The notes under the pieces were generated by a model that worked only from the letters and a program-made list of their open reading frames with translations, ran no database searches and had not been told where the DNA came from. Made by a program: the position numbers and the translations under genes. Below are positions 1 through 46,301 of a DNA stretch of 46,301 nucleotides, one piece after another. The DNA lies in the IMG/VR virus record IMGVR_UViG_3300045988_085846, positions 1-46,301 of that record; one strand, written 5' to 3'. Each line of letters begins with the position of its first letter. The first letter of the stretch is position 1. Source of the stretch: a virus.

Positions 1-119
1 AGTGTTAGATGGTATCCGCCTTACTGGTAGCCTGCTATTAGCTGGTAGAATCCTGTTCGATGCCAGCTGCGAAAACACGTTTGATGAATTCGGTTCCTAC
101 TGCTGGGATGAAAAAAAGG
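1..119. repeat. terminal direct repeat, identical to 46183-46301 (circular-assembly overlap)
   Basis: Read directly: agtgttagatggtatccgcc...tgggatgaaaaaaagg is present at both contig ends; the terL frame is continuous across the join. Confidence 0.95.
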
Positions 120-208
120 AAACTGATGCGGTAGTTAAAGAATCGGACCATGCGATGGATATGATACGATATTTCGTATACACAATAATGCGGCGGGAGG
201 TGCGCTAA
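2..208 (+). CDS. terL: terminase large subunit, C-terminal end (continuation of 45188-46301 across the circular junction)
   Basis: Same frame as the open frame running off the 3' end; 2-119 duplicates 46184-46301; stop TAA at 206-208. Confidence 0.9.
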   Translation: MLDGIRLTGSLLLAGRILFDASCENTFDEFGSYCWDEKKETDAVVKESDHAMDMIRYFVYTIMRREVR

Positions 209-1612
209 ATGGAGAGTTTTTTTGCTAGAACGTTCCGAAACTTGAAAAACTGGCTGTTTCCCACCGCTGCCGCTAAAAAAGATTTCGGCGTAGATACGGC
301 GGTTGGTACCACGATGCAACAGAATATCAACCTGTGGTATTCCATGTACATCAACGAACCGCCCTGGGCCAAGCGCGACATTATCCCGCTCGGCCTGCCT
401 GCTGCTATCGCCCGTGAAATGGCACGGCCTGCGCTGGTTGAGTTCAGCGGAACAGTTACCGGCGGGGCACGGGCTGATTTCCTGGATGCGTGTTTCCAGG
501 ATGCCGCCCGGAGCTTTGAGAAAAACTTGGAGATGGGGCTTGCTCTTGGCGGGCTGGCCCTTCGGCCTTATGTGTACAACGGCACATTAAAAGTCGATGC
601 TTCTAGTATCATGGCATTTCAGCCTACTAACTTCGACGAAGCTGGCAAATGCACCGGTGGCGTATTCCGCGAACGGGTGCAACTAGCCGGTAAATGGTAC
701 GTTCGCCTGGAAAGCCATGAGTTTGTGAGAGATGGAGAGCGCACGGCCTACGTTGTGCGGAACAAGGCTCACAAATCCAACCAATACGGAACAGTGGGAG
801 AGGAAGTGCCGCTCGATACGGTCCCTGCCTGGGCAACCTTGGACGATGAAACCACGCTCGACGGAGTAGAACGTCCACTGTTTGCCTTTTTCACCCCGCC
901 TGTTGCAAACAACATCGACACTGATAGCCGCCTGGGTGTATCTGTGTACGGCGGTTCTATCGTCGGCCTAGTAAAGGATGCAGATGAACAGTGGGATAGA
1001 TTGTGGTGGGAGTTCAAAAGCGGTGAGCGCAAGATTTTTGCGGAATACACCAGCGGGAACGCCCGTGATTTCGGGCGAAACCGGCTCTATGAGTTCGGGC
1101 CGTTTATGTCCCAGGATGGGGACTTTTTCAAGGAATTCTCTCCGGCTTTCCGGGATGATGCCATTTACAGGGGCTTTCAAAACATCCTGAAACAAATCGA
1201 ATTCCAGACAGGCCTAGCCTATGGAACGATTTCAGACCCGTCCAGCGTTGAAAAAACATCGACGGAAATCCTGGCCAGCAAGCAGAGACAGTATATTACA
1301 GAGAGCCATATTCAGCAGGCGTTTGGGGATGCCCTAGACGATCTGGTATATGCGATGGATGTATACGCCACGCTGTACGCCCTGGCCCCTCAGGGGGACT
1401 ATGAGCTGCATCTCAGTTTCGGCGATGGTGTACTCGATGATCCCGAGAGCAACCGCGCAGAAATGGCGGCTGACCTGCAACTAGTTTCGGCTGGTATCCT
1501 TAACGCTTATGAGTTCCGGCAGAAGCATTTCGGCGAGGATGAAGAGACTGCCAAAGCTATGCTGCCGGGGATGGAGGAAATGGTCGATGAACCGCAAGGG
1601 GAACTTGAATAA
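209..1612 (+). CDS. portal protein
   Basis: 467 aa ORF starting directly after the terL stop (TAAATG); size and position typical of SPP1-type portals; followed by a head-morphogenesis gene. Confidence 0.75.
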   Translation: MESFFARTFRNLKNWLFPTAAAKKDFGVDTAVGTTMQQNINLWYSMYINEPPWAKRDIIPLGLPAAIAREMARPALVEFSGTVTGGARADFLDACFQDAARSFEKNLEMGLALGGLALRPYVYNGTLKVDASSIMAFQPTNFDEAGKCTGGVFRERVQLAGKWYVRLESHEFVRDGERTAYVVRNKAHKSNQYGTVGEEVPLDTVPAWATLDDETTLDGVERPLFAFFTPPVANNIDTDSRLGVSVYGGSIVGLVKDADEQWDRLWWEFKSGERKIFAEYTSGNARDFGRNRLYEFGPFMSQDGDFFKEFSPAFRDDAIYRGFQNILKQIEFQTGLAYGTISDPSSVEKTSTEILASKQRQYITESHIQQAFGDALDDLVYAMDVYATLYALAPQGDYELHLSFGDGVLDDPESNRAEMAADLQLVSAGILNAYEFRQKHFGEDEETAKAMLPGMEEMVDEPQGELE

Positions 1613-2412
1613 TGAAGTACCCGTTTTCTCCTGCCGTCCTGGATGCCCTGCCTGAGCCTATCGCCGAGCTATTCCGGGGCCTGGAAGATAGGCTGCTACA
1701 AGAGATTTGTTGGCGGCTGGTGGTATCTGACGATCTGAATCAGGTGACAGTTGAGGATATCCGGGAACTGCGTGCCCACGGGATAACACTGGACGAAATC
1801 ACAACAGCCATTGCGGAGACTACGCAAACCAGCCTGGACAAGGTAGATGCTATCATGGATGGCGTAGTAGAGCGCAACCGCAAATACTACGGTACATTAG
1901 CAACGGCGGCAGAGATTACCGCCCCACGCCACATTGTTGATGATGTGGATGTGGAAGCTATTCGACGGCAGACCAAGGACGAACTGCGAAACCTAACTCA
2001 ATCAATGGGGTTTGCAGTCCGACGCAACGGCAAAGTCGTTAAGTGGCTGGAACCCAAGAAAGCCTATCAATGGGCGCTGGATATGGCAGAAACAGAAGTT
2101 ATGTCCGGGACTATCAGCTACAACGAAGCGATAGCCCACGCCACGAAGCAGCTTGCCGCCGGTGGCCTAACGTCTATCCGTTACGAATCCAACGGGCGGG
2201 TACACTACGATCAGGCAGATGTAGCCGCTCGACGTGCTGTGATGACTGGGGTGAATCAAACCTGCCAGCGCTATGCAGAGCAGAGCATGGAGCGATTGGA
2301 CACTAACCTAGTCGAAGTGTCCGCCCATGGCGGCGCAAGAAATGTAAACGGTCCGAATGGCTGGGAAGCACATACTCTGTGGCAAGGAAAAGTTTTCCAA
2401 TGGAATAAATAA
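1612..2412 (+). CDS. minor capsid / head morphogenesis protein (Phage_min_cap2-like), N-terminal part (5' exon or split fragment)
   Basis: ATG overlaps the portal stop; ends ...VSAHGGARNVNGPNGWEAHTLWQGKVFQWNK just before the family's conserved NCRH block, which lies at ~3185-3535. Confidence 0.7.
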   Translation: MKYPFSPAVLDALPEPIAELFRGLEDRLLQEICWRLVVSDDLNQVTVEDIRELRAHGITLDEITTAIAETTQTSLDKVDAIMDGVVERNRKYYGTLATAAEITAPRHIVDDVDVEAIRRQTKDELRNLTQSMGFAVRRNGKVVKWLEPKKAYQWALDMAETEVMSGTISYNEAIAHATKQLAAGGLTSIRYESNGRVHYDQADVAARRAVMTGVNQTCQRYAEQSMERLDTNLVEVSAHGGARNVNGPNGWEAHTLWQGKVFQWNK

Positions 2413-2508
2413 GTTTGATACAAGCGGATAGCTCGACGGGGCGAAAAGTGGACTGCCTTACCATCTTCCGCTTGTTCAAAAAACAAGGCAATTACGAAAG
2501 GCAGTAAT

Positions 2509-3180
2509 ATGGCAAGAATGATTGATATAAGTGGTAAAAAATACAACAGGCTTACCGCAATAAAACCAATCGGAAGAAGAAAATCTGGAAATTATATATG
2601 GCTGTGCAAATGTGAATGTGGCAAATTTTGCGAAGTAGAAGGAAGCCTATTACGAAGTGGAAAACAACTAAGCTGTGGTTGTTACATATCAGAACGTGTC
2701 ACAAAAATGAACACGAAACACAACGGATTTGGGACGCGACTTTACGAAATTTGGAGACAAATGCACAGAAGGTGTTACGGCGAGTTCCAACAGAGCTACA
2801 AAGATTATGGGGGCCGCGGGATTTCTGTTTGCGATGAATGGCATGATTTTTCTGTATTCAGAGAATGGGCTTATAAAAACGGCTATTCAGAAACGCTTAC
2901 AATAGATCGGATTGACGTAAATGGAAATTACGAGCCTTCTAATTGTAGATGGGCGACCATGAAACAGCAAGCTAACAACAGAAGAAGTAACCACACAATC
3001 AAATATATGGGTGTATCGCATACAATTTCTGAGTGGGCTGATATTCTTGGTGTTAATCAAACCACACTTTGGAAAAAACTTCAAATGAACAATTGGGATT
3101 TATCTAAAGTGAAGGAGGTGGCAAAGTGGGAGAAGGAAAATACCCCGATTTCGTTAAATCGTGTGGATATGGCGATGTAA
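2509..3180 (+). CDS. homing-endonuclease-like DNA-binding protein inserted in the minor capsid gene
   Basis: 223 aa; N-terminal CKCECG...CGC zinc-ribbon; YGGRGISVCDEW...IDRIDVNGNYEPSNCRWAT (HNH-like beta-beta-alpha signature); C-terminal HTH (TISEWADILGVNQTTLWKKL). Confidence 0.5.
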   Translation: MARMIDISGKKYNRLTAIKPIGRRKSGNYIWLCKCECGKFCEVEGSLLRSGKQLSCGCYISERVTKMNTKHNGFGTRLYEIWRQMHRRCYGEFQQSYKDYGGRGISVCDEWHDFSVFREWAYKNGYSETLTIDRIDVNGNYEPSNCRWATMKQQANNRRSNHTIKYMGVSHTISEWADILGVNQTTLWKKLQMNNWDLSKVKEVAKWEKENTPISLNRVDMAM

Positions 3181-3535
3181 CAGGAATCGGGGGAGCTTAG
3201 CTAATTGTAGGCACCATTTTTACCCATATATTGAAGGTGTTTCGACCAGAACTTACACAGAAAAACAACTTAAGGAAATGGACCAACCGCCATTTGAATA
3301 CCAAGGAAAAACCTACGATCAATACCAAGCATCCCAAAAGCAAAGAGAAATAGAACGATCAATACGAAAACAAAAACGTATTCAGATAGCAATGGAAGCT
3401 CTTGGAACAGAAGAAGCCGCCAAGGACGCAACGGCGGCAAAAGCGAAGATTCGCTTGCTGAACCGTGAATACAGGCTATTCAGCGAAGCGGCCAACCTGC
3501 CGTTACAGCGTGAAAGGACGAAGGTGGTATATTGA
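3161..3535 (+). CDS. minor capsid / head morphogenesis protein, C-terminal part (3' exon; true 5' boundary probably ~3185-3194)
   Basis: ...GSLANCRHHFYPYIEGVSTRTYT...QKQREIERSIRKQKR...REYRLFSEAANLPLQRERTKV matches the C-terminal block of the same family; no ATG or SD precedes the conserved block. Confidence 0.65.
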   Translation: MWIWRCNRNRGSLANCRHHFYPYIEGVSTRTYTEKQLKEMDQPPFEYQGKTYDQYQASQKQREIERSIRKQKRIQIAMEALGTEEAAKDATAAKAKIRLLNREYRLFSEAANLPLQRERTKVVY

Positions 3536-3693
3536 AGATTACCGTGTGTGAGAAAACGTATGATGCTATTCGCGCTGCAACCGTGGAATTTGATGGGAAA
3601 AGCGCAAACGAAATGGTTGCCGTGAATGAATTTTTCAATATCTACTTTAACGGCCCAGAGCCAGAGGACGAAGAGGAAGAGGACGATGATTAA
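3532..3693 (+). CDS. small acidic hypothetical protein (53 aa)
   Basis: TTG start overlapping the upstream stop (ATTGA), SD aaggtgg 5-11 nt upstream; ends PEPEDEEEEDDD; below the ORF-track size cutoff. Confidence 0.45.
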   Translation: MKITVCEKTYDAIRAATVEFDGKSANEMVAVNEFFNIYFNGPEPEDEEEEDDD

Positions 3694-3847
3694 AACCATC
3701 AACGGACAAACCTGGTTCTGTTGCCCCGAATGTGGGAAGAAGATTCACCCGGTAAAGCCGGGAGCCTGTGGCGTCCTGGTGAAATGCACCGGCAAAAACA
3801 ACGGTAAACGTTGCGATTGGTACGGTGAAATCAAATGGGCCGGATAA
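3686..3847 (+). CDS. small zinc-ribbon protein (53 aa)
   Basis: ATG overlaps the upstream stop (ATGATTAA); CCPECG...C..C..C motif (MIKTINGQTWFCCPECGKKIHP...CTGKNNGKRCDW). Confidence 0.55.
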   Translation: MIKTINGQTWFCCPECGKKIHPVKPGACGVLVKCTGKNNGKRCDWYGEIKWAG

Positions 3848-3865
3848 CCAAACGAAACCAAAATT

Positions 3866-3921
3866 AAGCAAGCGTAAGCAAATAAAAAGCAAACGTAAGC
3901 AAAAAGAAGCAAAGTAAAGCA
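3866..3921. repeat. six helically phased AAGCA repeats in an A-rich tract
   Basis: AAGCA starts at 3866, 3876, 3887, 3897, 3907, 3917 (spacing 10, 11, 10, 10, 10) in the intergenic region before the scaffold gene. Confidence 0.8.
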
Positions 3922-4075
3922 AATAAAACCCAAATAACCTGAGCCTTTGAGCCAAGAATCAACTAAAACGTTGGTTTTTGGCTTATTTTTTTATCTTTGA
4001 CCGCCCCGACGTCGTAAAACTACGGGCGACAGCGGATGCAACCCGCGTAAATAAGCGTAGTCGTGGGAGAGAACA

Positions 4076-4699
4076 ATGAAACGCGAATATCTGAAAGAAC
4101 TCGGCTTAGAGGATGAGATCATCGACAAGGTTCTTGCTGAGAATGGCAAGGATATCGAGCGGGAGAAGGGTAAGGCTGAAGCTGCCAAGGCGGACGCCGA
4201 GAACCTGAAGACCCAGCTTGCCGACCGAGACAAGGATCTGGAAGAGCTGAAAAAGAACGTTGGTTCTGCCGATGAGATCAAGGCTCAGATGGATGAACTG
4301 AAAGCCAAGTATGACAAAGACACAGAAGCCTACAAGGCACAGATCGCGGAACGGGACTATTCCGCTGCTGCTTCTGCTGCTATCACCGGCGCAAACGTCA
4401 AGTTTTCGTCCAAGGGAGCTGAGAGGGCGTTCAGGGACGAACTGAAAGCCAAGGGCCTGACCCTGAAAGACGGCGCACTGGAAGGTTTCGACGATTTCCT
4501 GAAAGAACAGCGTGAAGCCGACCCAGGCGCTTTTGCACCTGACAAACCAACCCCTTCTTTTGGCCGACCTGTCGGCACGGGTGGTAAGGATAACGGCACC
4601 GAAAATATCGGTATCGCCCTTGCAAAGAGCATCGGTGCGGCTACCGCGCAGAACAGCAAAACGTACAGCGACGTACTGTCGCAATATAAGGGAGAGTGA
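4076..4699 (+). CDS. capsid scaffolding protein (GP20-like)
   Basis: 207 aa, coiled-coil and charged N-terminus (MKREYLKELGLEDEIIDKVLAENGKDIEREKGKAEAAKADAENLKTQL...), directly upstream of decoration and capsid genes. Confidence 0.7.
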   Translation: MKREYLKELGLEDEIIDKVLAENGKDIEREKGKAEAAKADAENLKTQLADRDKDLEELKKNVGSADEIKAQMDELKAKYDKDTEAYKAQIAERDYSAAASAAITGANVKFSSKGAERAFRDELKAKGLTLKDGALEGFDDFLKEQREADPGAFAPDKPTPSFGRPVGTGGKDNGTENIGIALAKSIGAATAQNSKTYSDVLSQYKGE

Positions 4700-4704
4700 A
4701 AAAT

Positions 4705-5061
4705 ATGGCACTGGGTACCATGAAATACTCTGAGGTTTCTGCACCTTCGGATGTGGAAATCCTGTACAACTCCGAGTATGTTGGCAAGGCCCTTACTCTG
4801 GATTCTACCGCATTTACCAGCGGCGTTTGCAAGGCTGGCACTCCTATGGCGGCGGATGGCAAGAAAGCCGCGACTTCCGGCGAATCCAGTAGTCAGACTT
4901 CTACCGCCGTCGGCGTCCTGCTGTGGGATGTTTACGAGGATCGCCCCCAGGGCACTATCGTTATCGGCGGCTACATCAACACCGCCAAGGCGCAGGCACA
5001 TTCCGGTGTTACCGTGGATGCTGTCGCCAAGGCCGCTATGAAGAACGTCGTATTCATGTAA
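4705..5061 (+). CDS. head decoration protein (lambda gpD-like)
   Basis: 118 aa, SD gggagag 9 nt upstream of the ATG; small Gly/Ala/Thr-rich protein immediately upstream of an E-type major capsid gene (D-E pair). Confidence 0.55.
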   Translation: MALGTMKYSEVSAPSDVEILYNSEYVGKALTLDSTAFTSGVCKAGTPMAADGKKAATSGESSSQTSTAVGVLLWDVYEDRPQGTIVIGGYINTAKAQAHSGVTVDAVAKAAMKNVVFM

Positions 5062-5077
5062 GGAAGGAGGATAAAAG

Positions 5078-6148
5078 ATGAACATTTCTGATGTTTTCAG
5101 CGCTGCCGCTATTGCCGTGCAGCAGACCGAAGCTGCGTATAACCGCATGGCTTACCTGGGTGAGGGTTTCTTCCCTGCTAAGAAGAAGATGGGCCTGGAT
5201 TTGAAGTGGATCAAGTCCCACAAGGGCCTGCCCGTTTCTCTGGCCCCCTCCAACTTCGACGCCAAGTCTACCCTGCGTAGCCGCGAGGGTATCAAGGTCG
5301 ATGAGACCCAGATGGCCTTTTTCCGTGAGTCCATGCTGGTGAAGGAAGAGGATGAGCAGGAGATCATGCGTATCATCGACGGCAATGACCCCTACCTGGC
5401 CTCTGTCCTGTCCTCCATCTATGACGATGCTTCCACCCTGGTTGAGGGTGCCCGCGTCGTGGCTGAGCGTATGCGTATGCAGCTGCTGGCCCCTGTTACC
5501 GATGGTTCCCCTAGAATCGTCCTGGAAGCTGGTGGTGTGCAGTATTCCTACAACTACGACACCGACGGCAGTTACAAGACCAACAACTACAACGCTATCA
5601 CCACCACTACCAAGAAGTGGAGCGCTACCGACACCGCCGACCCCATGAGCGACATTCAGGACGCCCTGGATTCCGTCGAATCCAACACCGGCACCCGGCC
5701 CACCATCATGCTGTGCAGCAAGAAGACCATGGGCTACCTGAAAGCCAATGCTAAGATCAAGTCCGCCGTTCTGGCCCAGAACATCACCGCCAACGTGTTT
5801 ATGACCGATGCGCGAGTGAATGAGCTGTTCCAGAACGAGCTTGGTGTGACCATCATCGTGTACTCCAAGCAGTACAAGGATGAGGCTGGAACTGCTCATA
5901 AGTTCTACCCTGATGACATGGTTACTCTGCTACCGGAGGGCGCACTGGGTTCTACCTGGTATGGCACCACCCCCGAAGAGCGCACTCTGATGGGCAAGGC
6001 CGATGCTGATGTGTCCTTGGTTGATACCGGCATTGCCGTTGCGGTGACCACCACCTCTGACCCCGTGAACACCAAGACCACGGTTTCCGAAATCGTCCTG
6101 CCCTCCTTCGAGCGCATGGACGAGACTTACGTTATCAAGGTAGCCTGA
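5078..6148 (+). CDS. major capsid protein (lambda gpE-like family)
   Basis: 356 aa; N-terminal ...AYLGEGFFPAKKKMGLDLKWIKSHKGLPVSLAPSNFDAKSTLRSREG... typical of Phage_cap_E proteins; SD aggaagg upstream. Confidence 0.8.
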   Translation: MNISDVFSAAAIAVQQTEAAYNRMAYLGEGFFPAKKKMGLDLKWIKSHKGLPVSLAPSNFDAKSTLRSREGIKVDETQMAFFRESMLVKEEDEQEIMRIIDGNDPYLASVLSSIYDDASTLVEGARVVAERMRMQLLAPVTDGSPRIVLEAGGVQYSYNYDTDGSYKTNNYNAITTTTKKWSATDTADPMSDIQDALDSVESNTGTRPTIMLCSKKTMGYLKANAKIKSAVLAQNITANVFMTDARVNELFQNELGVTIIVYSKQYKDEAGTAHKFYPDDMVTLLPEGALGSTWYGTTPEERTLMGKADADVSLVDTGIAVAVTTTSDPVNTKTTVSEIVLPSFERMDETYVIKVA

Positions 6149-6163
6149 GAAAGGAGCTAACCA

Positions 6164-6580
6164 ATGGCTTACGCAACCTATGAGTTTTACAGGAACGAAT
6201 ACGGCGGCAACGCCATTGAAGAAGCTGATTTCAACGGCCTTGCTACCCGTGCTACTGCCTACATCAACGCAGCCACTAGTGGGAAAGCTATGTCGGCAAC
6301 TGGTGATGATTTAACGGCGGTGCAAATGGCTACCTGCGAACTGGCCGAAATTTTCCAGGATGAAAACAGGCTGAACGCCCTGACCTTTTCCTCCACCGGT
6401 TCCATCTCTAGTGAATCGGTGGGGGGATGGTCCCGGAGTTACGGCACCAAAACTCTGAGCGCAGCAGACCTGCAGCTGCTAACAGCACGCAAAAAAAGCG
6501 CGTTGTTAATTTACCTGCAAGGCACCGGTTTTTTGCAGGCTACCGGCTACCCGATGGCAAAGCGGGGTGATTGCTGGTGA
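6164..6580 (+). CDS. head-tail connector protein (gp6-like)
   Basis: 138 aa, directly after the capsid gene; MAYATYEFYRNEYGGNAIEEADF... N-terminus typical of head-tail connectors. Confidence 0.55.
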   Translation: MAYATYEFYRNEYGGNAIEEADFNGLATRATAYINAATSGKAMSATGDDLTAVQMATCELAEIFQDENRLNALTFSSTGSISSESVGGWSRSYGTKTLSAADLQLLTARKKSALLIYLQGTGFLQATGYPMAKRGDCW

Positions 6581-7029
6581 CGATGTTTCCGCATACCATC
6601 ACCCTGTATATCATCACTGAGGATCAGGTAACATTCGAGCAAGTGACTAATATCACGGTGCTAGAGGGAGTTTTGCTGGATGCTGCCAAGGCCGCCAACG
6701 TCCGTTCTTCCGGCATGGAAAACGCCGACGCGGTGACGGTATACATCCCGTTCAGCGTGAAAGCCTACGACGGGCAGACCGCTGAAATCAAACGGTATGT
6801 ATCCCCAAAGGAATATCACGCCGCCGCCGATAAAAGCGGCCTGTGGACGCTGGATTCTGCACCGCCTACCGACGTTTCTACATTCATCGTCAAGGGTGAT
6901 GTAATCGAACCTGAGAAGGATTTCCAGTGGATTAACCGCACACATGACGATGTATACAGAATCAATTCGGTAGATGAGAAGGACTTTGGTTCGGATGAGA
7001 TGAGACATTTTGAAGTAGGTGGGCGTTGA
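6577..7029 (+). CDS. head-tail joining / head closure protein
   Basis: GTG overlapping the upstream stop (GTGA); alternative ATG at 6583; synteny only. Confidence 0.45.
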   Translation: MTMFPHTITLYIITEDQVTFEQVTNITVLEGVLLDAAKAANVRSSGMENADAVTVYIPFSVKAYDGQTAEIKRYVSPKEYHAAADKSGLWTLDSAPPTDVSTFIVKGDVIEPEKDFQWINRTHDDVYRINSVDEKDFGSDEMRHFEVGGR

Positions 7030-7427
7030 TGATTAGCGTTAAGGTTGATGTAAAAATTGATGCCGCCAAGTTCGCTCAGCGTGCAGACAGGGCCAAGGAG
7101 GTCTTGGCAAACGAAGCCATGAAAGACACCGACCAGTTTGTTCCAGCCCTTACAGGTTCCCTTGCGGGACGAGCTAGGGTACAGGGAGATACCATCGTAT
7201 ACCCTGGCCCGTATGCCCGTTTTCTATGGGAAGGTAAGGTATTGGTTGACCCGGATACCGGTAGCCCGTGGGCTAGGCCGGGAGCTACTAAAGTGGCAAA
7301 CGGCAAGAGCTTGGTATTCACCAAAGCGATGCACGGACAGGCACAAAGCCATTGGTTCGATGCTTCCAAGGCTATGAATCTGCCGAACTGGGTAAAGAAG
7401 TACAAGGAGGCGATATTGAATGGATGA
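7029..7427 (+). CDS. minor capsid / tail-completion protein (HK97 gp10-like)
   Basis: ATG overlaps the upstream stop (TGATG); ...YARFLWEGKVLVDPDTGSPWARPGATKV...HWFDASKA... resembles the minor-capsid/neck family. Confidence 0.5.
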   Translation: MISVKVDVKIDAAKFAQRADRAKEVLANEAMKDTDQFVPALTGSLAGRARVQGDTIVYPGPYARFLWEGKVLVDPDTGSPWARPGATKVANGKSLVFTKAMHGQAQSHWFDASKAMNLPNWVKKYKEAILNG

Positions 7428-7866
7428 TAAACCATTACGCATGGTATCCAGGGCGGAAACCGACCAGATTTCCAGGAAACTGCTGGTTTGGCTGAATCAG
7501 TACGAAGATAAGCCTGCCAATATCGCCTTCGAGTATCTTCCTTCCGATCAGCCTGGTATGGCACTTTCTACCATCCAAGGGGCCTACAAAACCAAGGAAT
7601 ACGTTCGCGGGGCGTATCAGGGGCAGTATCAATTCAAAATCATCTATCGCCTGCAACCGTCCAGCAACAACGACCGGTTGAAAGCCGATGAAATCCTGGA
7701 TGCTATTGGTGACTGGGCCGTATCCCGCCGCCCGTTGCCTTATCTGGGGGATGGGAAACAGGCAACTAAAATTACCTGCAACACCAGGGCGGCAATGTTC
7801 GCCCGGTACGACGATAACACCGAAGATCATCAAATTTTGATGACTATGGACTATTTTTCCAACTGA
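7420..7866 (+). CDS. tail terminator / neck protein (hypothetical)
   Basis: 148 aa, overlaps the upstream gene by 8 nt, immediately upstream of the major tail gene. Confidence 0.45.
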   Translation: MDDKPLRMVSRAETDQISRKLLVWLNQYEDKPANIAFEYLPSDQPGMALSTIQGAYKTKEYVRGAYQGQYQFKIIYRLQPSSNNDRLKADEILDAIGDWAVSRRPLPYLGDGKQATKITCNTRAAMFARYDDNTEDHQILMTMDYFSN

Positions 7867-7882
7867 AAGGGGAAATGAAAAA

Positions 7883-8383
7883 ATGAAACTTTCTACCCTT
7901 ATGACGGGCAAGGAGCCGTCTCCTTCCTATTCCGGCGTTGCCACTGCCGACGATTTTGTCCTGGCCGTTGATATTGCCTCTTCTCCCACTGGCAAAATCG
8001 GTGACTATGTGGTTGTCCAGGGCGGCATCACTAACGTTGATTCCCAGCTGAACCCGGAGAGCGAGGACAAGACATACATCCGCAACGGCAAAGTGACCAC
8101 CAAGACCGCCACTCAGCGCACCTTCAACGTCACCGGTGATCGTATGTTTGGCGATGATTTCCAGGACTACGCCCTGTCTCACGCTATCAAGTTTGGCACT
8201 GGCCAGGCCGTTATCGTGCCCTACGTCTATTTCTCTCTGCTGACTGGCAAGGGCGAAAAGGGAACCGCTGCCGTTATCGTGAACTCGGACGGTTCCGGCG
8301 AGGCAGGCGCTTCCGCTGAGATTGATGTGGATATCATGGCAACTGCCGCCCCCACAGAGTACACCTATTCCGCCGACGTGTGA
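7883..8383 (+). CDS. major tail protein
   Basis: 166 aa, SD aaagggg upstream, located between the neck genes and the chaperone/tape-measure genes. Confidence 0.6.
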   Translation: MKLSTLMTGKEPSPSYSGVATADDFVLAVDIASSPTGKIGDYVVVQGGITNVDSQLNPESEDKTYIRNGKVTTKTATQRTFNVTGDRMFGDDFQDYALSHAIKFGTGQAVIVPYVYFSLLTGKGEKGTAAVIVNSDGSGEAGASAEIDVDIMATAAPTEYTYSADV

Positions 8384-8405
8384 CCGAATATAAGGAGGAT
8401 TAAGC

Positions 8406-8837
8406 ATGGATATCTATAACATCAACGGCGTTGCCGTGGAGTATGACACTTTCGACACGGTAAACATGGAGTTGTTTATCAATGAGCTGGAACGTGTGCA
8501 GAAGGAAACCGAAGCACTGCCCAAGAACGCCACCGCCTACATGAAGGGCATGTGTGAACTGGTTCGGGACTTCTTTGATACCATTATCGGAGAGGGTACC
8601 TCTGACAAGTGCTTCGGCCCCAGAAGCAACCTGAAAGCTATCGTGTTTGCATACGGCGATTTCGTCCGCCGTGTGGCGGAAGAGATGGTTTCCATCAAGG
8701 ATATCGCGAACGGACTTCCCGTGCCCGGCGCTGTCGCCACCCCCACCAACCGGGAGCAGAGACGCGCAGAGGAACGGGCACGACGCCGCGCAGAAGCTGC
8801 CGAGCGGGTGAAGCTGCGCAAGTCCGATGCGAACTAA
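8406..8837 (+). CDS. tail assembly chaperone (position-based)
   Basis: 143 aa, basic C-terminal tail (REQRRAEERARRRAEAAERVKLRK), upstream of the Gp15-like and tape-measure genes. Confidence 0.45.
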   Translation: MDIYNINGVAVEYDTFDTVNMELFINELERVQKETEALPKNATAYMKGMCELVRDFFDTIIGEGTSDKCFGPRSNLKAIVFAYGDFVRRVAEEMVSIKDIANGLPVPGAVATPTNREQRRAEERARRRAEAAERVKLRKSDAN

Positions 8838-9456
8838 CCCGTTTCGGGCGCTACCGGATCATGTTGAAGTCAACGGGAAGCGGGTACCAATAGACCCAAG
8901 CTTCCGCGTCGGAGTGGCGATAGAGCTAGAGGTATTGAAGGAAGAAAAACCGGACGTTGCCGGTCTTTTATCCCTTTTCTACCGAGGCTCTGTCCCTGCC
9001 GATGTTAAGGCCGCTGTTGATGCCATGCTTGGCTTTTTCCGTGGATACAATCAGGCCGACGGAGAAACAAAACAAGGGGATAAGAAGAAGGGAGGGAGAG
9101 TATACGACTTTGAGCAAGATGCCGAAGCTATCTCTTCCTCCTTCCTTACTTACTACAATATCGACCTTACCAAGGCAGACTTACATTGGTGGGAGTTTCG
9201 CCGCCTGCTGTTCAACCTGCCGCATGAAAGCAATTTTATGCAACGGATTATGTACCGAACGGCGGACTTAAACAAGCTGGACCGGACGCGCCGCAAGCAT
9301 TTCAAGAAAATGCGCGAAATCTACGCTATCAAGGATACCGTAGACCGCAAAAAGCACATGACGGTGGAAGAACGCGACGCCGAATTGTTGGCGCAAATCA
9401 ACAGGAGATACCAGGAGGCAGAGGAATACGTCAAACAGAAGGGGAAAGGTGATTAA
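8827..9456 (+). CDS. Gp15-like tail assembly protein
   Basis: 209 aa; LPDHVEVNGKRVPIDPSFRVGVAIE... resembles the bacteriophage Gp15 family found before tape-measure genes. Confidence 0.5.
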   Translation: MRTNPFRALPDHVEVNGKRVPIDPSFRVGVAIELEVLKEEKPDVAGLLSLFYRGSVPADVKAAVDAMLGFFRGYNQADGETKQGDKKKGGRVYDFEQDAEAISSSFLTYYNIDLTKADLHWWEFRRLLFNLPHESNFMQRIMYRTADLNKLDRTRRKHFKKMREIYAIKDTVDRKKHMTVEERDAELLAQINRRYQEAEEYVKQKGKGD

Positions 9457-9469
9457 GGTGGTGATGTAA

Positions 9470-12400
9470 ATGGCCGATGGTTCTGTCACCATCGAGATTA
9501 ACGGTGATGCTAGTGAAGTAATAAACTCGTTCAAACAAGTTTCATCTGCTGCCGAAGCATTAGCAAACAGCCTAAAGGGTATCACTGGTTCATTTGAGAC
9601 TGTTTCCAGCGCTTCGCGGGGCATGTCAGAGGGTATTTCTGGTTCCCTTGGGGATATTGATACCTATCTTAATGAAATCGACGCCTCACTGAATGAACTG
9701 AACAACGATCCGTTTTCCACGGCGGCGGATGGTGCCCAAAACCTGGGCAATTCGCTGAACGATATGGATTCTTACTTAGATGATCTTGAATCATCGTTCG
9801 ATGAACTGCGAAACGACCCGTTTAGCACAAACTCGGACGGCGCGGACCATCTACGCGAGGACCTGGACAGGTTGAGTGATTCCGCTGATGATGCCGAGGA
9901 GGACCTGGACAGATTAGGTGATGCTGCCGACGATGCCGGGGACCAGATGGATGAAGCTGGTGGCAGTGCTAGTAAATTCAGCGAGATTTTCAAAGGCACC
10001 TTCATGGGCAATCTCGCTGCCAAGGGCGTCGAGTTGGCCGTTGAAGCCGTTAAAAAACTCGGCGAGGCTATGATCGACGTCGGCAAACAGGCCGTCGAAG
10101 CCTACGCTTCTTACGAGCAGAATGTAGGCGGCATTGATACCCTATTTAAAGAAGCCAGCGGCACGATGCAACAGTACGCTGCTAACGCCTACAAAACAGC
10201 CGGGCTTTCTGCCAACCAGTACATGGAGACGGCTACATCGTTCGCCGCGTCTCTGATTTCTGGTCTGGGCGGTGACGTAAATAAGGCGGCAGAGGTAGCA
10301 AACCGAGCTATCACCGACATGTCGGACAATGCAAACAAGATGGGCACCGACATGCAGAGCATACAGGACGCTTACCAAGGTTTTGCTAAGCAAAACTACA
10401 CGATAAATCTAATGTCCGCCGCATAAGTGATTTTGCGGTGAATGTGCGTGAACGTTAATCAGCGGTGTGGGTGCAAAATACGGCAGGAAATGGCCGTTGA
10501 GATGCACTTGCTAACAGGGGAAGCCTAAACCTAAATGGCATGGTAATCCTGTGCGAAGCCCAGAAATGGGAACGTCAAACGACTATGGGCTTGTCACCCA
10601 GTACGGCAACTATTGATACGTTGTTGGAAGTGCGCACCATCTAAATAAAAAGTCCAACCCTTAATGTAAGCTGGATTTTAGATGAAGATATAGTCTAAAC
10701 CCCTAATAAATATCGGGAAACCGAGGGTGTATTTGGTTAGATAACCTAAAACTGGGTAGACAGTGCCATACCATTGCCCAGTATAAACCCTGTGAAAACG
10801 GTGAAACCCCAAACAGATAATGCTGTGGGCAATACCGTGCGAAACGCTAAATTATAGTGAACGTGTAACGACTATCGAAATGACGGGGAAACCCGGAACA
10901 GAGTAGAGTACGCCCAAGCGGGCGGAAGCGCAGGGGGCCGGAAACGGTCAAGATATAGTCTGACCTGCATGGAAACATGCAGCAGCCGAAAGGCGGGTAC
11001 AGCCTTGCAAACTGTACTGAACTTACTTGTATGGCGGCACACAATCAGAAATGATTCGCCTAATCAATGATTCAGGCGTCCTTGGCGAAAAAATCAGCAG
11101 CCTGGATAATGTGTCATTTGCGACAATGATCGAGGCTATCCACGAGGTACAAAACAACCTAGGAATCACTGGCACCACGGCGAAGGAAGCAGCTACCACC
11201 ATCGAGGGTAGCGTAAGCTCCATGAAGGGTGCCTGGGAAAACTGGCTCGTCGGGCTGGCAAGCCCGGATGCAGACCTTGGTGCTCTTACACAGAACCTAG
11301 TCCAGAGCGTTGTTACAGTCGTTCAAAACGTCGGGCCGACCATCGGACGGATTCTTAGCAATTTGGGAAGCCTCATCCTGGATGGTCTGAGCAATCTATT
11401 TCCTGACGTTGCAGGCTGGATTTCTGGCCCCATTGAAGGTGTGAAATCGGCATTTTCCACATTAGGAGAAGCCATAGGCAAGGTTTTTACACCAGAACGA
11501 ACGGCGGTAATCAGTGAGTTTTTCCAGAAATTTACCGAAATTGCGGCAACGGTAGCTATCACAGCTCTCAGTGCTGCCCTTGAATTTTTGGCAAACGTAA
11601 TTACCGCCGTTGTAACGGTAATTGGTGCGCTGATTACATTTTTCAGCACCACCTTACCCAATGCAATCCAAACGGTAATCACCTGGTTCCAGAATCTACC
11701 GGATGCCATTTTTAACGCACTGACATCGGCAGGGACAGCTATTCGCAACTGGGGCACCTCAGCGAAGGAAGCGCTGGTAAACGCTGTGACCAACGCTATC
11801 AATGCAGTTGTTACATGGTTTTCCGGGCTGGCAAGCAAAATTACCAGTGCTTTAACGGCGGCTGGTGCTGCTATCCGCAACTGGGGCAACAACGTTAAGC
11901 AAACGATGGTGAACGCCGTAACCAATGCGGTTAATGCGGTGGTTACGTGGTTCCAGAATCTCGCTGGTAAAATCACCGGCGCACTGACTGCGGCTGGTGC
12001 TGCTGTTCGCAGCTGGGGATCGCAGATGATAGCCAATATGCGGCAGGCGGCAAGCAATGCTGTCAACGCGGTTATCACCTTCTTCTCGTCCCTTCCCGGC
12101 AAAATCAAAAGCGCTTTAGCAGGCGCTCTTTCCGCCCTGATTAGTTGGGGTTCCCAGATGGCAGCGCAGGCCAGGGCCAAAATGGTGCAGGTTGGCAACA
12201 ACATCAAATCAACGCTTTCTTCGCTGCCTGGACAATTGAAATCCATCGGTGTCAACATCATCCAGGGCTTAATCAATGGTATTTCCAGCAAGATCAGCGC
12301 GGCTATTGGCAAAATCAAAAGCTTTGCCGGGCAAATCAAGGGTGCTTTTACCAGCCTTTTAGGGATTCATTCGCCGTCCAAGGTATTCTACGAATATGGT

Positions 12401-13567
12401 GAAAATATCGTTCAGGGCCTTGCAAACGGAATAAACCAAGCGTTAAATCTGGCTCGACGTGCTGCATCCAACGTGGCGGATGTTGTGACGAAAGAAGTCG
12501 AAAAACTAAACGCCGAAATTGAAAAAATTGAAGCGGATGCCAACGAACGCGCCGCCGCCAAGGAATTAGCGGAATACAAGAAAAGCCTCAAGGAAAAAAA
12601 TGACGAACTTGCCAAAGCTGCCAAAAAAGACCAAGCCAAGATTCAGGAAGAAATCGCCAAACTAAATGAAGATTGGAATGAAAAGCAGCTTCAAAAGCAA
12701 GAAACAGCCCAGAAGGAAGCTCTTAAATCCCAAATTACAGCGCTGGAAAAGCTGAAAAGCGAGTACGACAAGCGAGTTGATGAAATCGAGAAGCAAATTG
12801 AACAGATGGAGAACGAACGCGACAGCTTTGGCAAAAAACTAGCTGACGTTGAATTGTTCACAGAGGAAGATGATTTCTTCCAACTGACCAATTTGCAAAA
12901 AAGTATCGACGCAATCAACAAGTACGGAGATACAGTGGAAGCCCTTAGGGAACGTGGAATCGGCGATGACCTGATGGATGAAATCCTTGGGATGGATCAG
13001 GAAAAGGCCCAAAAATACATGGATGCTCTCTTGAAAATGGGTGATGAGCAGTGGGAAAACTACCTTGCCCTGTGGAATGAAAAGCAAGAGGCATCTAAAC
13101 GTGTTGCGGCCAATGTGTACGGCAATATCGAACTAATCAGCGATAGCCTTTGGGATGAATTGCGCGACGAATTTGGAGATGTTGGCCTTGAATCTATGGA
13201 AAACTTCGCCGATGGCCTGGAAGACGGCGGAGATCAAGCTGTGGAGCAGGCCCAGGAAATTGTTAAGGACATTCAAGCCGAGCTGGACAAAATTGGAGCA
13301 GAGGATGTTGTTATCCGTGTGGTATACGACGAAGCAAACCGAAATTCTTGGGAATTGACCGAATCCAGCAACAACAAGAACGACAAGGTTTCTGTTGAAC
13401 GTGGTACCGACTATAACGACCTAATAAATGCTATCAGGCTGGCAAATGGCGCAGAGTACAACAACAAGGAAATCGTGCTGAACCTGAACGGCAGAGAGGT
13501 TGCCCGCGGCCTGATTGATGATATCCGGGCTGTGGAAGACCAAAGCCCACGCATTGTAAGCGATTAA
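9470..13567 (+). CDS. tail tape measure protein, three exons: 9470-10404, 10736-10757, 11030-13567 (1164 aa after splicing)
   Basis: ORFs 9470-10426 and 11027-13567 carry the two halves of the TMP core; joining the exons gives ...FAKQNYT-MLDNLKLG-YGGTQSEMIRL...EAIHEVQNNLGITGTTAKEA..., the conserved TP901-type core motif. Confidence 0.85.
10405..10735 (+). ncRNA. group I intron 1 in the tape measure gene (331 nt, no ORF)
   Basis: 5' exon ends in U (10404), intron ends in G (10735); P7-type strands aacgactat (10578-10586) and agatatagtct (10686-10696); P4/P6-like ctaacaggggaagcc...aatcctgtgc; P1 only weakly identifiable. Confidence 0.7.
10736..10757 (+). CDS. 22-nt micro-exon of the tape measure gene (g tta gat aac cta aaa ctg ggt = (M)LDNLKLG)
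   Basis: Completes codon at|g = Met with exon 1 and joins in frame to tat ggc ggc (YGG) at 11030; encodes exactly the missing conserved residues. Confidence 0.8.
10758..11029 (+). ncRNA. group I intron 2 in the tape measure gene (272 nt, no ORF; T4 td/IA2-like 3' core)
   Basis: IGS gcccagt (10776-10782) pairs with the last 7 nt of the micro-exon actgggt (G-U at the splice site); gccata (10765-10770) pairs with tatggc of exon 3 (P10); aacgactat 10867-10875 and agatatagtct 10951-10961; GAAA-capped hairpin 10965-10982; terminal G 11029. Confidence 0.85.
11660..12170 (+). repeat. about four tandem ~37-aa repeats inside the tape measure protein
   Basis: NA(V/I)xxV(V/I)TWFxxLxxKITxALTAAGAA(I/V)RxWG repeated in the translation; usual TMP length-ruler repeats. 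Confidence 0.7.
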
Positions 13568-13579
13568 GGGGGTGGGAAA

Positions 13580-13975
13580 ATGAATGAAGATACTGGCAAC
13601 ATGTTCCTCTCTATTGATGGAATCGAAGTCGAAGATTTGGAAGAGGGGGACTACACCGCCTATGAGGAAGAGTTGGGCGTCTCAGAGCGCATGATTTCCG
13701 GGCTGCGTATCGAAGAGGTTCGCGCCACCATCTGGCACGTGGAACTGGAATGGTCCGCAATCGACTATGCCACAATGCAGCGGATTGCAGAGGCTATGAA
13801 AGCTAGGCGTCGGCATCAGCTCTTTTTCCTGCCCTCTACCGGCGGGAAGGAACTGGTGCAGGGGTGGTTCCACCTGGTAGAGCAGCCCCAACCCACGCTC
13901 ACCCGCTGGGGAGACGCTGGACCCACCTGGGGCGGGTACAAACTGGTGTTCGAGGAGATTGACGGCCATGATTAA
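13580..13975 (+). CDS. tail component at the distal-tail position (hypothetical)
   Basis: 131 aa, SD aaggggg upstream, directly after the TMP gene. Confidence 0.4.
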   Translation: MNEDTGNMFLSIDGIEVEDLEEGDYTAYEEELGVSERMISGLRIEEVRATIWHVELEWSAIDYATMQRIAEAMKARRRHQLFFLPSTGGKELVQGWFHLVEQPQPTLTRWGDAGPTWGGYKLVFEEIDGHD

Positions 13976-16148
13976 ACACAGCGCAGAATACGATGCCGCC
14001 GTCGTGGCTGATTCCAGAAAACAGCTAGTCCGGGCAGTGTTCGATCTGGTAGACCCGGATGCAACCATCAACAGCGTCACTCCCGATGAAGAAGGGCCTA
14101 TCTCCAACTCAGCCCAGGTGGCTAATCGTGGCAACGATGAAAGCCCGGATACCATAGCAACGCTGGAACTGAATCGCTGGGTACTGGATGGTAGCTTTAC
14201 CATCCGGCCCAGCGACCCGGCGGATAGACGGGGACAGATTGGTTGGGAAGGGGAGACCCTATCAGGCCAGGATGGAAGCTTTTCCGAACCCTATCCCTAT
14301 ATCGAAATCGCAGTGTCCAACATAGAGATTTTACAGGCCGTCACAACGCAGTTTTCCAGCAAGTCAGCGGACGGATACCCAACCGAGTTTGAAATCCACG
14401 TCTGGAGCGGCGATAACCTTCTGTATACCAGGGCTGTGACGAACAACCGAGATACCAGCGTAGTGATTGATGGATTCACGGTGAACTATCCCACACGGGC
14501 GCGGCTGACTATCAAGAAGTGGTCCCTACCTAACCGTGTTGTCCGGGTTCTACGCCTGCTGTTCGGGCTGTATGAAACATGGGATACGAAGGTTCTGCAA
14601 TCCGTCGACATTCTAACGGAAGTGACGTTTTCCGGGCTGAAAATCCCGTATTCGACTTGTGACATTCGGGTAGAAAACAAAGACCATCGTTTCGACCCCT
14701 ACGCTCCCAACACGATCTTTACATCAATCGAAGATCGGCAAAGAATCGTGGTGGAGCTGGGCCTATACCTGGAAGACGGGACAGTAGAATGGTTGCCGGG
14801 TGGTACCTACTACCAACAAAGCGCAGGTTGGAAGCTGCAAGACCTCACCGTTGAATGGTCCCTTGTGGACGTTATCGGAGCGCTGACCAAGAGGAATTTC
14901 ATCGTCCCCGAAACCCTACCAACAAAAGTATCCGGCTGGGTAGAGGCTATTATGGCAAGCCTGGGCGCGAATTTCCGCACAAACTACATCGTGGAAGACA
15001 CTGTAAAGGATATTTCCATTACAGCCACGAAGGACGATATCAAGGATAAAAAATGCGGCGAAATGCTACGCTTCTTGTGCATGGCAATCAACGCATGGCC
15101 CCGGCAGGATTTTGCGACCGGTTACTTGCGTGTCGGAAAGTTGGCCCAGGATGAAGGGAACCGAATTACCCTAGATAACATGTACGAATACCCGGAAATG
15201 TCGGCAAACGATGATATAGCAGATATTACGTTTAAGTTGGACAACAACAACGAAGTCACGTTTTCCGGGAATAACACCGAATCCGAGGTATCCCTGAGTG
15301 TCGATAACCCGTTTATCCACACAGAAGCGGATGCCAGAAAGGCGGTTATATCCTGCCTGTTCGAGTACGGCGGACGTTCGTTCAGCGTGAAAAGTCGGGG
15401 CAATCCATCCAGCGAATGCGGCGATATCCAGGCTGTTGATACGCAATTCAAAAGCACGATTTCCGCCCGACTGTACAAACAGCAGCTTACCCTAGAAGAT
15501 GGCGTTATGCGTTCCAGCCCGTCCGAACTGGTGCAGTCTCCCAATGATTCCATGTATCAGAACAAAATCATTCTCACTGGTTCCGGTACCTGGACAGCAC
15601 CTCAAGCCGGTGCAATCAAACTTACGCTGATTGGCGGCGGCAACGGCGGCATGGGCGGCGGTGGCGGCAATATGCTGTGGGGTGATTCGTTCGACCCGAA
15701 GGACAACGACGGCGGCATCGGTGGCAATGGCGGCAAGGTATTCATTATCGAAACAACCGCCACCAAAAACCAGGCATATACCTACGCTTGTGGTGCAGCT
15801 GGTACCGGCGGCGCTGGTGGTGCAAAGGGACAGGATGGTACCAAGGGAACGGACGGCGGCGCTACCACATTCGGTGTGTTCACGTCCGCGAATGGCAAAA
15901 TCTACACCTCTGGTTTGATGGACATTCAAAGCGGCGCTGTGTACGCTCAGAAGGGTGCTGACTACGCCGGTACAATCACCGGCCTGGAAGGTTCGGGCGG
16001 CGCAGGCGGCAAGCAGGGACGCAATGGTAAATATGCCCAGCGCAAAGACAAAGAAACCGGCATGTATCATACCTATGTAGCCGCAAGAGCCACGGAGGGC
16101 ACAGCCGGGGAGAACGGAAAGCCTGGGTGTGTAATAGTAGAGTGGTAG
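13968..16148 (+). CDS. tail tip / baseplate protein with a C-terminal glycine-rich domain
   Basis: 726 aa from the ATG overlapping the upstream stop; C-terminus GGGNGGMGGGGGN...GGIGGNGGKV...GAAGTGGAGGAKGQDGTKGTDGG typical of phage fibre glycine-rich domains. Confidence 0.6.
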   Translation: MIKHSAEYDAAVVADSRKQLVRAVFDLVDPDATINSVTPDEEGPISNSAQVANRGNDESPDTIATLELNRWVLDGSFTIRPSDPADRRGQIGWEGETLSGQDGSFSEPYPYIEIAVSNIEILQAVTTQFSSKSADGYPTEFEIHVWSGDNLLYTRAVTNNRDTSVVIDGFTVNYPTRARLTIKKWSLPNRVVRVLRLLFGLYETWDTKVLQSVDILTEVTFSGLKIPYSTCDIRVENKDHRFDPYAPNTIFTSIEDRQRIVVELGLYLEDGTVEWLPGGTYYQQSAGWKLQDLTVEWSLVDVIGALTKRNFIVPETLPTKVSGWVEAIMASLGANFRTNYIVEDTVKDISITATKDDIKDKKCGEMLRFLCMAINAWPRQDFATGYLRVGKLAQDEGNRITLDNMYEYPEMSANDDIADITFKLDNNNEVTFSGNNTESEVSLSVDNPFIHTEADARKAVISCLFEYGGRSFSVKSRGNPSSECGDIQAVDTQFKSTISARLYKQQLTLEDGVMRSSPSELVQSPNDSMYQNKIILTGSGTWTAPQAGAIKLTLIGGGNGGMGGGGGNMLWGDSFDPKDNDGGIGGNGGKVFIIETTATKNQAYTYACGAAGTGGAGGAKGQDGTKGTDGGATTFGVFTSANGKIYTSGLMDIQSGAVYAQKGADYAGTITGLEGSGGAGGKQGRNGKYAQRKDKETGMYHTYVAARATEGTAGENGKPGCVIVEW

Positions 16149-16156
16149 GTGATTCA

Positions 16157-16672
16157 ATGGGTGTAAAGTATTCCTCAATTACAGAAAACGGTAGTGTTAT
16201 CGACGCCCTAATCACGGATCGCACAGCGTCGGATGTTTCCGAAGCCGTTAGTTTGGCCCAGAAAATCAGCACCGGAAACGCAACGGAAGCGGAAATTACC
16301 GAGTTTCTGACCGTGATGAAGGGGAGTTACAACTATACAGATATGAATCGTGTCGGCCAGGCAGTGGCTTACCTCCGGGACAGATTGCGGGATGATGCAG
16401 GTACCTCTGTTGAGGTAGCCCCTAAAACAGACTGGGCCAATGGCGATATCCCAACCCCGGAGCAGGCGGCGCAGTATATCAGCGATGTAAAAAACATCCG
16501 TGCGGCGTTCATCCTGCCGGAGAACACACCACCGGCTCCCGAATCCCTGTCCAACCTAACCTATTCCCAGGCGAACGATATCGAAACGATATTCCAAAAC
16601 CTGGACAAAACAATCGAATCGCTGAAAATCACACTGATAACCAGTGGTGAAGTTTTCAGCGGGGAGGTGTAA
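16157..16672 (+). CDS. tail fibre-associated protein (hypothetical)
   Basis: 171 aa from ATG 16157; synteny between the tail tip and fibre genes. Confidence 0.45.
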   Translation: MGVKYSSITENGSVIDALITDRTASDVSEAVSLAQKISTGNATEAEITEFLTVMKGSYNYTDMNRVGQAVAYLRDRLRDDAGTSVEVAPKTDWANGDIPTPEQAAQYISDVKNIRAAFILPENTPPAPESLSNLTYSQANDIETIFQNLDKTIESLKITLITSGEVFSGEV

Positions 16673-16673
16673 C

Positions 16674-18119
16674 ATGATTGATTCTGTATTAAAGGGGACT
16701 GGTAACAGCCGATTTCTGAAAAGCGCAGTACCCGCCGGAACTAGCTGGGCAGATGCCCTGGCAATGCTCCAGGCCGGTACATTCCCCATTGATTTCAATG
16801 GTATCAACACCGAAGGGTTCCAACAGGTAGGAACGCCTCTGAACAAGGCCAACCTGTTAAAAGACGCAACCGCCGCTCAGATCGGCCTCCCCCCCTCCAC
16901 CACCCCCGACGGCATGTTTCAGGCGTTGGGGAATACGGGGGAGTTGCATGTTTGGAGGAAGACGGTGAAGAACGCGGCGGATGTACCGGCGGGGTATACG
17001 CTTGGCGAAGTGCAGAACGTAACTAAATATCCTATCACAGATATTAGATATTCCGATCCCAACCATGTTGTAAAGGCGTATAGTAAAGTTAACGTTGATG
17101 ATTCTGGTAACGTAACTGTCGATGAATCTGATTATGTGAATTTTTACAAGGATTATGATTGCACTACAATGCTTGGGAAGTTCATACAGGTGTATTCGAG
17201 TGATCCTATTCTGTTCATTCCGTCCGATGCTACTGTCACGTTTGACTCGGAACAGGTCGGGTCCGGTTTTGTTCAGAATTATTACACGAACAAATACCAG
17301 ATTGTCACCGGCTACCCCCTAACCCCCGCCGGAACAACCACCACCTACCCTGTCTCAACCAACCCCAATGCGTATCAAGAGGGCGATGATGCGAAGGCGG
17401 CGGGGTATACGTTGGGGGAGGTGGTGACTGGGGATTTCATCCTCGGACAGGCTAATGCTTCTGATGCGTATCTATTTTATAAATCTTCTTCACCAACTGT
17501 TTCTGACGATGGAACCATCGAATTTGACAAAAGCAATTATATCCAAATTGGATATGCTGTAAATTGGACGACATCCGTATTACAAGAGACTATTCGCGGG
17601 CAATTTTTGCAACGCGGAAACTATATGAACGTACTGCCTAGTTACGTCCCCGCTGGTACGATATATATTCCCAATGACGCCGTTGTTACGCGGTCTAACG
17701 ACAATTACATCGTCTCCAAATACCAACCCGTCACCGGCTACGCCGCTATCCCAGCTGGAACCACTATCGAATACCTGGGAAAGCTGGGGGATAAAGCGAG
17801 GGTGCAGATGGTCTCCTATGTCGGTACTGGTACCTATGGGAGCAGTAACCCGAACTCGCTGACGTTTGATTTCGCGCCGAAGTTGGTGATTGTTGCATTA
17901 TCAAAAGATAAAGACAACAATCCTAATGTCATTCCGGAGCCATATGAAGGATGGAGGAATATGTTCTTGTGGATATACGGAATGAAAGTTACGGGCACTT
18001 CTAGTGCAGATATTTATTTTATCAATGATGGAAAAAATTTTTCGTGGTACGCTACTAATTATGCTAGTAATCAATGTAACGAATCCGGATCGAAATACAC
18101 CGCCATTGCTATCGGCTAA
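16674..18119 (+). CDS. tail fibre / receptor-binding protein with an internal duplication
   Basis: 481 aa from ATG 16674 (SD ggggagg); AGYTLGEV and YQ(I/P)VTGY...PAGTT motifs each occur twice. Confidence 0.55.
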   Translation: MIDSVLKGTGNSRFLKSAVPAGTSWADALAMLQAGTFPIDFNGINTEGFQQVGTPLNKANLLKDATAAQIGLPPSTTPDGMFQALGNTGELHVWRKTVKNAADVPAGYTLGEVQNVTKYPITDIRYSDPNHVVKAYSKVNVDDSGNVTVDESDYVNFYKDYDCTTMLGKFIQVYSSDPILFIPSDATVTFDSEQVGSGFVQNYYTNKYQIVTGYPLTPAGTTTTYPVSTNPNAYQEGDDAKAAGYTLGEVVTGDFILGQANASDAYLFYKSSSPTVSDDGTIEFDKSNYIQIGYAVNWTTSVLQETIRGQFLQRGNYMNVLPSYVPAGTIYIPNDAVVTRSNDNYIVSKYQPVTGYAAIPAGTTIEYLGKLGDKARVQMVSYVGTGTYGSSNPNSLTFDFAPKLVIVALSKDKDNNPNVIPEPYEGWRNMFLWIYGMKVTGTSSADIYFINDGKNFSWYATNYASNQCNESGSKYTAIAIG

Positions 18120-18134
18120 GAAGGGAGGAAATTC

Positions 18135-18416
18135 ATGTACTACATCAACACCCAAGGCCCAAACCACGGCAACCCAACCTCCACCCCCTTCCCCAACTCC
18201 GTCTCCCTCCCCGACACCCTGCTGATGGACTACATCAACACCAAGGGGTTCTGCAACATCACCGTAGAGGGCGGCGTAGTTACGGCGCTGGTGGTGGATC
18301 AGGAGGCGCTGGACGCCTACAACGCAGAGCACCCGGATGTGGAGCCGGAGAAGCCGGTGACTGTTGAGGAGCTGTTAGCGGCTCTGCTCGGAGAGGAGGC
18401 GAACAAAAATGGATAA
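18135..18416 (+). CDS. hypothetical tail-module protein
   Basis: 93 aa, SD aagggagg upstream. Confidence 0.45.
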   Translation: MYYINTQGPNHGNPTSTPFPNSVSLPDTLLMDYINTKGFCNITVEGGVVTALVVDQEALDAYNAEHPDVEPEKPVTVEELLAALLGEEANKNG

Positions 18417-18846
18417 ACTGCAAGCGGTTCGGGAGCTGAGACGGGCTATTCAGCTTTTCCTATCCACGTTGGACCCGGAGGAACACGTTGAGACCCTGCT
18501 AGAGGTACCGACCGTGTTTCCGGCCTACGAGGTAGGCCACGCCTACAAAATCAAGGATGTGTTTTCCTACGGCACCAACGCCGTAGGAGACCCCCAACTT
18601 TACCAGGTATTGCAGGCCCACACATCCGCTGAACAGTGGCCCCCTGATACGGCAACCAGCCTGTATAAAAAGATCGGGGTAACATCCGGCGGCTATCCTG
18701 AGTGGGTTCAGCCGTTGGGCGCTACTGATGCCTACAGCAAGGGCGATATTGTTAGCTATAAGGGCAAGCTGTACCGTTCAATTATCGACAGCAACGTTTG
18801 GGCACCGGATGCCTACCCGGCTGGGTGGGAAGCCTACCAGGAATAA
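18409..18846 (+). CDS. carbohydrate-binding (CBM5/12-like) protein
   Basis: C-terminus YSKGDIVSYKGKLYRSIIDSNVWAPDAYPAGWEAY matches the Y.GD.V.Y.G..Y......N.W.P...P..W chitin-binding-type motif. Confidence 0.5.
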   Translation: MDKLQAVRELRRAIQLFLSTLDPEEHVETLLEVPTVFPAYEVGHAYKIKDVFSYGTNAVGDPQLYQVLQAHTSAEQWPPDTATSLYKKIGVTSGGYPEWVQPLGATDAYSKGDIVSYKGKLYRSIIDSNVWAPDAYPAGWEAYQE

Positions 18847-18851
18847 ACAAA

Positions 18852-18873
18852 GGCCCCCGTTCATTCGGGGGCC
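18852..18873 (+). terminator. GC-rich hairpin after the tail module (possible terminator)
   Basis: ggcccccg-ttcatt-cgggggcc 6 nt after the stop; no clear T-run on the + strand. Confidence 0.4.
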
Positions 18874-18900
18874 AAACTTAAAGAAATGAGGTGCCATTAT

Positions 18901-19320
18901 ATGGAACCTGTACATTTTGCAATCGGAGTGGTTTCGTTTTTGGTGACTACCGGAATTATCGAAATCTCTCCTATCAAAATCGCCCCTTGGTCGGCAGTTT
19001 TCCGCTGGATCGGGAAAAAAATCATGGGGGACGTATCAGCTCAACTTGTCGATATTTCGGACAAATTGGATTCCCACATCGAAGAAGATGCTAGGGATAA
19101 GGCCAAGCGCCTGCGGGTGCGGATTTTGCGGTTTGCCGACGAGCTTTTGCAGGGCGAACGGCATAGCCAGGAGCATTTTAATGAGATCCTGGAGGATATC
19201 ACGGAGTACAACAGATACTGTGCCACACACCCGGATTTTCCCAATGACAAGGCCGCTATCTCCATCGGACACATTGAAAACGTGTACAGAGCGCGGCTGG
19301 AAAACAACGATTTTTTGTAG
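18901..19320 (+). CDS. membrane-anchored hypothetical protein preceding the holin
   Basis: 139 aa from ATG 18901 (SD gaggtg); N-terminal hydrophobic segment FAIGVVSFLVTTGIIEI. Confidence 0.45.
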   Translation: MEPVHFAIGVVSFLVTTGIIEISPIKIAPWSAVFRWIGKKIMGDVSAQLVDISDKLDSHIEEDARDKAKRLRVRILRFADELLQGERHSQEHFNEILEDITEYNRYCATHPDFPNDKAAISIGHIENVYRARLENNDFL

Positions 19321-19332
19321 GGAGGGAAACGT

Positions 19333-19521
19333 ATGAAACAACTGCTGAAACTGCTTGATGTGAAGAGCCTGGTTACTCTGGCTATGACTGCGGCCATGAT
19401 CGCCTTGCTTTTCTATCCCGTGGAGGTAAACCCGGATGCAAAAAGCCTCTTTTGCACGGCCTACGGGGCTATCATCACGTATTTCTTCACGAAGAAAACG
19501 GAGGGGAAGGGCAATGAATAA
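19333..19521 (+). CDS. holin
   Basis: 62 aa, two hydrophobic segments (LVTLAMTAAMIALLFYP; LFCTAYGAIITYFF) and a charged C-terminus; overlaps the endolysin start. Confidence 0.7.
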   Translation: MKQLLKLLDVKSLVTLAMTAAMIALLFYPVEVNPDAKSLFCTAYGAIITYFFTKKTEGKGNE

Positions 19522-20305
19522 GCCTGCAAGCTATTTACAAACAGACCCCCGCTGGGCCAACGTGGACTATTCCGCCAAGGGGGAGAAAACCACCATCGGC
19601 AAATCCGGCTGCGGCCCCACTGCTATGGCGATGGTGCTGGCCACCTGGGCGGACAAATCCGTCACGCCGAAGACTGAGTGCACCTGGGCGCTGGCCCACG
19701 GCTACAAGGCCCCGCACCAGGGGACTTATTACGGCTACTTCGCCCCAGCCGCCAAGCGCTTCGGCCTGACCTGCAAGATGCTCAACGGGGCCAGCATCTA
19801 CGGAAAACCCAACAGCCCGTACCACGCCCAGGCCAAGGCCGCCGTGGACCAGGGTGATCTTGTGATCGCCTGCATGGGCCGTGGGCTTTGGACGTCTTCT
19901 GGGCACTTCGTCCTGGTGTGGAAAATCACCGGGAATACCATCTATATCAACGATCCTGCCAGCACCCGGACGGCGCGGACGCAGGGGGACTATTCGCTGT
20001 TCAAGCAGCAGGTGAAATACTATTTCGTGGTAAAAAAACCGGCCACCATTCAGCGGCCAGAGAAGGAGGATGACGATATGGACATCAAAAAGATCATCGA
20101 ACAGCTCACTCCAGAAATGTGCTACAGCATCATGGTTGAGGCTATGGCCTATGCAGGCAATCTGCCGGAACCGGAGTGGTCGAAAAAAGAGGGTGCTTTC
20201 CAGGGCCTGAAGCATCGTGGTATCATGGACGGAACGGGGCCGGAGCGCCCTGTCAAGCGGGATGAGCTGGCCGCTGTGCTGGGCCGTCTGGGGGTGCTGG
20301 ACTGA
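19514..20305 (+). CDS. endolysin, cysteine-peptidase type (C39/CHAP-like) with a C-terminal wall-binding-like domain
   Basis: 263 aa; LQTDPRWANVDY...GKSGCGPTAMAMVLA...SGHFVLVW catalytic Cys/His pattern; C-terminal ~70 aa resembles an SLH-like repeat (GIMDGTGPERPVKRDELAAVLGRL). Confidence 0.6.
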   Translation: MNKPASYLQTDPRWANVDYSAKGEKTTIGKSGCGPTAMAMVLATWADKSVTPKTECTWALAHGYKAPHQGTYYGYFAPAAKRFGLTCKMLNGASIYGKPNSPYHAQAKAAVDQGDLVIACMGRGLWTSSGHFVLVWKITGNTIYINDPASTRTARTQGDYSLFKQQVKYYFVVKKPATIQRPEKEDDDMDIKKIIEQLTPEMCYSIMVEAMAYAGNLPEPEWSKKEGAFQGLKHRGIMDGTGPERPVKRDELAAVLGRLGVLD

Positions 20306-20318
20306 GGGGGGTGGTGGT

Positions 20319-20513
20319 ATGCCACGCTATCGGTACAGCCCCGCTCAGTTGGAGAAAATGCACGGGAATCCATGGCTCACGGACCGGGAGAGGGCGGCGT
20401 TTGAGCTGCACTATCGGAGAGGTTGGCCTATCGAGGACGTTGCAGCAGAACTCGATGTGAGTCGCGGGACGGTCAACAACGATTTGGCGTCGATTCGGCG
20501 GAAAAGTCTGTGA
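20319..20513 (+). CDS. sigma-70 region-4-like HTH mini-protein
   Basis: 64 aa; LTDRERAAFELHYRRGWPIEDVAAELDVSRGTVNNDLASIRRK is a region-4/LuxR-type HTH. Confidence 0.55.
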   Translation: MPRYRYSPAQLEKMHGNPWLTDRERAAFELHYRRGWPIEDVAAELDVSRGTVNNDLASIRRKSL

Positions 20514-20516
20514 AGA

Positions 20517-20546
20517 AGCCCCTGGGTTTGGCCCAGGGGCTTGCTT
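20517..20546. terminator. bidirectional rho-independent terminator between convergent operons
   Basis: aagcccctggg-tttgg-cccaggggctt followed by gcttttatttt; lies between the + strand stop (20513) and the - strand stop (20547). Confidence 0.8.
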
Positions 20547-21041
20547 TTATTTTAGTTTATCCTGATTGTCGATGTGCTTTTGAATCAATCCCCGTACATA
20601 CTCACTGACTGAGATGCCCTGCGCTTTCGCGGTGTTTCTAACATCACGCAACATCTCCGGTGGAACCGTGATAGTGAGCGTCTGCATGTGTTTGTTGGAC
20701 GGTTTTCGCCCCCTTCCTTTCTTCTCTGGGTGTTTTATTTCATAATTTTCCCTGGATCTTTGTTTATTCAGCATCTCCGAACATTCGTCGGAACACGTTT
20801 TTGCCCGGCGGCTGCGATTTTCTGCTATCTCATTCCCGCAAACAACACAAATTCTTGGCGGGTCTTGGATTTCGCCTCTTTTGATTAGCTTCATTTTTCG
20901 GGCGGATTCCATTACCTGCACGGAACGGCGCTCCCTGGAACAGTGCGGGCAGAAACGCGCCTTGGATTCCCTTGGGATACTCTCCCCGCACATCTCGCAT
21001 TTTTTGAGTGCTTTCACTCCGGACTTCTTCTTTTCCTCCAT
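20547..21041 (-). CDS. double zinc-ribbon + C-terminal ribbon-helix-helix protein
   Basis: 164 aa; CEMCGESIP...CPHC and CVVCGNEI...CSDEC units; C-terminus TLTITVPPEMLRDVRNTAKAQGISVSEYVRGLIQKHI (CopG/Arc-like); SD aggagg. Confidence 0.6.
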   Translation of the reverse strand: MEEKKKSGVKALKKCEMCGESIPRESKARFCPHCSRERRSVQVMESARKMKLIKRGEIQDPPRICVVCGNEIAENRSRRAKTCSDECSEMLNKQRSRENYEIKHPEKKGRGRKPSNKHMQTLTITVPPEMLRDVRNTAKAQGISVSEYVRGLIQKHIDNQDKLK

Positions 21042-21071
21042 GGTTCCTCCTGATGAAGTGATGGGGCGGCG

Positions 21072-21677
21072 TTATTCCAGCCCCTTGCTCTTCTCAATTT
21101 CACGCTGGATCAACTCTCTCATAAATTTGCTGAGACTCTCTTTGTTTGCATTCGCGGAATCCAGAATCCAGTCCCGCATTGAGGCTGGGGCGGAAAAAAA
21201 TATGGAAACAGTCGGGTCGTCCGCAATGGGAGATGCTTTTCTTTTTTGTACCGGAACATGCCTGTGCTGCTCGTAATACGAGCGTTGATATTGTTGCCGA
21301 TGGATTCTCCCACATGCATCCGAGCAAACGATTGCTCTGGGGTTTTTGCCTGCCGGAATTGGCTGCCCGCAAATCACGCAAATCCTCGGCTTCGGCCTTG
21401 TGCTTTGATACCTTTCTTTGTGATACTGCTCTTTTCCGATTTTTTTGCATTCATCGGAGCAGTAATCATTCCTCTGATTCCATTCGCGCGGGATCGGCTT
21501 CCCGCAGACTTTGCACAGCTTTTGAGGCTGTGTGATCTCATAGTTCTTTTTGGCGGCTATGGCATCTTCTACGTTTCCATATACACCGAGATACTTCTTT
21601 CCGCAGTACACCATCCATTTTCCGGTGCCTTTGTTCCATGTGACACCACGGACGCCTGATTTCGGTGTCTCAGCCAT
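21072..21677 (-). CDS. AP2-like + double zinc-ribbon + RHH protein (paralog of 20547-21041)
   Basis: 201 aa from the internal ATG; SGVRGVTWNKGTGKWMVYCGKKYLGVYGNVEDAIAAKKNYE (AP2-type); CKVCGKPIP...CSDEC, CVICGQPIP...CSDAC; C-terminal RHH-like SIFFSAPASMRDWILDSANANKESLSKFMRELIQREI. Confidence 0.55.
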   Translation of the reverse strand: MAETPKSGVRGVTWNKGTGKWMVYCGKKYLGVYGNVEDAIAAKKNYEITQPQKLCKVCGKPIPREWNQRNDYCSDECKKIGKEQYHKERYQSTRPKPRICVICGQPIPAGKNPRAIVCSDACGRIHRQQYQRSYYEQHRHVPVQKRKASPIADDPTVSIFFSAPASMRDWILDSANANKESLSKFMRELIQREIEKSKGLE

Positions 21678-22002
21678 GGCAAAAATCCTGCCGCACCAAG
21701 CGCACCAGCATGAGGCGTACATATTCCGGGGCGTTGCTGGCTCCACTTTCCCAGTTTTGGACGGTCCGGGGTGGGATACCGTACCAGGCGGCAAATCTGG
21801 ACTGTGTCAGGCCGGTCATGGCCCGGAGTTCTGCAACGCTCTTTCGGACGTCTTCCCAGAGCTTGGCCAGGTATTGCACCCGGTCTACCGGGATTGGGGC
21901 GGTGGGTTCGTCTCCCCAGATGTTGGAAAGCGCCCAGTCGGAGACGAAAGCATCTCTGTCGGTGGTAGAGATGGCGTCCTGGATCAACATTTGTTCGTTC
22001 AT
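21670..22002 (-). CDS. XRE-family HTH protein
   Basis: 110 aa from the ATG overlapping the upstream stop (TAATG); LRAMTGLTQSRFAAWYGIPPRTVQNWESGASNAPEYVRLML. Confidence 0.6.
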   Translation of the reverse strand: MNEQMLIQDAISTTDRDAFVSDWALSNIWGDEPTAPIPVDRVQYLAKLWEDVRKSVAELRAMTGLTQSRFAAWYGIPPRTVQNWESGASNAPEYVRLMLVRLVRQDFCHG

Positions 22003-23009
22003 TACTTTTCTTCCTTTCTCATTTTCACGGGATAGATAACAACGGTATCCTGTGTTTTGTTTTTTAGGTTGATAAACGTGGGAGCGACCCATTTCAGGAT
22101 CAGTTTCCGATCTCCGTCCCGTGGCCCAGTCCAGAAATGGTGCCAATGCCCGCGGCGGGAGTGTGGGGATTTTTTGGAGCCTGTGCCGGGTTCCGTCTCC
22201 GCGCTAGGGGATGGCTTGGCTTTGATTTTTCGGATCGCCGCACCGATGCGGAGACCGACGTTCTTCACCTTCACGCTGCTTTTCTTTTTCTTCCCCTTCT
22301 GGGATTTCTGGGTGTTGTCCAGTTCGGGGGCTGGGCCGCTGGTGATCTCTGCGTTTTCGGATAGCAGGTATAGTATCCACTGAATCGCTTGCAGGTGCAT
22401 GATCCAATTCTCTTTTTCTTCATGCCTGCCCTTCGTTTCCATGGTATCCATAGTATCTACTATACATTCCCAGATTGTTTTTTCAGGCTGCAATTTCAGA
22501 AAACAATCAAATATAGCGGTGTCCCCCTGTTTCACGCCCACGAAATGTATCACGGTGTTTTTGGTTTCTGTGTTGTAGTCCACAAATGCAAATAAACCGT
22601 CGATAATATATTTATCCGTAGGCCCTGCCGTTTTCATGTAAATGCAGGGGTACGGGAGATTTAACAGCATTTCAACCGGCAAGAGATCGGATTCGTCCAT
22701 TTCCTCCGCCTGTTGCATCAGCAGTCTGGCCAGGTCTGGATCGAACTGATACATGACCTTTGTTTTCGACCACGCCCAGCACGCCGTTGTTACGCTGACA
22801 AATCCATTTCTGGAGAATGCGTCGAAACTATCCCATTCGTTGGAAATGAGTCTTACTTCGTCCACCGCTATATTTAGCGGGAGTGGACAGTAGTCTGGCC
22901 AATTAGATTCCCCAGAAATTTTCCGGGCTGCGAGATCATCCAATCGGTCATAAACATTCCCAATCGACCACTGCCGGACAAACGGCATTGGCGTGTCTTT
23001 TTCTTTCAT
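22002..23009 (-). CDS. hypothetical 335-aa protein with a basic C-terminal RRGHWHHFW motif
   Basis: SD aggagg 5 nt upstream; lysine-rich linker (KSQKGKKKKSSVKVK) then SPHSRRGHWHHFWTGPRDGDRKLILKWVAPTFIN; no family recognised. Confidence 0.6.
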   Translation of the reverse strand: MKEKDTPMPFVRQWSIGNVYDRLDDLAARKISGESNWPDYCPLPLNIAVDEVRLISNEWDSFDAFSRNGFVSVTTACWAWSKTKVMYQFDPDLARLLMQQAEEMDESDLLPVEMLLNLPYPCIYMKTAGPTDKYIIDGLFAFVDYNTETKNTVIHFVGVKQGDTAIFDCFLKLQPEKTIWECIVDTMDTMETKGRHEEKENWIMHLQAIQWILYLLSENAEITSGPAPELDNTQKSQKGKKKKSSVKVKNVGLRIGAAIRKIKAKPSPSAETEPGTGSKKSPHSRRGHWHHFWTGPRDGDRKLILKWVAPTFINLKNKTQDTVVIYPVKMRKEEK

Positions 23010-23082
23010 AAATTCCTCCTATCTTGCGGGGTTGTGACCGCAGGGCTTACGCCCTCCCGCATTACCGGCCCAGTGTGGGCCG

Positions 23083-23469
23083 TCACTCTGCGTTGTATAC
23101 CCCGTATTCTGCGATTTCTTCCGGGTCTGCCTCGTGGACCTGCTCCATCAAGTCCTCAATTTCCAGCCCCCAACCGGCGGCCAGGAATTCCAGTTCTTTT
23201 TTATCGACGCAGATAGGAGACTGACTTCCGAAAAAGGCATCCTCCCGGTCAACGTTGGGGAAATAGTATTCTCTGTCGAGCATGGCCGCGTTGATGTAGC
23301 TGTCGGAGAACTCACTATCCAGCAGGTCCTGGAAGCCGGGATCGAGTTCCAGGTAACGGTCCAGGAATTCTTTTGCGGTGCAGGGGGCGAGTTCTGCGTG
23401 AACCTGCTCTCGAATGTCGTCGTTCATGTAAACGGTGATGGCGTCCCAATATCTGTTCTTCATTTTCAT
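23083..23469 (-). CDS. acidic hypothetical protein
   Basis: 128 aa (or 126 from the second ATG, which has better SD spacing); 31 D/E versus 10 K/R. Confidence 0.55.
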   Translation of the reverse strand: MKMKNRYWDAITVYMNDDIREQVHAELAPCTAKEFLDRYLELDPGFQDLLDSEFSDSYINAAMLDREYYFPNVDREDAFFGSQSPICVDKKELEFLAAGWGLEIEDLMEQVHEADPEEIAEYGVYNAE

Positions 23470-23499
23470 TTCCTCCTAGTTTGTGTTCCGTGGGGTTCG

Positions 23500-23829
23500 T
23501 TACTGGATGATCTCAATGACAACGGGGTCTTCGATGACCAGTTCACCCAGGTCTTCGCCGTAGGTGGCGGAGTTGCCACCGATCACGGCGATGTGATCAC
23601 CGTCGTAAAAATTGGAGCCGCTCAGGACGCCCAGCTTGCGAACGTCAATGACGCTGACGCCGTCCATCTCTTCGTCAGTCTCTTCCCCGTCCACCCAGAC
23701 GGAGGAAGCGTGGTCGAGTTCGCCGAGCTCGAATTCCTGCTCTTGGAAACGGATGCCGATGTACTCATAATCCATTTCGTACTCTTCAGCGATAGCCATG
23801 ATCTTTTCTTTCATCTCGTTGGTCAACAT
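23500..23829 (-). CDS. very acidic hypothetical protein
   Basis: 109 aa; 28 D/E versus 5 K/R; SD aaggaaggggga upstream; first gene after the consensus promoter. Confidence 0.6.
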   Translation of the reverse strand: MLTNEMKEKIMAIAEEYEMDYEYIGIRFQEQEFELGELDHASSVWVDGEETDEEMDGVSVIDVRKLGVLSGSNFYDGDHIAVIGGNSATYGEDLGELVIEDPVVIEIIQ

Positions 23830-23860
23830 TTCGTTGTCCCCCTTCCTTTACTGTACTTGT

Positions 23861-23889
23861 ATTATAGCACCGATTTGGTGCATTGTCAA
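23861..23889 (-). promoter_or_regulatory. consensus sigma-A/sigma-70 promoter for the leftward accessory operon
   Basis: On the minus strand, TTGACA (23889-23884), 17-nt spacer, TATAAT (23866-23861), ~32 nt upstream of ATG 23829. Confidence 0.75.
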
Positions 23890-23911
23890 TAGGTTTGCAC
23901 CAATTTGGTGA
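23867..23911. promoter_or_regulatory. two 15-bp palindromic operator-like sites
   Basis: gcaccgatttggtgc (23867-23881, fills the promoter spacer) and gcaccaatttggtga (23897-23911), centres 30 bp apart. Confidence 0.65.
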
Positions 23912-23931
23912 TAAAATTTTGAAAAAACAAA

Positions 23932-23982
23932 AGCCCCCGCCGGTTTTCTGCAACGTGCCGGTGGGGGCTGCCTTTTCGTTTT
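23932..23982. terminator. strong bidirectional intrinsic terminator with no upstream CDS
   Basis: 12-bp stem agcccccgccgg/ccggtgggggct, T-runs on both strands (ccttttcgtttt on +; ttttgtttttt on -). Confidence 0.7.
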
Positions 23983-24027
23983 GGGGAGAAAAGGTATTTT
24001 TAAAATACCACATTCCCAGTGTCGAAA

Positions 24028-24059
24028 CCCGTCCCATTTTGGGGGCGGGCTTTTTTATT
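24028..24059 (+). terminator. second intrinsic terminator in the same intergenic region
   Basis: cccgtccc/gggggcgg 8-bp stem followed by cttttttatt. Confidence 0.6.
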
Positions 24060-24065
24060 GGGCAG

Positions 24066-24098
24066 AAATTGGGCATAAATTGAGCGGGAATTGGGCAT
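24066..24098. repeat. three tandem 11-bp repeats upstream of the rightward orphan operon
   Basis: aaattgggcat / aaattgagcgg / gaattgggcat, directly upstream of ttggac...tggtaaaat (extended -10 at 24126-24134). Confidence 0.6.
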
Positions 24099-24159
24099 GG
24101 TTTGGACAAGCGATGGAGCGGCAGATGGTAAAATTTATCTAGAACGAGGGGTGATAAAA

Positions 24160-24615
24160 ATGGCTGCTTACACTGTGCCGAACTACGGAGGAAACTTTCA
24201 GATGCCCAACCAAATGCAGAACGTGCAGGGCTATCAACAGAATCAGGTATACCAGCAGGGGCAGAACTACCAGCCCTCTATAATCCAGCAGAGCAACAGC
24301 GGCTATATCTGCCGCCCAGTAACGGGCCGGGAGGAAGCGGTTGCCATGCAGGTTGATTTTCTGGGGCCTGGTACGTTGATGCCTGATTTTCCCCACGGAA
24401 TCATATATTTTAAGCGGTTCAACCCGAACACTGGGGCGGCGGATTTTGCTGAATTCCGTTTAGCGCCGCCACAGCCGGAACCAAAACCGGCGCAGGGCGT
24501 AACGATGGACGATTTCAACGCCCTAGCAGATAGGGTTAGAAAACTAGAGAAAATGGAAGGTGGGATAAAAAATGGTGCAGATGAACCCTATGATGTTTCT
24601 GATGCAGGCCGCTAG
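24160..24615 (+). CDS. Q/N-rich hypothetical protein
   Basis: 151 aa, SD gagggg; 20 of the first 48 residues are Q or N; globular C-terminal half (PVTGREEAVAMQVDFLGPGTLMPDFPHGIIYFKRFNP...). Confidence 0.6.
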   Translation: MAAYTVPNYGGNFQMPNQMQNVQGYQQNQVYQQGQNYQPSIIQQSNSGYICRPVTGREEAVAMQVDFLGPGTLMPDFPHGIIYFKRFNPNTGAADFAEFRLAPPQPEPKPAQGVTMDDFNALADRVRKLEKMEGGIKNGADEPYDVSDAGR

Positions 24616-24808
24616 AAGCGGGAACCCAATGGGTATGCTTCGGCAGTTGGCAGGCCAGAATCCACAGATTTCTCAGGCCATGCGGATGATGCAGGGCAAA
24701 TCAACCCAGCAGTTGCAGCAGATGGCCCAGAATATGGCGAATGAACGGGGCGTAAGCCTGAACGATGTGGCCCGGCAGTTAGGAATCACGATTCCCAGCA
24801 ACCGGTAA
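24572..24808 (+). CDS. M/Q-rich small hypothetical protein
   Basis: 78 aa, SD ggaaggtggg; overlaps the upstream gene by 44 nt (later in-frame ATGs possible); C-terminal HTH-like GVSLNDVARQLGITIP. Confidence 0.45.
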   Translation: MVQMNPMMFLMQAARSGNPMGMLRQLAGQNPQISQAMRMMQGKSTQQLQQMAQNMANERGVSLNDVARQLGITIPSNR

Positions 24809-24879
24809 CATAAATTAACCATTTCAGTTGGCGAATCTTGACAAAAATCGTCAAATCCAACTGAAAGGTGGTTTGTCGA

Positions 24880-25716
24880 ATGGCAGACGAAATGATGACT
24901 GGTTATCTGGCCGGACAGGCTGATAACAACAACTGCAACGGCGGCGGTATGTGGGGCGGTGATGGTTCCTGGATTTTCGCATTCCTGATTATCGCCCTGA
25001 TCTTCGGCGGCAACGGCTTCGGCTGGGGCAACAACGGCACGAATGGCGGCGCTTTACAGGGGGCTATCACCCGCGCAGACCTGTGCGAATCCTTTAACTT
25101 CAACGGCCTTGATAACGCCGTTCGTGGTGTGCAGAGCGGCCTCTGCGATGGATTCTATGCTATGAATACCGGGATGCTGAACGGTTTCAATGGCATGCAG
25201 CAGGTGGTTTCCAACGGCTTCCACGGTGTTGATAATGCTATCTGCGCCATGGGTTACCAGAATGCCCAGCTTATCAACGGCGTAACCCAGAACATGAACA
25301 CCGGCTTTACCGGCGTGACGGCTGGCCTCACGGCTCTGGGCAATCAGATGCAGTCCTGCTGCTGTGATACTCAGCGGCAGGTGGAGCGTGGCTTCTGCGA
25401 TACCAATTACAACGCTGCAACCAACGCCCGTGATATCATCCAGTCCACCCACAACGACACCGACCGGATCATTGCGCGGATTGACCAGATGGAAACCGCA
25501 CGGCAGGCTGAGAAGATCGCGGCGCTCCAGGCTGAAAACCAGGGGTTGAAATTTGCCGCTTCTCAGGCCGCGCAGAACACCTACCTTGTAGCGTCCCAGG
25601 CGGACCAGACGGCGAAAATCATCAACGCTATCAACCCGCCCCCTATCCCGGCCTACCAGGTGCCCAACCCCTACACTGGGAACGGCTGCGGTTGCAATAG
25701 CGGCTGCGGTTGCTGA
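24880..25716 (+). CDS. membrane protein with Gly/Asn-rich 11-residue repeats and 12 Cys (C-terminal GCGCNSGCGC)
   Basis: 278 aa from ATG 24880 (SD aaaggtgg); TM segment SWIFAFLIIALIFGG; hendecad pattern xxG(L/M/F)xxG(F/V)xG(V/M); coiled-coil-like IARIDQMETARQAEKIAALQAENQ. Confidence 0.6.
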   Translation: MADEMMTGYLAGQADNNNCNGGGMWGGDGSWIFAFLIIALIFGGNGFGWGNNGTNGGALQGAITRADLCESFNFNGLDNAVRGVQSGLCDGFYAMNTGMLNGFNGMQQVVSNGFHGVDNAICAMGYQNAQLINGVTQNMNTGFTGVTAGLTALGNQMQSCCCDTQRQVERGFCDTNYNAATNARDIIQSTHNDTDRIIARIDQMETARQAEKIAALQAENQGLKFAASQAAQNTYLVASQADQTAKIINAINPPPIPAYQVPNPYTGNGCGCNSGCGC

Positions 25717-25749
25717 TCCAACACATTCCGGCTATGCCGTGATACTAAA

Positions 25750-25780
25750 GGCGGCAGGCTAAAACCTGCCGCCTATTTTT
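25750..25780 (+). terminator. rho-independent terminator splitting the orphan operon
   Basis: ggcggcagg-ctaaaa-cctgccgcc followed by tattttt. Confidence 0.8.
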
Positions 25781-25792
25781 GAGAGGTGACAC

Positions 25793-25972
25793 ATGGAAAA
25801 AGAAATTTTCGACAGAGCGGTTGACATGCTACGGGATGGAAAACAGCGGGAGGCTGTTATCCTGCTGCGAGACAACGGATTTTCTTGTACCTCTGAGGAC
25901 GGCGGCTTATCCGTTTCGCTTATGCTGTTGATGATCGCGTTTTCTGATTGTTTCGGCAAAGAAGGAGAATAA
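25793..25972 (+). CDS. small hypothetical protein (59 aa)
   Basis: SD gagagg 7 nt upstream; MEKEIFDRAVDMLRDGKQREAVILLRDNGF...; below the ORF-track cutoff; translated by hand with no internal stop. Confidence 0.45.
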   Translation: MEKEIFDRAVDMLRDGKQREAVILLRDNGFSCTSEDGGLSVSLMLLMIAFSDCFGKEGE

Positions 25973-25974
25973 AA

Positions 25975-26211
25975 ATGTTTGATTTCAACGATTTCCAAGA
26001 TTTCCAGAACATAATTTGGCGTAGCAGAATGACCAATGCAGCAAGTAAGTCAGGTGATGGCTTCGGTTTGGGGCGCTCTTCTACACCGGATTACCAGCAG
26101 GACAACAGCAGCGATTTTTTCATGTTCGCGGTAATTATGATAATTTTCGGTGGCGCGTGGATGCGTGAAATTTCCGAAAAATTAGATGAACTGAAAGGGG
26201 ATAAAAAATAA
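25975..26211 (+). CDS. small membrane protein (78 aa)
   Basis: ATG 2 nt after the upstream stop, SD gaaggag; hydrophobic FFMFAVIMIIFGGAWM. Confidence 0.5.
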   Translation: MFDFNDFQDFQNIIWRSRMTNAASKSGDGFGLGRSSTPDYQQDNSSDFFMFAVIMIIFGGAWMREISEKLDELKGDKK

Positions 26212-26621
26212 TGGCCTGTAAGACGATTTGCCGCCTGTGCGACAAGTTGGTGATTTCCCAGGCGGTGAACTATTCCGCTGCGTCCGGGCTTATCATCAAT
26301 ATTCCGGCAGGTAGCTACACCAACGGGCAAAAAGTTTGCCTGGTGATCGCCCAGAACATTCCTGCGGCGGCTACCATCAATGCGCCGGTATCTATCACTA
26401 TCGGCACCGGTACCCAGTTGTACCCGCTGAATCGTGCAGACTGCACCCAGGCAACGGCCTGCAACCTGCGAACCAGAACGCGGTACAGCACCAGAATTTC
26501 GACAACGGCCACAGGTGGCGCTTTCAAACTGCTGGGCCGTCCCTGCTGTGCGCCTAGCAACGCCTTGGCTTCCATCGACGGAACGGCCCCGACAACTAAC
26601 GAAGGAGGCGGCGCAGGATGA
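26211..26621 (+). CDS. Cys-rich hypothetical protein (136 aa, 8 Cys)
   Basis: MACKTICRLCDK... N-terminus, ...GRPCCAPS near the C-terminus; beta-rich-looking A/T/I/N composition; start overlaps the upstream stop (TAATG). Confidence 0.55.
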   Translation: MACKTICRLCDKLVISQAVNYSAASGLIINIPAGSYTNGQKVCLVIAQNIPAAATINAPVSITIGTGTQLYPLNRADCTQATACNLRTRTRYSTRISTTATGGAFKLLGRPCCAPSNALASIDGTAPTTNEGGGAG

Positions 26622-27343
26622 GTAAATTTAGCAGAATGATGCTCCTAAACTCTGGTAGCAAAAAGGCTTCCGATGATCGCGAGGAAAACGAACGCCGGGA
26701 GCGGCAGGAACGCCGTCACGACTACAACGTAGATGATCGTTTCCGTGATACCAATGGCCGCGAACACTACGACAATGGCCGCTACGCGCCCCAGGACACT
26801 ATGCCCTATTACTATCCCCCTTATGGAGGCTACGACGCTAGGGAAGGGCGTGAACCTGGCTATACATGGACTAGAAATGGCGGATACGCGGAACCCACCA
26901 AAACAACCCGCCCCATTGGGTTTGAGCGCGGTGATGCTCCCTACATGGGCGGCGCAGATGCTACCGTTCCCCGGTACAACGAAATGGAGCGTATGCCCGG
27001 AAACCGTTCCATGACCGGCGGCGCAGAATCCAACGTTTCGCCGCGTTTCGACATGCAGATGGCCCAAGAGTGGACGCGCCGGATGCAGAATGAGGATGGC
27101 ACCACCGGCCCACACTGGACGATTGACCAAACCAACAAGGTGATGGAACAGCGCGGGGTAAATGAGGACCCTGTTAAGTTCTGGGCGGCGATGAATATGA
27201 TCTATTCCGATTTCGTCAATGTAGCCAAAAAGCTTGGCATTTCTAACGTAGATTTCTACACTGAAATGACCCGCGCTTTCCTGGATGATAAGGACATTTC
27301 AGGGGACAAATTGGCAAAATATTATGAATATGTGGTGAAATAA
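26618..27343 (+). CDS. hypothetical protein: R/E/D-rich then Y/G/P-rich N-half, globular C-terminal domain
   Basis: 241 aa; DDREENERRERQERRHDYNVDDRFRD..., YYYPPYGGYDAREG...; C-terminus GPHWTIDQTNKVM...FWAAMNMIYSDFVNVAKKLG... Confidence 0.6.
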   Translation: MSKFSRMMLLNSGSKKASDDREENERRERQERRHDYNVDDRFRDTNGREHYDNGRYAPQDTMPYYYPPYGGYDAREGREPGYTWTRNGGYAEPTKTTRPIGFERGDAPYMGGADATVPRYNEMERMPGNRSMTGGAESNVSPRFDMQMAQEWTRRMQNEDGTTGPHWTIDQTNKVMEQRGVNEDPVKFWAAMNMIYSDFVNVAKKLGISNVDFYTEMTRAFLDDKDISGDKLAKYYEYVVK

Positions 27344-27400
27344 CGAATAAACAACCGAAACCCCTAGATTTTTCCAAAATCAAAGAAACGGCCAAGGATT

Positions 27401-27418
27401 TTGACTAAAATTTGACTA
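27401..27418. repeat. arm-type repeat ttgactaaaatttgacta (copy 1)
   Basis: Exact 18-bp direct repeat of 27591-27608; the copies flank the attP core 190 bp apart. Confidence 0.8.
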
Positions 27419-27478
27419 AAACCTGGGCGTATTTCGGGGCATCTCAGGGGCCTTCAAAGTACCACCAAAAACAGCAAA

Positions 27479-27528
27479 AAACCGTTGAGAATCAAAGGAA
27501 ATCCTTGAAACTCAACGGTTTTCTGTTT
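27479..27528 (+). terminator. terminator of the rightward orphan operon
   Basis: aaaccgttgag...ctcaacggttt stem with an inner hairpin, followed by tttctgttt. Confidence 0.6.
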
Positions 27529-27551
27529 GGCGGAGAAGGAGGGATTTGAAC
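27528..27551 (-). other. attP core: 3' end of a tRNA (T-loop to CCA) on the minus strand
   Basis: Reverse complement is gttcaaatccctccttctccgcca = TTCAAAT T-loop, CCCTC T-stem, CTTCTCC acceptor, G73, CCA (Ser-type acceptor GGAGAAG); 55 nt from the integrase stop. Confidence 0.7.
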
Positions 27552-27590
27552 TATCACTTTTTCGTTGAAAATCAAAGGCTTTTTGCGCCA

Positions 27591-27608
27591 TTGACTAAAA
27601 TTTGACTA
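27591..27608. repeat. arm-type repeat ttgactaaaatttgacta (copy 2, overlaps the integrase stop)
   Basis: Exact copy of 27401-27418. Confidence 0.8.
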
Positions 27609-28655
27609 TCTTTCCTTCTCTGGGGTTTCAAACTCATAATTTGCCCCTAGTAGTTTTTTGTTCACCTTCTTGGAATGTACCTCTCGGATGTGTGTATAAA
27701 TATCCTTGGTAGTGGATTCTTGGGCGTGTCCCAATAATTTTTGAGCGTCTTTCGTTCTGATGTCTTCTTCGTACAACAGGGTAGCGTATGCGTGGCGGAT
27801 AGGATGCGGAGTGCAGGTTACGCCGGATTCGCGCTTATATTTTGCCCAGCACCCTTCAAAAACCCCTTCTGTCATCAGCTTTCCGTATTTGTCCGGGAAA
27901 ATCAATCCCTTGCTCTTCTGGGTGATGATTTTATCTTCCAGGGCTTTCAACAGGGGTAAGGGGCGGATGCCGTTCTCGGTTTTTGGGGCCTTTATCTTTT
28001 TTACACCCAGGGCAGATACACGGGATTTTGTAACGTGAATCAATTTTTCTTTGAAATCCACGTCCTCCCAGCGCAGGGCGAGTAGTTCACCACGCCGCAA
28101 TCCTGTGTACAGCGTCCAATATGCGAACATCCCGAATGTGCATTCTGTCGAATGGATCACTCGCTTTATATCATCGTCGCTGGCTATCTGCCGTTTCTTT
28201 TTTGGTAGGCCTGCCGGTATCTCTATCTCCCGACAAGCGTTGATCCTTGTGTATCCGTGCGCCACGGCATACTTGCAAATCATATTGATAACAGAACGCT
28301 GTGTGCTAGCTGTTTTCCGCGCTGGATGCTGTTCGGCAACATAGCGCATTAAAAATGCGTTGATGTCCACGGGTTCAATTTCGGTTATCTGCCTATCACC
28401 TAGAGCCTCGATAGCTCGGCGGATGGGGGCATAGTACGATTTCTTTGTGTTGATTTCCAGCCCTTCAACGTAGTTCTCCTGCCATTCTTCGGCGATAGCG
28501 CCAAATGTCCGGGCTTGTTCCTGTTCCTGTTCGTACTGGTTAATCTTTTCCAGCACTTCCCGTTTTGTCCTGCCATAGAAAAATTTGGTTTTCTTTTGGC
28601 CGTTTACAACAATAGGCAGAGTTTCCTGCCACCTTCCGTCTGCGCGTTTGTACAT
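27606..28655 (-). CDS. int: tyrosine integrase
   Basis: 349 aa; ...TGLRRGELLALRWEDVDF...HPIRHAYATLLYEE...LLGHAQESTTKDIYTH (R...HxxR...Y catalytic pattern). Confidence 0.9.
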   Translation of the reverse strand: MYKRADGRWQETLPIVVNGQKKTKFFYGRTKREVLEKINQYEQEQEQARTFGAIAEEWQENYVEGLEINTKKSYYAPIRRAIEALGDRQITEIEPVDINAFLMRYVAEQHPARKTASTQRSVINMICKYAVAHGYTRINACREIEIPAGLPKKKRQIASDDDIKRVIHSTECTFGMFAYWTLYTGLRRGELLALRWEDVDFKEKLIHVTKSRVSALGVKKIKAPKTENGIRPLPLLKALEDKIITQKSKGLIFPDKYGKLMTEGVFEGCWAKYKRESGVTCTPHPIRHAYATLLYEEDIRTKDAQKLLGHAQESTTKDIYTHIREVHSKKVNKKLLGANYEFETPEKER

Positions 28656-28934
28656 TGAATTTTCCTCCTGTGTGTGCTACACTAGCAGGGACTGGCAGCG
28701 TAGCAGCGTTGTCTAGTCGGGTTTATAGGGGGAGCCGCCTGCACTCGAATTTTGGGCGGTTCCTCTCTTTTTGTTCAATATGTCCATGCTCCAGCCTTGC
28801 ATTGGTACAGTGTCCCTGCTATACTGGTACCGATGCAACGCGGAGAAGTTAAAAAGTTGCAGATTTCTCCTAGCCGTGGGGGCTAGGTGCAAGAAAGCCG
28901 TCTGGGAATTCAGGGTCCCGGACGGCTTCTCTTT

Positions 28935-29477
28935 TTAGCTTAATTGTGCAGGATCAAATTCCTGTGTTGCTTTGTCAGCGCCGCCAAGGAAAACGCTCAA
29001 TTCAAATTCTACCTTAGATGTTGTGTTGGGTAATTCGTAGGCAAGCTGAAAATCTTGGGTGGTTCCAGGACGAATGTCCTTCCATTGTGCATCCCCGTCA
29101 TAAACACCATCCCGATCTTCGACGGCAGCGTTTTCTAACTGTACGCCGTCCTGGAACGCCTGCCCCATCAAAGCTGCCAGCGCGGACGTGGTTTCTTCGC
29201 TGTTATTCGTCCAGGTGCAATCAACGATGATAGCATCGTTTCCTTCTATATCTTTCGTAACAGAAGCACCCTTGACAGCGAAATCATAGCTATCAGTGGA
29301 AATGCTGGCGGTATCTTTGGACGTTTCTTCGTCCTTGGCAGTGTCGGCGGTCTGGGTGGTATCCCCTGCGCTGTTTCCGCTGGTATCAGTTGTCGTACCA
29401 GCATCACCACCACCACAAGCGCACAGCGTCAGAGCCAGTGCAGAACCGAACAGAATAGCGGCTATACGCTTTTTCAT
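28935..29477 (-). CDS. lipoprotein (DUF4352/immunoglobulin-like fold type)
   Basis: Signal peptide plus lipobox MKKRIAAILFGSALALTLCAC; Thr/Asp-rich linker; beta-rich domain. Confidence 0.65.
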   Translation of the reverse strand: MKKRIAAILFGSALALTLCACGGGDAGTTTDTSGNSAGDTTQTADTAKDEETSKDTASISTDSYDFAVKGASVTKDIEGNDAIIVDCTWTNNSEETTSALAALMGQAFQDGVQLENAAVEDRDGVYDGDAQWKDIRPGTTQDFQLAYELPNTTSKVEFELSVFLGGADKATQEFDPAQLS

Positions 29478-29920
29478 TGGGCACCGTCCACTTTCTCCAG
29501 GGTGGCGGTGATGGTGCTACCGTCCACAGTCACGTCATAAGTGATCTTGCCGTCCTGGTAGGTGAATGTCTTGGTTTCGTCTGGGGATGCCATGAGCGCG
29601 GTGCTAGTCTGTTCTGTGTCGTTCTGAGAATCCCAGGTATAGGGTTCGTCTGCCGTGGTGGGTGCGGTGTAGGTACCAGCCCAGTACAGCATAGAATCAC
29701 CATCTACCACCCAATCGACCGTGATAGAATCATCGGTGATTGTGGCTTTCTGGCTCACCTCATCGGACAGCTTGGCTTCCCATTCGCCCACCAAACTAGG
29801 CGGGGTTGCCTGCTCGGAATCCGCTGCCGGTGCATCCGTCGTGCTGCCGCTGCTTCCACAGGCGCACAAGGACAGCATCAACAGGGTACCAGTCAGGCCT
29901 GCTAACACTCTCTTCTTCAT
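29474..29920 (-). CDS. lipoprotein
   Basis: MKKRVLAGLTGTLLMLSLCACGSSG lipobox; overlaps the downstream lipoprotein gene by 4 nt. Confidence 0.65.
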   Translation of the reverse strand: MKKRVLAGLTGTLLMLSLCACGSSGSTTDAPAADSEQATPPSLVGEWEAKLSDEVSQKATITDDSITVDWVVDGDSMLYWAGTYTAPTTADEPYTWDSQNDTEQTSTALMASPDETKTFTYQDGKITYDVTVDGSTITATLEKVDGAQ

Positions 29921-29969
29921 TTTTTACCTCCAAATATATTTATTGCCGCCCTCCAGCGGCATCGGGAAC

Positions 29970-30395
29970 TTAGTACCTCACCCAACCCAGTCCACCGTTG
30001 AATATATCGATCAACAGGAACACAATAGCCCCGAATAGGGTAGCCAAAAGCGCAACGGAAAATATACGCTTCTGCTTTCGTTCGTATTCCAGGTGCTTCA
30101 ACAACCCTGCAATGCGCTGCTTATAAGCTTCCTCTAGGTGGTTCTGTGATTCCTCTAACTGGGCCAGGGTGGTATTGTTTCTCATGGCGCGTTCGTCCTG
30201 CGCCGCTTTCTCCGCTCTTAACATTTGCATGATTGCGTCCGCAATGTCCGGCGGCGGTTCGGATTGCCCGTTGATATAACGGCTCACCATACTCTCGGAG
30301 CTGTTACATGTAGCGGCAATCTCCCTTAGTGTTACTCTTGTTTCTTCCTTCAACTCCTTTGCTGCCTTGGCAAATTTTCCACCATCATCACCCAC
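29970..30395 (-). CDS. membrane-anchored XRE-type HTH protein
   Basis: 141 aa; LREIAATCNSSESMVSRYINGQ HTH, coiled middle part, C-terminal TM IFSVALLATLFGAIVFLLIDIF. Confidence 0.6.
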   Translation of the reverse strand: MGDDGGKFAKAAKELKEETRVTLREIAATCNSSESMVSRYINGQSEPPPDIADAIMQMLRAEKAAQDERAMRNNTTLAQLEESQNHLEEAYKQRIAGLLKHLEYERKQKRIFSVALLATLFGAIVFLLIDIFNGGLGWVRY

Positions 30396-30598
30396 GTTTC
30401 TACATCTCCGTTCATTGCAAGGGGGGATGCAAAATGTTGAAAGGCCCCTTGCGTAGTTTGCAATGGATATTCCATACCTTCCATGTTATGGTAATCCAAG
30501 GAAAATTGGGAAAGGGACGAGCGGGGAAGGGATTTCGCAAACCACCCCGCGCCCCGCGTTTACACCAGAACACAATCGGATATAATGGAGGTATAGGG

Positions 30599-30715
30599 AT
30601 GGATCGCTTACTGTTGCTGGGGAAGATTCAGGCCATTATAAACAGCCTGACAGACAGAGAGCTGCGGATGTTGTACAACCGCCTACTCACCGCGAAAAAT
30701 GGGAGGATAACATGA
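30599..30715 (+). CDS. possible 38-aa peptide
   Basis: SD ggaggt 8 nt upstream of the ATG; tttaca-16-tataat just upstream; MDRLLLLGKIQAIINSLTDRELRMLYNRLLTAKNGRIT. Confidence 0.3.
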   Translation: MDRLLLLGKIQAIINSLTDRELRMLYNRLLTAKNGRIT

Positions 30716-30783
30716 CTACAACCTACGGAAACAACGACCGATTGACGGAAATCATCAACCAGTGCCAAGAGCCGCGCAGGGTG

Positions 30784-31173
30784 TTAGCCCTGCTTGCCCT
30801 TATTGTTAAACCATGCTTGAATCAGAACGACAACACTAGAGAGGAAGTCCAGATCAGCGTCGGTGATGTGTTCACCCGGCTTGGTGATACCCAAGCCGAC
30901 TAACACGGCCTCGACCTCTTCCTTTGTTACAAGGTCCTTCTGTCTCGCAGATTGCGGGGCGGGAGGATCTTTTTCGTTCCCATCAGCGAAGCCAAGTAAG
31001 AAATCAACGCTTGTTCTGCAAAATCTCGCTATTTGAACCAGTAAGTCAGACTTAGGATCATGTTTCCCGGTTTCGTATCCATGCAGTGTTGCCGGGGCGA
31101 TTCCGAGAAGTTTTGCGAGTTCTCTTTGCGACAGGTTGGCCGCTTCCCGCGCCTCTCTGATTTTGAATTCCAT
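30784..31173 (-). CDS. CI-like repressor (XRE HTH)
   Basis: 129 aa; LSQRELAKLLGIAPATLHGYETGKHDP; divergent from the Cro-like gene. Confidence 0.75.
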   Translation of the reverse strand: MEFKIREAREAANLSQRELAKLLGIAPATLHGYETGKHDPKSDLLVQIARFCRTSVDFLLGFADGNEKDPPAPQSARQKDLVTKEEVEAVLVGLGITKPGEHITDADLDFLSSVVVLIQAWFNNKGKQG

Positions 31174-31204
31174 ATTGAAATCCTCGCTTTCTTTCGACAG
31201 CTAT

Positions 31205-31328
31205 ATAATAGCGCATTGCTTTGGAAATGTCAACAAGAAATTCGAGATTCTCTAACTTTTTGCGAAAAACCTCTTGACAAATTCGAGAATCTCAACTATG
31301 ATATAACCAGAGTTTGAGAAACTCAAAT
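31205..31328. promoter_or_regulatory. lysis/lysogeny switch: divergent promoters plus three operator-like sites
   Basis: Rightward TTGACA (31274-79), 17 nt, TATGAT (31297-302); leftward TTGACA (31233-28), 17 nt, TATTAT (31210-05); aaattcgagattctc 31238-52, aaattcgagaatctc 31279-93, gtttgagaaactcaaat 31312-28. Confidence 0.7.
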
Positions 31329-31351
31329 TTTTACTAGAAGGGAGAGGTTAG

Positions 31352-31564
31352 ATGAGGGCGAACATCGAGGCCGAACGTGGCCGCAAGCGGATTCCAAAGT
31401 ATAAGTTATCCCGGATGCTTGGCATCTCCCAGGAAACTTATAACCGGTATATCAACGGCGAGAATTCTATTCCGTCCGATGTGCTTGTAAATATGCGAAA
31501 CATCTTCGGGTGTTCCATTGATTATCTGCTCGGTGTCATTGACGAACGACAGGAAATCAGCTGA
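31352..31564 (+). CDS. Cro-like XRE HTH protein
   Basis: 70 aa; YKLSRMLGISQETYNRYINGENSIPSD; SD gggagagg. Confidence 0.7.
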   Translation: MRANIEAERGRKRIPKYKLSRMLGISQETYNRYINGENSIPSDVLVNMRNIFGCSIDYLLGVIDERQEIS

Positions 31565-31578
31565 AAGGAGGCAATACC

Positions 31579-31794
31579 ATGGCGAAGGGTTTCGAGTGGG
31601 AGTTTGCCCCGGACCAAAAGGACATTGACGCCTGTAAAGGCGCGGTGATGCCTTGCACCAGCGGCTACACCTACCCCAAGGAAAGCACGGCTATCTGGTA
31701 CGGGAAGCGCTGGATGAAGGAGACGGGGAGAACCGGAACGGTGAGGGCCATTCTGGCCCACCAGAAAATGAGACCCTGCATTTTGGACTACTAA
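31579..31794 (+). CDS. hypothetical early protein
   Basis: 71 aa, SD aaaggagg. Confidence 0.45.
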   Translation: MAKGFEWEFAPDQKDIDACKGAVMPCTSGYTYPKESTAIWYGKRWMKETGRTGTVRAILAHQKMRPCILDY

Positions 31795-31806
31795 GGAGGT
31801 GATACC

Positions 31807-32223
31807 ATGGCGAAGAAGTTTGTAGTGAAACCAGAGAACGGCAAGGTTGCCGTCCTGGTTGATGGGACGGAGATCAAGGACGTTACCGCCTACACCATCC
31901 GAGAACACGCCGAGAACAGCTATGCGGAAGTCACGCTGTCCTTCATTGTGTGGGACAAGTGGCTGGTGTTCAAGGGTGAGGATACCAGCGGGTCGAAAAA
32001 ACCTGACCCGGCCTATCTGAAAGTCCTGCAAGAGGACCTGGCCCACGCAAAAACCAGGCTGGAAAACGCCGACCCGGAAGGTAAGCTGTACGCACTGCAA
32101 GTGCTGTACGAAGTGGCGCGGGAGATCGACCGCTACATGGCTTACAACAAGGAAAGGGGGGAGGAAGATGGAGAAAGCGACGTTTCACGACCATCTGACC
32201 CGTCTCCGGGAACTGTTTCCTGA
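31807..32223 (+). CDS. hypothetical early protein
   Basis: 138 aa, SD aaggagg; the 3' end overlaps the next gene by 56 nt. Confidence 0.45.
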   Translation: MAKKFVVKPENGKVAVLVDGTEIKDVTAYTIREHAENSYAEVTLSFIVWDKWLVFKGEDTSGSKKPDPAYLKVLQEDLAHAKTRLENADPEGKLYALQVLYEVAREIDRYMAYNKERGEEDGESDVSRPSDPSPGTVS

Positions 32224-32380
32224 GCGGGAGACGATCACGGTGGCAGAAGCCGCCCGACTGGTGGGGTGTAAGCCCCAGACCTTGCGGGAGAGCAGAGACT
32301 TTCCCATGAAGCCCGTTGGACGGGCGAAGCGGTACCATGTAGTACCAATCATCAACCTGGCCCGTTGGATGGCCTGCTGA
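32168..32380 (+). CDS. excisionase/MerR-type HTH protein
   Basis: 70 aa; ITVAEAARLVGCKPQTLRE; strong SD ggggggagga. Confidence 0.45.
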   Translation: MEKATFHDHLTRLRELFPERETITVAEAARLVGCKPQTLRESRDFPMKPVGRAKRYHVVPIINLARWMAC

Positions 32381-32393
32381 AAGGAGAAAAACC

Positions 32394-32618
32394 ATGACTG
32401 TACAGGAAATCAAAACCCGCAACACCGAGCGGGAATGGGCTGATATCGAGGCCCTGGTACGGGCTATCAGCCCCACGCTGGAAAAGAACGCCAAGCATCG
32501 GCGTGACGAGGAAGTCCGCAAGGCGCGGGAAGCCCGGCGGAAGCGTATCCACAACCGGCGCAAGGCGAACATCAACGCCGCCCTGCATAACGCCGGTATC
32601 CCGCTGCGGTTGGTGTGA
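32394..32618 (+). CDS. hypothetical basic protein
   Basis: 74 aa, SD aaaggag. Confidence 0.4.
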   Translation: MTVQEIKTRNTEREWADIEALVRAISPTLEKNAKHRRDEEVRKAREARRKRIHNRRKANINAALHNAGIPLRLV

Positions 32619-32623
32619 GCGCC

Positions 32624-32929
32624 ATGAAAGACGAATTCACGGTGCCCGCTCAGAGGCCGTGGAGGGATACCAAAACGGGTGGCGCTGAACGCCGCGGGCC
32701 ATATCGCAAGGACGAAAACCCGGAGATGGTTGAAATTTGCCTGAAATGCCCACGCGAGACGTGTAGACCGAATGGCTGCAAGTATTTGCAGAATCCACGG
32801 GAAAAATTCCCTATTCCGCCCCACTTTGCCGTCCGGCTTCGAGCTGGGTGGTCAAAAGCTAAACTGGCCCGGCAGTACGGTGTCACGGTCTACCGGGTGC
32901 GGAAATGGGCCGAAAAGCTTGGGAAATGA
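32624..32929 (+). CDS. hypothetical protein with a C-terminal HTH
   Basis: WSKAKLARQYGVTVYRVRKWAEKLG; the start could also be GTG 32615. Confidence 0.4.
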   Translation: MKDEFTVPAQRPWRDTKTGGAERRGPYRKDENPEMVEICLKCPRETCRPNGCKYLQNPREKFPIPPHFAVRLRAGWSKAKLARQYGVTVYRVRKWAEKLGK

Positions 32930-33019
32930 AAATGCCGCCCACAGGGGGGTGAAACCCTGCAAGCGGCAAAGGAAAGAAAAAACTATGGATATAGTACCAG
33001 AAAGGACGGGATTTGTCAA

Positions 33020-33229
33020 ATGGAAAACGGAAGCGCCCTGTTTCCTATGGAAATCAACATTCCGGTGACGATGGATGAAATCAAGATTTTCGCAGCCGCC
33101 GACTTTGATGATTTCTTCGCTTGGGTAGAAAACAACCATGAGTATGTGCTGTACCGCTACCTGATGGAACGGCTGGACGCCCTGAAAGGGTATATCCGCG
33201 AAGGAGGACTGACTAATGACCCTGTATGA
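33020..33229 (+). CDS. hypothetical protein
   Basis: 69 aa; alternative start ATG 33047. Confidence 0.35.
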   Translation: MENGSALFPMEINIPVTMDEIKIFAAADFDDFFAWVENNHEYVLYRYLMERLDALKGYIREGGLTNDPV

Positions 33230-33722
33230 AATCGACGCCGCAATTTTGACGGCTATCGCCAACGGCACTGACCCAGAGACCGGGGAGATCAACAACCTGG
33301 ACGAACTCATGGGCCTGCAAATGGAGCGGGACCAGAAGATTGAGAATATCGCCTGCCTGGTGAAGAACTTGAAAGACGATGTTTGCGGCCTGAAAGCGGA
33401 GGCTCAGGCCCTCACCGAGCGCCGCCGGGTGGCTGAGAACAAGGTTGCGCGGCTGGAAGCTGTGCTTGATGAGGCCCTGGATGGGCAGAAGTTCCAGACG
33501 CCCCGCTGTGTGGTGTCCTTCCGCAACAGCAAGGCAGTTGAGGTTGACGATGAGGATGCCCTTATCAACTGGGCCTGTTTGAATGGGCAGGAGGACAATT
33601 TCGTCCGCTACAAATCGCCTGAGATCAACAAGGCCAATCTGTTGCGGTACCTGAAAGAAGACCACCCGCTGGACCCGCCTGGTGTGCGGCTGGTGGAGCG
33701 GCGCAGTTTGGGGGTGAAATGA
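33216..33722 (+). CDS. Siphovirus Gp157-like protein
   Basis: 168 aa; MTLYEIDAAILTAI...ETGEI...coiled coil...VSFRNSKAVEVDDEDAL pattern typical of Gp157 proteins next to annealases. Confidence 0.55.
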   Translation: MTLYEIDAAILTAIANGTDPETGEINNLDELMGLQMERDQKIENIACLVKNLKDDVCGLKAEAQALTERRRVAENKVARLEAVLDEALDGQKFQTPRCVVSFRNSKAVEVDDEDALINWACLNGQEDNFVRYKSPEINKANLLRYLKEDHPLDPPGVRLVERRSLGVK

Positions 33723-34330
33723 TGGAAAACATGGAACTGTACGACAGTTTCCGTGCTGTCCCAGAAAACGCAAAACGCTCTATCAATGCCGGGCGTTTGA
33801 AAGGCAAAACGGATATCAATCCCATGTGGCGTATCAAAGCCCTCACAGAACGATTCGGGCCGTGCGGCATCGGGTGGAAATACGAAATCACCAACCAAGC
33901 ACTCCAGAACGGCGCAAACGGTGAAATCGCCGCATTTGTTGATATTCGACTCTCCTACAAGGTCGATGATGTTTGGTCAGAACCCGTTTACGGCGTGGGT
34001 GGTTCAATGTTTGTTGCCAAGGAACGGAACGGCCTTTACACGTCGGATGAGTGCTTCAAGATGGCCCTTACGGATGCTATCAGCGTTGCAGCAAAAGCCT
34101 TGGGCATCGGGGCAGATGTGTATTGGCAGGCGGACGCCACTAAATACACGCCGCCACAGACAGCCCTCCCGAAATGCGAAATGTGCGGCGGTGACATTAC
34201 TGCCGACATTTTAGGGGACGGCAAACTGTACTCCCCGGACCAAATCGCAAGGGCCACAAAAAAACAAACCGGGCAACAGATTTGCTCGGAGTGCATGCGG
34301 AAGCTGAAAGCCCATGAAACCACCACTTGA
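33719..34330 (+). CDS. Rad52-like single-strand annealing protein with a C-terminal zinc ribbon
   Basis: INPMWRIKALTERFGPCGIGWKYEI...VYGVGGSMF...MALTDAISVAAKALGIGADVYW; C-terminus CEMCGG...CSEC. Confidence 0.55.
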   Translation: MMENMELYDSFRAVPENAKRSINAGRLKGKTDINPMWRIKALTERFGPCGIGWKYEITNQALQNGANGEIAAFVDIRLSYKVDDVWSEPVYGVGGSMFVAKERNGLYTSDECFKMALTDAISVAAKALGIGADVYWQADATKYTPPQTALPKCEMCGGDITADILGDGKLYSPDQIARATKKQTGQQICSECMRKLKAHETTT

Positions 34331-35006
34331 GATCGTCAAAGGCCGGATCACCGGCTATGATGAGCGGACAGGGGAGTTGTTAATACGGGCACCATATCCC
34401 GATTGGACAACGATGGTTAAGCGGGAATTTAAGAACTGCTTAGTGCAGCCAATAGACAGCCGCCCACTCTCCGACAAGCAGCGCCGCGCCTGCTATGCGT
34501 TAATCGGTGAGATAGCCGACTACACCGGGGAAGGCAAGGACCCCACCAAAGAGCGAATGAAACTTAAATACTTGATGGAGGATACCCATTCTATGGGGGA
34601 AACGCTGTTTTCCCTATCCAACGCCCCTATGTCCCTGGTGTGCGGATTTCAACGCTTTCTTGTGCGGTTCATCTTAGATTGGCAGATTCCTACCAGGTTC
34701 CCTTTGCTGGATATGGTGGATGATACCGGGGATTACCTGTACCATTGCCTTCTGACAAAAACATGCTGTATCACGGGCCGACCGGCCCAACTACATCATG
34801 TCCAGCGCGTGGGCGCAGGGCGAGATAGGACGGACATAGTGCATGAGGGGATGGAGGTTTTACCTCTGTCCCCGGAGATGCACCAGTTGGCCCACACCAT
34901 GCCGGACAGCGAGTTTTTCGAGAGGTACCACCTGCCGGATGGTATCATCCTGGATAAAACACTCTGCAAGGTCTGGCACCTAAAAACCAAAAAGAAAGAA
35001 GGATAA
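34314..35006 (+). CDS. putative HNH-type nuclease (HNHc_6-like)
   Basis: CCITGRPAQLHHVQRVGAGRDRTDIVHEGMEVLPLSPEMHQLAH; position between the annealase and SSB. Confidence 0.5.
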   Translation: MKPPLEIVKGRITGYDERTGELLIRAPYPDWTTMVKREFKNCLVQPIDSRPLSDKQRRACYALIGEIADYTGEGKDPTKERMKLKYLMEDTHSMGETLFSLSNAPMSLVCGFQRFLVRFILDWQIPTRFPLLDMVDDTGDYLYHCLLTKTCCITGRPAQLHHVQRVGAGRDRTDIVHEGMEVLPLSPEMHQLAHTMPDSEFFERYHLPDGIILDKTLCKVWHLKTKKKEG

Positions 35007-35009
35007 CCC

Positions 35010-35405
35010 ATGGTAAATCACATGATCTTACAGGGCCGTTTGGTGGCCCAACCCGAACTTCGGCACACTCAGAGCGGTGTTGCTGTTGCGTCGTTCCGGG
35101 TGGCTTGGAGCCGCAAATACAAGGAAACGGAAACCAAACTGTTTCTGAACTGCGTTGCATGGCGGGGTACCGCCGAGATGCTCTGCAAGTATTTCGGCAA
35201 GGGCCAGGAGATCGTCGTAGAGGGCGAGTTGAACACTCGCGGCTACACCGACCGGGATGGCAACGATCGGCAGGTTACGGAGCTGATCGTGTCGCAGGCT
35301 CATTTCTGTGGGCCGAAGGGCGGCGGGAGCAACCAGCCGAGCGGGGGTTATCCCGAAAACCAGTTCAATGAGCTGACAGAAGATGATGGTGAACTGCCCT
35401 TCTGA
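35010..35405 (+). CDS. ssb: single-stranded DNA-binding protein
   Basis: OB-fold N-terminus (ILQGRLVAQPELRHTQSGVAVASFRVAW...), Gly-rich linker, acidic tail DDGELPF. Confidence 0.9.
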   Translation: MVNHMILQGRLVAQPELRHTQSGVAVASFRVAWSRKYKETETKLFLNCVAWRGTAEMLCKYFGKGQEIVVEGELNTRGYTDRDGNDRQVTELIVSQAHFCGPKGGGSNQPSGGYPENQFNELTEDDGELPF

Positions 35406-35435
35406 TAGGGCGGTTCCGGGAGGGGAACAACCAAG

Positions 35436-36149
35436 ATGTTGCCTTATATCAAAATTTACCGGGACTTCATCGACGTGGCCAAAGAGCTTGACGATGACGA
35501 ACGCGGTAGGCTATTTCTAGCTATCATGCAGTACGCCAACGGCGAAGAAGTCCCGCCCCTGAAAGGGGCAGAGAAAATTGCGTTTGTCGTTCTTCGATCC
35601 CAAATCGACCGAGACGATGCCGCACACGATGAATACATCGAAAAGCAACGGGAAAATGGGAAGCGTGGCGGACGCCCAAAGAAAGGCAAACCAGAAAACA
35701 AAAACCCAAAAAACCCAACCCTTAAAAAGCAAAACCCAAAAAACCTTGATATAGACATTGACATAGACACTGACATAGACACTGACGTTGATATAGACAT
35801 AGACGGAGAAGATAGCGCGGAGCCGGAAACCGTCTCCCCGCCGGTTATCTCCCTGCCGCTGAATGATGGGAGCTTTTACCCAATCTCCCAGGAGCAGTGC
35901 CATGAATGGGCGGGCCTGTACCCTGCTGTCGACGTGATACAGCAGCTTCGGGGTATGGTTGGCTGGTTGAATGCCAACCCAAGTAGACGGAAAACGAAAC
36001 GCGGCATCAACGCATTTGTCAACCGGTGGTTGTCCAAGGAACAGGATCGGGGCGGCAGTAAAACGCCCCCTACCAAGAGCGGAACGGGGTTTGAAACGTC
36101 AAACCCATTCCTGGAATTGCTGAACGAGGAGCGTGGATTGAGTGGATAG
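35436..36149 (+). CDS. replication initiation / replisome organiser-like protein
   Basis: N-terminus YIKIYRDFIDVAKELDDDERGRLFLAIMQYANGEE; carries internal iterons (DIDIDIDTDIDTDVDIDID). Confidence 0.5.
   Translation: MLPYIKIYRDFIDVAKELDDDERGRLFLAIMQYANGEEVPPLKGAEKIAFVVLRSQIDRDDAAHDEYIEKQRENGKRGGRPKKGKPENKNPKNPTLKKQNPKNLDIDIDIDTDIDTDVDIDIDGEDSAEPETVSPPVISLPLNDGSFYPISQEQCHEWAGLYPAVDVIQQLRGMVGWLNANPSRRKTKRGINAFVNRWLSKEQDRGGSKTPPTKSGTGFETSNPFLELLNEERGLSG
35747..35806. repeat. 12-bp iteron array inside the replication gene (candidate ori)
   Basis: tgacatagacac x2 exact (35759-35782) flanked by degenerate copies; preceded by two aaaacccaaaaaacc A-tracts (35700-35745). Confidence 0.6.
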
Positions 36150-36879
36150 AACTGAAACCCTAGCTATCATGTCTGTGTTGAAAGCAGCTTATCCCAGCTA
36201 CTACCGCGATATGAAGCGGGCTGATGCCGAAAGCGTAGTTGCCCTGTGGGCAGAGATGTTTGCTGGCGATGATTATGCTGTCGTTGCTGCCGCTGTGAAG
36301 GGCCTGATTTCCACGAAGACGGATTCTTTCCCGCCCCCCATCGGGGCTGTGAAAGCCAAAGTCCGGCAGATTTCCAACCCGGACGAGATGACCGAGCAGG
36401 AAGCGTGGACACATATCGCCAAGGCGTTGCGGAACAGTAGCTACAACGCGGAAAAGGAATTTTCCAAACTGCCGCCCATTCTCCAGGATGTGGTGCATGC
36501 GCCCCAACAGTTGCGAGAGTGGGCGCGGATGGATGAGGCAACCGTGCAGTCCGTGGTTGCATCCAACCTGCAGCGCAGTTTTCGAGCAAAGGCCCAGAGC
36601 AGGCGGGATTTCGAGGCCCTGCCCAAGGACGTGCAGGCGCTGGCAAAAACATTTGCCGCCGCTCTGCCACAGATGCCGGAAGAACCAAAACCGGCGGCAT
36701 TGCCGCCCAGGGTGCGGACGGTGGAGGATATCAAAGCCGACATGGAAAAAACGCGGGAAATCTTGATGCAGCAGGCCGGGACGAAAAAGAAACCTGCCGC
36801 CTACACCCCGCCTACGCCGGTTGATTGGGAACGGCAGAGACAGGATGCGTTGCGTAGATTCCGGGAGGTGGCGCAGTGA
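36142..36879 (+). CDS. helicase-loader-like protein (G39P-like N-terminus)
   Basis: LAIMSVLKAAYPSYYRDMKRADAESVVALWAEMFAGDDYAVVAAAVKGLI...FPPPIGAV; start GTG 36142 or ATG 36169. Confidence 0.4.
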   Translation: MDRTETLAIMSVLKAAYPSYYRDMKRADAESVVALWAEMFAGDDYAVVAAAVKGLISTKTDSFPPPIGAVKAKVRQISNPDEMTEQEAWTHIAKALRNSSYNAEKEFSKLPPILQDVVHAPQQLREWARMDEATVQSVVASNLQRSFRAKAQSRRDFEALPKDVQALAKTFAAALPQMPEEPKPAALPPRVRTVEDIKADMEKTREILMQQAGTKKKPAAYTPPTPVDWERQRQDALRRFREVAQ

Positions 36880-37271
36880 ACGAAGCTAGACGGGTGGCGT
36901 TTTTTACCATCCCCTACCCGGAAACCAAGCGGGGCGTGACGGCGTGGAATAAACGATTTAGCCTGAACGCCTACTATTCCGGGAAAAACTACCACCAGCG
37001 GAAACGTGATGCTGACGATATCCACCTGCTGACTATCATAGCTCTAAAACGGGCTAGAGTGCGGAAGGACCTGGTAAAAACGCCCGTGCAGGTGATTTTC
37101 TACTGGGACGATGGGCTTGATGTAGATAATCACGCCGTCCTGGGAAAGATGATCGTCGATGCACTGAAGGGGTGGATTTTGCCGAATGATAACCGCCGCT
37201 GGTACAGGAAGGTGTCGCATGAATTTTGGGAACGCCGGGAGATCGGCGTGGAGGTGGTTGAATGGAACTGA
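36876..37271 (+). CDS. RusA-like Holliday junction resolvase
   Basis: 131 aa; ...DGLDVDNHAVLGKMIVDALKGWILPNDN... matches the D.DN..K...DAL pattern. Confidence 0.5.
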   Translation: MNEARRVAFFTIPYPETKRGVTAWNKRFSLNAYYSGKNYHQRKRDADDIHLLTIIALKRARVRKDLVKTPVQVIFYWDDGLDVDNHAVLGKMIVDALKGWILPNDNRRWYRKVSHEFWERREIGVEVVEWN

Positions 37272-38050
37272 AATGCGAACTGTACCACGACAATTTCCAG
37301 AACTACAAGCGCTACAACATCCCGAAAGCGCAACTGGTGATTGCCGATATCCCCTACAACATCGGGGCGGACGCCTATGCCAGCAATCCCATGTGGTACC
37401 AGGGTGGTGATAACAAGAACGGAGAGAGCAAGAAAGCCAGGGCGTCATTTTTCAACACGGACGGAAATTTTAGAATCGCAGAATACATGCACTTTTGCAA
37501 TAAGCTGCTGATTAAAGAGCCAAAAGAACGCGGAAAAGCGCCTGCAATGATCGTTTTCTGTGCGTTTGAACAGATGCAAACCGTGATTGAGTACGGCAAG
37601 CGATATGGGTTCAAGAAAAATTACCCGTTGTTTTTTTGCAAAAACTATTCTGCCCAGGTGCTAAAGGCGAACATGAAAATCGTTGGAGCAACGGAGTTCG
37701 CTGTGGTTCTATACCGGGACAAACTGCCAAAATTCAACAACGGCGGACACATGGTATTCAACTGGTTCGAGTGGCGGAGGGATTCATCCCGCGAGTATCC
37801 GAAGATCCATCCAACCCAGAAACCGATTTCTGTTTTACGACGGCTGATTGAGATTTTCACTGATCCGGGTGACGTGGTGATCGACCCGTGCGCTGGCAGC
37901 GCTTCAACCCTCCGTGCCGCTTTTGAAATCGGGCGGAACGCCTATGGTTTTGAGGTGGACAAGAATTTCTACCAGCAGGCAAAAAAAGAAATGCTTGGCC
38001 CTGTGGCTGATATGCAACGGGTGCAACAAATGAGGCTTGCGGGAGTGTGA
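37262..38050 (+). CDS. DNA methyltransferase (N6-A/N4-C, beta class)
   Basis: VIADIPYNIG (DPPY-type motif IV) N-terminal and VVIDPCAGSASTLRAA (motif I) C-terminal; HPTQKP. Confidence 0.8.
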   Translation: MELKCELYHDNFQNYKRYNIPKAQLVIADIPYNIGADAYASNPMWYQGGDNKNGESKKARASFFNTDGNFRIAEYMHFCNKLLIKEPKERGKAPAMIVFCAFEQMQTVIEYGKRYGFKKNYPLFFCKNYSAQVLKANMKIVGATEFAVVLYRDKLPKFNNGGHMVFNWFEWRRDSSREYPKIHPTQKPISVLRRLIEIFTDPGDVVIDPCAGSASTLRAAFEIGRNAYGFEVDKNFYQQAKKEMLGPVADMQRVQQMRLAGV

Positions 38051-38087
38051 ACCATTTCCGTGACCCCACGAAAAAGGAGGAAAACCA

Positions 38088-38660
38088 ATGATCAAAATCA
38101 AGAAAAACAGTACACTTAAAACGACGTGGGCAGAGCTGAAAGACGATATAGAGGCCGCTTCCAACCCGCTGAATGTCGGCGATGAAATCGACATTGTGCT
38201 GAAAACTGGCGAAAAAGTCACGCTGGTGTGCGAACGTGCAGGGCACAGAAGCGCAACGTTTTTCACAAAAAACCTGCTCGAAGATGCCCATTGCATGAGT
38301 GCGAACTGGGCTGCAGAAAATGGAGAGCAGTTGAGCACGATGGAGGCATATCTTGGCAAACTGTTTCGTTTGTTGCCAGACGAGTTGCAGGGGATTATAA
38401 CCGAACCACTTCGGTTGTTGCGCGAGAAAGAGGTTTTTGGAGAAAACGAATACGGAAAGGAAGAAACGTGTGAACCGCTTCCTCGTTACTTCAAAGAGGA
38501 AAACCGGGTTAAAACGCTGACCGGCGTTCCGTTCCCGTATTGGTTGGCGTCCCCGCATGCGTCCAAATCCACGGGCTTTTGCTGTGTGGAAAGAGACGGA
38601 AGTAGCGACTGCTACGGCGCCAGCGGCAGCTACGGCGTTTGTTTCGGCTTTGATATTTAA
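38088..38660 (+). CDS. hypothetical protein
   Basis: 190 aa, SD aaaggagg; ...PYWLASPHAS...GVCFGFDI C-terminus. Confidence 0.5.
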   Translation: MIKIKKNSTLKTTWAELKDDIEAASNPLNVGDEIDIVLKTGEKVTLVCERAGHRSATFFTKNLLEDAHCMSANWAAENGEQLSTMEAYLGKLFRLLPDELQGIITEPLRLLREKEVFGENEYGKEETCEPLPRYFKEENRVKTLTGVPFPYWLASPHASKSTGFCCVERDGSSDCYGASGSYGVCFGFDI

Positions 38661-38711
38661 TCCAAGATCTAAAAATCGCGGGGCCTTGTGCCCCGCATAG
38701 GAGGAAAACAA

Positions 38712-39263
38712 ATGAATGAATTGAACCAATACGGTATTCTGTCCGGGAACGAAATCCGACAGCGCATGGCGTCGGGTGATATCATCATCCACCCCTACAA
38801 CGATCAACAGCTTGGCCCCAACAGCTACAACCTGCGTTTGCTGGACCGGATGCTGGTGTACACAGAGGCTGTGTTGGACCCCAAACGGGACAACCGCACG
38901 CGGGAGATCATCATCCCACAGGAGGGCTACGTTCTGAAACCTGGGCGCGTCTATATAGCGTCTACGGAGGAATGGACTGAGACCCGGAACCTGGTCCCCA
39001 TGCTGGTTGGGCGCTCGTCCGTGGGGCGTCTGGGCCTGGGTGTCCACGTCACAGCAGGGTTTGGGGATGTTGGATTCCGTGGGCGGTGGACGCTGGAAAT
39101 GGTAGCCACCGAACCAGTTAGGGTTTATCCCGGCATGGAAATTTGCCAAATCTATTACCAAACAATCTGCGGTGTAATCCTCGATGAATACGTCGGGAAA
39201 TACGTCGACCAAGAGGCGGCTACTCCGTCCCGGCTGTATCAGGAAATGGGGAATAAGGAATGA
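38712..39263 (+). CDS. dcd: dCTP deaminase
   Basis: GILSGNEI...GDIIIHPY...LGPNSYNLRL...RSSVGRLGL.VH.TAGFGDVGFRGRWTLEM; SD aggagg. Confidence 0.8.
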   Translation: MNELNQYGILSGNEIRQRMASGDIIIHPYNDQQLGPNSYNLRLLDRMLVYTEAVLDPKRDNRTREIIIPQEGYVLKPGRVYIASTEEWTETRNLVPMLVGRSSVGRLGLGVHVTAGFGDVGFRGRWTLEMVATEPVRVYPGMEICQIYYQTICGVILDEYVGKYVDQEAATPSRLYQEMGNKE

Positions 39264-40024
39264 TTGAACTAGATAGCCTGTTCGACTGCCACTGGAACGA
39301 TTTTAAATGCACCAATGGTAATCAGTGCCGTGATTGCAAGCACCAGCCAGCGGATGACGATAAGGTGAACGGACGGCAACCGGCCAGAAAGCTGGACTGG
39401 ATTTCGGGGTACCAGAATGAAAAAATCCCGGTTTGTCCCGCGTGCGGAGATGTGCCTTATTATTTGGAACGTTGCTTTTTCTGCGGGCAGAAATTCCTGC
39501 CAGATGAGCGGACGGAGGAACTGAAAAAGCCGCCGAAACAGGTGCGGACAATCTGCCTTGTGTGCGGTGGGAAGAGTTTGCAAGTTGTTGCCGTAACCAA
39601 GGGCGAAGAAACACGGTATTTTGTCCGTTGCATGAAATGCAACCATGAGGGGCCTTTTAGTTTGCGCAACGACTTGGAAGCAAAAGGGGCTTGGAATGGG
39701 TGCGTCGATGCGTTGGAATACCAGAAAGCAAAACCCACCACCCGCAAAACCATCCTGGACGCCGCTGAAAAGTGCGTGTGCCGGGATAGGCAGGATACGC
39801 ACGGCAGGCCGGAAGACAGCTTTGGTGCTATCGCTGATTTGTGGACAGCGTACCTGGACATTGGCCGCGATATAACGCCGGTTGACGTGGCGCAGATGAT
39901 GATCCTGTTAAAAGTCGGCAGGGCAAAGGAGAACCCGAAACACCAGGACAACTGGGTTGGTATGGCAGGGTATGCGGCCTGTGCAGGGGAGATTGCGGCG
40001 GATGTGTACGGCAATGATTCCTAA
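39260..40024 (+). CDS. zinc-ribbon (Lar-like) N-half fused to a DUF6378-like domain
   Basis: CLVCGGKS...RCMKCNHEGPF...AKGAWNG; C-terminus RDRQDTHGRPEDSFGAIADLWTAYL...DVAQMMILLKVGRAKENPKHQDNWVGMAGYAACAGEI. Confidence 0.45.
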   Translation: MIELDSLFDCHWNDFKCTNGNQCRDCKHQPADDDKVNGRQPARKLDWISGYQNEKIPVCPACGDVPYYLERCFFCGQKFLPDERTEELKKPPKQVRTICLVCGGKSLQVVAVTKGEETRYFVRCMKCNHEGPFSLRNDLEAKGAWNGCVDALEYQKAKPTTRKTILDAAEKCVCRDRQDTHGRPEDSFGAIADLWTAYLDIGRDITPVDVAQMMILLKVGRAKENPKHQDNWVGMAGYAACAGEIAADVYGNDS

Positions 40025-40208
40025 TCCTAACCGTTGCCGAAAATGCGGCAGAGAACCCGTTGTACAGTACATGTACAGAATTGAGGATGATGTAGAGTTG
40101 TACCGGGTTAGATGTGAGAAATGCCAGAACACGGGAGAAACAGAGCCGACCTACGGCCTAGCTGTTTTGTCCTGGAATGATGAAAACAGAAAGGATGATG
40201 TAAGATGA
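40014..40208 (+). CDS. Lar-like zinc-ribbon protein
   Basis: 64 aa; CRKCGREP...VRCEKCQNTGE...AVLSWND. Confidence 0.4.
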   Translation: MIPNPNRCRKCGREPVVQYMYRIEDDVELYRVRCEKCQNTGETEPTYGLAVLSWNDENRKDDVR

Positions 40209-40576
40209 AGGTATTTGTCGGTTATCCATTGTATGGAAATCCCGGAAGCTCGGACGTTATCAAGAATTGGTTACGTGCCGTTTGCGGCGCAGAAGAGGAA
40301 TGGGGGAAGGAAGTCAAAATTATGGATAGCCTTTTCTTGCAACATCCTGATGGCGCACAATCTTCTTGGTTTCTTGGGAAATCAATCGAAACGTTGGTTG
40401 ATGCCGATGCGTTGATCCTGTGCCCTGGATGGGCACATACGCCGGAGTGCAGGATTATGTACGCTGCGGCCACGGAGCTTGATAAGCCGATTTATACCGT
40501 TGCGGAAGATGGAGCTTTGCATAAGGAAATCATCATAAAGCCGTGCTTAAACGGTGTTTGGGGGGTTGGAAAATGA
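40205..40576 (+). CDS. DUF4406 / nucleoside 2-deoxyribosyltransferase-like protein
   Basis: VDADALILCPGWAHTPECRIMYAAATELDKPIY. Confidence 0.5.
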   Translation: MKVFVGYPLYGNPGSSDVIKNWLRAVCGAEEEWGKEVKIMDSLFLQHPDGAQSSWFLGKSIETLVDADALILCPGWAHTPECRIMYAAATELDKPIYTVAEDGALHKEIIIKPCLNGVWGVGK

Positions 40577-40899
40577 AAATCTTTATTTCTCAGCCCATGC
40601 GTGGAAAAACCGACGCCGAAATCCTGGCAGAACGGGAGCGAGCTATCAAGGCTGCTAAGGCCAAGTGGGGTGACGATGTGGAGGTTCTGGAGAGTTTCTT
40701 TCAGGACGCTCCCGCCGAAGCAAAGCCGTTGTGGTTTTGGGACGAGAGTCTGAAGGTCATGGCCGATGCGGATGCTGTTATCGTGTGCAAGGGGTGGAGC
40801 GAAGCAATAGGGTGCAAGGTTGAGATCGTCACCGCAGATGCGTACAAGTTGCCGGTCTTCTTTTTGATCGGCGATAAATTGCGAGGATGCAACGAGTAA
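40573..40899 (+). CDS. DUF4406-like protein (tandem paralog)
   Basis: MKIFISQPMRGKTD...ADADAVIVCKGWSEAIGCKVEIVTADAYKLPVFF; ATGA overlap with the upstream gene. Confidence 0.5.
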   Translation: MKIFISQPMRGKTDAEILAERERAIKAAKAKWGDDVEVLESFFQDAPAEAKPLWFWDESLKVMADADAVIVCKGWSEAIGCKVEIVTADAYKLPVFFLIGDKLRGCNE

Positions 40900-40936
40900 C
40901 CTGTGCAAAAAAAGCACAAGTTGGAAAGGGGAACCA

Positions 40937-42199
40937 ATGATCAAGTTTGAACACACAGAGGTAGTGGGCTGGGAAGCCGCTATCCGGGGGATGAGAAACC
41001 CTCATAACAGCTGGGATAAGTCGGATAGCAAATACCTGCGCCAAGAAGATGGGCATATCATCGCAAGCTGCTACGAAATCGGCCCAAACGACCACGACTT
41101 AATGATGCGCCTGGTGAAAGCTGGCACCGACCACCGCAAATTTATGCGGATGATCGTGGTCTATGTGGATGTTACTGCGCCGCTGTATTGGATTTCTGAA
41201 CTTGATACCTACAAAGTTGGAACCGTCAGGAATAGCTGCAGCTTCATGCACAAAGGCGTATCCAGACCATTTACGATAAGGGACTTCAGTGTATTCGATG
41301 AGCGGATTTACGATGTTCTGTCGAAGCCCGAAAAGACCGTGTACAAAATGACCTATCCGTATGAGACGAGCGACTTCAAACGAGTCGAAATTGAAAACGG
41401 AAGAACATATCGCGTCTACAGAAACGGGCGAGTCGTAAAGGAGAAGTTTGAATACACGGATACATATGGGAGAACAAGACATTTCGAGGAAAAGGAGGTT
41501 TCCGTCTTCCGAAATAAAGGTGGGTATTTCTACATCAGGAAGTCAGGTCGAGGTTCTGGAACCATTCTGCTACACAGGCTTGTTGCCTTTGCATGGCTTG
41601 GAGATGGCGGAAGCAAAATGCAGGTAAACCATAAAAACGGGAACAAAGGAGACAATTCCGTTGAAAACCTGGAATGGGTAACAGCTCGCGAGAACATGCA
41701 ACATGCCATAGGGCACGGGTTATACAAGAACCTGTCAAGTTTGCGTTCAAGATACATCTCGTGGAAAAGCTCTGCGAGTGTGATTCCTGCGAGCAAACGA
41801 ATGGAGTTCTACTCTGACGTTCATTCTGGTTTGCATTACCAGAAGCTCACAGAAAAATACGGGATCACGAAAAGACAGGCGTATAATTCAAAATGGACCA
41901 TGGAACACTCTGAGTACGAAGAACTTTTCCAGATGTGTTATACATGGGAGAGGGTCTTGAATACGATGAACGCTATGCGCGAAGAATACCTAGAGACAAA
42001 GGACCCGAACATATTCCAAGCAATTAGGTGTTTGCTCCCATCAGGATACATGCAGCGTTCTACCTATATGCTAAACTATGAAGTTCTAGCTAACATTTAC
42101 CGTGCTCGGCGCAATCATAAGCTCACCGAGTGGAGGGAGTTCTGCCGCTGGATTGAAACACTCCCGTACTCCGAACTGATAACCGGGGGCGCTGAATAA
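40937..42199 (+). CDS. ThyX-like (Thy1 fold, no RHR motif) protein carrying an in-frame NUMOD4/HNH endonuclease module
   Basis: N-terminus GWEAAIRGMRNPHNSWDKSDS...APLYWISELDTYKVGTVRNSCSFMH and C-terminus LLPSGYMQRSTYMLNYEVLANIYRARRNHKLTEWREFCRWIETLPYSELI flank LLHRLVAFAWLGDGGSKMQVNHKNGNKGDNSVENLEWVTARENMQHA. Confidence 0.65.
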   Translation: MIKFEHTEVVGWEAAIRGMRNPHNSWDKSDSKYLRQEDGHIIASCYEIGPNDHDLMMRLVKAGTDHRKFMRMIVVYVDVTAPLYWISELDTYKVGTVRNSCSFMHKGVSRPFTIRDFSVFDERIYDVLSKPEKTVYKMTYPYETSDFKRVEIENGRTYRVYRNGRVVKEKFEYTDTYGRTRHFEEKEVSVFRNKGGYFYIRKSGRGSGTILLHRLVAFAWLGDGGSKMQVNHKNGNKGDNSVENLEWVTARENMQHAIGHGLYKNLSSLRSRYISWKSSASVIPASKRMEFYSDVHSGLHYQKLTEKYGITKRQAYNSKWTMEHSEYEELFQMCYTWERVLNTMNAMREEYLETKDPNIFQAIRCLLPSGYMQRSTYMLNYEVLANIYRARRNHKLTEWREFCRWIETLPYSELITGGAE

Positions 42200-42741
42200 T
42201 GGCCCTGACAGCGCAGGAAATCAGGCAACGTGATTTGCGGTACAAGAAGCAGAATTACGAATGGGCAAAAGCTAGGGGGCTGTGCGTTCGCTGTATGCAA
42301 GAACGCGCCGCCCCTGGGCGGTATAAATGTCTGGAGTGCTTATCTATCAGCGTAGAGGCAAATAACGCCTGCAACGCCAAGCTATCCCAAGATGAAAAGA
42401 AAAAGCGTGAAGAGCGCAACAGGGAGAGTATGAAAACCTTGTACGCGCAGCGAAAAGCGGCAGGGCTATGTACAGCATGCGGCAAACCGGCCTACAAAGG
42501 GCAGGCGTTCTGCAATGAATGTAGGTTGCGACGCAACAGAAAACACAGAGAACGGTATATACGGAAACCAGTGGGGGAGTGCCGTTACTGCGAACGCCCA
42601 GCGCTACCAGGGCGACAGATGTGCAAAGAGCATTATGAGCGTGATTTGGAGATACTGGAGTACGCTAGATCACAACGTAAAACGGACCCGGTCCGGGATG
42701 CTATCAATGATTTCTGGAAGCTAAAAAAAGCAAGGGGATAA
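42199..42741 (+). CDS. triple zinc-ribbon-repeat protein
   Basis: Three C..C-x(9-12)-C.EC units (GLCVRCMQ...KCLEC; GLCTACGK...FCNEC; GECRYCER...MCKEH). Confidence 0.5.
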   Translation: MALTAQEIRQRDLRYKKQNYEWAKARGLCVRCMQERAAPGRYKCLECLSISVEANNACNAKLSQDEKKKREERNRESMKTLYAQRKAAGLCTACGKPAYKGQAFCNECRLRRNRKHRERYIRKPVGECRYCERPALPGRQMCKEHYERDLEILEYARSQRKTDPVRDAINDFWKLKKARG

Positions 42742-42742
42742 T

Positions 42743-42940
42743 ATGGATGATTTCGATAAGAAGGTTCTTCTTTCGTTGGAAAAGAACCGGATGATGATTA
42801 GCAAGGTGGCGCGGGAGTTGTTTTGCCACCGGCACACTATCACCTATCGCCTGGATAAGTTGAAGAAGGAAACGGGCGTTGATCCGTTGGAAGTGCGGGG
42901 TCTTGTGGCCCTGCTTGATAGAATTGGAGGGCAGGTTTGA
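42743..42940 (+). CDS. small PucR/Fis-type HTH protein
   Basis: 65 aa; MISKVARELFCHRHTITYRLDKLKKETGVDP. Confidence 0.5.
   Translation: MDDFDKKVLLSLEKNRMMISKVARELFCHRHTITYRLDKLKKETGVDPLEVRGLVALLDRIGGQV

Positions 42941-46301: not shown

Follow-up and report, generated by a model that had tools for sequence, protein, structure and literature searches.

The window analysed here is the whole 46,301-nt stretch of viral DNA (an IMG/VR record), and the phage that hosts the gene described below is a temperate siphophage of about 46 kb, probably from the human gut. The remainder of its genome appears complete, with genes for a portal, a major head protein and an integrase. In the tape-measure protein (TMP) gene the ORF list showed a frame split between an ORF at 9470..10426 (+ strand, 318 aa) and an ORF at 11027..13567 (+ strand, 846 aa); the frame breaks at 10404 and is resumed at 11030. 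A previous reading made from the sequence only had noted the stop at 10426, the restart at 11027 and the lack of any ORF between them, in agreement with the ORF list and with the 8, 17 and 14 stop codons found in the three frames of 10405-11029, all of which are closed. No match was obtained in an exact-protein lookup with the 846-aa ORF, and when window positions 1-25000 were compared with GenBank phages by megablast the intron cores were the sole matches.

Joining of 9470-10404, 10736-10757 and 11030-13567 gave a single ORF of 1164 aa reading ...AKQNYTMLDNLKLGYGGTQSEM..., in which the joins 10404|10736 and 10757|11030 restore the TMP motif QNYTMLDNLKLGYGGT in frame; the junction peptide of the conceptual spliced TMP is QNYTMLDNLKLGYGGTQSEM. 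The motif was uninterrupted, as a single piece, in 74 GenBank phage homologues detected by tblastn of the spliced junction region, the closest TMP being that of Flavonifractor phage Chenonceau (66%). The in-frame ORF and the contiguous motif of the intron-less homologues both support these junctions, which had been proposed earlier. Exon 1 ends in ...AAC TAC ACG AT, with U10404, its last base, at the 5' splice site of intron 1; the micro-exon codes for (M)LDNLKLG; and exon 3 begins with TAT GGC GGC ACA (YGGT), a stretch located directly after the intron in all relatives. Both upstream exons have a T and both introns a G at their 3' ends, as had been claimed. The features are collected in Table 1.

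Table 1. Exons, introns and predicted helices of the interrupted TMP gene (window coordinates; paired strands are separated by a slash).
Feature	Position	Strand	Length, content and basis
TMP exon 1	9470..10404	+	935 nt; ORF list, spliced translation, exon-end alignment in 17 relatives
Intron 1	10405..10735	+	331 nt, no ORF; Rfam RF00028, covariation
Intron 1 P1	10402-04/10414-16
Intron 1 P10	10408-13/10736-41
Intron 1 P2	10417-23/10434-40
Intron 1 P3	10444-49/10632-37
Intron 1 two extra hairpins	10453-64; 10467-74/10504-11		inner hairpin 10481-96
Intron 1 P4	10514-19/10547-52
Intron 1 P5	10523-25/10542-44
Intron 1 P6	10553-55/10573-75 plus 10559-62/10567-70
Intron 1 P7	10581-86/10690-95
Intron 1 P7.1	10587-99
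Intron 1 P7.2	10604-26
Intron 1 P8	10638-44/10678-84
Intron 1 P9	10713-24
Intron 1 terminal G	G10735
Micro-exon	10736..10757	+	22 nt; G TTA GAT AAC CTA AAA CTG GGT
Intron 2	10758..11029	+	272 nt, no ORF, no P2; Rfam RF00028, covariation
Intron 2 P1	10751-57/10776-82
Intron 2 P10	10765-70 (or 10771-74) with 11030-35
Intron 2 P3	10788-93/10930-35
Intron 2 P4	10798-803/10833-38
Intron 2 P5	10808-10/10827-29
Intron 2 P5a	10813-16/10823-26
Intron 2 P6	10839-41/10862-64 plus 10845-49/10855-59
Intron 2 P7	10870-75/10955-60
Intron 2 P7.1	10884-95
Intron 2 P7.2	10911-24
Intron 2 P8	10936-49
Intron 2 P9	10965-82
Intron 2 P9.1	10985-94
Intron 2 P9.2	10997-11017
Intron 2 terminal G	G11029
TMP exon 3	11030..13567	+	2538 nt incl. 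stop codon; ORF list, spliced translation

The covariance-model search that had been suggested for each half separately gave matches to Rfam RF00028 above its gathering cut-off (50 bits) for both intron 1 (55.8 bits, E 1.3e-11, 10414-10718) and intron 2 (61.8 bits, E 2.1e-13, 10748-10982), and both matches spanned the full model (positions 1-253). Both introns have helices P7.1 and P7.2 in the segment that links P7 to the P3 3' strand, and on account of these helices they can be placed in subgroup IA (IA1 or IA2). Both show strong covariation at P7.2. At P7.1 covariation is seen in intron 1, but conservation is poor in the intron 2 alignment, with 41.7% of its cells paired. Covariation across P2-P9 supports the core of both introns, the P3/P7 pseudoknot included; P7 itself is invariant in both alignments and therefore carries no weight for or against the structure. 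Since the two introns are only about 46% identical and have the P7 strands as their sole shared part, an origin of one as a duplicate of the other was rejected. The arrangement is not a twintron, in which one intron is nested in another, as the introns lie side by side with 22 required coding bases between them. The covariance-model matches, the covariation and the restored motif bear out two separate group I introns around a 22-nt coding micro-exon, and the TMP gene is very probably cut at two neighbouring sites of its most conserved motif by different, unrelated self-splicing introns of IA type derived from mobile introns, splicing at both being predicted from sequence alone.

In the 28-sequence alignment of intron 2, 95.1% of cells were paired (31-45% in slid controls) and compensatory changes were present at 40 of 76 pairs. 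Within P1, exon base 10754 and guide base 10779 covary (C-G 20, G-C 7, A-U 1, no mismatches), which confirms the pairing previously put forward between the guide gcccagt and the end of the micro-exon; a U10757·G10776 wobble lies at the 5' splice site. P10 is 87.5% paired across relatives; the strand adjoining the guide (10771-74) offers just 4 bp, and a perfect 6-bp partner (10765-70) is located 5 nt further upstream. The likeness to the phage T4 td intron noted in the sequence-only reading is borne out in part: a 33-nt P7'-P9 stretch is 88% identical, but identity overall is only about 47%. The td intron, of subgroup IA2, has P7.1 and P7.2 as intron 2 does, but it also has a P2 and I-TevI (GIY-YIG), whereas intron 2 is without P2 and without ORF.

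The 17-sequence alignment of intron 1 had 95.8% of cells paired (32-40% in slid controls) and compensatory changes at 43 of 86 pairs, with P3 100% paired and containing 3 covarying pairs. A P10 of 5 nt adjoining P1 had been described; it is present and extends to 6 bp, which are 90% paired across relatives. P1 was indeed found to be weak, with 3 bp (GAU/GUC, including the U10404·G10414 wobble) plus an A-U pair (GAU|A with U-GUC), a length of 3-4 bp that is normal for the class, the P1 helices of Staphylococcus phage Twort orf142 having 4 bp. This P1 is invariant in all relatives and so gives no covariation signal. About 64 nt, folded as two hairpins, separate the 5' strand of P3 from P4 in a non-textbook layout. 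The P3 threaded by Rfam (10502-08 with 10631-38) contains mismatches, and covariation favours 10444-49 with 10632-37. RNAalifold put forward a further helix, pairing exon 1 (10397-10401) with the intron 1 3' end (10727-10731), that showed apparent covariation in 12 sequences; it was dropped when 17 sequences gave pairing in only 80% of cells and frequent breaks at two positions. All the strings quoted in the sequence-only reading were located at their positions, namely aacgactat (10578-86 and 10867-75), agatatagtct (10686-96 and 10951-61), gcccagt (10776-82), gccata (10765-70), tctaa (10408-12) and ttaga (10737-41).

From these structures a scheme of splice-site recognition may be drawn. The 5' site of intron 1 would be set by its short P1 and the 3' site by G10735 together with the 6-bp P10 formed with micro-exon bases 1-6; the 5' site of intron 2 would be set by a P1 of 7-9 bp, in which the last seven micro-exon bases pair with the guide at 10776-82, and the 3' site by G11029 together with P10 to TATGGC of exon 3. 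Bases 1-6 of the micro-exon are assigned to P10 of intron 1, bases 16-22 to P1 of intron 2, and the 9 bases between are unpaired. As the recognition elements occupy separate parts of the 22-nt exon and do not overlap, each ribozyme should be able to act alone and either order of splicing would be possible; intron 1, being transcribed first, would probably splice first, though this order is a guess. Both splicings together would yield an mRNA for a normal 1164-aa TMP.

The position of intron 1 (NYT-M|LDN) was designated site A and that of intron 2 (LDNLKLG|YGGT) site B. Among IMG/VR contigs, 99 had an intron at site A only, at least 120 at site B only, at least 120 at neither and 21 at both; further double alleles were found in 17 metagenome contigs and one Clostridium MAG. 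The 22-nt exon recurs, with differences at synonymous positions only, in 22 other doubly interrupted alleles. Both sites are likewise occupied in Streptococcus phage Javan271 (MK448723), whose TMP has the identical architecture of intron 1, 22-nt micro-exon GTTAGATAACTTAAAACTGGGT and intron 2, and differs from the window in that its intron 1 (893 nt) encodes a sense-strand HNH endonuclease. Single occupancy is represented by Lactococcus phage r1t (ORF40-41-42) and Streptococcus phage MissG1, with introns of the intron 2 lineage at site B, and by Lactococcus phage 38502, with an intron of the intron 1 lineage at site A; unlike the window, each has one site filled, and the introns of r1t and 38502 hold an HNH endonuclease gene. 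The earlier description of the arrangement as unusual therefore did not stand, the same two-intron, same-micro-exon allele being present in Javan271 and in dozens of metagenomic phage contigs.

That description is also contradicted by Twort orf142, in which ORF-less group I introns surround exons of 41 and 23 nt. Landthaler and Shub are said to have reported in 1999 that this gene holds three group I introns and that neighbouring introns bring about exon skipping (cited in PMC11878797). When orf142 was rebuilt from NC_007021, four exons (345/41/23/20 nt) and three introns (325/252/286 nt) gave exactly 142 aa, with a U before each 5' splice site, a terminal G and 4-bp P1 helices. Like the window TMP, orf142 is a virion structural gene with tandem ORF-less IA-type introns and tiny coding exons, but it is not a TMP gene and has three introns instead of two. 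Its second and third introns are near-duplicates that share one guide sequence, which permits exon skipping; the two window introns are unrelated to each other (about 46% identical) and have different guide sequences.

In the Bacillus cereus group, the study of Tourasse and Kolsto (2008; PMC2504315) describes prophage group I introns TMP-IVS1, IVS2 and IVS3, of IA1/IA2 type, at several TMP sites with at most two per gene, many of them without endonucleases, and reports adaptation through P1 both of different introns to a single site and of related introns to separate sites. The co-resident introns there occupy distant sites, and the paper, whose figure omits the gene's centre, does not describe two introns a micro-exon apart. 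In fungal mitochondria, adjacent self-splicing introns are parted by mini-exons that range from a single base to a few tens of bases (for example PMC12308204), and these differ in being organellar, often group II or nested, and not in phage genes. Literature searches did not find the TMP micro-exon arrangement described; the layout itself is of a known kind, recurrent in phages and with a classic precedent, and the TMP double intron is a good example that involves no new mechanism.

Neither window intron has a homing-endonuclease ORF; the only ORFs listed within them are short, and Pfam gave no match for the minus-strand ORFs of 65 and 44 aa. The absence noted earlier is thus correct for the window and mistaken as an oddity, since close relatives have versions of both introns with HNH homing endonucleases and the ORF-less state is derived. 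In two phages (L044 and L079), whose flanking genes show about 95% identity, intron 2 is 97-98% identical and has an insert of about 614 nt; in four (L006, L013, L021 and L025) intron 1 is 98-99% identical and has gained 500 nt that encode an HNH_3+NUMOD4 protein. Among phages about 95% identical to the window, intron 2 is thus accompanied by an endonuclease gene in some, and in others the P8 loop of intron 1 holds an HNH gene in antisense orientation. By comparison with these relatives with HNH_3+NUMOD4 ORFs, the window introns are immobile, endonuclease-free derivatives, both descended from mobile introns that home into sites A and B across a large TMP family.

Endonuclease ORFs were present in 74 of 92 introns 1 from alleles occupied at site A only and in 5 of 21 from double alleles, and in 51 of 107 introns 2 from site-B-only alleles and 1 of 22 from double alleles, counts that are uncorrected for relatedness and come from contigs representing only about 8 lineages. 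Both introns of one allele were never seen to carry such ORFs. These counts fit a tentative and rather doubtful proposal that double occupancy itself drives the loss, each intron lying 22 bp from the insertion site of the other and so disrupting the long recognition sequence of the other enzyme. If true, double alleles would be endonuclease-free dead ends kept by clean splicing alone or, alternatively, would spread as a unit via co-conversion from one remaining endonuclease.

Mobile introns commonly pass through loss of the endonuclease gene as they decay, and this loss in both introns, with the very short P1 of intron 1, would suit the view that one or both introns are decayed, non-splicing relics and the TMP a pseudogene of a defective prophage or two polypeptides. 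A TMP cut within its most conserved motif would very likely be fatal to tail assembly. All core helices are intact in the window sequence, near-identical ORF-less intron copies persist with both exons open in several contigs (L017 and L020), and the phage otherwise looks complete, all of which makes such decay very improbable. Even less probable is a regulatory device, in which incomplete splicing or exon skipping, with Twort orf142 as precedent, would produce N-terminal TMP fragments of 318-339 aa beside the full-length protein (skipping of the micro-exon shifts the frame to a stop after 319 aa, and intron 1 spliced alone leads to a stop after 339 aa): the second and third Twort introns share P1 (GCAU/GUGC) whereas the window guides are unrelated, the intron 1 P10 strand UCUAAU is unmatched at the start of exon 3, the intron 2 guide GCCCAGU is unmatched at the end of exon 1, and the many relatives with one or no intron indicate that the TMP family does not require such a device.

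The locus provides a small ready-made comparative set, in which sites are empty, singly filled or doubly filled and the introns either lack an HNH gene or have one in sense or antisense orientation, part of the set lying within one phage lineage of about 95% identity. Such a set could serve work on how introns invade, how endonucleases decay and how co-conversion proceeds at two sites separated by 22 bp. Gene callers split the window TMP into two proteins and overlook the 7-codon exon, and the same splitting error occurs in GenBank (Javan271, r1t and 38502) as well as in numerous phage contigs from metagenomes, so that recognition of sites A and B would mend the annotation of a widespread tail-gene family. 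The GenBank record of Javan271 gives the gene as nothing more than two pieces of 'minor tail protein' and a homing endonuclease.

The tape-measure protein (TMP) gene of the window was represented by two ORFs of 318 and 846 aa, and the stretch between them contained stop codons in every frame (8–17 per frame). As proposed in the sequence-only reading, the gene was broken by two introns around a 22-nt micro-exon: joining of 9470-10404, 10736-10757 and 11030-13567 restored the frame and gave one ORF of 1164 aa containing ...AYQGFAKQNYTMLDNLKLGYGGTQSEMIRL..., and all the strings quoted in that reading were found in place. The last base of both upstream exons was T, and that of both introns was G. 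An Rfam search of the entire window at curated thresholds (group I cut-off 50 bits) gave a full-length group I match for intron 1 (10414-10718, 55.8 bits) and another for intron 2 (10748-10982, 61.8 bits), in agreement with the identity suggested for each half. When the spliced junction region was compared by tblastn with 50,697 phage records, 384 records matched, and in 74 of these at least 80% of the query was spanned by a single uninterrupted piece, so the conceptual splice restores a real, conserved protein segment. The feature consists of two IA-type group I introns around a genuine coding micro-exon, and from their sequences the introns are very probably functional and self-splicing, giving the 1164-aa TMP.

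Location of the features in the window, in compared loci (L-numbers) and in phage Twort
Feature	Position	Strand	Remarks
ORF, 318 aa	9470..10426	+	ORF list
ORF, 846 aa	11027..13567	+	ORF list
Intron 1	10405-10735	+	331 nt
Intron 2	10758-11029	+	272 nt
Intron 1 extra hairpins	10453-64; 10467-74 with 10504-11		covarying
Intron 1 of L013	L013:2951-3801	-	minus strand of locus
GATATGC-lineage introns	L005:6979-7230	-	also L048, L056, L074, L120
Twort orf142 exons	16272-16616, 16942-16982, 17235-17257, 17544-17563		345, 41, 23, 20 nt
int-alpA RNA	2421-2488	+	Rfam 58.8 bits
GP20-b RNA	3998-4059	+	Rfam 46.9 bits
Type-P5 twister ribozyme match	23026-23092	-	Rfam 53.7 bits, cut-off 37.6
ORF with HNH domain, 420 aa	40937-42199	+	PHROG 59 and others
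DUF3800-VII RNA	43841-43918	+	Rfam 39.2 bits
tRNA-Ser	44073-44162	+	anticodon GCT

The structure of intron 1 was drawn from the window sequence and RNAalifold, using an alignment of 17 non-redundant ORF-less introns inserted at the same point of the TMP family (site A) with 10 nt of each exon. Standard pairs occupied 95.8% of the cells, and in 43 of 86 pairs both partners had changed; the covariation score was 0.401 versus 0.036–0.073 with the partners slid by 1–3 columns, and the observed values were attained in none of 500 shuffles. The covarying helices were P2, P3, P4-P6, P7.1, P7.2, P8 and P9, and P1 and P7 were invariant across the 17 sequences. The P3 placement of the Rfam model was rejected as mis-threaded, the actual strands being 10444-49 and 10632-37. 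In group I introns the 5' strand of P3 is normally separated from P4 by just the 3-nt J3/4 junction; here they were separated by two covariation-supported hairpins (10450-10513), a layout which departs from the textbook form.

The alignment for intron 2 comprised 28 introns of the same lineage at its insertion point (site B), with 95.1% of cells paired, compensatory changes in 40 of 76 pairs and a covariation score of 0.409 (slid controls 0.058–0.081). In P1, exon base 10754, the third position of a Leu codon, covaried with guide base 10779 (C-G in 20 sequences, G-C in 7, A-U in 1, no mismatches). Both introns contained P7.1 and P7.2, which characterize subgroup IA. The likeness to the phage T4 td intron noticed in the 3' part of intron 2 held for a 33-nt stretch across P7'-P9 (88% identical), but overall identity was only ~47%. 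Duplication of one intron was ruled out as the origin of the pair, since introns 1 and 2 are ~46% identical and have the P7 strands alone in common, which makes them independent invaders. A second, shorter lineage at site B (about 232–243 nt, P7 strand/core GATATGC) had the guide sequence and AGTATAAACC identical to those of the lineage of phage r1t and the window; thus, more than one kind of intron has become adapted to this site.

The first six bases of the micro-exon (GUUAGA) formed P10 of intron 1 with 10408-13, directly 5' of the P1 strand GUC, as in the classical arrangement, and the last seven (ACUGGGU) entered P1 of intron 2. Because nine bases separate these contacts, the two sets do not compete, and in the modelled structures splicing would be chemically possible in either order. 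Co-transcriptional folding would favour removal of intron 1 as the first step, after which intron 2 would face an ordinary long 5' exon. Neither guide region matched the exon of the other intron, so exon skipping appears unlikely; skipping of the micro-exon, if it occurred, would cause a frameshift with a stop after 319 aa.

Blastn of window 10300-11150 matched annotated phages whose TMP gene, of the same family, is interrupted there too; from their sequences, site A was placed between ACG AT and G TTA (T-M and L) and site B between GGT and TAT (G and Y). Lactococcus phage 38502 (L002) carried an intron with an HNH gene at site A and an empty site B. Site A was empty and site B occupied both in Lactococcus phage r1t (L004), with an HNH gene (ORF41), and in Streptococcus phage MissG1, with no endonuclease, whose intron is annotated as ncRNA (Rfam 69.4 bits). 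In Streptococcus phage Javan271 (L001), with an HNH gene in intron 1, both introns flanked the micro-exon GTTAGATAACTTAAAACTGGGT, which differs from that of the window by a single base. In pattern scans, IMG/VR yielded 21 contigs with both sites occupied, 99 with site A only (P7 motif GATATAGTC just upstream in 99/99), at least 120 with site B only and at least 120 with neither. The double pattern was also found in 17 metagenome contigs, several from human gut and partly overlapping with the IMG/VR contigs, and, among representative genomes, in one Clostridium MAG. In every doubly interrupted allele the 22-nt exon encoded LDNLKLG, with synonymous differences only.

The arrangement had been regarded as unusual, a view at odds with this recurrence in Javan271 and the two sets of contigs and with a precedent in Twort orf142, where ORF-less group I introns in tandem with tiny exons between them were reportedly described in 1999. 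Twort orf142, rebuilt from NC_007021, showed three Rfam group I matches within 16606-17506; its four joined exons encoded exactly 142 aa, with U ending each 5' exon and G each intron. Given its 23-nt exon, a micro-exon of 22–23 nt between phage group I introns has been precedented since 1999. Group I introns occur at several sites, at most two per gene, in TMP genes of Bacillus cereus group prophages (PMC2504315), and tandem organellar introns with mini-exons between them are known (e.g., PMC12308204). No paper describing, as such, the TMP allele with its micro-exon between sites A and B was found in the literature search. In GenBank, the interrupted TMP of Javan271, 38502 and r1t appears as a pair of distinct tail proteins with an additional HNH gene, and the 7-codon micro-exon of Javan271 is without any annotation. 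The two-intron allele recurs in public data, where its tail gene is mostly entered, wrongly, as a split one; the main value of these results lies in the annotation of split TMP genes, and the alleles form a natural series in which the turnover of introns and their endonucleases can be followed at two sites separated by 22 bp.

Two loci (L044, L079), ~95% identical to the window over exon 1 and flanking genes and ~90% over the aligned part of exon 3, were occupied at site B alone, by an intron 2 of 97–98% identity with a ~614-nt insert. Four others (L006, L013, L021, L025) had both introns, intron 1 being 98–99% identical to that of the window but with 500 nt inserted in the loop of P8; this insert codes, antisense to both TMP and intron, for a 172-aa protein with NUMOD4 and HNH_3 domains. 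L017 and L020 were ORF-less like the window. These near-identical introns with inserts indicate that the window introns are deletion derivatives of mobile introns. Antisense endonuclease ORFs numbered 9/79 in intron 1 and 1/52 in intron 2 of the sampled alleles. In a tally over loci L001-L364, which comprise alleles occupied at site A, at site B or at both, endonuclease ORFs were present, among the matches listed, in 74/92 single-site versus 5/21 double alleles for intron 1, and in 51/107 versus 1/22 for intron 2; no allele listed had endonucleases in both introns. Fisher tests on the matches listed, whose contigs fall into about eight lineages, gave p ~1e-6 and ~8e-5, respectively, with kinship ignored, and endonuclease depletion in doubly occupied alleles may be taken as a lead only.

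The 420-aa HNH ORF of the window is free-standing, with no intron around it, near likely packaging genes. Among the other Rfam matches above cut-off, the twister is flanked by ORFs on the minus strand (22002-23009 and 23083-23469), and GP20-b RNA lies just 5' of the head genes; int-alpA and DUF3800-VII RNAs were also found, the latter ~150 nt 5' of the phage-borne tRNA-Ser.

Follow-up and report, generated by a model that had tools for sequence, protein, structure and literature searches.

A widespread five-protein phage cassette built around a predicted membrane-anchored helical rod

A rightward gene block (positions 24,160 to 27,343) in the window, the 46,301-nucleotide viral DNA stretch IMGVR_UViG_3300045988_085846, appears from sequence comparison to represent a phage module of five proteins, with two inserts. 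The module is widespread and, by the same comparisons, is found in thousands of gut phages. Its hallmark is g3, a putative single-pass membrane protein encoded by the third of seven genes, which we call g1 to g7. Our preferred reading of the module, tentative and well short of probable, is a complex that would be expressed late, sit on the cytoplasmic side of the host membrane and be linked to egress. A literature search found no paper describing the cassette.

The seven co-directional open reading frames (ORFs) reported in the initial annotation are all present on the + strand: g1 (24160..24615, 151 aa), g2 (24572..24808, 78 aa, overlapping the end of g1 by 44 nt), g3 (24880..25716, 278 aa), g4 (25793..25972, 59 aa), g5 (25975..26211, 78 aa), g6 (26211..26621, 136 aa) and g7 (26618..27343, 241 aa). 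An alternative GTG start at 24868 would give a g3 of 282 aa. Recounting reproduced the annotated compositions exactly: Q or N accounts for 20 of residues 1–48 of g1, g2 contains 12 M and 13 Q, g3 contains 12 Cys, 39 Gly and 32 Asn, g6 has 8 Cys, and R, G, Y, D and E are enriched in the N-terminal half of g7. Hydrophobic segments are present in g3, g4 and g5. The seven ORFs are genuine genes, not chance: g1 to g5 are gene calls in public assemblies (5/5 sequences looked up), and g1, g2, g3, g6 and g7 each have tens to thousands of homologues. It is extremely improbable that the ORFs are chance ORFs or decaying cargo without a functional unit. The dispensability of g4 and the near lack of relatives of g4 and g5 would fit such a reading, but homologues numbering in the thousands, a conserved gene order, invariant residues, indels that keep the frame and gene calls in databases oppose it, and for g1, g2, g3, g6 and g7 it is contradicted. 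In agreement with the initial annotation, searches of the products against Pfam, NCBIfam and PADLOC turned up no NTPase or other enzyme domain. The description of the block as an orphan operon, none of whose products matches a known family, had to be abandoned: g7 carries the Pfam domain DUF7841, g3 matches phrog_16490 and has more than 6,000 homologues, g6 has 1,509, and relatives of g1 and alternative partner proteins also fall into PHROG families.

The conserved unit comprises five genes rather than the seven originally proposed. In order, these are g1, a small protein, g3, a ~130-aa beta protein and a ~150–330-aa protein that is either DUF7841 or low-complexity, and both gene order and sizes are conserved in ~50 loci and several deposited phages. 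Recurrence of the block in other phages therefore held for g1, the g2 slot, g3, the g6 slot and the g7 slot, but not for g4 and g5, neither of which has a homologue among 52 related loci. Two partner sets have g3 in common: a PV.S-type g1 is accompanied by g2, g6 and g7, and a WVQGE-type g1 by phrog_22984, a BclA_C-like protein and phrog_28802. This co-variation as sets suggests that the proteins are physical partners.

Judged from these comparisons, g4 and g5 are lineage-specific inserts outside the conserved unit. The 90% cluster of g4 has 2 members; the gene is cleanly deleted in the near-identical phage L058, and its differences in L059 and L060 look mostly synonymous by eye, the pattern of a dispensable, lineage-specific small ORF. 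The g5 product (90% cluster of 6 members) has one hydrophobic segment (FFMFAVIMIIFGGAW), by eye similar to the transmembrane helix of g3, and the gene is kept in L058–L060, with its frame preserved through a 9-nt indel. In other loci, the g4/g5 junction is occupied by small ORFs unrelated to these.

The match of g3 to phrog_16490 is strong (E 2e-49), and its family, counted above at 90% clustering, forms 2,557 clusters at 50% identity and has no Pfam domain. An acidic N-tail of 30 residues is followed by one Gly/Trp-flanked transmembrane helix (~31–44), a Gly-rich linker, an all-helical rod of ~175 residues (~66–251) with 11-residue repeats, and a Pro-rich and Cys-rich C-terminal tail; CCC160-162, T164, R166 and E169 are invariant alignment columns. 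The 11-residue repeat noted initially is real, with a hydrophobic period of 3.65–3.67 residues and a power of 100–128 compared with a shuffle 99th percentile of 51, and the same periodicity analysis gave no signal at the heptad-type period of 3.5. The 11/3 periodicity and the AF2 model, which shows helices at low confidence (pLDDT 55.7), point to a long hendecad helical rod, and this could be either an extended coiled coil or a hairpin. Read by eye from the alignment, rod length seems to vary in 11-residue steps.

Charge statistics provide the basis for the predicted topology. Across the family, N-tails of 20–40 aa carry 3.4 D/E versus 0.4 K/R, with no K/R in 66%, the C-flank of the membrane helix is slightly more basic than the N-tail, and a median of 11 Cys follows the helix. 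Firmicutes are known to exclude Cys from exported proteins. From the acidic N-tails, the high Cys content and the partner proteins, in whose sequences no export signal was seen by eye, we infer that the rod lies in the cytoplasm. The g3-like proteins of Bacteroides and archaeal viruses have N-tails of 45–75 residues with some Lys and would fit the opposite orientation.

Comparison with known systems places g3 near several families without assigning it to one. With the spanins (lambda Rz/Rz1, P2 LysB/LysC) it shares the i-spanin outline of an N-terminal membrane helix, long coiled coil, conserved Cys and Pro-rich C-terminus, as well as a location beside lysis genes, with a LysB/FtsL-like gene two genes upstream in the crAss-like phage cr52_1. 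Unlike spanins, however, the cassette comprises five co-evolving proteins rather than two, has no lipoprotein partner (no lipobox was seen by eye in its proteins) and shows no detected sequence similarity to them, and the g3 rod is predicted to be cytoplasmic, not periplasmic. Moreover, most cassette hosts are Clostridia, which lack an outer membrane. The T4 holin T with its antiholins RI and RIII, a precedent for a multi-protein module controlling a membrane step at lysis, similarly combines a single-pass membrane protein bearing a large soluble domain with small soluble partners among late or lysis genes; it differs in that there is no homology, the soluble part of g3 is a predicted hendecad rod instead of a globular domain, and related loci already have a conventional holin. 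Influenza HEF2/HA2 class I fusion subunits resemble g3 in having a Gly-rich hydrophobic segment ahead of a long helical coiled-coil region, and HEF2 is the best PDB profile match, its fusion peptide aligned to the g3 hydrophobic segment. This match is non-significant (E 0.12), no signal peptide or cleavage site was seen in g3, the g3 repeat is hendecad, not heptad, and the carriers are tailed phages without an envelope. Finally, long helical repeats are found on a membrane part in ZorA of Zorya defence systems and in tape measures, which are able to enter membranes. The g3 matches to ZorA (PADLOC, E 0.002) and to the window's own tape-measure repeats (E 0.065) are close to noise and confined to the coiled-coil region; a MotA-like channel domain is missing from g3, and ZorB, ZorC and ZorD partners are absent. 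Beyond these weak ZorA matches, PADLOC matched no family.

The fourth slot of the cassette holds a knob-like protein. As modelled, g6 (pI 9.2) is an eight-strand beta-sandwich (residues 12–107; AF2 pLDDT 79.5) flanked by Cys-rich tails, with C3, C7 and C10 in the N-tail and C112 and C113 in the C-tail. A structure search found no significant PDB fold match, and in BFVD the model matched the ends of tail-fibre/collagen-like phage proteins (E 1e-4 to 1e-2, TM 0.44–0.5); in this respect g6 resembles tail-fibre tip domains. Sister cassettes carry stand-alone proteins in this slot that resemble the BclA C-terminal domain (BclA_C, PF18573), a TNF/C1q-like knob of the exosporium nap, with E values of 5e-7 and 8e-8. 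In contrast, g6 itself has no BclA_C match in Pfam and lacks a collagen stalk, and comparing its profile with those BclA_C-like proteins showed no similarity (hhalign probability 0.2%); it is a separate small protein with Cys-rich tails. The endospore appendage subunits Ena (DUF3992) and F-ENA (DUF4183) are also small beta-sandwiches, with N-terminal connector peptides, which in Ena carry a double-Cys motif (PMC12357932). However, g6 has no Pfam match to either family and no Ena/F-ENA structure among its 50 best PDB fold matches, and the cassette is carried by phages, including those of hosts that do not form spores. The predicted g3 rod, the fibre-tip-like g6 model and the BclA_C-like alternative knob lend some support to the early impression of fibre-, coat- or self-assembly-like proteins.

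The same features raise the question of a virion accessory, in which g3 would serve as a fibre shaft, or as an ejection protein that inserts its hydrophobic segment into the target membrane, g6 as a tip or capsid decoration, and g1, g2 and g7 as assembly factors, with Cys cross-links forming after release. Besides the two knob types, this quite unlikely reading would accommodate the 11-residue repeat with its apparent length steps, the fusion-peptide alignment in the non-significant HEF2 match, the lack of a signal peptide by eye, as expected for cytoplasm-assembled proteins, and cassettes that lie inside or end structural gene blocks. Other annotators have labelled g3 homologues 'viral fiber', 'spike' or 'spike protein/glycoprotein'. 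However, the same portable module would need to attach to virions of the sipho-, podo- and other types, terminators often divide the cassette from the structural operon, its proteins show no paralogy to the window's structural proteins, and proteomic data turned up for none of the carrier phages. Fast evolution is usual for receptor-binding tips, but identities across the 120 best of the 1,509 g6 homologues are 66% or higher.

A conversion role, in which these proteins rich in Cys, Tyr and Gly would be added to the spores or envelope of the host in the manner of an exosporium nap or endospore appendages, is in our view very unlikely. In composition they are reminiscent of proteins of the coat and exosporium, the alternative knob has its BclA_C match, most hosts belong to Oscillospiraceae and other Clostridia, groups that include spore-formers, and at one locus the cassette abuts CotJA/CotJB genes. 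Yet the family also occurs in phages of non-sporulating Bacteroides and methanogens, which argues against any sporulation-specific role, and in a lytic phage; the window proteins have no Ena, F-ENA or BclA match in Pfam and no PDB fold match, and nothing in coat assembly corresponds to the g3 membrane anchor.

Of the remaining partners, g1 is universal, adjoining g3 in 48/52 loci. Its Q/N/Y/P-rich low-complexity N-terminus precedes a conserved domain of ~55 residues (alignment pattern V..S..EA......G......D.....IY.K....G), a Pro-rich linker and a C-terminal helix. No match was found in Pfam or a PDB sequence search, and 31/45 of its relatives match phrog_21718, a PHROG of unknown function. The second slot is filled by g2, a Met/Gln-rich protein with NP motifs and a pI of 12, in 35/52 loci, and in other cassettes by a similar-sized protein of a different family, phrog_22984. 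The C-terminal domain of g7 is DUF7841 (PF25223, residues 130–237, E 6.9e-31, above the curated cut-off), the only domain in the best 120 of its 213 homologues; the R/D/E/Y/G-rich N-half carries the motifs RFRDRRGREHYDNGRYAP and IGF, conserved in the alignment. In crAss-like phages, a DUF7841 gene adjoins a g3-like gene.

In the membrane complex that we favour, the one Gly/Trp-flanked helix of g3 would anchor it in the cytoplasmic membrane of the host, with the short acidic N-tail facing outward and a hendecad rod of 12–26 nm in the cytoplasm. The rod may oligomerise, and the invariant CCC...C motif and Cys-rich tail could bind metal or cross-link. The signal-less partners would assemble on the rod, the g6 knob docking via its Cys-rich tails and the low-complexity segments of g1, g2 and g7 letting these proteins serve as adaptors or scaffolds. 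Against this, g3 C-terminal tails do not co-vary with knob type, leaving a direct contact between g3 tail and knob unsupported. The complex, presumably neither a virion part nor a lysogen-only function, would target the membrane during egress and either take part in the timing of lysis or disrupt or remodel the membrane.

Genomic context bears on this proposal from both sides. The cassette usually sits at the end of a late or lysis operon, just before the integrase: at least 12 loci have endolysin domains ≤3.5 kb upstream, 14/21 loci have an integrase or recombinase immediately downstream, and lysis genes are also adjacent in bajarodcaudo virus 5, Ceridwen and crAss-like cr116_1 and cr52_1. 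In Dulem virus 35 it lies inside the head-gene block. Because the lysin–integrase slot is the default location of accessory genes of every kind, adjacency argues only weakly for an egress role. The annotated placement between the lysis cassette and attP/int is accurate in that one rightward unit lies between endolysin and integrase, but 3.3 kb of minus-strand genes intervene after the endolysin, and these genes, together with a terminator between cassette and lysis genes, count against the egress role. An endolysin is encoded in the window itself, related loci already possess a standard holin and endolysin, and no homology-based or experimental link connects the cassette to any lysis function.

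Carriers also include the lytic Butyrivibrio phage Ceridwen, crAss-like Bacteroides phages and viruses assigned to gut methanogens, and the g3 family extends to the plaque-forming Bacteroides phage C3_41T2LP. Only lytic growth was observed for Ceridwen, which has no excisionase. Occurrence in such lytic-growing or integrase-less phages makes pure lysogenic conversion unlikely. The initial interpretation as moron or conversion cargo is further weakened in the window lineage, where close relatives keep the cassette constant while a neighbouring hypervariable island turns over. Superinfection exclusion, or envelope-level protection, by a membrane complex that blocks competitor DNA entry or adsorption, made in the prophage or early in lytic phages, is also unlikely. 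It would agree with the classic prophage position next to the integrase, with terminators bracketing the cassette in many loci like an autonomous unit, with a membrane protein in the absence of enzymes, and with the anti-defence island, including an AcrIC5-like gene, beside the window's cassette. Ltp and other known exclusion proteins act on the tape measure, and the g3 repeats faintly resemble those in the tape measure of this phage. To our knowledge, however, known exclusion systems are single small proteins specific to few phages, whereas this co-evolving five-protein set is conserved from Clostridia to Bacteroides to archaea-assigned viruses. The unusual conservation of g6, the embedding of the cassette among late or structural genes in Dulem virus 35 and crAss-like phages, the lack of a PADLOC match beyond ZorA and the scarcity of sigma-70-like promoters (12/43 loci) also speak against exclusion.

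Late expression of the proposed egress complex is suggested by these few promoters and by recurrent terminator-like hairpins before g1 and after g3; it might proceed by terminator read-through or from an activator-dependent promoter. Upstream of the window's cassette, the scan found a terminator-like hairpin (24028..24049, + strand; -17.2 kcal/mol, z -2.4) that would insulate it from leftward-origin transcription, and 24/43 related loci have a comparable hairpin ≤260 nt upstream of g1. The initial annotation had proposed a promoter region with 11-mer repeats here. Repeats exist, as two direct copies of the 10-mer AATTGGGCAT 22 bp apart (24067-24076 and 24089-24098, + strand); their count is not above chance, and it is their tandem placement just upstream of g1 that makes them candidate activator or operator sites. 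A consensus scan that depends on a -35 hexamer returned no sigma-70-like promoter for the + strand ahead of g1, leaving as promoter candidate a possible extended -10 noted by eye (TGgTAAAAT, 24126..24134, + strand), ~26 nt before the g1 start codon. Both terminators annotated earlier (25750-80 and 27479-528) were confirmed by folding. The final one, between g7 and the convergent integrase gene (27478..27527, + strand; -24.5 kcal/mol, z -5.5), was missed by the hairpin scan owing to its long loop. The other, an intrinsic-terminator-like hairpin directly after g3 (25749..25774, + strand; -21.6 kcal/mol, z -5.9), is a candidate attenuator setting the ratio of g1–g3 to the downstream genes, and could in this way set the stoichiometry of the cassette products. 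A comparable hairpin follows g3 in 18/42 loci and also in L006, and in L058–L060 its stem is invariant while the loop varies.

The seven co-directional ORFs at 24160-27343 of the window (g1-g7) are arranged exactly as the initial annotation had described them, and every one of its compositional statements was borne out. Its term 'orphan', in turn, did not survive database searching, as we retrieved 6,144 homologues of g3 at E<=1e-3 (among 90% clusters), 1,509 of g6 and 213 of g7. Grouping at 50% identity resolves the g3 family into 2,557 clusters, of which 1,323 lie at E<=1e-10, and the 150 best homologues are mostly 200-340 aa long. g3 matches the HMM of PHROG 16490 (E 2e-49), a family of unknown function with which the g3 homologue of the methanogen virus vir215 is also annotated; neither the window protein nor 50 diverse relatives contained a Pfam domain. 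The g6 family is unusually tight, its best 120 members being at least 66% identical. Residues 130-237 of g7 match Pfam DUF7841 (PF25223) with 107.3 bits against a gathering cut-off of 25.2 (E 6.9e-31), the only domain carried by the 120 listed g7 homologues according to precomputed assignments. For g1 of the window, no PHROG matched at E<=1; an iterated profile linked it to relatives matching PHROG 21718, likewise of unknown function (31 of 45 aligned relatives, best E 9.7e-48), and a Pfam scan of these 45 added nothing.

To delimit the conserved unit, we compared 52 related loci, 45 of them from bacterial genomes, mostly of Oscillospiraceae and other Clostridia, and the rest from phage records and metagenome contigs. 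In searches with iterated profiles, 48 loci had g1 next to g3, 35 had g2, 26 had g6 and 22 had g7, and a homologue of g4 or g5 never appeared; the unit conserved across loci thus comprises five genes rather than the seven originally counted. Its order and sizes are constant: g1, a protein of 65-100 aa, g3, a protein of 115-170 aa and a protein of 150-335 aa. Where g2, g6 and g7 are absent, other families occupy the second, fourth and fifth slots, namely phrog_22984, phrog_20016 (~143 aa) and phrog_28802, the last with helical ends and a G/Y/S/R-rich middle. We rejected these substitutes as distant homologues of g2, g6 and g7 (hhalign probability <=2.4%); by eye, an R/G/Y motif of the GREHY..GRY kind is all that g7 and the alternative fifth protein have in common. 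The partners co-vary as sets, with g2, g6 and g7 accompanying the PV.S subtype of g1 and the alternative trio accompanying the WVQGE subtype. A few recombinants between the two sets exist and g3 is common to both, a pattern that would be expected of proteins touching each other. Beside families of this size and a unit this constant, the notion that the ORFs are non-functional keeps a practically negligible probability. A contact between the g3 tail and the fourth-slot protein was considered and dropped, as tail variants are spread over both fourth-slot types. No cassette protein has a paralogue among the other genes of the window.

The junction 3' of g3 is where g4 and g5 have been inserted: in a phage with an identical g3 protein, g4 is cleanly absent and g5 is retained with an in-frame indel. 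This junction, which g4 and g5 occupy at 25717-26210 in the window, is an insertion hot spot inside the cassette. Elsewhere it contains unrelated small ORFs, of 73 aa in locus L027 and of 85 and 96 aa in loci L037 and L011, and the ORFs of the latter two loci resemble each other by eye.

The cassette is a co-evolving five-protein set, free of enzymes, around a protein that crosses the membrane once and carries a hendecad rod. g3 (278 aa, one membrane helix) starts with a short acidic N-tail, followed by the hydrophobic helix with Gly/Trp-rich flanks and a Gly-rich linker. Its AF2 model shows three long helices (77-112, 117-162 and 171-251) at low confidence, with a pLDDT of 55.7 overall and near 90 only for residues 190-250; a fold search was omitted because the model was too poor. 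Hydrophobic residues in the helical part recur with a strong 11/3 (hendecad) period and without a heptad signal, and gaps in the family alignment fall, by eye, in blocks of about 11 residues. At the break between helices two and three, CCC160-162 is invariant and T164, R166 and E169 are nearly so, while the Pro-rich tail ends in a Cys cluster. Among 236 family members, the N-tail holds 3.4 D/E versus 0.4 K/R (66% of members have no K/R), the C-flank of the membrane helix is slightly basic, the median number of Cys residues after that helix is 11 and the CCC motif is present in 96%. The g3 homologues of loci L054-L057 (Bacteroides and archaeal viruses) carry an extra N-terminal region of 45-75 residues with the conserved motif L(M/L)QNKG(V/I/M)DP.L(M/L)AM. 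This region resembles the Met/Gln-rich g2 by eye, and a g2-like N-terminus would, if real, favour a cytoplasmic location of the g3 N-terminus; with profile scores of 2-6 bits, however, we do not consider it credible that g2 is a detached copy of the N-terminus of the Bacteroides-type g3.

Three partners contain low-complexity regions and one resembles a fibre tip. g1 combines a Q/N/Y/P-rich N-terminus with a small conserved domain and a C-terminal helix; g2 is very basic and Met/Gln-rich; and g7 joins an R/D/E/Y/G-rich half with conserved short motifs to DUF7841, stretches of similar composition being found in the fifth-slot proteins of other cassette types and in the crAss-like versions. The model of g6, the knob, is confident and shows an eight-strand beta-sandwich from whose two ends disordered Cys-rich tails extend. 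A fold search of g6 against the PDB gave nothing significant, and an OB-fold or DNA-binding identity was discarded (OB-fold matches at TM <0.3). Beyond its own family, the knob matched long phage proteins in BFVD with tail-fibre or collagen-repeat annotations (E 1e-4 to 1e-2, TM 0.44-0.5). The earlier characterization of the products as fibre-like and non-enzymatic holds up, whereas their proposed role as lysogenic-conversion cargo does not. By eye, no signal peptide or lipobox was seen in g1, g2, g4-g7 or the alternative partners, and Firmicutes avoid Cys in exported proteins. Together with the acidic N-tail and the Cys content, the lack of visible export signals suggests that the rod and all partners are cytoplasmic. 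In Dulem virus 35, the cassette is placed between the minor and major capsid genes. A virion-associated fibre or ejection set, in favour of which this placement and the fibre-like knob matches speak, is regarded as distinctly unlikely.

Knob-slot proteins of other cassettes (phrog_20016) match BclA_C (PF18573) with E-values of 5e-7 and 8e-8, which do not reach the gathering score; g6 itself had no Pfam match at E<=1 and reached an hhalign probability of 0.2% against the BclA_C-like set. With the Ena/F-ENA endospore appendages (DUF3992, DUF4183), g6 shares only the general layout of a beta-sandwich with Cys-rich tails, without a Pfam match and with no such structure among its 50 best PDB fold matches. 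A spore-surface or coat conversion function is contradicted by carriers in Bacteroides and methanogens and appears very improbable. In locus L006, CotJB and CotJA directly follow the cassette (5485-5923, minus strand), and genes for a GGDEF/EAL protein and a serpin come next; direct spore-coat neighbours were seen at no other locus, and the pair probably belongs to the host flank or to other cargo.

Searches of Pfam, NCBIfam, PHROGs and PADLOC with all seven proteins returned only DUF7841 and function-less PHROGs. In PADLOC-DB 2.0, cassette proteins other than g3 had no defence-system match, and g3 matched the coiled-coil part of ZorA weakly (E 0.0019 and 0.018). Sequence and profile searches of the PDB with g1, g3, g6 and g7 gave nothing significant; matches to HEF2 (E 0.12) and to a protein-G-like protein (E 0.45) were taken as noise, and the idea that g3 mimics a tape measure was rejected, the similarity (E 0.065) being purely compositional. 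The likeness of the g3 helical repeats to HEF2, ZorA and tape measure proteins is accordingly at noise level. No name is attached to the families of g1, g3, g6 or g7, and searching the literature for DUF7841, PF25223 and the PHROG numbers yielded no publication on the cassette. The function-less families DUF7841 and phrog_16490 are the only known groupings to which the set could be assigned. The block belongs to a very large phage module that is undescribed in the literature found.

The set closes late or lysis operons, and both temperate and lytic phages carry it, in hosts that differ widely. In prophages, it forms the end of the rightward late operon: endolysin domains (Amidase_2, Amidase_3, CHAP, GH25, C39_2) lie <=3.5 kb upstream in at least 12 loci, and of 21 loci, 14 have as their first large convergent downstream gene one for a tyrosine integrase (8 loci) or for a serine recombinase (6 loci). 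Terminator-like hairpins occur upstream of g1 in 24 of 43 loci and 3' of g3 in 18 of 42; in the close relatives of the window phage, the stem of the latter is invariant and its loop variable. Sigma-70-like promoters are rare (12 of 43 loci), and the cassette's own promoter, claimed in the initial annotation, could not be recovered, as no consensus promoter was found upstream of g1. The '11-mer repeats' reported there reduce to two copies of AATTGGGCAT, a number within chance expectation. A 64-aa Sigma70_r4-like helix-turn-helix protein is encoded just after the endolysin in the close relatives L058-L060; this candidate late regulator might act on the AATTGGGCAT repeats.

At 46.3 kb, the window is a complete temperate genome of siphovirus type, its sequences recurring on contigs of 46,301 bp; a CBM_5_12 protein and a Peptidase_C39_2-type endolysin (19436-20305) lie to the left of the cassette. 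Terminators stand between g3 and the endolysin here and in L006, and the internal and final hairpins of the window cassette, both noted previously, fold strongly. Between endolysin and cassette lies a 3.3-kb minus-strand block (20547-23829) encoding an AcrIC5-like protein (23083-23469) and RHH and treble-clef zinc-ribbon proteins (20547-21794), all on the minus strand, with a perfect TTGACA-17-TATAAT promoter plus TG motif at 23889-23861 (minus strand). Its gene content differs in each of three phages sharing the same g3 protein, and it looks like an anti-defence or accessory hotspot. The cassette remains unchanged in these three phages, which argues for a fixed phage part and not for swappable cargo. 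The moron assignment is in line with the flanking terminators and opposed by the missing consensus promoter, by constancy in three close relatives and by the presence of the cassette in lytically growing phages; the observation as such was confirmed, and its interpretation is partly supported. Superinfection exclusion or another envelope-protective function, which a membrane-anchored set near the integrase could serve, is considered unlikely. Better candidates for classic lysogen surface or exclusion proteins are two adjacent minus-strand ORFs beyond the integrase (28935-29477 and 29474-29920), lipoprotein-like by eye; the first, the one scanned, is DUF5067/DUF4352.

Outside the bacterial-genome loci, members of the g3 family gave full-length profile matches with E 1e-13 to 1e-34 (Z = 1e6). 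Butyrivibrio phage Ceridwen carries g1, phrog_22984, g3 and a BclA_C-like protein downstream of its endolysin; it is a cultured phage for which only lytic growth was seen and which has no excisionase, and its description does not discuss the cassette genes (PMC7372960). In Bacteroides phage C3_41T2LP, which forms plaques, analogous small genes come after a g3 homologue, and the family is further present in many crAss-like phages and in two viruses assigned to Methanomassiliicoccales. In the eight crAss-like genomes compared, including cr52_1, the g3-like gene is directly preceded by a DUF7841 gene, and the pair sits beside lysis genes within the structural block. Sources noted for the family were gut, faeces or rumen in every case; the cassette spans host phyla while staying within gut and rumen viromes, and it probably spans host domains. 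'Bacteriophage sp.' records of 4-6 kb were taken as fragments rather than autonomous small elements, the same genes being found in complete 40-60-kb phages. In cr52_1 (L055), the cassette is found two genes 3' of a DGR-type reverse transcriptase and the tail protein that it targets, an arrangement repeated in vir215 (L057). Several annotated genes around the cr52_1 cassette (2075-5964) have in-frame stops under table 11, consistent with stop-codon reassignment.

Since the cytoplasmic membrane is common to all these hosts and the lysis module is the most consistent neighbour, we tentatively favour a role at egress, either in its timing or in disrupting or remodelling the membrane, as a possibility that falls short of being probable. 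The complex would assemble on the inner membrane face late in infection, its Cys clusters might bind metal or cross-link, and the hairpin after g3 may tune the ratio of upstream to downstream proteins. A holin is a small membrane protein, usually <150 aa, that adjoins and is co-transcribed with the endolysin and is lethal on triggering; related loci encode a separate Pfam holin. In outline, g3 resembles an i-spanin, with a membrane helix and a coiled coil. The coiled coil of an i-spanin is periplasmic; the flank charges of g3 favour a cytoplasmic rod, so that the predicted topology is opposite. A two-component spanin moreover needs an outer-membrane lipoprotein partner, of which none was seen by eye in the cassette, and most cassette hosts are Clostridia. 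T4 T/RI/RIII, without homology to the cassette, is a precedent in which a lysis protein with one membrane pass is controlled by several others. No described lysis, exclusion, defence or virion system accommodates an enzyme-free, co-evolving five-protein set with a membrane anchor and a stalk-and-knob outline, and on the basis of failed matches and context we rate the module as far from every described kind.

A more far-reaching proposal, which we hold to be speculative and rather improbable, is that tailed viruses of gut Clostridia, Bacteroides and methanogens share a portable machine of five proteins, in which a membrane-anchored, Cys-stapled hendecad stalk, a fibre-tip-like knob and partners whose low-complexity regions are prion-like or of mixed charge would remodel, breach or mark the host cytoplasmic membrane late in infection. 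If true, this would add a new class of apparatus for egress or membrane fusion, independent of host envelope type and analogous in role to spanins or the exit pyramids of archaeal viruses, yet unrelated to either. The cassette is among the commoner multi-gene modules of gut-phage 'dark matter', and its role could reveal a missing step in the life cycle of phages of anaerobes, be it egress, membrane handling or persistence. Because at least two cultured phages carry the family (Ceridwen and C3_41T2LP), such roles are testable, and a single-unit annotation could replace the labels 'hypothetical', 'spike protein' and 'viral fiber' under which the five genes now go.

To the right of the cassette, the window encodes a tyrosine integrase on the minus strand (27606-28655). 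Two copies of TTGACTAAAATTTGACTA lie on either side of the g7/integrase terminator, at 27401-27418 and 27591-27608, the second overlapping the end of the integrase gene. The pair may represent arm-type sites of the integrase, which would place attP there.
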